Program-made: the position numbers and the translations under genes
From: Magallana gigas
Taxonomy: Eukaryota
Reading direction: 5' to 3'
Length of the DNA stretch: 64,000 bases
Assembly (NCBI RefSeq): GCF_963853765.1
Contig: NC_088854.1
Coordinates: 41,230,001 to 41,294,000 of the forward strand
In this document: positions 1-64,000 of the stretch, piece after piece
How positions within the stretch are numbered: the first letter of the stretch is position 1
Layout: each line of letters starts with the position of its first letter
The notes under the pieces: model-generated
What the model was told of the DNA's origin: nothing
Databases searched by the model: none
The model's input: the letters and a program-made list of their open reading frames with translations, nothing else

Positions 1-149
1 AGGTAAAATAATACTCTTTATTTCATCTCCTGTAATTTCGCCAAGTCTATTCTGTATTCGCTGGTAAAAATTTGTGAAAACAATGCACTGTTATGCACAA
101 TATCATTTCTTACCGTCTTCTGTACCCCGAATCAAACCAAACAGTTAAA

Positions 150-650
150 CAGCCCAACCCGACAACGAACCCGATTGTAATAACAATACAAAAAAACCCT
201 GCCGATTAAATTTACAACACAATGCTTGACACTATTTTATAAAATTCATTTGTTTGTTAGAAATGATAAAAGGAATGGTACAGGAAAAGGAATGGTACAA
301 GTAACGCACAGTATACTGACTACATACTGACCTCGTTTATTCAGTTACACACCGAACCCGATAACGAACCCGAACATTAAAAAATTGGAAAATAAAAAAA
401 TAATTTTCTCGAAAATATGTCAATCAGACGCTACAAAAGTGTAAACTTGATCTGTAGTTTGACATTTTGAAGCTGCTCAGCAAGTTTCATATTATTCCTC
501 AACTGCATAAAGAAAAAAAGTGTGGAAAACTGAAGTGGGACAGACAGACGGACTGACGGACGGACGGACAGACGGACGGACGGACAGACGGACTGACGGA
601 CGCAGAGGAAAGCTATAGTCCCCTCCGGTGAAACCGGTAGGGGACTAATA
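150..650 (+). mobile_element. 3' part of a non-autonomous Helitron/Helentron-type (HINE-like) element
   Basis: (GACG/GACA)n tract at about 540-602, then a terminal hairpin TAGTCCCCT-CCGGTGAAACCGGT-AGGGGACTA (616-647). Sub-repeats AACCCGA(C/T)AACGAACCCGA lie near 157 and 355. This layout matches bivalve HINE-type elements as I recall them. Confidence 0.65.
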
Positions 651-654
651 AGCT

Positions 655-715
655 TTAATTTTCCCGAGGAGGGGGTCCAGACCCCCTGACCCCCTACTTT
701 CTAGATCCGCACATG
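655..715 (+). mobile_element. 3' fragment of a GC-rich MITE ending CTAGATCCGC(G/A)CATG
   Basis: GGGGGTCCAGACCCCC...CTAGATCCGCACATG. A related, more complete copy lies at 25308-25488. Confidence 0.45.
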
Positions 716-797
716 AAGATTAGTATCTAAAATATATTTTAATCTAAATATAAATAATCAGTTCGGTTTCACCAATAAATATAAGCATTACTTATCG

Positions 798-845
<48 letters not shown>

Positions 846-930
846 TTTGTCCGTCGTCCGTCTGTCTGTCCGTCCGTCCGTCCGTCTGTAAACTTTTTAC
901 ATTTTGAACTTCTTCTCTAAAACCGCTTAT

Positions 931-962
<32 letters not shown>

Positions 963-1055
963 TTATGGGATGGCAAATATAAATTGCAGAAATAAAAGTC
1001 CGATCTGTATTCAAAGCGGAGAAAAACTTGAAACTGTAGAAAAAGGGGTGTGCAT

Positions 1056-1087
<32 letters not shown>

Positions 1088-2665
1088 TTCAATTCAACGT
1101 AGTTTAGCACAAATTATCCTTATGGGAAGGAAAATAGAAATTGCAAAAATTAAGGTCTAATTCTGTTTCAAATCTGAGTTATTACGAAAATAATGATAAA
1201 GGAAAGGCGTGTTTCAGCTTGGGTTCGACATCCGGTAAAATGGGTAGGCAAGACTTGGCCTGGGCAAATTAAAAGATTGGCAGTTATTAATCTGCCAATC
1301 TCATTAAAATTTCAGGATATTTGATGGTCCAGTAATATTTCTATTCGCTGTAAATATTGCCGCAATTTCTATTTACTAACCATATTTGAGTGTTAAGCTT
1401 CGAATTATAAGCAAGATACAGAGATTTGCTCACAATTCTATGTTTGTACACAGATCTTAAAAACTAAAGATTAAAAAAGTAAAAAAAATTGTCAATATTT
1501 ATTAAGACAATTTTCAAAGTCTGTTCTTCCAGAAACCAACTTTAACAACTTATTGTATTGTAAACTTAACCTGTTTTCGTCATTATTACTCCTACTGTAC
1601 ATGTGATCCTTGACTGTGTTTGTGTACATTTGTATAAACTGATTTTGAACCTCAAATACCAGTGAACTGGTTTTGAGTGAATAAAAGAATTGAAAATCTT
1701 AGGCCATTCTTTTTTCCATTTTAAATGCTGAATAGGAAATACCAAGTTAAAAATCTTAATCTGAATGTAATAAACTCATGTTAACAAAATACTCAAACCT
1801 AGGGGAACTGTGAGCTCTGTATCTTGCTTATAATTCTACGATTGATGGTGAAATTTTGGTTGAACATTAGAAATTCTATATGAATTAAAGTATGTTAAAT
1901 ACTTGTACAAACAAAATAAAAGAATGATATTCTGTATATACCTACACCCTGGGGCCCCCTCTTTATACAATGAATAATGTGAAATCTACATCAATTTTGA
2001 TAGTTTTTCAGACACGAGTAATTAAAAACGACATCTTTAAAACAGTTTCCATAGTTCTGACACATTTCTGTTGCAGGGATAGAGTAATTATCGCTATTCC
2101 TAAGAAAATATCACAGCGGAAAATTATCCTGGTTTGTACGTGAGGTAAATAACAGTCATTTAATTATAATGGAGAAAACATTAAATTTTTGAATGTTTTT
2201 ATTTTGAGGAATTGAGCACATTGATGTACAATTTTCTTCTTCACATCTATACATGTAGGATTTTAAAAATAAAATACAATAACTATTATATTTTTTTTAA
2301 AAATACAATAACAAGTAAGTAGTTGATGAAAAAAATGTACCTATATGCTCTCATATATTTTGTTCGCTTTACAAAGTGGGGGGGGGGGGCAGAACGAAAA
2401 TATAGGGAATTAGAAGTAAACAACTTAACAGTGTACCCCTAGCAAATGTTTAGTTTTATATCTTGCGTAGGATTTTCTTATTCAGGTAAAAAATAGTATT
2501 TCATGAAGGTACAATGTCAAAGATTACGTGTATGCAAAAATAAGTGTAAAATTCGAATACTTGACAGTATTTTTTTTTTATTCTACCGAGGGACCATATG
2601 GCACAATATCTTTTGAACGCCCATTGTTGCTCAGGTGACCGATGTGGCCCCAAGGGCCTCTTGTT
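798..2665 (+). mobile_element. CvA/pearl-like HINE element with Cg170-type satellite monomers, interrupted by other insertions
   Basis: 5' end TTTTAGCTCACCTGAGC (798-814), (GTCC/GTCT)n tract at about 849-888, satellite-like monomers (CCAATTTCAACCAAATTTGGCACAAAGCATCC; AAAAATCTTCTTCTC) to about 1210. The matching 3' end GCTCAGGTGACCGATGTGGCCCCAAGGGCCTCTTGTT is at 2629-2665; its start is the inverted counterpart of the 5' motif. Confidence 0.7.
1250..1950. mobile_element. Fold-back non-autonomous DNA element nested in the HINE (boundaries approximate)
   Basis: Perfect 22-bp inverted repeat GAATTATAAGCAAGATACAGAG (1402-1423) vs CTCTGTATCTTGCTTATAATTC (1815-1836), with weaker symmetry next to it. 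Confidence 0.55.
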
Positions 2666-4084
2666 TATGTATACAGGCATACACTAGTACTATGATTATA
2701 AACTAATCATTGAAATATTATCACATCATACGAAATTTCTAATTAATACAATTTTTTTTCCTTTTCTTGAGTAAACAACTTATTATGAGTCTTACTTTTG
2801 GCATTGTTTTCAATGTAGAAGGATACATATTCTGTACAATTTAAGGTAGGGATAATATGGTGTCAATTAGTTCATATGGCCGATTTCTTGTGCAGAGAAC
2901 AGTAAAATTTTTAAAATTTCATTGTGCATGATTTTTCAAAATTTATTGTTGTAGTTTGTTATAAATTATTCATTGATATATCAACAAGAAAGAATAGAAG
3001 GTATAGACAGGCATATGTATCACATCCAAGTTGAGTTTATCTGTAGTTTCCTTACCCCCCCCCCCCCCCCCCCCCCGGCACCACAATTGACAATACATGT
3101 AATTGCATATAAATCATACAAATGTTTACTTTGTATTAAGTATAACTCTCTAAAGATGTAAATAAGCACTACAAAGATGTGTGTACTTAATATACTTCTA
3201 CATTACACATAACCAGATAAAATGTAATCAGGGTGAAGCTACAAGGGGCGACTGGTGCAATTTTACCAATTTGTCGCCATACACACAGAACACCAAATAA
3301 AGAAACTGTGTGTGGTGTGGGGAATGCATAGAAGATGGCGGCAAATTATATCAAATAATCAGTGCAAAAACCAACAAATAGACAGTCATTTGTTACTTAT
3401 CCTGCAAATACATTGATAAAAAATGTTATCGTCACATAACATAGCCGATAAAGTTAACGTTTACATATGGTCAACGTACATGTAATTCTAATATACAAGG
3501 AGGCGGACGTATCAGGCGGGGATCCAGAAAAGTGAATTCCAAAATTGATCGGTTGAATTACATTAAATGTTTGAAAATTGTTTTAAACTATCGCACGGGT
3601 CAAAATGCATAATAGAAGCTTCAATGTATGTACAGTGTACTTGGAAACTTTCATTTTATATCAATATGTATCAATAACTATTATAACAACTGTGAGTATA
3701 GCACAAGCAATTCATAATGTCCTTTACCGGCACAACCCCCCTCCCAATAAAAAAATGAAACAATTGTCGTTTTATTTGCTAAACATGTATGTAGAAAAAC
3801 TGGTTCAAGATTTTTCTAAAGGACATACCCGATAAGTAATAAAAAATGAGTCGTTTAAAACTAATTTCGTCATATTAGTTAGGTTCATTTGGGTATATTT
3901 TGGTCCATTTGGGTAAATAGATGCACTAGCGCAGCTATAATTTATGTATGATCAGACAATAAATTCGAAATATTTTCAAAAATTGATAGCTTTAAAACCA
4001 GTGGATAAAAAAGGAACGCAAGTCGAACTCGATGAGTGCTAATAGCTGTGTTGAATAAATGGTTCAGTAGGATATGCGCAAAAA

Positions 4085-4527
4085 AGTAGGTAGTGTAGAT
4101 TGAAGTTTCTTCAAATCATGGTCCCCGGGGGTAGGAAGGGGCCACAATGGGGTGATGGATTTTTAAACCTAAAGAAAATCTTTAAAAATCATCTTCTCAA
4201 AAACTGTTAGTCCAGAAAAGCTTAAACTTGTGTGGAGGCATCCTCAGGTAGTAGTGTAGATTCAAGTTTGTTCAAATCATGGTCCCCGGGGGTAGGGTAA
4301 GGCTACGATGGGGGATGAATTTTTACATAGGAATATATGAATATATAGGAAAAGAGAAAAATCTTCTTACAGGTACAACAAAAGGGACTTGGTATTTACC
4401 ATATAATATATGTGGATGAAAATTGACAGATTTTTAAACATTTTTGAGCAAGATCTTTTGTACTTTGTTGTGAAGATAATTTGATTTTGATACTATAATG
4501 CTAATTTGATCAGAGTTAGGGCTATTG

Positions 4528-4565
<38 letters not shown>
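4085..4565 (+). mobile_element. 5'-truncated CvA/HINE element with two satellite monomers
   Basis: AGTGTAGATT(G/C)AAGTTT(C/G)TTCAAATCATGGTCCCCGGGGGTAGG recurs at 4092 and 4253 (period 161). The 3' end TCTCAGGTGAGCGATGTGGCCCGTGGGCCTCTTGTT matches the one at 2629-2665. Confidence 0.75.
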
Positions 4566-4567
<2 letters not shown>

Positions 4568-4624
4568 ATTTTATCCACATTTTGTTTACACAAGAAAACT
4601 TATCTTTTAAACAAATTAGGACGT

Positions 4625-5170
4625 ACATTATCATAGTTAGATAACAACAAAATTTTATGATAAACTTGATGACTCCAATTTTTCTACTGTCAACCTTCCT
4701 TACTTATGTAGCAATGCACCTTCATCACCAGCATATGGAGTTTTTGTCTCTCAGTTAATTCGATACACAAGGGCATTTTTTACGTACGAACGGTTTCTAA
4801 GGCAAGGCAAACTACTGACAAACAAGTTGATAAAACAGGACCACCAACAGTCTTGATTGAGGTCATATTTTCTTAAATTCTATAGTCGATACAACGACCT
4901 TGTCAGCAAATACGATCTTCCACTGTGTAGCATGCTAACTGACGTTTTTCAAACTTATTGTTAGACCTTATTTACTCACCTAATTGTCTACGGATTTTTC
5001 ACTTTTCGAGATTACGACCAAGAGCACAGATATGGCCGGTCAGCAGATGATGCTCACTCCTCTACGGCACCTGATACTACCTCTTATTTTATCAGAGATT
5101 CGTGTTTGCTCTTCTTATGTTATGTATTTTCCTTTGGACTTTTGATTTTGATCCCTGTTCGTTATCATTA
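4625..5170 (+). mobile_element. Penelope-like retroelement remnant (C-terminal RT region plus 3' flank)
   Basis: Frame from 4641 reads ITTKFYDKLDDSNFSTVNLPYLCSNAPSSPAYGVFVSQLIRYTRA...KLLTNKLIKQ...S*LRSYFLKFYSRYNDLVSKY. This resembles the YDKRDDF-F-IVNFP-L-SNIP--PAYG-Y-SQL-RY pattern of invertebrate PLE RTs. One in-frame TGA. Confidence 0.75.
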
Positions 5171-5419
5171 CATGTCATCAGATAAGTAGATAAGATAATT
5201 TAAAGTTTCTTTTATATGGTTCCCTAGACTATAAACGAGATCTTAGTATCCGTAATTCTGCTTGCAACTTTTGGTCTCATATAGCTGAACTACTACTGCC
5301 ACTGGCAGCTAATTCTGCAGGGTGTTAATACTTTTTCATAGTCACCTAATTCAAAATGACTTCAGTTAATGTAATTGTTTAATGTTCTGCCTGACAACAT
5401 TTCAAAATAAAAGAAAGCA

Positions 5420-6640
5420 TAGCTGTACTCTTTTGGGGTGAACTTAGCTGAAACTGAAAGTTTGTTTTTATTAGTAAGCATTAATTTAGTTAGTTTTTTT
5501 CATTTACATATTATTTTTTTTTATTAAAGTCTTAATTTGTAGAATCCAATTTTACGTTTAAATTAGCCTGATTGAAAAAAATTTCAATTTTTGCACTCAC
5601 TATTGTACATTTGTAACAAACACAGCTTAAAATATGATTTTATTTAAACATTTCAATTTTTAGTTTCAGTATTGCAAAAAAAGACATATTGTAAAATGTT
5701 AATGTACACTGTACATTAAGGATTCAAAAACATTAAACTATGATTTAATCTGGCAAAAGGTGCCAAATTTTTGCACTCACTATTGTACATTTGTAACAAA
5801 CGCAGCTTAAAATATGATTTTATTTAAACATTTCAATTTTTAGTTTCAGTATTGCAAAAAAAGACATATTGTAAAATGTTAATGTACACTGTACATGAAG
5901 GATTCAAAAACATTAAACTATGATTTAATCTGGCAAAAGGTGCCAAATGTATGTTTAGTTAAATTTGGTAATGGCAGCGGTTTTGAAAAGATATTGATTT
6001 AAAGTGCCGATAAAATTTCAAAATGGGGTTTGGTTTCTTGAACACTTGAAGATATGTCGATATAAAAGTATAACCATTAAATGCCTTTTGTGACGAGTAC
6101 ATGTATGTATATAATTATTCATTGTGTGTATTATTAGTTCATTGGTTTATCAGTTACTTTATTTATTTAGTTCTTAATAGTCATACATAATAGTCATAAT
6201 GTGTGTTGATTCTAAACACTTTTTAAAAGTTTATCTGTTCATATAATATAATAAATATAATACGTGAAAATCGTTTAAAAATTCGATATAGGGTAAATCT
6301 TGGATTTGGTTTGTGTGTAACCAAATCTCTGAAACATGTAATCTTGGTACTTTCGTGCAGGAATATATTTCAAAGATACATGTATTCCTCAGATTTGGTT
6401 AAATTTGTTGTTTCACTTGGCTATGTAAAAAACAGCAAAAATCATAACATTGCTTTATTCTGCTTTGTTTCTTTAAGCAATCAGCTCACTTTCCTCTTTG
6501 AAAAAATACTTTCATACATAACCCAATTTATTGTATATTTCATTCCGTATTGACAAAACTATGATTGATTAATTAATTAAGAAAAACAAATTGAACGTAC
6601 AAAACAAGATACTGAGATAGATTCGTTACTAATTTAAACA
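5420..6640. repeat. Diverged duplicate of the block at about 14140-15150
   Basis: Collinear matches: GAAACTGAAAGT (5450/14168), GATTTAAAGTGCCGAT(A/G)AAATTTCAAAATGGG (about 5996/14523), GAAAATCGTTTAAAAATTCGATATA (about 6266/14774), ATAACCCAATT...TATATTTCATTC.GTATTGAC.AAAC (about 6518/15022). Confidence 0.8.
5589..5948. repeat. Near-perfect 180-bp tandem duplication
   Basis: TTGCACTCACTATTGTACATTTGTAACAAAC starts at 5591 and 5771. Only about two differences seen between the units. Confidence 0.9.
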
Positions 6641-7680
6641 AGGTATACAGAGTGCACATGTCTTCCAATCTCAAGAGATATTTCGTTTTCTGGGTTGCTG
6701 TGGAAATAGTCCTAATGCCGTGTTTACCTTATCACAATATACAAATTAATTTAATTACTCTAACGTTCGACACACGCATTAACAAAATTGACGTGAAAAT
6801 ATTTCTCAAAACGATGGTTTTACGAACAGATTTCTTTAACATGTTTAGGAAAATGGCAATAGGCGCTTAAAACTTTATGTCTTAAAAAAGTTTACATGTA
6901 AACAAAATATGTCGACGCCGAACATTTTTTATTGCTATTTTAATCAAATATTTAACAATGTTTATGCCTGTTGAGCGTCAAAAAATATTTATTTTCGGAT
7001 CGTACTAGCTCGGTCTATCAAATGTAAGATTATGAATACTATCTATGAAATTTATTCCTCGATGAGGGGGGAAGGGTGGGGGGGGGGGCAAGGGAGGTAC
7101 TGTAATCCGTCCTTCATAAAAAATGTGAAAGGCAAAGAGAAAACACATGATACATACATGTAACAGTATATTCTAGGTCGGCTCTAGACTTATTTTACCC
7201 TGTATTTTACATTTTTACACATCTCAAAGATGACTGGTAACAAAATGTTCTTTTGGCCGACACTTTCAGAGTTTTGTTTGTTTTTTTTTAAATTACGTTT
7301 TGAAATGTGAAAATTTAACTGAGGAATGAAAAGTCTTTTGGTTTATTTTCTAATTTAAATTTACAGCTTTCATTTATCATCAATCATAATTTATATATCA
7401 ACCTGTCAAATTGTCTGTCTAATTAATTATGTCACTACATTTTCTTTAACTACTTATTATATATAATAATTGTTTTCAACATTTTTATACATTGAATAAA
7501 AAATTATTTGATAATTAAATAAATGAATTTTCAATTTTACAAAATGTATTACATCTTAAGTTGTTTTTGGCAAGTAGAATTTGGTATGGGATAGCGCAAT
7601 TTTTGAGAAAGGGGTATCATATTATCCTCAAATATAGAGAGAGACCACCTGTCAGGTAGAAAGGGGATGTGCACAAAACA

Positions 7681-7895
7681 ATATATCCGGGTTTTTTCGC
7701 GTGTCACAAAATTTGCAAAAATGGGGAAAATCTGTAACATTTTTAATTTGCGTCAGTAAATTTTTGCGATTTAAAAAGTTTGTTATAGAAAATAATGCAG
7801 GATATAATTTCTGCATATTCAATTATTTGCGATTTAATAGAGAGCGCGAAAAAAGCGAAAATTTGATTATCGGGAAAATTACCGGATATACGGTA
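7681..7895. mobile_element. MITE, about 215 bp
   Basis: Inverted termini ATATATCCGGGTTTTTTCGCG vs CGGGAAAATTACCGGATATACGGTA, with internal TTTGCG/CGCGAAAA repeats. Confidence 0.55.
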
Positions 7896-8099
7896 TGTTT
7901 GCAACACCTGTGTTTTTAGAACAATGAATGTGCAATAAGCATCTATTGGATGATACATTCACGTGATCATTTGAAAATTAATTTGAGAGAGACATGGATT
8001 ACCTGTAAGATTCGATCCTAGATGCTAAATGGGGAATGAATATTTCGCATAAGAAGTATTATTGTTTTTCACCTTTTTCTTTTAATTTTTATGTAAGTA

Positions 8100-8410
8100 C
8101 CTTCGTCAGCGTAGACATAATGTGACGCTCTAATTGATTTAAACTATTGGCGAATATGTTCAGCGCTGTCATAATGCGACGCTCTTATTGATTAAAATTA
8201 TTCGAGAATATGTTCAGTGACGGCGGACATAATGGATGATTTTGTTTACGATAGACGGATATTTCGTAACATCGAATTTTAAAAGGCGATTGAAAATAAA
8301 ATTGAAGAAATTTATAAGATGGCGGACATATGACGATTTTTTCAAAAAGGTGTCGGACATTTCGTGATGGCAGACATAACGTGACGGCGGACACAACGTG
8401 ACTCAATACA
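8100..8410 (+). repeat. Cluster of short TGACGGCGGACA(T/C)AA-like repeats, probably a DNA-transposon subterminal fragment
   Basis: The motif or variants recur at about 8218, 8317, 8352, 8367 and 8382. Confidence 0.4.
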
Positions 8411-8535
8411 TTTTTTAGTGTCAGCATTCGTAATTCATGGAAATGTTATATGGGATGTACAGTAACAAGCCACAGTGAGCAAGAGTTTTCAAGTAAAAAA
8501 GAATGTTCGTCGTGCACGTGTGTTTGAAAAATAGA

Positions 8536-8729
8536 TACTCTGGTTTCATTAATTTTCGTGGATTTTCTGAAACCACAGTTTCAAGGATACGTAATTTCGT
8601 GGTTAATGATCTTATCAATACAAAATGTACGTTGAAATTGAACTTTAATGAACATTTAATTCTGTGGATAAACTTAACAATGAAATCCACGAAAATTGGT
8701 ATTCAACGAATATTGATGAAACCACAGTA
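8536..8729. mobile_element. MITE family TACTGTGGTTTCA, copy 1
   Basis: TIRs TACTCTGGTTTCA ... TGAAACCACAGTA. The interior is the reverse complement of the copy at 26796-27006. Confidence 0.8.
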
Positions 8730-9531
8730 GGTTTTGTTTTAACGATGGAAAGGAAGGGAGAATTAACGCAACAATTTGTTACTTTTTGTCTTCTAAAGTA
8801 GAATGTAAGTAAGTATCATTATTTTAAATAAAACCGAAGCGGTCGGTTTGGTCGACCAATTGAGCGATTCCATTCATCTTGAAAAGGGTGTAACTTGCGT
8901 GTCTTACTAAATGTACATAAAACATTTCATGTTTATGTTTATACGGTAGATTTTCTCTGAAACATCATCTTAAGTATAATATATATTGTTGTTGACAAAG
9001 CAAATGTCAAATGATTGATTTGATTCCTTCCTATGGATCGTTGAATGAGTTCATTCAAAGCATATTTGAAGTTGACTATTTTTGTTGATAATTTGTTAAA
9101 ACAAAAATGTAAATATAAAATGCTTTCTTTTATGATTCATACTGCTTATGAAGGTAGCTATCGTTGCATAAAACGCGGGTTATGTATTTTTTGCAATGTC
9201 GTTACCTTCATGCCTCGCATGAATCACCAAAGAAAGCATTTCATTGTTCGAATAAAACTTCAAAACCTGTAAACCTTTAATTTTAGCTGACTTTTCTACA
9301 CTCCCAACAAATTAATTGGTTGCCAAACAAATAAAAACAAACTTGAGAATTGTACGTAGTTTTCTTTTATATGTAAATACATTAAAAGAGTTATATCATA
9401 TTAGAAGATCCAAAGCACAATTCGATTTGGTATTGTATTTTTATACGATTTATGAATTTTTAAACCTATTTCAACATTTAAAAACGTCTTCTTATATCAG
9501 GATACATTTTCAAATAAATTATATTGAAAAT

Positions 9532-9533
<2 letters not shown>

Positions 9534-9610
<77 letters not shown>
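9534..9610. repeat. (CA)n microsatellite
   Basis: Uninterrupted AC dinucleotide run. Confidence 0.95.
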
Positions 9611-9613
<3 letters not shown>

Positions 9614-10675
9614 TCAAGAATTCATTTAAAGATCAACCCTTGAGAACGTTTTGTAAATGTGCATTTTAACCAACAAATATTCTAAATTTTGCTTCTTAGT
9701 TGCTTAAGTAGGAGTTTGTAATACGTTCATACATAAATAGTTCTGTTTAAAGGACATGATTACGTCTTGCACAACAAGTTTAGCTTTTTTTTTTAAAAGC
9801 TTACCGTCTTTAGAACAAACCCTAAACAGCAATTAGTTATCAAAGACAGTTTCATTCTTTTTATATAAATGTCACCTTCCTCTACATAGCATGGCGAGTG
9901 GAACATTTTATGTCAGTCATGTGTCGTTTAAGCCTGCGTGTCTAAAATTGAGAACTGCTTACCCGAGCTTGTACATGTAAGTTGAGATCGACTATAGGGT
10001 AAAAGAGATCCTAGGATAGGGTCGTAGACTCGTATTATTTTTATTAAATCAAAGTTATACCACTGCATTTATCTATCTAAGGTGCAAATAACTTTACCGA
10101 TATTAGGCATACTGCATTAATTTTTTTTATTTTGCATAAATATTTGAATAAACAATGCTAAAAGAAAACCAGATAATTTCAATAGATATTATAGAATGTT
10201 ACTTTCACTAGTTGGACCTGACAACCAAAGGCTGAATTTCATTCATAGCAATTTGTATTGCTTTTTCGTTTTCTCTCTTTTTAAGATTTGAAATCTACGA
10301 AATTTGTTAAGTCGTACATGAAAAAGGTCATCAGAAAATTATCTCCCTTGCGCCGAACAGTATTTCAACCAATGAAATAAATGTAAATTTTCACATCATG
10401 TATTTTCTACCAATCACAAAGGAAAGGAAGTTTATAACCCAGAGACTGTGAATTATTTCAACTCTTTATACCGTCTTCCAAGGAAGACGGTAATCATTTT
10501 GGTGTATCAAGCGAACTTGAAATTTGGTGTAATATTTATTGATTATCAAACGAATTTTAAATATATGTCACATAAAAGGTAGAAGTTCATAGTACATACA
10601 TTTACATACATATAGAGACGGCGACCTTTTTAAATCAATAATTTTCTCTCGATTGATTATCAAGCAATTTTTTTA

Positions 10676-13586
10676 CTATCCAAGGAAATCGACAGTGGTA
10701 GAAACAATTTTTTCAGGATCATCTTTATCAACCGCTGTGACTACAATTTCAGTGCCACTGAACGTCATATGGACACTTGCGCCTCGATCCATTCCCTTTG
10801 TTGTGTCTGGCATGTCGAGAGTGAGGTACCCAAGACGTGTGCAACCTTCTTCTGTCGTGTATGTTGGTTCTTTGTCGTTTGAAGTGTATATGTTAAAACC
10901 AATTGAAGTTGATTTGGGATTTATAACAGTGTAATTTTGACTAACCTGCGGTTCTCCTACTTTTACTAATTGTCCCACGCTTACATGAATACTAAATATG
11001 TCATTGCAAAGTTCAGTATCATTTTTTATGATTTTTTTAGATTTGAGATGAATAGCGCTATCAAAGTTCATCGTTGTGCCAACACCGTATGTATATTTGC
11101 AAACTCGCGCAGAAATTGTTTTAGGTTTGTGTCCGTACAACACTGCTCCCTTCAGAACTGCTAATCCAGCATCTTGTGGCACAATTACTTTTTTATTTTT
11201 GAATGCTTCTTTAATAGCCACCTGCAACATTGGTGATTCTGCAAATCCTCCTACCAGTAAAATAGAAGACACATCTTTTACGACAGAATGCCTAAAGAGC
11301 TGCTTCAAATGGTCAACAATTTTCTTACAGCTTTCATCAAAGAGAGCCTTGGTAATTTCTGCATCCATTCGCAGCTTATCTCCAGTCCAGGTCAGTTTGT
11401 TTTTGTATTTAGACTTTGACGTGATAGCTGTCTTGATATTATTTCCCGGATTTGTCTCGCGATAGGTTTCTAACAAGCTTATTGGGACTTTAAAAGTCAC
11501 TTTCTCAGCCAGTTTGGGATGTATTGTCCTCTTCTTTACCTCAAAGTCTGTTAAAAATTCAAGAAAATCGTACTTGTGAATAGAACCAAAGGCCTCCATA
11601 ACGTCGTTTCCTACAATATCGGCTAAGAGACTTTTAAATGATTCGTCAACCTTTGTTCCTCCCCAATCACCACCATTAGCTTTGTGGAGTTCCTTTAATG
11701 TTCCATTTTCCTGAACCTCATGGACAGTAATATCTATTGTTCCACCTAGATTGATATTATTAGATTCATGTAATTATAAGATTATACACTTACTTAGAAA
11801 AGATTAGGATAGCAATGTTTGAAAATGATTGTATATACCTCCAGCATCAACAACCATGTATTTTTGCCCTGATTTGAAGACCCCAAATGTAGAATTCTCA
11901 GTATCCTTCTGGATTGGTTGGTGCATGCAATACAGAGAAGCAGCTTCCGGTTCTAGTGCAATCATCAACTTATTAGCACAGATTCCAACCTATAAAGTTT
12001 TTATTGATATATGTTCAGTTGCATTCACATTTAAAACTTTGGTCTTTAAAAGACGGTATTATTAAAAACTAAAACCGAGAAAAAAATATACCTTTTCAGC
12101 GGCTTCTCTCATGAACTGCTTTGATGAATCGTTCCAAATAGCAGGTACCGTCAATACCCATGTTATGTCAGAATCTTGTATGCCACTCAACTGGTTTTCG
12201 CAGGTAGTCCACATGTGGTCCTTTAGATAACCAATCACTGAAGAAAAAACTTTCATTGCTTCCATTTGCTTTCCCTTTTCATCTTCAAGAAGAGCTTCCC
12301 TTGTCAGCCCCTGTAAAATGATAATCGTAAGATAGATTTTCAAAATTACATTTTCATGATAAAATTTCTTTCAAACAATCATGTCTTTCACGATGTATAC
12401 TCTTATATTTACACTCCTACTCCAAATGTATTCATGTACTGCAAAAAAAATCAAAAAAATAAAAATAAACAACTTTCGAAGAATTGCCGCTCTATCTGTG
12501 TTTCTTTCTACAATAAAAAAAAAGTTGAGATAAAATGCCCTGAAATTTATGAAATGTTTTGAATTCGTTATGGTTACATGTACATAATTATATGAAATTT
12601 CAAATATGCTCTTCGCCGACCAACGTTCTAAATTAATTGACTAGGTGAGTATATTGTTTGTAAGTTGCAGAATCCTACCTCAATTATCCAATCAGCCAGT
12701 CTCTAAAGATTCTTGGGGACTAGGGGACGATGGTAAGTACGCTCTCCTTTATAGATACAGGAGTTTATGGAAAACATAACTGGCTTTTACATGTAATACT
12801 GATATTTTATATTGACCAACTAAGGCTTCATATTGAAAGACTTACTTTACATTTATCACTACAAAGGACATCTTTTGATCACATGCATTGTCTCACCCCA
12901 ACATATCTCCAACGATAGCTGCAATACTCCTCTACGCAAAATATTGTTTGTTTTTCACTTGTTTTAACCTTTTGTTCAGTTAGAGTAAACTTAAACAAAT
13001 CTTTAAAGAAAACCTGTCTCTGCAACTGCAAGCAACAGCATAACGGTCTATGCCGAAGCGACCATATAATGATCCGTCTTTAATCATCAGCACTAGTTCT
13101 ATCTATAGTCTCATTACTCTGATGCCATTTTCTTTTTTTCATTAAATCATTTTCCTTTCTTTCTAAAATATTACGGTGTATAATATATTAGTTTGCGTAC
13201 TATCATAAAATGCTTTCTCTGAAGACTTGAGGTAATTTCATGCATTCTTACCAATTGTTATAAGTAAGTTACAAAGTGTAAATTAATACCATCTTGTTGT
13301 ACAGCATCATCTTGAATCTTTTGAAGTAATACCAATCGTGGTGCTCGTCATCAAGGGCTAAGTTGGAATACTTTTCCTCAGCCTCATAGCCAAATGAGTG
13401 GAATGTTTGTGTCGAGTCAAAGAGAACGCACGTCGATGTTTTCAACGACACCAAATTGCCTACACCTGCTGTCCATGTATTGGCTGATATTTTCAAAGGA
13501 TCTTTTGTGTAGTCATGTAGAAATGAAAATGCATAACCAGAGAAGGTTGTACCAAAGTCTATCGCTGCCACTAGTATACTCGACAT
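10676..13586 (-). CDS. HSPA12: HSPA12-type atypical Hsp70, copy A, 578 aa; exons 13290-13586, 12092-12310, 11839-11989, 10676-11745
   Basis: All introns are GT-AG and the spliced CDS is 1737 nt with no stops (phases 0, 0, 1). Motifs: VAAIDFGTTFSGYAF, WVLTVPAIW, ALEPEAASLYC, DAGGGTIDITVHE, LVGGFAESP, C-terminal DFLG without EEVD. A 5'UTR acceptor lies 7 nt upstream of the ATG; candidate AATAAA at 10535-10540. Confidence 0.95.
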
Positions 13587-13907
13587 TTTTTATCTGCCAA
13601 GAGATATAAAATGTACCATGAAAAAACAATAAATAATAGATTTATAAAAACATATCTTATTACACATTTGTTCTAATTAAAAGTTTATAAACAGAGGACT
13701 GCACGAAAACAATATTTTTTGTTTTTAAAAACACGATAAAATTCTACACGAAAAATACATGCTCCATTATACGTCACTCTCCTAGAGCTGTCTGAACGGG
13801 CGACCTTGCTCTACTTTTAATTGGATAGGAACGTTTCATTTCAAGTGAAACAAAAAAAAATGGCACACACCCTTTCTTAAAATTAAGCTCAATAAACTAA
13901 ATACAGA

Positions 13908-13950
13908 ACTTACTGAAATGTAGACTCGATTTTAAATGCCATTTTTATAG
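13908..13950 (-). promoter_or_regulatory. Candidate core promoter and 5'UTR exon donor of HSPA12-A
   Basis: On minus: TATAAAAA at 13942-13949, then TTTCA|GTAAGT (donor 13908-13913, overlapping a TCAGT initiator-like motif). The implied first exon would be very short, so the start site is uncertain. Confidence 0.35.
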
Positions 13951-14139
13951 GTGTGTTGAGGATCCTCAAGATTATGACATAGTCAATTAAAAGTATATAT
14001 GTCATTAATTATTTAACACTTGAGGTTTAGACAAGGCTATATACAGAGTTAATAATATTCGAATGAATAAACCTATATAAGTGCAAAATTGAAGTTTCCA
14101 AAGGCAATTCAAAAAGAAGGATAACTGAACTCAATATAG

Positions 14140-15150
14140 GTGAAATTAGTTAGGAACAAATACTAATGAAACTGAAAGTACTTTTTGCTTATGAACATTA
14201 TTTTTGTTAGTTTGTTTTATTTATATGTAATTCTTTATTTAAAATCAAAATTTTTAGAATCTAAAAAATAAATGAATTTATTTAGCCTGGTCTAATAGAA
14301 TTTTTGCACTCATGATTGGAACAAATGCAACTGAAACTATGATTTTTCAACCAAAAAAACCCATAACATTTTCATAGATTCAGCAAAACAATACAAAAAT
14401 GTTAATTTACACTGTAAATGTAGGATTTAAATAAATTAAACTATGATTCAAACTTGCAAAGGGTGCTAAATAAATAGATGTTTATTTTAAATGGGTCATT
14501 GCAGCAGTTTTGAAAAGGTTGTGATTTAAAGTGCCGATGAAATTTCAAAATGGGCTTTGGTTTCTGAAACACTTGCAAAAATGTCGTTATAAAAATATAA
14601 CCATTTAATTCTTTTTGTAACAAGTATGTATATATTGATTGTGTGGATTATTAGTTCACTGGTTTATCAGTGACTGTTACTTAGTACTAAATAGTGATAA
14701 TAATCATGATTATATGTTTTGATTTTAAACACTTTTTAAAAGTTTATCTTTTCATATGATATATGAAATATGTGAAAATCGTTTAAAAATTCGATATATG
14801 GTTTTGTGTGCCACCATGTCTCTAAAAGAGGTAATCATTGTACTTTTATGCAGGAAAATATGTGATAGATACGTACATTTATTCCTCAGATCGTGTTAAT
14901 TTTGTTGCTTCCCTTGGCAATGCAAAAAACATTAAAAAAAAATCATTACATTGCAAAATGATTCCTATCTGTTTCATTACGCAATTACTTCTATTATTTC
15001 TTTCACAAAACTACGTTCATAGATAACCCAATTCACTGTATATTTCATTCTGTATTGACGAAACTTTGATTGAATTATGAATTATAAATAACAAATTGAA
15101 CGTTAAAAGAAAACACTAAAATGGATCCATGTCTACTTTAAACGATGTAC
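14140..15150. repeat. Block upstream of HSPA12-A, duplicated at about 5420-6640
   Basis: Same collinear matches as listed for 5420-6640. Confidence 0.8.
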
Positions 15151-15269
15151 AATTTTAATTTCTACATGTATATGCATCTCTTTAAAACATATCTCGAAGA
15201 TTCATATTGTGTAGCTATGTAACTTAAAGTCTCCCTTTCATAGCGGGTAAGCAATGCATTTAAATTGCA

Positions 15270-17280
15270 AATATATCATTGTAAAACCACATACATGGGA
15301 CATGAGTATTTGAAAAAATGATATACCTAAAAGGTCTTCCTTTATCATTTAAAGAAACCACTCAAAAATGTCGATCCTAATTCCTCAATAAGACGTGGGG
15401 TATGTTTTAGTTTCGTTATGAGACGAGACAGACAAGTCTGGTCAAGATATGGGTAAAGATTAGAAGATTCTAAATATAGCGCAATTTACAAGAAATAAAA
15501 GGAAAGTACATAAGATTATTATGTCATTAAGAATTAAAATAGCTTGTAATTAAAACGTAAATTAAACTCACAAATTTACCCATCAAAAACTTTGGTTTTA
15601 TTCATTCCATAATTTTCTACTTTTATTTTTATTCCTTGTGTAGTATTGTTTAATTATTGTTTATTATATCATAATTACGCATAATTACGCATTGTAAACC
15701 ACATACACGACAAAAAGGTATTTGAAAAAATCTTACACCTGAAAATACTTCCTTTAGTTTCGTTATGAGGCAGGCAAGTATGTTCAAGATATAGAAGATG
15801 CTAAATTTAGCACCATTTACAAGAAATGAGAGGAAAGTACATAGGATTAGTTATGTCAATACGCAATAAAATAGCTTGCACTTAAACGTAAATAAGACTC
15901 GCAAATTGACCCATAAAAAGCTTTGGTTTTTCGTACTTCCAAAATTTCAACTTTCTTTTTTCCCCTCATGTATATATCATAATTCAACTGGAAACATCTA
16001 GTTTGATTGGCTCAAGAAATTAATCAATATATATAGTATAACTTGCCTATATCACATTATTACGCGTGTGCAAATCGGATCATCCCCTTAACAAAACATT
16101 GAAATCAATGTTATTATGTGTTATATTTTCTGAACTTGGTTGTTGAAAATTAATGTATAAGGGATGATATTAATTTCTACCTGGGTTTAACATGGAACAG
16201 TTAACGCTATTTTATAAACTGCTTTGTGCTTTATGAAACATTAACTGCATCAAGTAATGTTATATTGTATCATCATATTGTGTAGTTATGTTACTGAAAG
16301 TCTTGAATTGGGTAAGCCAAGTATTTGAAAAAATCCTTTTTTACCTGAAAATGCTTCCTTTAGTTTCGTTATATGGCAGGCAAGTCTGTTCAAGATTTAG
16401 AAGATGCTAAATTTAGCGCAATTTACAAGAATTGAAGGAAAAGTACACAGGATTAGTTATGTCAATAAACAATAAAATAGCTTCCAATTAAGACATATAT
16501 TAAACCCGCAAATTAACCCATAAAAAGCTTTGGTTTTATGTATTTCATAATTTTCTACTTTCATTTTTTTCCCTTGTGTATATATTATTACTCACCTTGT
16601 TACACCTTGTTTGATTGGCTCAACAAACTAATCAATATATCGTATAACTTGCCTATATCACATTATTACGCGTGTGCAAATCGGATCATCCCCTTAACAA
16701 AACATTGAAATCAATGTTATTATGTGTTATATTTTCTGAACTAGGTTGTTGAAAATTAAAGTATAAGGGGTGATATTAATTTCTACCTGGGTATAACTTG
16801 GAACAGTTACATGTAACGCTATTTTATAAACTGCTTTGAGCTTTATGAAACATTAATTGCATCAAGTTATGTTATTTTGTATTATCATATAGTGTAGTTA
16901 TGTTACTGAAAGTCTTGAATCTTTTCAAATTGGATAAGTCAAGCATTAAAATTGCAACTACTGTATATAATTGTAAAACTACATACATCGCAAAACAGTA
17001 ACTATTTGAAAAAAAACTTAAACCTGAAAATACATAGAAACCACTCAAAAATGTCGTTACTTGTTTCTCATTTAGACGTGGTGTATGTGTTAGTTACGTT
17101 ATAAGGCAGGTAAGTCTGCTCAAGGTATGGGTAAAGATTAGAAGATGCTAAATTTAGCGCAATTTACAAGAAAAAAGGGAAAGAACATAAGATTAATTAC
17201 GTCATTAGGCATTAAAATAGCTTGAAATTAAAACTTAATTTAGACTCACAGATTTACCCATAAAAAGCTTTCAATTTGCC
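15270..17280. repeat. Degenerate four-unit tandem array between HSPA12-A and B
   Basis: Unit anchor (G/C)TATTTGAAAAAA at 15306, 15718, 16321 and 17002. Shared TAGTT(T/A)CGTTAT, AGAAGATGCTAAATTTAGC and ACCCATAAAAAGCTTT. A near-identical segment of about 300 bp is repeated at about 16000-16310 and 16607-16920. Confidence 0.85.
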
Positions 17281-18839
17281 TTATACAAACTGCTTTATTT
17301 TTTCAGCAGTTCAAAACTTTATTAAAGAGTCTGGGGGATTTAATAATGAACTTTTCTTTTTGTTATTGCTATTTTTATACTGTGTATTAACACTATTTAC
17401 CATATAAACACAATTATTTTGTAAATGCATATTGATATTTATCAATATAATTGCTATACAGTCAATAGCTATAGGTATCATGTATTGGCACCATGACCCT
17501 TGGCAATTGTATATATTGTATATATTATCATTAGAACCATGTAAGTTGAAAGAACTTGTTTCCAATCCTTTTGTGTAATTTACACAATAAAATATGTTCA
17601 AATCAAATCAAAGCTGGTTAACGGATCACTTCAAGTTTGTATTCTGTACACTGAATTTGTCATACACAAGATGAGTCAATATTCGTCTATATTTTATTTG
17701 TGCATTTATTAAAATTAGCAGGAGTTAACGACATTTTTCGAGTTTTTCATAATGCATGCATCTTTTTATTTATACGTTAAAAAACTTCATCCTACATCAA
17801 ACATCCACGTTGATCCATCAAGTTGACATAAATAAAGAGTGATACTCACCGACTTTTCAAAATTCGTGTGTTCATTAAGTTTTCATATTTTAGTCATTTA
17901 GAGTGGTATATATCACTGATGTAAACAGATTTCTATAGACATTTAGAAATTTACTCCTTCAGTCTCCATTAATGTTTGACCAAAAAAACTAATAAACAAG
18001 TTAATTGATTTGAAAATGATTGATATTGAAATCATGTGAGGTACCGTTATAATTATAACTGTACCTACTTTTAATGTGTTTAACATTTCTTTTTATTTGA
18101 TAAGACATAAATTTGTTACATACATGTAGCAACTACTTTTGCCTGTATTCGACGTATCCATAATGAAACTTTAATCATTATGCCATTGGATAGAGATTTT
18201 TTAAAGGACGATCTCAACCTTGTCATGGCAGACTTTGATCGGCTTTTGCTGATGCTCACCGTTTACTTGATACATTTTAAGTTGAACAGACTGCGAAATT
18301 GCGGGCAGTGAAATCATGGCTGTTTGATCATTGTGTTTAGATTTCTTCTTTAAAAGCATTATAAAAAATATTATGCATAATATTATGTCTAACATTTTGA
18401 AAGAATCTTCCCATTGTGCATGCTGTGACATAAATGACAGTGAATTTTAAAAAAAATGATATGCACACATTTGTAAACTTTAATACATATAATCATTTAA
18501 TCGTTCCCAACGAATTGCAATTAACCTATAAGTAATTTTGCAAGCAATTGTCATCCATACAATTTCCATAGTTATATAAAATGATAAAGAAATATCAGCA
18601 CACTGAGATAACAAAGTTTTAACATTAAAAGAAAAAGTTTGACATAAAAAAGAAAAGTAACAATTTATGTCAAATTATTGGAATACAAAAGCAATCTCTC
18701 ATAAAATAGTTCATCACATAATGTAAAAAGGATCTGCTTATAATAACGTGGTTTCAACACAACAGGATTGTTAACCAGGAGAAAAAGTAGATTTGCTCCA
18801 GATAAGTTGAAATTGCATCAGAATACGCAAACTTTATTA

Positions 18840-20898
18840 CTACATTTCGTGATTGAGAAAATCCAATGAAGCGGTGGTGACCTCGTTGGTTTTCACATTG
18901 CGAGCATTGACAGCAAGTTCTGTCCCTCCAAACGTCATTTGAACTCCTATGACACGCTTTATACCATCAGTTATATCAGGCATATCAACGGTGAGACTTC
19001 CCAAATATGTACAGCCTTCATCATCCACGTATTCAGGATCCAAACTCTCGGTGACATATACCTTGAGAGCTACCTTTGTTTGGTCAGGTTCGGAGGGCCG
19101 GTACGTTTGTTCCGGTGTGGCCTCGTCTAAAGCAATCGATTGCCCCACCTCGGCGTGCTTGCTAAACCTATCCTCGCAAAGCAGTCTTCCTCTTACCAAT
19201 ACTTTCTTTTCTTCTGGATCAATTCCTGGGCGAAAATCACCTCTAACGCTTATACCATACGTGTATTTACAGATTCTAGAAGCAATGACTGTGGTGTTGA
19301 AGCCGAACAGCACAGCTCCTTTCAGTACAGACAAACCAGACTCGTTTGGTATAATGACTCTCTTGTCTGGAAATCTGTCCATCACTGCAGCTCGCAGCAT
19401 AGGAGACTCCGAAAATCCGCCAACCATCAAAATTGTTTCCGTGTTGGCTACCTCTGATTGTTGTAAAATCATGTAGACGTGCTCTAAAATCGAATCGCAA
19501 GTCACCTTAAACAGACCTTTTGCTATTTCAGAATCAACTCTCAGCTTGTCTCCTATCCAGGCAATGCGGTGGCCGTACTTACTGCCCTCTGAGTTCTCTC
19601 GTAGAGACCTCCCTTTCATTTCCTGATAAAACTCATTAATCGCAATAGGGATCTTAAATGTGATCTTTTGATCCATCTCTGGTTTGATTGTTCGTTTCTT
19701 AATTTCGAAGTCGCGACATAACGACACGTAGTCTGCCCGACACTCTGATCTAAAACGGTTCATAACGCCTTCTCCGACGACGTCCCTCAGAAACTCCATG
19801 AAAGCTTCATCCACTCTGGTGCCACCCCAGTTCCCACCGTTCGCCTTGTATACCTCTCGAAGACGTCCTCCTGCCTGGACCTCTTGGACGGTTATGTCGA
19901 TTGTCCCTCCTAGTTTGAACATAACAATAATGTATATCTTTTTTCGATTCAAATCAAATCATTATCAAAGGATGAAAAAAAAAACATCAAAATATTCTGT
20001 TAAATAATGTATTTTTAAAATTTATTAAGAAACTTACCACCAGCATCTAAAACAAGATATTTAGTTCCAACAGAAAAGGAATCCAAATTGACTTTGCTGT
20101 TGCCTGCTCGTTTGTTGACAGGCAGATGCTTGCAATATATTGATGCGGCTTCTGGTTCCAATGCGATCAGAAGATTGCTGGTAATACCAGCCTAGTGAAT
20201 GAAAAGTATGAAAATAGAATATCATGCAAGAAATGTATATGAGAATTGCAAGGAAAGTGAGGCCAAAATGTTTACTCTGAAAGCGGCCTCTCTCATGAAC
20301 TGCTTGGCGCTATCGGTCCATATCGCAGGAACAGTAAGGACCCACTGTATTTCATCATCCTGAATGTCCAGTAGCCGAGAACTCCAGGAATCAGTCATGT
20401 GTTGGCGGAGATACCTGATACAGGTAGAAAAGACCTTCATGGCTGGCATCTTTTTACCTTCATCATCCTCAATTTCAAGGTCCCGATCAAGAGACTGTAG
20501 TGATTAAAATATAATAATGTGCACATCAAGAAAAAGGTTTATTTGCTGTTTCAAGCTGAAGTAAAGTACGAAATTGGTACCTGGTTGTTGTACAACATCA
20601 TCTTGAACCGTCTGAAGTAGTACCAGTCGTGATGCTCTTCATTCAAAGCCAGTTCAATGTACTTGTCCTCAGCATCGGTTCCAAAGGCAGCAAACTCGCC
20701 TTTCGAGTCAAAGAGCACACATGTGGAGGTCTTGAGAGAGACTCCGGCCTGGGAGCCCATGGTCCACTGATTACCGTTAATCTTGAGCGGATCCTTGATG
20801 TAATCATTTCGGAAAGCAAACGCATAGCCAGAAAATGTAGTTCCGAAATCAATTGCAGCGACCATTAACTTCTCTGGTGTTGTTAATGATTCTGCCAT
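18840..20898 (-). CDS. HSPA12: HSPA12-type atypical Hsp70, copy B, 586 aa; exons 20581-20898, 20276-20494, 20038-20191, 18840-19909
   Basis: GT-AG introns, 1761-nt spliced ORF, phases 0, 0, 1 at the same positions as copy A. Motifs: VAAIDFGTTFSGYAF, WVLTVPAIW, ALEPEAASIYC, DAGGGTIDITVQE, MVGGFSESP, C-terminal SLDFLNHEM. Confidence 0.95.
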
Positions 20899-21249
20899 TT
20901 TTTTCTATTGATGGTCGTTTTATATCTTAATCCCGGCAAATACTATAATTAATAAACATAGCAGTTTTATGCTGTCGTTTCCATCATATTTTTTATACTT
21001 TTGTTTCAGTTAGTGTCAAATATGTGATTATGCTTGTACATTATGTGTACATTGTGTAAATCTCCAGGCTTTTAAATGTACAACTCATCTACCATGTTAT
21101 TTGTTCTATATTTTTAGGTTACAACTCATCTGAATCAAATTTGCTGGGATATGATAAATAAAAAATGAGTGCACTGTGCACTTTGAATGATCTTAATGTC
21201 CTTTTAATTACCGTACATGTATGAGAAAAGCATAAGAAATCAAATGATT

Positions 21250-21310
21250 TACCTGTTGTTCTAACTTCTTTAGTTTCCATTTAGTGGAAAATCCACTTTC
21301 GTTTTATAGT
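21250..21310 (-). promoter_or_regulatory. Candidate promoter and first non-coding exon of HSPA12-B
   Basis: On minus: TATAAAA at about 21302-21308 and donor CAG|GTAAAT with exon end 21253. GTGGAAAATCCAC (21284-21296) and ACTTTCGTTTT (21295-21305) lie between them. Confidence 0.45.
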
Positions 21311-23249
21311 TGCTTATCCGTTATTTTTGCTTTTCTTTGAAATTCGCACTGTGTTTCATATAATGTATATCAAATGATACTGAATAAATATGTTTATCTA
21401 CACAACAGATTCGGCAATTATTCCGTGTCAAATTTGTTTGGGGGGTTTTATGAAGCACGTGAGATTTTTTGACGATCGGTGTAGGAAGGGGGCGTTTTTA
21501 ACTCTGATTAGACAACAAAGATGTCATTTACATACCTGGTCAATAAGCGTTCTTTACTTCGCGACTAGAGTCATGAAAACGTATACCTTCGTACGCATGT
21601 GCATAATATGAGGTCAATCAGAATAAATAAATGCTTTATATTAAGTCTTTTGAAGATCGTTCACGGCTCGGTTAATTTTTTTTTTATCTTTGTCATTTAA
21701 CTTGTCTTCGAAGACTATAATTACTGTTTACACCACGCTCTTGTGCTTCTAGAAACGATATGCACGAAAAGCGCCAAAAAGTAATTACACGAGAAGAGTT
21801 GCACAATTTCGATATGTTTTGGGAGATAATAGGAAAAGTGATCAAATAAATAAAATGTCGAATCCTCTTTAAACCGATAAATATAATCAAGTGTGACAAC
21901 AACCTGGTTTTATTAATTGAATTTTTGGTGGGTGAATTATTAGTGTTTGATAAGATAAGTTAACTTCAAGTGGAATAATACGCATCGACGCCCATCACAT
22001 CATGTTATGACGTAAGCAAGCTTAAAATATTTAAACGATAAAGATAATTTTGTTTAGCCATTAAATTAAATTGCGGCACAACAACCAGAACTATATAATT
22101 AGAACAATAAAGTGCTTTCTTTGGTTGTTAATGCAAGTATGAAGGTTGCAATCATTGTAAGAAAAATACTAACATATTAACCCGCTTCAGTGTCATTGTT
22201 CATATTCTTTTTACTTTTGTGGTTATAACTTTACATGATTCTATCGCTTACGCTTCTCATTTTTTTTTTTTATATTTTCGATTAAAATTTCTTGTAGTAT
22301 CTTTGATATTTTGCATACTAGGATTGTTTTTAGAAGACATGTCCATTATTTTGCATACCATTTCACATAGATCTGTTTCTCTACGAAAACTTCTTGTAAG
22401 TTTAATTTATTAACGTCCGATTACCAGAAAAAAAACATAAGTAATTGTACTTTCTCAATCAATTTCCGTGAATTTTATTTTTATGCTCATGGTTACATAA
22501 CTGGTTCTTTGGGGCGCTTTTGTTTTGTTTTATTTATTTATTTATTTTGTCATATATTGTTCCACTTTCTCCGACAGCCGACAAATCAATTAATTTTAAT
22601 ATGATTTCTGTTGTTTCGATTGTCGCAACATACCGGGTATATATGATGGTGAGGGACTTTTCATGCTCATCCTCCGCATTCTGTCGTTTCATTCAACCGA
22701 GCACGTTACACTATGCTCTCAGACTGCAGTGGTAAAATGGCATTTAGTACATTGGAAGGGAATATCTCATTATACAGCAAACTAAACAGAATCGATTCAT
22801 ACATGCAATTAGAATTTTTTTTTCATGAATAAAAATCCTTATAACAGAACATTAAATAAATTTATATTCCATCATATGTTGCAGTCATATAATAAGACTG
22901 TTATAGATAAGTTTAACTTGATAAAGTCTAAACTTACATCAACGTTTTATGATCGTCCCTATGCAATGGCTTGTCCAAAAGCATTGTAAATAATAAAAAC
23001 AGAAAAACAGAATTTGACCAAAAGCGTGACCATTCCCCTTTAAGACAGAGTACTTATTGAGATATTTTCTGAATTCAATAGTCATAATGACTGATTTCTG
23101 ATCAAAATGCACTTTTGACATTATTAATTAAAAAGTGTGATTTTGTTCATCAAAGGACTATTTTTCTGAACTGTAATTTTCTCAACTCTTTTGGCAAAAA
23201 TATATTAGTATAATACGTATTCTATTGGGTTTACACTGACAATTCTATT

Positions 23250-23486
23250 TTAGGAGGCACGGTGGTCTAGTGAACGAAGTAACCATGCATCGAATCTTTA
23301 CAAAAAACTATAAAACTTTCAGATATATGATTTGTTTACCTATACATTTTTATTTAGTAAAGAAAAATCAATAAGTTTTACATATCAAATTTCGGTATTT
23401 TCCCACAGTAGATTTTCATACAGAGCTCTTCTTTTAAAGGAGTTCAATACAGTCTAAAAATGGCCGTAACCACCGAGCCCTCTTAA
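23250..23486. mobile_element. Possible MITE with about 15-bp imperfect TIRs
   Basis: TAGGAGGCACGGTGG vs CCACCGAGCCCTCTTA (reverse complement TAAGAGGGCTCGGTGG); right end flanked by TTAA. Confidence 0.35.
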
Positions 23487-23879
23487 TTACTGTACCTTTT
23501 ATTTTTTGGTTTCGTCTGTACGTGTTCCTGAGTTTTAATAACTTAATTAACTGATTAAGTATGACTAAGGTAATATTTCAATTTTAATAAAATGTTTAAA
23601 GTTTTACTAATATTTCATTTCTATACGAATTTTTAAAAAAAGGTTCGAACGAAAACAAAACAAGTACGCAATAAATAAATATGTTTATAGAAAAATATAT
23701 GCGGTCAAAATATGGAACAATTACCATGATTACTAAACAAAAAGATTTGAGAATGATTATCGCATAGCATGGGGATAAATAACCAAAATATAAAAGAATA
23801 TGTGTAGAATATACAACATAATATACAGTGCGCGTTTATGATCTGTCAAAAATGTACATGTACGTCACACCACTGTTCC

Positions 23880-23997
23880 GGCGATTAGTTTTTTTTTCTA
23901 GGCTAAATATAGATCGGGAAACCCTTAGGAAGAAATATGGCGACAACCTGGACTTAAAAAGTTTCAATTGATGTTCTTGTGTATCCTATCGGTGAGC
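23880..23997 (+). promoter_or_regulatory. Candidate first non-coding exon of HSPA12-C
   Basis: GGGAAACCC (23916-23924), YY1-type AAATATGGCG (about 23933-23942) and donor CG|GTGAGC at 23992. The matching acceptor TTTTTTATTGATTGCAG ends at 24923. Confidence 0.45.
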
Positions 23998-24619
23998 ATA
24001 TCAGCATTAATTTTAATGTTAATTATTGAAATCAGTTTGAAATAAAGTGAAAAAGAATCATCAGGTCCTTTGACCTCGAACAGAATTGGAATGATACCGA
24101 AAAACTTGTTATAACATCTTTACTTTCGTTTTATAATTTGCATGTTAAATTACGTACAAACGCAGAATAATCATGCGAGTATGATAATGATCTCAATGCC
24201 ATATTTTTGATTTTTAAGATATAGATATTTTTAAGTAAGAAAAGGCCATCGAGTGCAAAAAAATGAATTGATTAAGTTCATAAATGTATATAAAGCATGG
24301 TGTGACCTATTTAAAAATAGTCAGATACATTTTCTATGATAACAGGGATTCCTTGTAAAAAAAATCATAGGCTAGCTCAAAAATGTCATTTGATCATCAT
24401 CATAGCTGTTGTAATTTTAATTTCCCAGATTCCTACTTTTATATCTTGACTTTTGTGACATGAGAAAGCAGACATATTTTACTTGATTTTTAGCATCTCA
24501 GATTGGATTCCAAGTCAAGATATTTTTTATTTCTTCAGTTTATTCTTTCATTCCAACAAACACGGTGAAAACCATATTGCTGTGTGTTCTTTCTTGTTAC
24601 ATTGATTGTTCAATCATGA

Positions 24620-34145: not shown

Positions 34146-37100
34146 TTTCCCCACGCATGTTGCAAATTGTATCATGCAGAAAATGTAGAGATACTGATGC
34201 GTATGATACATTTACACCATTTAATACATCTACTTATAGATATAGAACTGTCGTTGGAGTACATCTCCTGCCAAAAAAAACTGCCACCAAATCACAATAT
34301 ACATGTAGTTATATGTGTGTGGATGGCATTTAACAAATTAATCAATTTACTTGCAGAAAATAATACTATAAACACGTTTATCAATACTCTAATACCTCAC
34401 AGACTATATCGTTGATTTTTTTTTTCATTTTTGAGGTGTTTTTTAATTAATTTGGTTAGAATTTTCTTCTGGGGATCTGCACAGCGCAACAACCAAACTT
34501 AGCATAAACGAAAAAATAATAGTATATTTTAACCCAAGTGTTATTTTTTAATATAGAGAAGCATGCAGTTTAGTGTGAATCATTACATGCATGCAGACTA
34601 GAACTATTTCTCCTGACATTTCCCTTTATGATCCCCCCCCCCCCCCAAGTCTGAGCTTAAAAGGACCGAAGTTGTCTTTCTTTGTTTAATATGCTCTGTA
34701 TTTCATTTCATGATTTCTACGCCCATACTTTCTTATTGTCTTTTTACGCCGACGGACTCTTTAATATCAATATTTTTTATTAATCCGTAGACCCATCCTT
34801 TTAATCACTTTTCAAACGCACTATTCATTTATATCGACACTTCAAGTTCGTATATTTTAGCGCTTCCGCTTATTGGCAATATACTTTCAACATCCTGACA
34901 AACCAATTTAACTGATATTGGACGGTGTCCAACTTCCTGTTTTACACACAAGTACAAGATATGGTTTCTTCCTGAATTATAATAACATCATATCATTATT
35001 TCAGAAACTGAATTCAATTTTGGGTTTTATTATATGATGAAAATGAACTTGATTAATATATTATATGTATATTTTTTATGCATCGCGGGAGTTCACTGGC
35101 GGTAATCATTCATTAATTTTTTCCCGAAATGAATCTATTTATATTTTGATATAAGACGAAAACGCAGTTTTATATTCCACTTAAATAGTCATTTACGCCT
35201 CAATTCAGTATGCCGTATACAGAATCTACTTTTATTTTGAATATTATGGATTTTTTTTTTAATTGTTGATCATGAATTTTTTATATCGGTTGAGGATCAT
35301 TCCATATGTTTGGTTTATTCTGTAAAAATATTGTGAAATAAAGAGCTGTCCTTTGCCAATCATTCAAACAAATAATAATATTTACTTTTAAGAATATACA
35401 TTTTAAAATTGTTATTACAATTTGAATATATTGTAACTTCATTCCACAATGAAATCTCAAACTTTCCCATAATACGGGACCTTTAATCGCTTGAAAATTT
35501 GATTTTTTTATAATTAGATAAACATTAAATGTTTATTTATTTTATTTTCAACTAGGATAATTTGCCAATTGAGTTGGTGTACCAAAACAGGAGCCGGACC
35601 TTTCGATCTAGAATCTTTTCCACCGTAAATTGCATCAAAATGATCTCTTTTTTACTTTTTTAAATCAAACCCAACTCTTCTCTAACATAAAATTTGATCA
35701 ATATGCAATGAATTCCAAGAAACAGCTCATTATCATGCAAACATTTAGATACCAGATGTCTTAGTATCTGTAGATTCTAATGATTGCTAGATGTGTTCAA
35801 TTTCTTGGTCCATTTGTCGTTTGAATATTAAACATTAGGCACCCTTGTTATGTGTCAACATCAATCATTTTTATGGCTAATGTTTGAAACTATGTATTTA
35901 TCTCCGAGGTGGCCTGAACAGTGAGAAATAAATTGTCATTGGTCACACATAGGAGAGACATTGTCAATAGCAAGAGATGGCCACATTCTGGAATTGCTGT
36001 ACAAAAACCCCTCTTCTTTGCAAACATTTTGATATTGATATGCGAATGCTCAACTGTTGAGAAGGCACATATACAAAAGATCTCTCTCGCATGTTAAATG
36101 CTGATAGGGCCCTTGGATTTTGAATGCAGTAATTATCTTTTCTTTGTTAAACCAAAAACTGTATCAGTTTAAGATAGCAATCAAACGTTTAAATCCTTGG
36201 GCTGGTTTATGTGAATGTGACACTTTTGTTGGTGGTGGATGTGCACCGGTACAAGTATAACGAAATACCCGGTATGTTACAACTAGACCAGTGGGTCATC
36301 TCAGACTTATAGGAAGCACGAATTCTACGATCGGAAGGCGTCCAACGGTAGGTTTATCTATCATAAACTTCTTAGATTAGAACTGTTCTGTCATAAGTAT
36401 ATCTGAAGAAAAAAATACCAAAATAGCTTACCATATGATATAAGTATACTTAAGTATACTTCAATGATAGACAGAAAATTTGAAATCCGAAAAATTGCAA
36501 AATCTGAATTTGTAACACATTTACAGTTAAGAATATTTTTTTTTATTATTTTAAGGATCATGATAGGTTAATCCAAAAAATTAGAGACAAAATTTAATGA
36601 ATTTAATTAAATCAAGGTGTGCGTTTATTGGTATACGGTGTATAATGGAGGTTTTATGTACAGTAGAGAATAAAGTGTATAAAACTGCATTCTCAAATCA
36701 TGGGAAACTATACATCTCAAGGACAGACCGTGTTAACAAGATCAATCAACTCATTGTTCTAATCAGTATCTGGTGTCCTCATCTTTATTCGAACTGTGAA
36801 TACCGATCCCGATATGATCTCCAAATTTGCGGTAGAGTTTCTGGTCGTCATTCAAAAATACTCCTAAAAGGAAAAAAACCGGTATATATTTTAGCTTTGA
36901 AATTTGTTTTGTAAGAAGTATTTTGTTTGTGTGCAAACTTTGTAAATTATACAAATAAAGTCTACTAGATTTGTTTGAAAAAAGAAAATGTAAAAAATCC
37001 ATTCTTTCTGTAAGTATACATAAAGAGGTGGGTTCTTTAACATTATATTTAAAATTTTAAAGAGAAATTCATTTGAATTAACGTTTGGTATTATTCAACA

Positions 37101-40100
37101 CTTAAAATTACAAGCGTGATCATGATTATGATAACTTTAAAGTTGGCCACCAATATGTTCTAATAAAATGACTATGATTGTTAAGAGACGATACATACAA
37201 ACAAAACATGAAACCATTTTCGGAATTGTCAATTTTGCAACGCAGATGGTACATGTGTGTATTTGAGATAAATACCTCCATAATAAATGATGTTGTAATA
37301 TGTAGAGAATTGGTTAAAATTTCCCCTCCTTTTATCTAAATATAAAATTAAATCATCCGTATCCAACCAAGTTTAAATTTAATCTTAAAATAATTAATGA
37401 TGATTTTTTTAACACATACGGTAGTGTGTAAATTTGAGAGTTAGGAGGAGAACGACAAGGATAGAGAGAGAGAGCGAGTTCAACCTCTATACTAAAACAA
37501 ACTCGGTTTTTATTTTCTCTATACACGTAACTATGTGCAAACTGGTCTGAACAGTTTCAGTGAAAGTGCACTCATTGTCTACAATTACGTCATTTAGATC
37601 AGGTGCATTAAATGGAATATGTCATTTATTGAAACATTTAAAAGCAAACATCCGAAGCGCGCGTGATAGCAAGAGTTCTTTACTCCAAGTTCGATTAATA
37701 CATGCAGTTCATATTGTCTAATTAAAGGAAACTGTATTGAACCACATTCACAAGTACATAAAAAGAACAAATGTGTGGTAAACTAGAGCCCATTTTACAT
37801 TTGCGTCTATATATATATTTTTTATTTTTAGAATCTGATTTTAGACCCCTTATTCTACTTTAACGGACTAGTTTCATATAGCATTTTGACATTCTGCTAA
37901 TTTTTTCTTGTGATATATACCAATTAAAAGTCAATCATCAATTTAAAAAAATCAATTTAAAAAAGGGCTTTTGAGAAAAATATTTTTAATGCAAATGAAA
38001 AATATCTGTCATTTATACAGTACTCTTGAAATATTTTAAGGCTGTAAGATTAATTTAATTAATCAACAGCCACAGCATGTCAAAGAAAACAATCGATATT
38101 TAAGAATGAGCAAATTGATCAATTATACACCTTTTTATCGATTTTCATTTTTAGTTCGCATTCAACCTCGAACGTTAGGCTTGCATTCATAATTAGGCAT
38201 TTCTTTTTAAGTGCTCAGCGGGTGGCCCCCCTTGTCAGCGGGCGCGAAGTTAGGGATTTTTTTTTCTAATGCATTATAACAATATCTTATCGATGTCTCT
38301 AAAGCTCCTGTCCGTCGGCAGGGTAAGGTTCAAATTCAAACATTTTTATTTCTCACATGCCTGTAATTTAGGTCAGACACTCGTGGTTGACCCAATTTCG
38401 ATTAATTTTTGCTGTGCGTGCCGTTCGTGTTAATGGACTTGATGGTTTCTTTAATCTCTTTTAATAATACCTCCGACACAGGCCCATGTACAATGTACAT
38501 GTTGAGGGCAAGGTCGGTTAAGGCATTGTTATGGGTCTTCATACATTAACATGTATATAATTAGGTTGTGGAACGTATTTATTAAGCTCTATTACCAAAT
38601 ATGAATGTTTTTAAAAATTGTATAGAATTGAAAATTTTGGGGTGTTTTTAATATGCATCGCGTTATTTTCAGTAGTTATATTTTCCATTAGGAATATCTC
38701 ATAAATCGATAAATAGGTTTTTTTCAGTTTCCATTACATACATGTACATACAACATTTTTCTTGAAACGTTTGAGAATGTTAGATTGCACCAAATTGGGC
38801 TAAGACAAAAAACAACGAAAGAGGCTTAGTTTAAAGAGTTGCCCAATGAAGTATTTTGTAAAGGTTTATAACTAAATACAGGAAAGTTGATTTTTTTTTA
38901 AATCTGTTAATGCAAGACAAATAATCTAAAAATAAGGATTTAGAATTACCGATGGCTAAATTGTCTTGAAAAAGTCATCAAACCTTAAGGTTACTGGCAT
39001 TATCCCTTAGGTCAATTACATTGTCAAATATTTTCAAGCTCTCCAGCTGACAAAAAGAATAGTAAAATCAAACACTCTAGTGAAAGTATTTCGAAAAGTT
39101 TATACTTTGGAATGTCAAGTGGATTTGACTTCAGGTAATATGAGTGGAGATCCGAGCAATTGTTTAAACCCAAACAGGTTAGATGAAGTATTTAGACTAT
39201 TGATCAGTGTTGTTTTAAGTTGTTATGCAAACATTTAATAACTTTTTAAGTTAGGAATTTTCGAGAAAAAACATTTGTTTTCAAAACACAGAAGAACTTC
39301 AACTGTGTATACATTTTTTTTTGTTGGTTATGAGTAATTACAGTGGATATAATACTTGTTTTATTCCTCAGTAGCCACAAAATTCAATAACAATACACAA
39401 CTAGGTCGATTCGCGAGGATACGACGTACGAATGATAATTAATTATTGATATATGTATATATATTAAATCACTTAGCTTATAGGATATTTGAGATACAAT
39501 TGATATTGTTTGATTGCGAGGAAAAGTGAGAGAGAAAGAGAGAGAGAAACAAATCATGCGTCAATGGAAATCCATTAGGCCCATATATCTCATTCAAAAC
39601 TCAGGAAAGGGCCGGGGACACTCCGCACACTGTGCTTTATAACATTGCCAAAAGGAAACAACGCGGTTCTAATGTGTTTGTAATCTTTTGACAAACAACT
39701 ACTCCCTTTTCCCCATTCATAATCTTACAGGGATGAAATTGATCGATGACACGAAAGTTACATGTAGAGATACTGTAAATCTTTAAATTCGTTTATTTGA
39801 TTCTCACAAATTCCCATAAAATCCCATTCTATTTATTCTTCCGTGTGTTGAATGTCGTCTGGTCATTTTAAATGACGTCATAACCAACACAGGCTCTGAC
39901 AAGCCGTCGTGATGGTTGTTTTTTTCCCCTATTGAATTGCCATTTAAATTTCATCAAATTGAATTAGAGACACTATTTTATATGTTGTAACCTATTATTG
40001 AATGAAAGGTTTAAAAGAGTTAAATTACGTTTTTCACACCTGTAAGGTATTAAACATCAAATTGTTTGTGCACAGTTTTAAAAGCACTAAATCCACTTCC

Positions 40101-40270
40101 AAAAGGCAAAACCATCACGCAATCTCAGACAATGCGATCTATTAAGTATTACTCTTATATTGAATAATATTGAAAAAGGAAAGGTAACTTTAAAGGGTGG
40201 GGTGGAAGAAATATTTACCTAGGAAACTTCTTGGATGATATATTGCGTGAAAAGATTGTTTGTCTTTAAA

Positions 40271-40410
40271 NNNNNNNNNNNNNNNNNNNNNNNNNNNNNN
40301 NNNNNNNNNNNNNNNNNNNNNNNNNNNNNNNNNNNNNNNNNNNNNNNNNNNNNNNNNNNNNNNNNNNNNNNNNNNNNNNNNNNNNNNNNNNNNNNNNNNN
40401 NNNNNNNNNN
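40271..40410. other. Assembly gap (140 N)
   Basis: Run of N. Confidence 1.
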
Positions 40411-42302
40411 TATCTAACAAACAAATAGGTAGCTGACAATTTGAGAAAACTTTTTTTTTAAAATTCAATGCTTATATAAACCATCAAACTCAAAGACAGG
40501 CATTTCTTTATGATCACAAATCAATGCTCACCGTTTGTTGACATTCTGATATTGCTAAGCTGACAGAAACTTTTGAAGTTGGAAGTTTATGTCTCAACTT
40601 AATCAAAAAGTCGATCGGGATAAGCCGAAAATTACGTATACAACCGAGAGATTTGGGTAGTTTTATAGTATTATTCTTGCAGTCTGCCAGTTACATGTAA
40701 ACGTATTCTGCTATCATTTGTGAAATTGTTCCCAGGGATTTTGTTGTTTCGACTTTTCTTCACAAGGTACATATGGTTACTGATTTTTAATTTGTCATTG
40801 CAAACTGGCTTTCAATTCTTTTTATTCTAGAACTATTTTATCATTGTAAATGTACATTAACCGTGATAAATGGCAAAAGTCATTTCGATTATTACTTTCA
40901 TTCAAAGTTTTTCCCATTGTGAAGTTCATTCAGCTAATCGACATCAGAACAACACAGAAATTCGTGGCCAGCGATTGGGGATTGCATTTCCATATTCATA
41001 TTCCATATTCAATGTTTCATTCATAAACAGAATTGGTTTTCTTGGTTGTGTGAATCAATTATTCCATTGAGGACAAAAACTGTGTCTAAAAGCACTTCAT
41101 TGACTGGTGAATTCTTATTAAGAACATCTTTAATTAACAATTGATTTACTTTAGAAATTAAATCTATTTAGTCAGCCGTAGATTATTACCAATTGACAGT
41201 GATGCTGTGTTTTGATATTCCGATGTATTTACTGTAACCAATAGTTATCCGGTCATTTGAAAAATTGAATCTATTACGGTATTTAGGCTGACCCATGGCG
41301 ATATCTCTCAGATTCAGTCACACCTTTTTATCTTATATAAAGAATGTACATATATTTATCCATGTAACTTCAAATCCCCAAGTGGAAAACCAAGCGTGAA
41401 TCATTTCATGGTATATGGAGATAAGCTTGATGACTCCCCAGATTATTAAGATTTTTAAATCACTTGTTCGTCATTTTTAAATATCTTAGTAAATTGCCTA
41501 TATTTATCGACATAATGTCATAGAAAAATCCCCAATGTAAATATAAATATTCACGGCGAATTTACTCAATTAACCTTTCCTGGTCGCAATAATATAACTA
41601 ACTAATCTGCTTCTAGAAATTTTTAGAGACTTTTCAAACAAGTACCATGATAAAAAAAAATTAATTCTATTTATACCGAGAAATTCTAAAAATAACTATT
41701 TACATGTATATGAATATCATTAATGATAAGGCAAATACTAGTCTATTATTTCAAATACAATTCATAAAGATTTCAATTCTTAAATGTCAATATGAAAAAA
41801 TACGTAAGGTAACAACTTCATTGATTTTTTTTATGTCAATAAGGAAAAAAACATAAGGTGACAACTTCATTGATTTCCGGAAAGATGTTTTTTTGTTTTT
41901 CTTGGAGACAGTTTCCTTCCGAAGAGTCCTATCGATAAGTACCGAGGCCTACTTCTACAAGTCCTAATTATTTACGTCTATAAATAAAAAATAGCGGTCA
42001 ATATAAAAAAAAAATCAAGAATGTAAAAAGCCGTTTAATCCTTTCTTTTTGACAGAATAGTACATTATCTTAAGTTGATTTATTGATTTCAGATTCAAAT
42101 ATTTGAATTAGTTTCTCCCTTTTTATACCGTGCTGCTGAGCGCCACAATAGTTAGAGTAAACAAACATGAAGTAAAATTAGATCTGAAGACTTTCCTGTG
42201 GTTAGTTAGATATTTGTCGCGTGTAATCGGCATTTTATTTGTTTTTGTAGTTAACACAATAAAATTGCATGCAAGGAAAAGTTCTCTTCGACCCTAGACG
42301 CA

Positions 42303-43244
42303 ATGGATATCATCCCCTTTCCCCGTGCTCTTTCTCAATGTGAGTTTGGTTTCAACGAGTCCACTGCAATACCCCCTGTGTTTGAAAAAAGGAAAAGGCC
42401 ATCACCGATTCGCAGACAATTTACTGTAGCTTTGCCATGGCCCCCTAAAAAAGAGGAACAACAGAAACAAAAATTTCTTCCCGACATCAACCCAACTGTT
42501 CAACATTCAGAGAAAAATAAGAAATCAGATTTTCTTTTATCAAAACAGAGGACGGGTATAGATGTACCTGTTACTGCTACCAAAAAGCATCGTTCCCCGA
42601 AATCTATGACAAGCTTATACGGATTAAAAGCCGACTCCAATGACGTCACGGCAATTACCCGGACCTTCCAACCTTTGAATGACAAGAAAAATTTAAATAC
42701 CTCAATCGATCGATTAGAGTTCAAAGCCATTCAACGAAACGACGGTACACATATAAAAGGCGAGACCCGGCCAGATCAGGCAATACACACTTTGATACCG
42801 ACCGAGAGAAGAGGTCCTTTAAACCACAACACAGGAAAACATTTCCGAGTCGTCACAATACTGTACAATACGATGGCATCTCTGAAACTGGACAACAGGC
42901 AGGAGCTAGCTTCTAATGACCACGCCAGGCACCACAACAAGAGGCAGCAGCAGTGGATACGTAGCGAACAAGTCAAAAATTGGAGAAGATCCACCGTGAA
43001 TAGAGTCTCCAAGAAGACCGGTTATACCAGTGGAAGTTCCTCTGGACAAAAATCAGACGTGATCAGCGGAAACTCGGACGATACCATCCACACAACCTCA
43101 TCCAACGAGGAGAGCAACAATGTCTTCGAATATCCCATGGACGCTGAAAAGAAAGAAAGTTTCGACAAATGTCTGAAATGGATGGAGACTTTACCGCAGA
43201 AATTTTCTGGAATGCACATTTTTACCCCCTGTGTTAGTGACTGA
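42303..43244 (+). CDS. Uncharacterised 313-aa, mostly low-complexity protein with conserved ELAxNDH and C-terminal DxCxxWxxxLPxKFSxxH motifs
   Basis: A 942-nt ORF in AT-rich DNA with good start context (GCAATGG). Its C-terminal 123 aa align in two blocks with the ORF at 51638. A candidate upstream acceptor TTTTATTTGTTTTTGTAG lies near 42250. Confidence 0.8.
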   Translation: MDIIPFPRALSQCEFGFNESTAIPPVFEKRKRPSPIRRQFTVALPWPPKKEEQQKQKFLPDINPTVQHSEKNKKSDFLLSKQRTGIDVPVTATKKHRSPKSMTSLYGLKADSNDVTAITRTFQPLNDKKNLNTSIDRLEFKAIQRNDGTHIKGETRPDQAIHTLIPTERRGPLNHNTGKHFRVVTILYNTMASLKLDNRQELASNDHARHHNKRQQQWIRSEQVKNWRRSTVNRVSKKTGYTSGSSSGQKSDVISGNSDDTIHTTSSNEESNNVFEYPMDAEKKESFDKCLKWMETLPQKFSGMHIFTPCVSD

Positions 43245-45662
43245 CATTTTCATTGAGGGGGATATTTAGTATAGCCGAATTTCCAAAAAAAAACAACGGT
43301 GCTTGGTGAAGCAACCATAAACCCGCGCGGACAAAGAATTCCGAGCCCGAGAATCAGCAGGTCTGATCCAGAAAAACAGAGGTATGGGCTTCCATGTCTA
43401 TCTTCGACAAGAGTGCCTACTCCTGCCAAAAAAGCAAGAACGGTGCTAACCCAGTTCATCAAAACATCGCCACCCGTTTTAACAACTGTTATTCGAGAAG
43501 AAAAACAGATCGACCAATTGTACCTATGAGAGAATCAAAAGCGAACATTTGCGAACGTTATAGCTTGATAATATTGAAGAAGAAAATACGTCAAGTGAAC
43601 TTTTGGTGATCATCATAAACATTTACCATTTTTGTTCCTATTTATCATGAAGTGTACGCACATTTCCAATGTGATTTTATTCGGTAATTTTTAGACTGCA
43701 GGGACGAATATACGTGTACATTGTATCCGTGATACTAGTCATACCAAGATGGTGACCGAGGACGCTTATATCATTCCATTGTTAGAATCATCCTCAATGT
43801 GCCAAAACAGAATCAAATTATTTATTTTATTTGTTGTATCTTATCGTTTTCTAATTTATGAACTGTTAATCTGAACGTTTCAAAAGATAAATCTTCACAA
43901 TTGTGTAGATTTAAAATTAGAATACTAAGTATCGCCGGTGCCAATTTGAAACTTGTTATCAAATTCCAAGTATATTTACAGTTTATGTGCCCGGTATTCT
44001 ACATAAATATTTCACTTGTCTATCTGTGATAAAATTTTCGAGACTAACTAAGTGATAAGATTGAAAGTCTTTGATTTTCCCCTGACTCTGTTCCAATATT
44101 CTACCCAGATTGCTTTTAACAACAATGTTCTACTTCAATTCCTTCTGTGATAAAAGATGTTATATATGTTGATTTGATTGTTAAGTGAAATAAATGTTAT
44201 ATACGTTTCAATAGAGTTTGTGTTATCGTTTGGGAAAAGTCGATTTGAATAGAAGCTTTTGAGATGTGGCCTTGTATCGGGTCTGTAAAAGCATTGAACG
44301 GAGATTGTTTAGGAAGAATTACTTAAGACGTCCAATGCAAAAAGCCTTATCGCTAAAATGACATGAATTCCCTATATAATAATTTGAGGAGTTGAGCTGA
44401 AAAACGGTTCAAAGTAAATCGGAATGTTCAAAGTTAATAATTACCCGAGAGTAAAAGGTATCCAGTAATTTATTTCAAATTTTGGAAGAACCCATTTTTG
44501 TTGGCATTGACTGCCGCTATTTGAATTTAATGACTCTGCGACAAATCTTCCTGTCAATTTCGAGGTCGGGAAAAGTTTAATGTATGTGAATTATTACAGT
44601 AATGATAAAGCAATCTTTTTTTTTTTAATGTAAAAAAAAGAATTATCTCCGCTCCAAGTATATACAGACTATTATTTCTACAATTTTTTATTCTGAAAAA
44701 TGTTTATGTTAAAGATATATATGTCGTTAAAGAATGCCGCAGTATTTATAAAGAATTTTAACAATGCGTACATGTATATTGGAAAAAACTTCTGGTTTGA
44801 GCCTAACAAACTTGCAAAAAGCTACATTTTTAATAATATACAGGTACAAGCTTAAAATCACTTATTGGTTATTAGCATATTTTTCTTTTAAATTTGGTCT
44901 TCTTTTAAATTCGGTTAACGTTAAAACAAATTTTAACTGGTCTTTAAAAGTATCATTTTCACGTATAATTACATATATTTGAATATTTCAGTCCTCGATT
45001 TGTCATACAATTCTCTTGCATTTCTTTTTTAAAAAACCTTGGAATTGAGGGAATGTGTTCAAATTTCTTCACACGAACCACCACTTTAAATGCTCGCTAT
45101 TGAGGGGGTAGATTGGTTGGTATTCGTTGTATTTATTTAGATAGTATTAGAACGTTCGAGCTGTTTAGAACATTTAAGTCGCCAATCAAATATTGTTAGT
45201 TCTCTTTATTCAAACCTCGGGCTACTTCTGTGTATTCGGTTGTCCTAGTGTAGGAATTCTGCATTTGTTGATTTTAATATATGTTGCTCAAAAATCTGCG
45301 TATTCTTTTTTAAAACAAATCATCTTGGGGGCGCTAACAAGTGGTATGTCAAGTTATTTGCCGAAACGATACTTTAAAAAAACATTCGAATGATTTAATT
45401 TTCTTAATTTTCTATCAACTTGCTCTTTGATGCTTCTATATTGAAATGCAGGCCTGGCATTGCCGAGAACAGCAAACTGTATAACTCCTACGTGCATGTG
45501 GAATGGCCGCTTGACATATATTCTTTTAATTACCCAATCCCAAACCTCACTCCCCCCTTTTCAGATTCACATGTCTTTACACATAACCAAATTTAAAGCT
45601 GGAAGTACCTATACATCATGATTATTTATAATATATCAAGCCCCGGCGGGGGCGGAGGTGTG

Positions 45663-45666
<4 letters not shown>

Positions 45667-45751
<85 letters not shown>
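45667..45751. repeat. (CT)n microsatellite
   Basis: Uninterrupted CT run. Confidence 0.95.
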
Positions 45752-45755
<4 letters not shown>

Positions 45756-48240
45756 TTTCCAGTATTCAGCATGGAGATTTTTAATATTGCTTCGTAAATC
45801 AAACATTATAATGCAACGATGTACGTATATTAATTGTTTCATGTTAGTTTTAAAAAGAGATTGTTTCAGACCGAACGAGTATCCTTTGTTTGTTTGATTA
45901 AAAAGAAAAAGAAATCGGATGTTGTGAACAGTGCCTTAAATGCTGAATGGGCTGCAGCAATCATTATTACTCCTACATCGTAGATTCAGGTGAAACCACT
46001 AAACAATTAAGTCATTATTACACCTTTTCAATCAATCTGAGAAAATGGTTTTGACAAGAAATCGACATGATTGCCGCTCTCCCGCGACGAGTCTTGCTAA
46101 AACAAACGCATAAAGCTTCGATTTATATTCGATTTGGACTCCCGATAAAATTCAAGTCAATTAAGTTTACAGGAGAGAAAATTAGTTCGATGTATGAATA
46201 CAAAATGATAATGACATACATTGTTTTTGTTTTGTGTTTTAATTGTTTTGCTTTTTTACTAAATCAGTTTTGAAGTGTTTTCTATGTAGATTGACGTTCG
46301 GTTAATTTAAGGTTTTAAAAATAATAACCGCGATACTTTTAAACATGTACTCGAAAACGATGTATTATCCTGCCAGAAAAAGAATGTATTAAGATTTTAA
46401 ATTAAAAACTTATATTATTTCACAGCATTCCCAATTCCCACCCCCATAATACTAGCATATCGTTCTTAAAACAAAAGGTAATTTGACACCCGGTTTTATC
46501 ATTTACAATTATTACCAAATTGGCAAAGCAGACGACAGCACGAACCAGTGGGAGCAATATTCAAATCAAAAGATATAATTTAGAACTTGAGGAGCAGGTG
46601 CCCGCTCGTTTCTTTCATCTGTGGAATGAGATTTGCACGTTTGTGTCAATAAAACTTGAATATGTAGTCCAGCGGTATCGCTTTTGCTTATGCATGCTGT
46701 CACTACCCAACGTCGAATCTTCTCTATTTGTCTTTGAATGCGAAGAATACTTGCTTCATACGAACTGTCTCCTAGACTTAATTACTCTTCTTTCCTTTTG
46801 TTGGGATATCTCATGCATATGCTCTTCAAAGACAGCTCCAGCAAATTTATTTGATTAGAAAGCAAACAGACCCCGGAGTTTGTTCCTTAAATGTTCGTTT
46901 CTTTTCTGTTTTTTAATAAATGAAACCTGGATATTTTGAAGTACTGTACAATCGAAGATTTATGCAAGCGATAGATAAAGAAATTCAAAGACAAAATTGA
47001 CATGTCTTGACTGTAAAACAATAAAGGTTACGTTTTTGTTCAAATATGAGAAAAGAAAATTGTCACAGGAATTTAACCCTTCCTTTGAAAATTTAGGTTT
47101 AACACGACCGCGTTTTTAAATCTTAGGTTTATTAATATAAGTGGCAAATGGTCGTGCTAAGTCATTAACTTGCAGGCTAATAAACTCTATCCATTAGTCA
47201 TCCGTATTAGGTTAAGCAATACCTACTTAATACTTATATGTAACATAGTGACACACTTTTATTGAGGTTAGGTTAAAAAGTGTACATGTAAATGGTAAAG
47301 TCTCCCAAACTCAAAACACTTTAAACGGTGTTTTATCTTCTGGGAAAACAGTTTGAGGACATTGCTGTGAGAAAAGCCAACAGATCCGAATTCTTGGTTT
47401 TGTTGCTCATTGTTGATAGCTCTTTTGTCCTATCATCTCTTGGGAGGCTTTCAAAAGATTTGTGTACACACTAGGTCCTCTTGAACGCCTTCTTTGCTCT
47501 TCCTACAATAGGTTCGCCTGATATTGTCAATTTAGGAACATGTCTTTCCCTTCAGATTTAAGTCGATTTTCCTCATTCAAATCTCCGGTGTCAACAGAAG
47601 TGAATCGGCATACTACCGCGGGCTTCTCCTTATCTTGGATCCAATTTTAAGGTCAATACTTATTTCATCTCTATATGGGTTGGTGCAATGTCTTGAAAAG
47701 GTGTTAAGTAAACTCGCATGGCTATATATAGATGGTTGGTAAGCACTGAGGATATTCTGTCGATCGACCATTACGTCGATGGGTCAACAAAGCCGGACAG
47801 GGTCAAGAATATAGGGAAAACGTTAGCTCCTGTGGGTCAACATGAGAGGCTTGGTGCTTAAATATAAACTATTTTATTTGACTAACTTATTAGTTTAGTT
47901 AAGAGGTTCATTAGGTTGAATGCCACTTTATAGACCAAACGTGATCAACGGGATGGTGAAAACAGAGTGAACAACCTTAATTACCAATAACACAACGCCT
48001 CTGCACAACACCCTAAGTATTACACTTACATTGTAATTGATTGTAAATAAATTTGTTTATTAAAAAAATGTTGGTTTTGATCGATGGAACCACCTTGTAC
48101 CAGCATAAGTAACAATTAGGTGTGTCACGGATCGAAAGTGTACCAAACCGATTCCTTCATAGATAACCATAATAATAAAAATAATCTAGCTGCAATAAAA
48201 TGTTTCAATATTAACCTATATCTATTTTAAATTCACCTTT

Positions 48241-48398
48241 AAAGGTAATCATTTAAACATTATTTTCTGCTATTTGCATCCTTATTTTTTTTTTCAAAAC
48301 TTCGTAAATAATTCTAAAGGTAATCATTTAAACATTATTTTCTGGTACAATGTCTTTGCATCCTTATTTTTTTTTTCCAAAACTTCGTAAACAATTTT
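48241..48398. repeat. Two-unit tandem duplication (76-82 bp)
   Basis: AAAGGTAATCATTTAAACATTATTTTCTG starts at 48241 and 48317. Confidence 0.85.
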
Positions 48399-50604
48399 AA
48401 TTAATCGATAGAGGGGAAAATCGTTTACGCAACGATTTCTTCCGGTACAAATGAACTTCATAAAATATTTTTACGATGTACGAGGACTTCGTAGTTCAGG
48501 GCAAGTCCAGTGCGTTTAGGAGGAGGAGATTAAACCCACCCAGCTGGTGTGCGTGCCTTCTCTCCAAATCTGTCGACCGCGATACTTGACCATAGTCTCC
48601 ATGAATTATAACGCAAGGATAAGAGAGATCAAGAGAGCCACCCTGGCTTAATAACCCATAGTTCTTTACCACCCGCCGCTACAGAACTCGTAAGCCTAAC
48701 GCACCCAGAAATCCTGTTCTCTTATCACGGTTTTATTTGTTTGGGGGGACATTTTTTCCCCCTCTCCCGTCCCATTATTTTCTATTTTCCGGGTAAGAAA
48801 TCAATATACATGCTCTTTAACAACAAAAGAAACGTAAAAAAAAAGCAATCTCTCTGTGAAAGCTCAAGGTCGTAAGAGATGTTTTTTTTCTATTTTAGTG
48901 ACAACACAGGTATTTTCTGTTTGTATACAATGCTTGGAAATTTGTCTAGAGAGTGAAATTTGAATACACAGAATTTTTTAAATCGTAAATATTTAGGAGA
49001 AAGAGAAGTTGGAGAAATCTGAGCCACTTAATTACCAGAACCCAGCTGAGATTCAATTCAATGAGCTCTATGTGATTTATTCAATCAAAAGATTATCTAG
49101 TAGGAATAATGCATTAAGGGATCTAAACAAGGATGTTTTTATTAAACCAAAGAGCCCAAAAATTCTGCAATTTGATTGGTCGTTCAAAAATGCACCATAC
49201 AGTTGAAAGTCATTCCTTTAAATACGAGGTTAATAAATTTACCTGTATCTTGCACCGTGCACTCTCTGTTACCCAATCATATATTTACCTTTATTTGGTT
49301 ACAGATTTCAGGGTTTCCGATATACGACTAATTGTCATGGAACGGTGGAAGGTGGAAGTTGATGTCGCGATGCTTTCAGACCTGATGCCATATCTATAAT
49401 TACATGAAACTAGAGGATCGTAAAGTCTGCAAAATTTCAATATTGTTTACAAGATTGGCTAAACCACATTCAATAAACCAAGCATTCATAATTCAGAAAT
49501 TGCCCTGTCGATAGCACTTCAACATTTATCAAGTCGGGGAATTACACGAAAGTGTAGTTGGAAGAAAGACGCGAATTTTGGACTGGAATCTGTCGAGTAT
49601 TTAATTAAAAGGTCTTTAGTAGAATAGCAATAACATTGGGGCTTTTTTGTAGGCTATCTGAAACAGTTAATTCTCCAAATCCACTGTAGTATCGTTCTAT
49701 GGACGTTCTCCGTCGCCTTAAGAGAACCCTTTATTACAACTTGGTAATATAATTGTGTAGAATTTTCTCCATACTTCAAAAGTAATCGGTCGTCAAATGC
49801 TGGTTAACCTCTTCAGAGTCCGCCAACCAAAGTTCTTGGAAGTTTGAAGTTCCTTGTACAAAAAAAACAAAAACAAAACTTAAAATCCTGATTTTATAGA
49901 ATACACATGCACGTAAATTCGGTACACGTGTATTCAACGTGTTCTGTAAAAATTAAAAAATGGAACGATTTGATTAAAAAACTTTCCAAGTTCATAAAAC
50001 ATCTTTCTGTATATGCCTAATTATTATTCTAATTCATAATGTTTTTGATTTGGCATTTCATGGTTGTACATGGATTTTGTGTTCATAGGTATATAATGTA
50101 ATTCAGCAAACAGTTGACCTTATCGTCAAAATAATCCGCATACACATTCATAAAAATATTTTATCATTAAATCTCTGGCAAGACATACTTTAAAAACATC
50201 TGATGGCTTCAAAAATCAAAGCATATACTTTAATTTCAAGGTCGTTCCGGAGATTTTTAAAAATGTATGCTACTTTTTGTAGATGTTTATCTTTGATGAT
50301 TCAATACGTACCCTATCAAATCTCAATGCCAAATTGTGTACTCTAAATCGTGTCCCCTTTAATTAAGCAACCCTTGGCTAATTGTTATGATAGATATCCT
50401 GTCTGTAAGACAGACTAAATAGTTGAAATAATCAGATGATTCAGATTGCAAAATAAAATCAATGCCAAAAGGGGAATTTATTTTTCATATTACTGTATTA
50501 TAATATTCGAATCGCTTCATCCTAAGTTCAGTAATATTGGTGAATGATAGCTGTGTTTCTGTTAACATTTTACTAGTATTTACCAAATTACCAAAGTGCA
50601 GTGA

Positions 50605-50750
50605 NNNNNNNNNNNNNNNNNNNNNNNNNNNNNNNNNNNNNNNNNNNNNNNNNNNNNNNNNNNNNNNNNNNNNNNNNNNNNNNNNNNNNNNNNNNNNNNN
50701 NNNNNNNNNNNNNNNNNNNNNNNNNNNNNNNNNNNNNNNNNNNNNNNNNN
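50605..50750. other. Assembly gap (146 N)
   Basis: Run of N. Confidence 1.
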
Positions 50751-51404
50751 TCAGAATGAATGACTTTTTAAAAAAATCCCACTTTTACGTCATCTGTTTC
50801 AGAAAAACAAATAAAATCAAATCATTCAAATAATACCAGTATTCCAAACACATACGCACACGCGCGCATATATATGATATTACATTCAAACTGCTTCAAT
50901 GATTACTTAAATGAAAAATTTACAATTGACAATAACTGCAATTTAATGATTAATGATAAGTAATTTTCAGGCGCATATAACGAATTTAGATGGAACAATC
51001 CCGATTTTTTAAAGATCTAATTTCAGCACGAAAAATATTTTCAAAATTGGTATGAAGTAAACACATTATAAACAAACATGTTTTAAAAATTCATTTTTTA
51101 CCCTCTCAGGAGATAAATATTTATTTCATATACACGCCCTACGTGACGGTTATAATGACTTTAAATGAACAATCGAACAAACTGGAACGCATCCGAATTG
51201 ATTCAACCAATGTTACCGTCTAATTGAATCAGTCAACAGAAGTATAGATACATAGCGTACCTTTGTTAATTTTTTTTGTTGTTTTGATAGCCCGTGAAGT
51301 GAGGCACCCTATCTTTACAATCTAGACAAAACCATTTAATACGTCACAAACATATACTTTCGGCTTAAAAAGGTATGCGGGATTGTCGGAGATTCAATAT
51401 TGAT

Positions 51405-51460
51405 TGATTGGCCGGGGGTATATTTAATCCTACCTGTGGTATATATACTGACTTTTAGTG
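51405..51460 (+). promoter_or_regulatory. Candidate core promoter of the 99-aa gene
   Basis: Reverse CCAAT (ATTGG, 51407-51411), TATTTAA at 51421, a TATATATA run at about 51440 and an initiator-like TTAGT at about 51455. Confidence 0.35.
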
Positions 51461-51637
51461 CAACACCGTCAGAAAAACCAAGGTGCTATCCAGGGTAACA
51501 TGTTGATAGGAAAAGTTATCAAAGTCTGTGCACCTATAGCTGGAAGTATTATCGTTGAAGTCTGAAGACGAAAACTCAGTAAAAAAGAAAGAAAAAGGAA
51601 GTTTAAGCAGTGTGAATATAACACTACGATCTGAAAT

Positions 51638-51937
51638 ATGACAACTTTGAAGATTTACAACGGTGCAGAACTGGCTGCAAATGACCATGTGGAACATTTT
51701 AAAATGACCAGACAACAGTTCTCGCCCAAGAAACGTTTAACGGGACAGCTAAGTTCGTCAAGTGACAAAAGCAGCGGAAGCTGCGCATTTAGCTCTGGAC
51801 AAGAGAGCAAGACGTCTTCCTCCGATAACTTGAACGGAAGTGAGAGTATGTGTTCTTTAGACCGAGATACCATGGACAGATGCATGCAATGGTTAAAAGG
51901 TCTGCCTACAAAGTTCTCTGCTATTCATGTGCAATGA
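51638..51937 (+). CDS. 99-aa Ser-rich small protein, paralog of the C-terminal part of the 42303 ORF
   Basis: MTTLKIYNGAELAANDHVEH vs MASLKLDNRQELASNDHARH (11/20 identical); DRCMQWLKGLPTKFSAIHV vs DKCLKWMETLPQKFSGMHI (9/19 identical). AATAAA at 52112-52117. Confidence 0.75.
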   Translation: MTTLKIYNGAELAANDHVEHFKMTRQQFSPKKRLTGQLSSSSDKSSGSCAFSSGQESKTSSSDNLNGSESMCSLDRDTMDRCMQWLKGLPTKFSAIHVQ

Positions 51938-54900
51938 ACACCTGCTTCAGAGAACTGTTGCAATAATGTGTCAAATCAACATTTTTGCCATACTTAACTC
52001 AGGCTATTTCATTTATTTTCATTCGGGAGAAATGCAATATTTGTATTTTTTCTTCGTATCGTATCTAAAATCTTGAATGGAGATTTCAGTTTTTATATTG
52101 ATGTTTTATACATTTATTCGCAATAAATTGTCTATGCCTTATTTTCCTTCTTTTGAGTTTTTGAAATGGCTATAACAGAGATACTATTTATCTCTCGTTG
52201 ATTGAAATTATTCCTCCCAGTTATTTGTTATGTCGACAGCCAATTTTATATATCTGGTTTTAGATATATTTTGCAAATCGAATGTAATTTCAGGTGCACA
52301 GGCTCCAAGAAATTGATCGTCTTTTCAAATATTGCAGTAAAAGTCTAGTAATTAAATATGCATATCAAATTATAACAAGAACATTGGAACTGATATGTGT
52401 CGAATTGGATTTTAACAAGAGGTTCGTTTTTAATGCCTTTCTAGAAAGTCACCGGTAATCAAGATTTCTTAATATAAAAACCAAGTATAAACATTTTATC
52501 AAATTCAGGTATTCGTTGATAATATTCTGTATGGAAGCTTTCTCAATCGTCCCTAGTATGTCGTATGTCAAAACAAATGAATTGAAATCCTTAGAACGGA
52601 GGCAACATATTGGTTTGTATTATGTCTGTAAGAAGAGCATGTCATGTAATAATCTTTTTCGGCCCTCTAACATGCTCTAATATTGAGAAGTGCTTTAAAA
52701 AAATGGCGCAAACCCATTTACTCTAATAAAGCGATATAGGCCTATTAATTACAAGTATAGGGTCTTTTAATTTATATATTTAATATGATTTGAGTTAATC
52801 AGAACTTTCACCTACATCTAATAGTGAATAATTGGTACATAATTGTGTAATCCAGTTAGATCTGGGTTGTGTTACTGGGTGAAAAAGGATTACTGGACGG
52901 ATTAGGATATCACCATAAAAAAGGAAAGAGAAGGGCTTAGACACCCAGCCACATACTTAAGGGTTGCACAGCATTTTTACCTGTCATGTTGATTGAGCAG
53001 TACTCGAGTGCAGGAAGAGAAAAATGCAAGAAACGATACTCAAAATGGACCGTAGCACGGAGTATCGTTTTTGTATCAAACATTTCTTGCTTTCGATAGG
53101 CGATCCCCCTAATTTATTTGTCATGGCGAATACTTGTCCACTATTTTGGGATCAAAGATCTAATTGTGTTTGTAGATATAAGAACTTCTGCAAACGAATT
53201 CGATTCAATTTAGAATAAAATCTAGATAATATTTTTTTGAAGTGTTTAATTTTTATATTTACTTCCAGCGAGTAAATTTAAAACCAAATAGGAACCTACC
53301 TATATGTGTGCATAATAGGTACAGGCCGTTGAAGGATGTTCCAAATTTGTCGACTTTATAACCGAATTATAATTGGATTGATCTCGACGATCAATTCGTC
53401 AAGTTTATTTTTGATAGATATTTAAAGCAACGAGAAAGTAATTATCCCCTCCATTTTAAGCCATTGTGATGGATGACAGCAAAGTATAGAGGAAAGAACT
53501 AAATCGGGATGGGCCCACCGTGCTTCATTCAGAAACTATACCCATCGAACAATGCCAAACTAATTCCCTGGATAAACGCAACACAAACACATTCAATTAA
53601 CAACTATCAATCCATAAGTAAAAGTTTAGGAGTTATTAGATGAGAGATTGATATATCTGATGACAAATCCACTTTCAACGAGCTGGCAAGCCATACTCAT
53701 TCAAAATACAATGGAAAATGGAGAGCGGAAAGAGATGAAATTTCATGCTTTCACAGAAAAGAAAGTACAAAAAATGATTGCTTTATTATTTTGATAATAG
53801 CTTTATGTCAAATGACAGGACACCAATGGACAAAAAAATGTACATTATTGGCATAAATAAAAAACAATTTAAAACTCTATTCTATCAGTAAATGAATCTT
53901 GATCCCGACCACAGAGAGACACGCTGCCGGTTGCACGTAACTTTGAACTTTATAACTGTGAAGGGCACCCTGTATTGTCCTCAGCGTGTAACAAACATAC
54001 ACACAGTGTCATAAATAATATCAATTGGTTAGTATCAAAAAATTTAACAGGGCAATGCAACATATTGAAGAGGCAGTAAACTTCCGAAAATATTTGTTTG
54101 CGATTCGTCCATAGCGTACAATGTACTGATAAATCCCGCTATCCTTGATCTTTTTGGCAAGGTTCGATCTTGCATGCTCGATCTCTGGCATTTCTCGTGT
54201 CTGCCCTTTTGATAGGTTTACATGTATACGTAACATGAGTGCCTTGTTTATCTGTTTTGTATATGGGTTCTATTTCTTCCTTTATTCGTTTGTCCTTGGC
54301 ATGGGAAGACCCGTATTTGGGATGAATGTCATTCTGATGTACATTTGGAATGCTTGCTTGCAATACATTCTAAAATGCATGTGACATATTCCTTGTGGGA
54401 TGAAAATATTTAAGTAAAATATGATTCATGTACATCTATTCCTAAATGTGCGTGTATCCATTTGGCAAACAACTGGAAGTAGAAAATGTGAATAAACAAA
54501 CATTCAATCTGAAGGAAATAAAAGATGCTGGCATACCCGATAAATATTGCTTTCAAGAGTTACCATTTTTAAAACTTCATACAGTTATTGTGTGAGTTAT
54601 AAAGGATTTGGGATTGCAATAACTCTGTTCCTTTGAGTTTTATTTGACAAAGCATTTTTTTTTCTTTGATTTAGAAAGGAAACTTCGAGTTAGCCACTCG
54701 ACACAACAGACACTTTTCAATTCAATTCTTTATTTCTTTAAGCTTTACAGCTTATCAGTATGACATATGTATAACATGAGGTGGTAGTGTATTTACAGGA
54801 GAACTTCTGCACGTACAGATAATAACATTTACTGTTACATATACAGGTTGAGAAAACAAAAGACTACAATTATGTAATACAGTTGTCCCTTAATAACATA

Positions 54901-55699
54901 CTTTTTGAGATGAATTTGCCAAGATTACAGAGATCTTTAACATTGTCAGTATTAAAAAGTTGAATTAATTTAAACATTTAAGGTTTTTTTTACAACATTA
55001 TAGCCCATCTGTCAATACAGAAAATATAAAAAAGAAACCAATCAACCCAACTTATTGCTACCTGTGAAACAATTAAGTCATAATTCTATCAGAATTAAGG
55101 AACATGCACGTACTATATAATTATTATATAGCTTACCTTGAAACAATATTTGATATTAATTAACACTTGTTTTACGGTAATTCATTGCTTTAAGACGAAA
55201 AATGGAGTTTTCATTCGAACTCTCAGAATAATGCATTTTAATTCAGCTTTTTATTTTATTTTTTTTCCTAGATTTTTCTGTAACATTTGAAGAGTTGATG
55301 TGCAATTGTGATAATGATCAATAATTACCTTGGTTACTAGCTTACACAGCGTATTTAATAAATGGAGACCAAAAACAGGTGAATAAGTACTCAAAACAGG
55401 TGAATAAGTACTCAAGCTCCAATGTTTATAAATAACCAAAGCGTGCCTATTTTGGCTGCTTCGTAAGACTAAATCAAATACCGACTGTGTATATTTTCAT
55501 TGTTAAATTTAATTAAACATTGAAGTCTCGGCGGTGCATTAAACTTTATGCAACCGCAGACACCAGGAATAGTTTCGTAACCGTAATAAACTTCGTACTT
55601 TACTACGATTGTTGACGGTTTCTTTGAAGTCACCCGGTGTATTGGTAAGTAAGAGCTGGAGATCGATTGCAAATCAATCGTGGACATGGGGTGTAAAGT

Positions 55700-56475
55700 T
55701 CAATGAGGTAAACCACCGTCTTCTTCTGCCTGCATGGGGCCTTGGTCAGTCTCAAGCTGAGGGTTGACCTAAGGAGACTGTTATCGAAGGTGCATGATGT
55801 GTACTGTCCGAAATGTCCTTAGTTCATTGTGATTTATTTTAGTTTTGTAATTTTCGACCTTTGAAACCCGAGGGGATCAAAGGTATTTTCTCAATTTGAC
55901 TACAGTTCTACCGGTGTACCGACATTCATATACATGTACATGTAATTAGCCAGTCCGTCGATTTGTTATTCTCTGATTTTTTACCCAATAACCCTTTTTA
56001 AGAAACAGTTTTCAATTTTCTATATATTCCCTTTAACAAACTCACGATAAAAAAGCCCGATCTTATTTCGGTGTATACTACATAGTATTTACACATGTAA
56101 TTCTAAGACAAAACCAGTCATAAAAACAAAACAGTAGAGAAATTCATTGTGTAGCATAAATATATGTGGTTACATGTACATGGCAGAGAAATGTTGCTCA
56201 GGTGAGCACTGCAAACTTGGAGCATGCGGTAATTAAAAAACTCAAACTTAGCACTGTACGGAACACATTTAAATACGTACTACATCGATGAACACTTTCA
56301 CTGCAGTAAGCAATGTTCCTGATTTCATGGACCTACATGGCCCCTCCATTCAGAGGATCTTAATGATGGAAGTTACATGTAATTGGGGTTTATATTCATG
56401 AGCAAGCTTTTGCTGTTTCTGTTGTTGATGTTGTTTTCGCTTTGCCTTTTCGATATTTTTCCATAAACACTGATG
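55700..56475 (-). CDS. Candidate last two coding exons of an unannotated gene (56377-56475 and 55700-55768)
   Basis: TTTATAG|CAT...CAT|GTAACT is a 99-nt phase-0 exon reading HQCLWKNIEKAKRKQHQQQKQQKLAHEYKPQLH. TCTCCTTAG|GTC...TGA reads VNPQLETDQGPMQAEEDGGLPH*. AT-rich UTR-like sequence with minus-strand AATAAA (54729-54734, 54639-54644) follows. No family recognised. Confidence 0.45.
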
Positions 56476-58248
56476 CTATAAATTCAGTGTGATCGGGGTT
56501 TTGGGGTTTTTCTAGGTGGTGTGTTTTTGAGGGTCTGCGCAGTCTACAAGACATGATACTTTAAACTGATAATAATTTCTTACAAGTATTTTAGTGCATT
56601 ACCTTTTTTTTTCTAAAATGTTGGCTAGACAATTTATAAATAAATGTGATTTTTTTAAAAATTTATTTGTGAATTTCCATTTTCACGTATGTTGGGATTA
56701 AACTTTAGGTATGAGCTTTTTATTTAAAAAAAAATACCGCAGAAGCTGGTAAAATGTCGGAACGTGGTGTAAAAAGGTAACAAGGTACAAAAAAGCACAC
56801 GAAGTAAGCTTTGTATAGCTACACATTAATATGTGTATTCGAAAAATTAAGTCGTTTGCTTTTTGATTCCAGCGCAAACAGTCTTGCTTTTCAACAAAGC
56901 CTTGTTTGCAAAACGACCTGTCTAGGGGGATAAGAAATATACTAACACACTGTGTATATTGCTATCTAACTTTGAAAAGAAACTTTTGCAACGTCAAGTG
57001 TCTGTGGGATAGGACATGTTCCAAACATAATCATACTGTAATGGAATCTTCAAAAATCTAAGAGCTTAGGGGTCAATGCACTGGCAGGGACCCACAAAAT
57101 CAGAGAAGGGGATTTGGGGTTTTCTGTGCGTTTGTCACTGGTATGCCGGTGTATGCTAGGTTCACGGCGACTCACACACCTAGGTTTGACATGTAATCGA
57201 TAACTAAGCATCGTGTCTGTCATTTCATATAAAAGATCCCATAATCCATCTCTTTTTCACAAGGAGTTGGGTAAACACAGTCTACGTCAGTGCACAGCAT
57301 TCATAGACAGATTCCTTCTTTTATATCTGCACTTTTGTTATTAACCGTGTGTCTCTATGTACTATAGTTTATTTTACTACACGTGCATCGAAATCTTCCG
57401 TGATTATCAAGTGAAGGACATTTAGAAATGTTTTGTGTGTGCAAAGCATTGCATAAGGATTTCAAACAAATTTAATGTCGTTAAAATGCCTTGGTTTTTA
57501 TTCAATTTTTTTTTTTAGCAAAGTGGATTCCTAGAGAGACACATTACATAACAGTCGCTGCGTCGAGTGGTATCAAAGTAATTGTTTTTAAAAAATTAGA
57601 ATGAAACAAAATATTACTGACACGTGGTGGGTAGGGGGTTACTTTTTCCCTGAGGGGACAATTTTTGCATTTATAAGTTAAAAGAGAAAAAAAAAATCAA
57701 GCTAAGTTACCCCATCTCTAGTAAGCTTCTCGTACCCTTATTAAAACTAAAATCTCCGACTACTGATTGATACAATTTTTATTGAATTTTCAGGGGCTAC
57801 AAACTTGTCATATCAGCATTTCCTTCACTCAGTGTAACCTTGTGATAATGATAGTGATACATGAAACCAAATTTCTTCCTATAAACAGTTCTAGAGAACT
57901 ATAGCAGACCATTTCAGGAGGAAGAAAAAACTATGAGCAATCGAAAACACAACTTCCTGAAGACAAATAATCAAAAGAGATGGCGGCGCCCTTTTAAGAG
58001 GGTCGATAGTCATTGCCATTTTTAGACTGTGTTGATCTTTAGAGGAAGAGCTCTAGGATAATAGTTTATAGCTAAACAAATAAAACATCTTCAAATTTTA
58101 AGGTAGATTTAGTGGTTAATTTTCAAACCATCTAGCCTCCTTAAATTGTATCTGTCGTGACTTTTTGATTATAACACTTTATAAATGGAGTCTGAATGAG
58201 TATATTCTTGCTGTGTCACAAATTCCGTCTCATCTCAAAGATGATTTA

Positions 58249-58372
58249 TGTTTAAAATTAATCAAACCGCATGATACAGATAAGTCGGTCGTTGCTTTGA
58301 TAGTGTGTCATGTTTAAAATTAATCAAACCGCATAATACAGAGAAGTCGGTCGTTGCTTTGATAGTGTGTCA
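58249..58372. repeat. Two-unit 62-bp tandem duplication
   Basis: TGTTT(T)AAAATTAATCAAACCGCAT(G/A)ATACAGA(T/G)AAGTCGGTCGTTGCTTTGATAGTGTGTCA occurs twice. Confidence 0.9.
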
Positions 58373-61242
58373 TCTACAAATGCACAGTCTATATAACTGC
58401 AATCAAAGCGCAAGGAGAGATCGGGGTTACGATATGAGAACATTTTCAAAAGGTGTGGACATGAAATAAAAGTACTTCTAGACTTTTCAGAGTACATGTC
58501 ATCGTAAATCATCATGATCTGATGGCTCTATAGAATTCCTGCCGACTTTTCTAGACTTGAATCAGAAATTGACCTCGGTTAATGCAAACTGTGAGCTTAT
58601 CATATCTAACACAAGTAATTAAAATTCAATTCACGTGTGCCGTACACCTTGCAAACACTTCCTGTACATATATAGAGTATTGAACCGTGTTGCTATTTAA
58701 ACATTTTTTGTGGTTTTAATCAAACATTAATGCGTTCTATGTACAGTTCATTTGTAAATGACTAGCAAACATTTGAATGTATATGCACACAATTTAGAAA
58801 GGACATTTACAATTAGTGACGTCATTGCCCTGCATGTTGAATAGACTACAGTGCAAAAATATGTCTTTAAAGAAAGGAAATAGCCATTCCGGCAATCTCC
58901 GGCTCTTTCTTTTTTCACTGCATCTAATTTTCACAACTTGAATTGATCAATAGTTTCAGCTGTGTCAATGACGTCAAAATAGTGGTTACCAGATGAAAAA
59001 TTCAGTCGTACTGTATTTTCATTTAAATTTCTGTGTTAAATATACATGTATCTATTTTGAATTAATCATTTTATGCAATAAATGTAACCTGAACAATAAC
59101 ACCTTTTTAATAGGCCAGTGTTAAGGTTTTTGCTTCGTTTCAATGCTACATGCGTAATGAAATGAAATTTGACAAAATTTATGACGCCGATAATACGTAC
59201 AATTCCTTAGTCTTGAGTGCAGAAAATAAATTTAAAGAATGAAAGAAAGAAAGAAATTTCACGTTGGAGGTGCGGTCGATGCAGATCTACATGTAGTACA
59301 ATGTATTTAAAATTATTATTTTTTGTAATATATTCGATCACTTTGATAGCCCTACATGTACATGCATGCCAGATATACTCTCATAGAGGCTCCAACACGA
59401 TTTTTTAAAAATAATTATGTAAAATTAAAATTTAGATCGAAATTGCAAGTATTAATGGACCGGAGGGGTACTTTACTTTTTACCGATTACGGGTTTTGAA
59501 CGTTTTTAAATTTTGAATATGTAGTGACCCGTGTTGTTGATCTCATTTTCTTCTCACCTGCTTGCTTTTTATTATTGAGTATCTCCTTCCTTGATTTGTT
59601 TTCTTTTCCGAGAAACAAGCTCTAAAAAATATTGATAAGCCTTTCTTCTAATCAAACACTTCAGCATATAAATGGATGATAAAGGACGGAAACTGAGCCC
59701 TTTGGTACGAAAATAGATCTACATTTTTGTAGAACTGAAGTTGATTTTTTTTACCACGACAATAAAAATACACTTTTTTATGGAACAGTTTTATACAAAA
59801 ATAACATCCTTCTTTGGAACGTTACAAACACGGGAAAATCTCGAATCGTGGATTTATGGAAGAATTTTCATTCGCTACGTTCTATCATACTGAAGGTGTA
59901 AAGCGAGATAACTCGCTAAATAATATTCGTAGATCTGTGGAATTTCACGTTGGAAAATTTTTCTAATTAGAAATTCAAAATCATATGGTTTATTTTTTAT
60001 CATTTCAGAATAAATCTCTATATGGTTTTTTGTTCTATAATCCCTATTTGCCATGATAGGGATTCTATTTGAACTTAAAAGTTTGGGGGGTTTTGTGAGT
60101 CACTGTGGTGTTCTCTTTTCTGGGGTTTTTTTTTTTTTTGGTGTTTTTTTTTTATGGGTTTTATTCATTAGAAGTTTTAGTTTGAAAGCTATCATTTCTT
60201 TAAAACTAAGTTGGTTTAAACTACAAATTATTCTCCAAACTCAAATGTTCATCGTTGGTGTATGAAAATTTGCTTTATTCCAAAAGGATTATTATTTAAA
60301 TTGTAACCTCCATTCCAAAACAAAGGAAAATAGCATGTAGCTTTGTCACGTTTTCACTTTATCAGTTTTATTATTTTTTTTTTTTTTAAATATTTTCTTC
60401 ACCAACCTCCATATGGGCCACTCTTCTTATGAATTGAAAAGGAGCAAGGGTGGGGTGGGTGGGGAGTAACCGTTTTAAAATTCGAGTAGGTATAGTGAAA
60501 AGAATACCTAAGTAGTACTGTGTGCCAAGATTTTATATAATAATATATAGAAAAATATTTTACAACGTTCGATTATGTAGTTCATGGATTAAAAAAAAGT
60601 ACATTTCGTCATTAAATAAAAACATATATGACTGCCGTCATAATATAATAATATAATTTCTGTATTTTGATTGTTTGATTGGGAACACTAATATTAAAGG
60701 ACAGGTGACACAAAATCATTTTCTTCCTAAAACATATTCTTTGATACAAATAAATCATTTTAAAACAATTTTCCCATTTGAATAGCTTCAGATAAGAACA
60801 CACAGTGTGCTGAAAATCCCAGCTGCAGGTGATCAAAACCGTAAATGTAATTGTACATGCAGTAAATGGTAATGAGAATGGTTACATGCGAGTACATGCA
60901 ATGAAGACGTATTACCACTTACATGCTGCTAACAATGTAATAAAAATATGTGGTAAATAGGTGAGAATGGATTGCACGTCTAGCAATCATTGTCTAGGGG
61001 TTTTTTTTTTTTAATCTCCCCACCCGCCTCCAACATACCCACCCCACCCGCCACTGCTACTGCCAGCATACTTATAAATGTGTGTCCAACTTTTTTACAG
61101 AGAGTTTCTATAGAAATATTTTTTTAAATTTTTGTTTGTATGCAAAGCCTTCTCTAGTTTTTAATCGTACTAAATAACCCACCTTCTGAAATCCGGATAT
61201 TTTTATTCCGTCGCGATTTCATTGTAGGTAATTTACGAATAT

Positions 61243-61278
61243 TCTTCCTTTTCCGGTTGCCATTCACATCAGGTTAAC
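61243..61278 (+). promoter_or_regulatory. TCT/5'TOP start site and first non-coding exon of RPL31
   Basis: Polypyrimidine TCTTCCTTTTCC at 61243-61254, then donor CAG|GTTAAC at 61272/61273. TCT/TOP starts are established for metazoan ribosomal protein genes. Confidence 0.65.
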
Positions 61279-61777
61279 AAAATAAAATTCATGTTAACAA
61301 ATCCACAAATATCTCTTTAATCATTAGCTACAAATTAAAATGATTGACGAATATGAAAAATATACTTACATATTGTGCAAATAGTATTACTTTTATCAAT
61401 GTAATTGCCTTTCCTGTGCTGGTAATCGTATGTGTTTACATGCTTACCCATGATAAATGGTCATATATAACTGTTATTCTACCTCTTTACAAAATCTAGC
61501 GAATTAATCGTGTGTTTGTCTACTTCAACTATTAAAATTATTGTTAGGTATGCTCTGTACAGTTCAATTTTTTCAATAAGAAAATTTCAAAATGCTAGAA
61601 GATCGATGAACAAGTTTACTGAATTTTTCGGTAGAGAGTGATTTTGAACTGAATTTAACATGTGTACATGTCGATTTAAAGCATCAAGGATAAATTAGAA
61701 ATATAGACTGCATAATTCATACAGATGTTCTATTGTTATAGAGTTGAAATTCAATATTGGGGAATATATTTCAGAAT

Positions 61778-63379
61778 ATGGCTCCAAGAACTAAAGGTTC
61801 AAAGAAGGGTGACAAGAAGGTTTTGACTGAGGTCATCACCAAGGAATGCACCATCCACATGCACAAGAGGATCCATGGAATGTACGTTCTATTTGTACTA
61901 CATAAATTAGTGTAACAATTTTTGAAAGGACCTTACAGTTTTGTCCTGAACAAAACTTTTCAATGGCGTATGATCTTCATCACTTTTGTGCAACCATTTT
62001 CACATCTTTTGAACAATCAGCAACCATTTTTATATTTTCCTGACTAAAGGACTATATATGATAAGGGCCTAAAATGGCCCCCTAAAATGAACATCATCAT
62101 TTTACTATCATTCTTTGTTTTCTTAGTACACTTATGTATGTGATGTGTTTACGTAATATTCATTTTGGTTCAAGTTCCCACAATTTAGAAATATGCCATT
62201 GTAAAGACAACCTTTTCCCGCCATTTTTGCATTTTTAGCGTAAAACAGGGTTTTTTTCAAGCAGTTTTTCCTTCCGAAAACATAGAGCGCATTCTTGAAC
62301 AAATAAAATATTTTAATCAGAAATGTATCTAGGCAAGACTAATAAGTGACAAAAAAAATTTTCTTGTTCAAGCATGCGCTCTATATTTCCCATTCGTAAA
62401 TAGATAAGAAAAATGTCAATTTTTGGCTGATTTTTATTGAATTATAGAAATGACGTCACTTCTGACGTCATATACTGCCAGTGAGTGCAAAGAAATCAAA
62501 TAAATAGATGAAAAATATATTTTATAACAACTCTTCTTAAAAATTAGTTAATATTTTATTGTACCCGAAACACTTAAAAAATGGCGAATTATGGGGGCCA
62601 AATTTAACTCTTATCATATATAGTTCTTTGATTAAAAGTGGCATCTTGCATTGAAAAAAATAAACAATTTAATTAGAGGTGTAGTAATGATATACTGGTA
62701 TAATCGTAATAAGTTTGGCTGAAACTCTGTAAACAGGACAGCAATGAAGAATTTTACTTTCTAATTGAATTTTGATATGATTAAACAAAGGATCAATCAT
62801 AATATGATAGTGTGTATATGTACTATGTATATATATACATCATTGCGACATCATTATATATATAGGACAATTTGGAGTTGCTATGTTTAGTGAAATCAAT
62901 TGATGAGGACAGGTAGTGTGGCCAAGTTGTTTCCAAAAAGTGTTTTAAAGAGGGTTTTTTATTTTAAAAAGAGATTTTGGATATAATTTAACATGATCAA
63001 TATTTTTTATGGACATGTTGAAGATTTGATACTGCTGTCACACTGAGTCATTAGTTTTGGCTTTCCACAAGATTTTAGTAAACGAAACATTTGGATCATT
63101 TTCTTTAGGCAACATATTTACCTATCTTAAGACTTTTCCTAAAACACTTGGGTTCTTTCTTTGACCTATTTTATCAACCAACATTGAATTTTACTAAGGA
63201 CAATTTCACTGTTTTGCAAGATTATTTAATAATGGTCATCTTGTTTTTTTCAGTGGATTCAAGAGGAGGGCACCCCGTGCAATTAAGGAGATCCGCAAGT
63301 TTGCCGAGAAGATGATGGGTACCCCTGATGTTCGTGTGGACACCAGACTCAACAAACACATCTGGTCTCAGGGTGTTAG
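61778..63379 (+). CDS. RPL31: 60S ribosomal protein eL31, partial; exons 61778-61881 and 63254-63379, remainder beyond the window
   Basis: Spliced translation [81 protein letters not shown] phase-2 introns and a 126-nt internal exon. The acceptor lies 3 nt upstream of the ATG. Confidence 0.97.
62046..62629. mobile_element. Non-autonomous DNA transposon/MITE (584 bp) in an RPL31 intron
   Basis: 20-bp TIRs AAAGGACTATATATGATAAG (62046-62065) vs CTTATCATATATAGTTCTTT (62610-62629), one mismatch. Inner GGCCCCC/GGGGGCC symmetry. Confidence 0.8.
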
Positions 63380-63519
63380 GTATGTAGTCAAATGAAAAAT
63401 AAATGAACAATATAGAGGGGAAGATTTTGGATTTTTTTCCTACTGATGGTCAGGTGTTGGTACCACTAGAAATACTCTGAACACACCCATAATAGGGTTG
63501 AATAGGCTTTTTTAATTAA

Positions 63520-63665
63520 GAAATAAACAGCAAATTAAAAAGTTCATTGGATATGAACTTGGTTGGTCACTTGATCAAATCCTGTGAAGCCCTGTGGGCT
63601 TCACAGAACCAACCAAGTTCTTATCCTGGTGAAATTTTTAACATTGCTGTTTATTACTTTATTTA
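63520..63665. repeat. Long imperfect palindrome (fold-back element) in an RPL31 intron
   Basis: Nested arms AATAAACAGCAA/TTGCTGTTTATT, AACTTGGTTGG/CCAACCAAGTT and CTGTGAAGCCC-TGT-GGGCTTCACAG. Confidence 0.8.
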
Positions 63666-64000
63666 TTTACGTTTGAAAGGGCAAACTATTCAGAATCATA
63701 AAATTAACCTTGTTTTTAATGTTTACAATGAAGCAACTGCATACGATAATCATGGTGACGTCATGAAAAAGTTCAAACAGAATTGAACATTTTGCTATTC
63801 TGTAGGTTCACCTAAGAAAACATATTTGCTAAATGTAAATATTGCAAACTGGATTCAGTATTCTGAATTTCCCTGAATCTGTATTTGCAATGTTTTCATG
63901 GGGTCAAAATTTTAATCTGTCATTAGATGTAACCATTATTACCCTTTTCTTACAAGATCCTGGTCCATGCCATACTAATATTTGAAAAATGTCAGTGTGT

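What the first reader, a model, noticed from the sequence alone, without database searches (positions are those of the whole stretch)
42303..51937. Unnamed two-motif protein family: a 313-aa ORF and a 99-aa ORF 8.4 kb apart
Seen: two same-strand ORFs with no obvious DNA-level similarity share, in order, M-x-x-L-K-x-x-N-x-x-E-L-A-x-N-D-H-x-x-H (11/20 identical), RQQ, SSGQ(K/E)S in a Ser-rich linker, and a terminal D-x-C-x-x-W-x-x-x-L-P-x-K-F-S-x-x-H (9/19 identical). Conservation confined to two short blocks around a variable-length, likely disordered linker implies old duplication under protein-level selection. Inference: a bipartite docking or inhibitor protein that grips a partner with two short motifs. 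From memory only, the C-x-x-W helix resembles the KCxEWL end of vertebrate PRR18; this is unverified.
Basis: partly seen in the sequence, partly recalled or inferred. Interest (0 to 1): 0.75.

Follow-up and report, generated by a model that had tools for sequence, protein, structure and literature searches.

The report
Mollusc-only disordered two-helix protein pair
Two neighbouring oyster genes encode real, transcribed, selectively constrained members of an unnamed mollusc-wide family of small, mostly disordered proteins with an invariant C-terminal KCxxW...LPxKFS motif; their function is unknown and the suspected link to vertebrate PRR18 is only a borderline 15-residue resemblance.

Summary
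ORF-A (42303-43244, 313 aa) and ORF-B (51638-51937, 99 aa) share the stated motifs: BLASTP E 1e-12, and a Smith-Waterman score 19 SD above shuffles. The assembly gap (50605-50750) lies between the genes and touches neither ORF nor transcript.

Both are genes. ORF-A sits in a spliced mRNA with a canonical GT-AG intron. ORF-B has a TATA box, an AATAAA signal and polyA RNA reads confined to it. dN/dS is 0.06-0.24 for B, 0.02 for the shared module of A, and 0.31-0.50 for A's N-terminal 190 aa.

These are the genome's only two copies. An exhaustive profile search found 34 relatives. Every one that carries a species name is a bivalve or gastropod, and all are 'uncharacterized'. No Pfam family reaches its threshold.

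AlphaFold gives two helices around a disordered Ser-rich linker. Only KCxxWxxxLPxKF is invariant across molluscs.

The PRR18 idea was tested against real PRR18 sequences. Only the KCxxW helix aligns (hhalign P 0.0015-0.0045, probability 8-17%). The Pfam PRR18 model finds nothing. FAM110 is rejected.

Most likely this is a phospho-regulated linear-motif adaptor that docks through its C-terminal helix and peptide. That mechanism is inferred, not shown. Interest is moderate.

The parts
36277..36347 (+). ORF-A gene, non-coding 5' exon (at least this much of it)
   Evidence: Bases 1-71 of RNA-derived contig L009 map here and then join to 42250/42251. The donor is CCAACG|GTAGGT.
36348..42250 (+). 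Intron of the ORF-A gene (GT...AG; contains the N run 40271-40410)
   Evidence: Splice junction in L009, with a polypyrimidine tract and AG acceptor.
42251..44210 (+). ORF-A gene, exon 2. It carries the whole coding sequence and the 3' UTR. AATAAA lies at 44189-44194, and the 3' end given here is approximate.
   Evidence: L009 is colinear with the window to 44180. The polyA signal is at 44189. An in-frame stop lies upstream of the ATG in the mRNA.
42303..43244 (+). ORF-A coding sequence, 313 aa. Residues 1-190 are a fast-evolving extension and 191-313 are the conserved family module.
   Evidence: dN/dS is 0.31-0.50 for the N part and 0.02 for the module.
42873..42977 (+). ORF-A N motif / helix 1 (aa 191-225, starting MASLKLDNRQELASNDHARHH). 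It begins at an internal Met that is invariant in all long forms.
   Evidence: Invariant columns in A1 and A2. AF2 gives a helix at module residues 9-35.
43035..43106 (+). ORF-A Ser/Asp-rich motif (aa 245-268, SSSGQKSDVISGNSDD...), a candidate multi-site phosphorylation patch
   Evidence: Invariant from oysters to mussels. Gastropods carry a related K(R/K)SDSxxN(D/E)S. Phosphorylation is inferred.
43155..43220 (+). ORF-A C motif (aa 285-306, ESFDKCLKWMETLPQKFSGMHI): helix 2 plus an extended peptide
   Evidence: K-C-x-x-W-x-x-x-L-P-x-K-F is invariant in 26 mollusc sequences. AF2 gives a helix at module residues 91-105 with pLDDT about 80.
50605..50750 (.). Assembly gap, intergenic; not part of either gene as far as the RNA shows
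   Evidence: Not filled.
51440..51447 (+). TATA-like box of the ORF-B gene (TATATATA), about 35-40 bases before the first RNA fragment end
   Evidence: Sequence. The X3 RNA contig starts at 51483 directly after adapter sequence. PolyA reads begin in bin 51451-51550.
51480..52145 (+). ORF-B transcript, single exon, with approximate ends. AATAAA lies at 52122-52127.
   Evidence: PolyA RNA raw reads from two runs fall only on 51451-52050 of a 3-kb stretch. RNA contigs reach depth 300 or more. No joints were seen. PolyA signal.
51500..51565 (+). 21-codon upstream ORF in the ORF-B 5' UTR, in the same frame and closed by TGA
   Evidence: Gene callers that read TGA as Trp fused it to ORF-B, giving the 165-aa P0001 and P0002.
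51638..51937 (+). ORF-B coding sequence, 99 aa. It corresponds to the family module alone: N motif at aa 1-28, SSGQES at aa 52-57, C motif at aa 77-98.
   Evidence: Orthologues are 70-80% identical. dN/dS is 0.06-0.24.

Best explanation
ORF-A and ORF-B are two tandem paralogous genes of an unnamed family found so far only in molluscs. Both are transcribed and under purifying selection. The family unit is a protein module of about 100-125 residues. It has an N-terminal basic helix, a disordered Ser/Asp-rich stretch, and a C-terminal amphipathic helix running into an extended peptide (KCxxW-xxx-LPxKFSGMH). ORF-A carries an extra, fast-evolving 190-residue N-terminal extension. ORF-B is a strongly diverged copy consisting of the module alone, seen only in oysters so far. 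Inferred mechanism: the protein has no globular fold and acts as a linear-motif adaptor or regulator. The invariant C-terminal helix and peptide would be the main docking element for a conserved cellular partner. The N-terminal helix or basic patch would be a second, lineage-variable contact. The conserved Ser/Asp cluster would be a multi-site phosphorylation switch. Shown here: paralogy, transcription, splicing, constraint, taxonomic spread, the helix-disorder-helix prediction, and the absence of any known domain. Inferred: partner docking, phosphorylation, and the role of each motif.
For: Paralogy: E 1e-12, z = 19. These are the only two copies in the 564-Mb genome. Transcription of A: the spliced contig L009 with a GT-AG intron, an upstream in-frame stop and AATAAA. 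Transcription of B: polyA reads confined to the gene, RNA contigs at depth 300 or more, a TATA box and AATAAA. Constraint: dN/dS 0.02 (A module), 0.31-0.50 (A N part), 0.06-0.24 (B). Spread: 34 hits in 1.84 billion representatives. Named hits come from Saccostrea, Mytilus, Sinanodonta, Nucella, Littorina, Lymnaea, Biomphalaria, Aplysia and Bradybaena, and all are 'uncharacterized'. K-C-x-x-W-x-x-x-L-P-x-K-F is invariant in 26 sequences. AF2 predicts helices at 9-35 and 91-105, with 36-90 below pLDDT 50 and pTM 0.23. The linkers are 33-37% Ser+Thr. No Pfam, PDB or own-genome family match reaches a threshold.
Against: No partner, localisation, modification or phenotype is known, so the docking mechanism rests on architecture alone. 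The N motif is not alignable with confidence outside bivalves, so 'bipartite' may hold only for bivalves. A low AF2 confidence does not prove disorder: a metal-dependent or partner-induced fold would look the same. I obtained no tissue or condition of expression.
Confidence: 0.55

Rival explanations
1. The family is the protostome branch of the vertebrate PRR18 family (Pfam PF15671). It would share a common ancestor and the same C-terminal KCxxW(L/M) helix function, with everything else diverged beyond recognition.
For: Language-model nearest neighbours are the two PRR18 clusters: 0.84 for ORF-B, and 0.92/0.91 with 190-196 shared features for the distant member P0031. hhalign of three mollusc profiles against an alignment of real PRR18 C-termini always picks the KCxxW helix as its top alignment, with P 0.0015, 0.0024 and 0.0045. 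Column-shuffled controls reach that score 1/150, 0/150 and 1/100 times. HMM-to-sequence scores are consistently positive in both directions at 5-11 bits. No other PRR18-like locus exists in the oyster genome. Both families are disordered proteins with a conserved C-terminal helix.
Against: hhalign probability is only 8-17% over 15-17 columns. PF15671 finds no family member at E <= 10 and nothing in the genome. PRR18's strongest motif (SLLNERHRYDDxEYEE) has no counterpart: the alternative alignment gives P 0.64. The mollusc LPxKFSGMH peptide is absent from PRR18. ORF-A itself gave no atlas hit. No T-box or SFT2-type gene lies near the locus, although my memory of the vertebrate PRR18 neighbourhood is unverified. 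The exhaustive profile search returned no vertebrate protein.
Confidence: 0.3
2. The bivalve module is a small metal-clasped fold. The invariant His-x-x-His of the N motif and the invariant Cys and His of the C motif would bind one zinc ion and pull the two helices together, looping out the linker.
For: N15, D16, H17, H20, C100 and H115 are invariant across both paralogue lineages in bivalves. This four-ligand set is split between exactly the two conserved blocks.
Against: Gastropod members lack the NDHxxH block, and some members lack the terminal His (MYI, MDI and MTL variants). AF2 does not pack the helices (pTM 0.23), although AF2 does not model metals. No known zinc-finger family matched.
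Confidence: 0.1
3. The C motif is a remnant of the N-terminal DNA-binding region of a hAT (Hermes-type) transposase that was domesticated.
For: Two Mytilus-type members hit Pfam DBD_Tnp_Hermes below threshold: 14-16 bits against a cut-off of 20.5, E 0.01-0.04, over profile positions 11-32 of 68. The bivalve profile hits Hermes chain 2bw3_B at E 1.3, with the same W-to-FS spacing.
Against: These are chance-level E-values once the number of scans is counted. Only one lineage matches, and the hit disappears with the pan-mollusc profile. The match covers 22 residues only. No BED finger, RNase-H domain or hAT dimerisation domain is present.
Confidence: 0.03
4. The ORFs are chance open frames or untranslated RNAs.
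For: No peptide evidence was available.
Against: z = 19, dN/dS well below 1, orthologues in many species, a spliced and polyadenylated RNA, and 313 open codons in DNA with about 35-39% G+C.
Confidence: 0.01

Closest known systems
Vertebrate PRR18 (proline-rich protein 18, Pfam PF15671); function uncharacterised, seen in the literature search only in gene lists, many from oligodendrocyte or brain studies
   Same: A largely disordered protein whose best-conserved part is C-terminal. It has a K-C-x-(E/x)-W-(L/M) amphipathic helix preceded by an acidic stretch. It is the language-model nearest neighbour. The helix aligns at P of about 0.002-0.005.
   Different: The family scores far below the Pfam threshold or is not detected at all. 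It has no SLLNERHRYDD-EYEE motif and no Pro-rich N-terminal region (ORF-A's N part is 9% Pro). PRR18 lacks LPxKFSGMH, the NDHxxH helix and the KSDxxSGNS cluster.
FAM110 (Pfam FAM110_C, PF14160), centrosome/spindle-associated proteins
   Same: A Ser-rich disordered protein ending in a short conserved helix containing K-W-L. It is the second language-model neighbour.
   Different: The oyster has its own bona fide FAM110 gene on another chromosome (78 bits). hhalign of the family against it gives P 0.57. Not related.
Hermes/hAT transposase DNA-binding domain (Pfam PF10683; PDB 2bw3)
   Same: A 22-residue stretch with the pattern KEAIEKCxxW-(7)-FS in mussel members.
   Different: The match is sub-threshold, restricted to one lineage and lost with the wider profile. 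No other transposase feature is present.
Generic class: small intrinsically disordered regulators that act through short linear motifs, for example kinase or phosphatase inhibitor and scaffold peptides (from general knowledge)
   Same: Small size, helix-disorder-helix architecture, conservation concentrated in short blocks, and a Ser/acidic cluster suited to multi-site phosphorylation.
   Different: No recognised docking motif was matched by any test. The gastropod K/R-R-L-E-x-(hydrophobic)-N-L stretch only fits the loose MAPK D-site pattern by eye, which is an untested inference.

Membership tests
PRR18 (Pfam PF15671) | Score at or above the curated Pfam cut-off (27 bits) against the PRR18 model | tested here: not met
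   No PF15671 hit for ORF-A or ORF-B at E <= 1, nor for 10 + 26 + 9 family members at E <= 10. There is no hit anywhere in the genome. The positive control, a PRR18 C-terminal fragment, scores 149 bits.
PRR18 (Pfam PF15671) | C-terminal KC(T/S)EWLRGVE helix | tested here: inconclusive
   KCxxW(L/M) is present. hhalign gives P 0.0015-0.0045 at probability 8-17%. Shuffles reach the score in 2 of 400 runs. hmmsearch with filters off gives 5-11 bits.
PRR18 (Pfam PF15671) | SLLN(E/D)RHRYDD(V/E)EYEE motif upstream of the helix | tested here: not met
   The motif is invariant in 12 PRR18 sequences. The only alignment to the mollusc N motif scores 9.3, P 0.64.
PRR18 (Pfam PF15671) | Conserved gene neighbourhood with vertebrate PRR18 (TBXT and SFT2D1, recalled from memory) | tested here: not met
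   The nearest T-box hits on the same chromosome are more than 20 Mb away, and Got1/Sft2-type hits are on other chromosomes. This is a weak test at this evolutionary distance.
FAM110 (PF14160 FAM110_C) | Match to the FAM110_C model or to the species' own FAM110 protein | tested here: not met
   PF14160 finds one locus on C7 and not this one. hhalign gives P 0.57.
hAT transposase DNA-binding domain (PF10683) | Score at or above the cut-off (20.5 bits) over the 68-position domain | tested here: not met
   The best scores are 14.1 and 15.7 bits over positions 11-32, in two mussel sequences only. ORF-A, ORF-B and the gastropods show none.
Unnamed mollusc family (defined here) | C-terminal K-C-x-x-W-x-x-x-L-P-x-K-F-S within about 25 residues of the C-terminus, preceded by a Ser-rich low-complexity region | tested here: met
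   ORF-A has it at aa 289-302 (the motif part spans aa 285-306) and ORF-B at aa 81-94 (part aa 77-98). It is invariant in alignment A3. Profile E-values are 4e-63 and 3e-36 in the own-genome search.

The most novel reading that the evidence does not exclude
The KCxxW(L/M) helix marks a bilaterian-wide superfamily that unites the uncharacterised vertebrate PRR18 with this mollusc family. That would give PRR18 its first invertebrate relatives and pinpoint about 15 residues as its ancient functional core, the docking site for a conserved and still unknown partner.
Probability: 0.3. Interest if true: 0.55.

Novelty: new variant of a known kind. Interest (0 to 1): 0.4.

Why it matters
The family is strongly constrained (dN/dS 0.02 in the core) and present across bivalves and gastropods, yet it has no name, no Pfam model and no literature. 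Defining its motifs gives annotators a handle for dozens of 'uncharacterized LOC' genes. It also gives experimenters a precise 20-residue peptide to use as bait. If the PRR18 link holds, it would reduce an uncharacterised vertebrate protein to a testable conserved core. Otherwise this is an ordinary lineage-restricted disordered protein family of unknown role.

Tried and rejected
- FAM110 relationship: rejected.
- Pfam PRR18 membership: not met.
- Search of the oyster genome with a PRR18 C-terminal profile: nothing.
- Synteny with T-box and SFT2-type genes: none.
- PDB sequence search: only chance-level hits, a VirG-like protein, Hermes and a dynein.
- Hermes/hAT lead: sub-threshold and restricted to one lineage.
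- Language-model search with full-length ORF-A: no usable hit.
- Extra paralogues in the genome: none found with a single sequence or a profile. One E = 7 hit on C5 was ignored.
- ORF-B copy next to the Saccostrea ORF-A orthologue: none within +/-10 kb.
- Literature on named mollusc orthologues: none.
- Literature on PRR18 function: the hits came from gene lists and an unrelated use of 'PRR185-200'.
- Fold search was not run, because the model (pLDDT 59) would give meaningless matches.
- The first 47 bases of contig L004 extend into the assembly gap. I neither used nor reported them.
Full report
**Observation**

The window is animal DNA, an oyster chromosome. The closest named orthologue is Saccostrea cucullata LOC134277419 at 64% identity.

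- BLASTP aligns A191-306 with B1-98 at E 1e-12.
- The Smith-Waterman score is 135, against 31.9 +/- 5.3 for 2000 shuffles of ORF-B (z = 19).

The flagged assembly gap (50605-50750) is intergenic. It lies 888 bases upstream of ORF-B's ATG and upstream of all RNA coverage. Continuity across it is therefore irrelevant to both frames, and I did not fill it.

**Are these genes?**

ORF-A:
- The Logan contig L009 joins 36277-36347 directly to 42251 onward. The donor is G|GTAGGT, and the acceptor is a polypyrimidine tract followed by AG.
- The contig then runs colinearly through the whole ORF to 44180, nine bases before an AATAAA.
- An in-frame stop precedes the ATG in the mRNA.
- ORF-A is therefore the complete coding sequence of a two-exon gene.

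ORF-B:
- Raw reads from two polyA RNA-seq data sets fall only on 51451-52050 of a 3-kb stretch.
- RNA contigs of depth 300 or more cover 51170-52430 without joints.
- One RNA fragment begins at 51483, about 35 bases after a TATATATA box (51440-51447).
- An AATAAA lies at 52122.
- ORF-B is a single-exon gene of roughly 0.65 kb. Its 5' UTR contains a 21-codon upstream ORF.

Codon-level constraint is clear:
- dN/dS is 0.06-0.24 for ORF-B against three orthologues.
- It is 0.02 for the shared module of ORF-A.
- It is 0.31-0.50 for ORF-A's N-terminal 190 residues.

**Family**

- These are the only two copies in the 564-Mb genome, by single-sequence and by profile search.
- ORF-B has 99-100-aa orthologues at 70-80% identity.
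- The 165-aa 'proteins' P0001 and P0002 are the same gene miscalled with TGA read as Trp.
- ORF-A has orthologues in other oysters and in mussels, but only the last ~120 residues are conserved.
- That conserved part begins at an internal Met that is invariant in every long form.
- Several bivalve sequences (107-133 aa) start exactly at that Met.

An exhaustive HMM search of 1.84 billion representatives with the module alignment gave 34 hits at E <= 1e-3. Every hit that carries a species name is a mollusc: Sinanodonta, Mytilus, Saccostrea, Nucella, Littorina, Lymnaea, Biomphalaria, Aplysia and Bradybaena. All are labelled hypothetical or uncharacterized. I found no paper that mentions them.

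Across 26 bivalve and gastropod sequences the invariant core is K-C-x-x-W-x-x-x-L-P-x-K-F, usually followed by S-G-M-H-I.

- Gastropods replace the bivalve N motif with a K/R-R-L-E-x-hydrophobic-N-L-R block.
- Gastropods also carry a K(R/K)SDSxxN(D/E)S cluster that corresponds to the bivalve SGQKSDVISGNSD.
- ORF-B's SPKKRL resembles the gastropod block. I read this by eye.

In a maximum-likelihood tree the ORF-B clade (support 100/100) sits on a very long stem inside an unresolved bivalve polytomy. Gastropods form a separate clade with support 100/99. ORF-B is thus a strongly diverged, module-only paralogue, seen so far only in oysters. No ORF-B copy lies within 10 kb of the Saccostrea ORF-A orthologue.

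**Structure**

- AlphaFold2 with the family alignment predicts helices at module residues 9-35 and 91-105. The second has pLDDT about 80.
- Residues 36-90 score below 50, and pTM is 0.23.
- The linkers are 33-37% Ser+Thr.
- No Pfam family reaches its threshold for any member.
- PDB sequence searches give only chance-level hits.

**The PRR18 idea**

A language-model neighbour search put the two PRR18 clusters first:
- for ORF-B, at 0.84, which is a lead only;
- for the distant member P0031, at 0.92 and 0.91 with 190-196 shared features;
- FAM110 came next in both;
- full-length ORF-A gave nothing.

To test this I needed real PRR18 sequences.

2. I checked that Pfam recognises it as PRR18 (E 2e-43, profile positions 190-266 of 266).
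3. I used it only as bait to fetch 14 database proteins carrying PF15671. All tests below use those fetched sequences (alignment A4).

Results:
- hhalign of the bivalve module, the pan-mollusc alignment and a gastropod-only alignment against A4 each returned the KCxxW helix as the top and only meaningful alignment.
- Scores were P 0.0015, 0.0024 and 0.0045, at probability 8-17%, over 12-17 columns.
- Column-shuffled PRR18 alignments reached the observed score in 1/150, 0/150 and 1/100 trials.
- PRR18's most conserved motif, SLLNERHRYDD-EYEE, has no counterpart (P 0.64).
- hmmsearch with filters off gives 5-11 bits in both directions.
- The Pfam PRR18 model and the A4 profile find nothing in the oyster genome.
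- No T-box or SFT2-type gene is nearby. My memory of the vertebrate neighbourhood is unverified.

It does not establish homology, and the family fails every membership criterion of PF15671. I put remote homology at about 0.3.

FAM110 is excluded. The oyster has its own FAM110 gene elsewhere, and the families do not align (P 0.57).

A sub-threshold similarity of mussel members to the Hermes hAT transposase DNA-binding region is restricted to one lineage and vanishes with the wider profile. I treat it as chance.

**Mechanism**

What is shown:
- two expressed, constrained paralogues;
- conservation concentrated in short blocks;
- a predicted helix-disorder-helix layout;
- no globular domain.

What I infer:
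- The protein works as a linear-motif adaptor or regulator.
- The invariant C-terminal helix and the LPxKFSGMH peptide form the main docking element.
- The N helix or basic patch is a second, lineage-variable contact.
- The Ser/Asp cluster is a multi-site phosphorylation switch. A basic residue precedes the first Ser and acidic residues follow the others, a pattern typical of basophilic-primed CK1/CK2-type sites, judged from general knowledge.
- The invariant internal Met191, together with the short bivalve forms, suggests that ORF-A may also yield a module-only isoform. This is untested.

A rival for bivalves is a zinc clasp formed by His17, His20, Cys100 and His115, all invariant in alignment A2. 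Gastropods lack that His pair.

**Verdict**

The finding is real and was correctly observed. It is an unnamed, mollusc-restricted, strongly constrained family of small disordered proteins, present here as a tandem pair. Its function is unknown, and its relation to PRR18 is possible but unproven. Interest is moderate.

Noticed in passing
window 51500-51565: ORF-B's 5' UTR holds a 21-codon upstream ORF (MLIGKV...), in the same frame as ORF-B and closed by TGA. A second in-frame TGA lies two codons before the ATG. Public gene calls that read TGA as Trp fuse everything into a spurious 165-aa protein (P0001, P0002).
   Followed up: partly
window 42873 (ORF-A codon 191): The Met that opens the conserved module is invariant in all long ORF-A-type proteins from oysters and mussels. 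Several bivalve proteins begin exactly there. Seven other ATGs precede it in exon 2 besides the main start, so a module-only isoform would need an internal transcription start or internal initiation.
   Followed up: partly
window 10676-11599 (-), 18840-19952 (-), 28240-29337 (+): Three large ORFs give weak Hsp70 / BadF-type ATPase matches.
   Followed up: partly
window 31321-31941 (-) and 33409-33915 (-): Exon-like ORFs with an immunoglobulin V-set domain (E 1e-4) and a PAN/Apple domain (E 1e-7). They probably belong to one minus-strand gene just upstream of ORF-A's first exon.
   Followed up: no
window 40421-43289: Three Logan contigs (L006-L008) are colinear with the genome across ORF-A's intron-exon boundary and all stop at 43289, 45 bases after the stop codon. 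They could be genomic DNA, unspliced RNA, or a graph break at a polymorphism. I could not tell which.
   Followed up: no
window 45636-45842 (-): A long (GA/TC)n-type microsatellite, read as a run of Glu-Arg repeats in a spurious ORF, lies between the two genes.
   Followed up: no
G000:C2:14.60-14.68 Mb and 20.99-21.09 Mb: Two tandem arrays of T-box-domain exons on the same chromosome. The 21-Mb array has near-identical copies spaced about 18 kb apart.
   Followed up: no
P0028 (540 aa, from the profile search): A protein of unknown origin carries about seven tandem repeats that begin with an ORF-B-like N motif (QTLEIDNSADLAAQD). It lacks the C motif and its relation to the family is unclear.
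   Followed up: no
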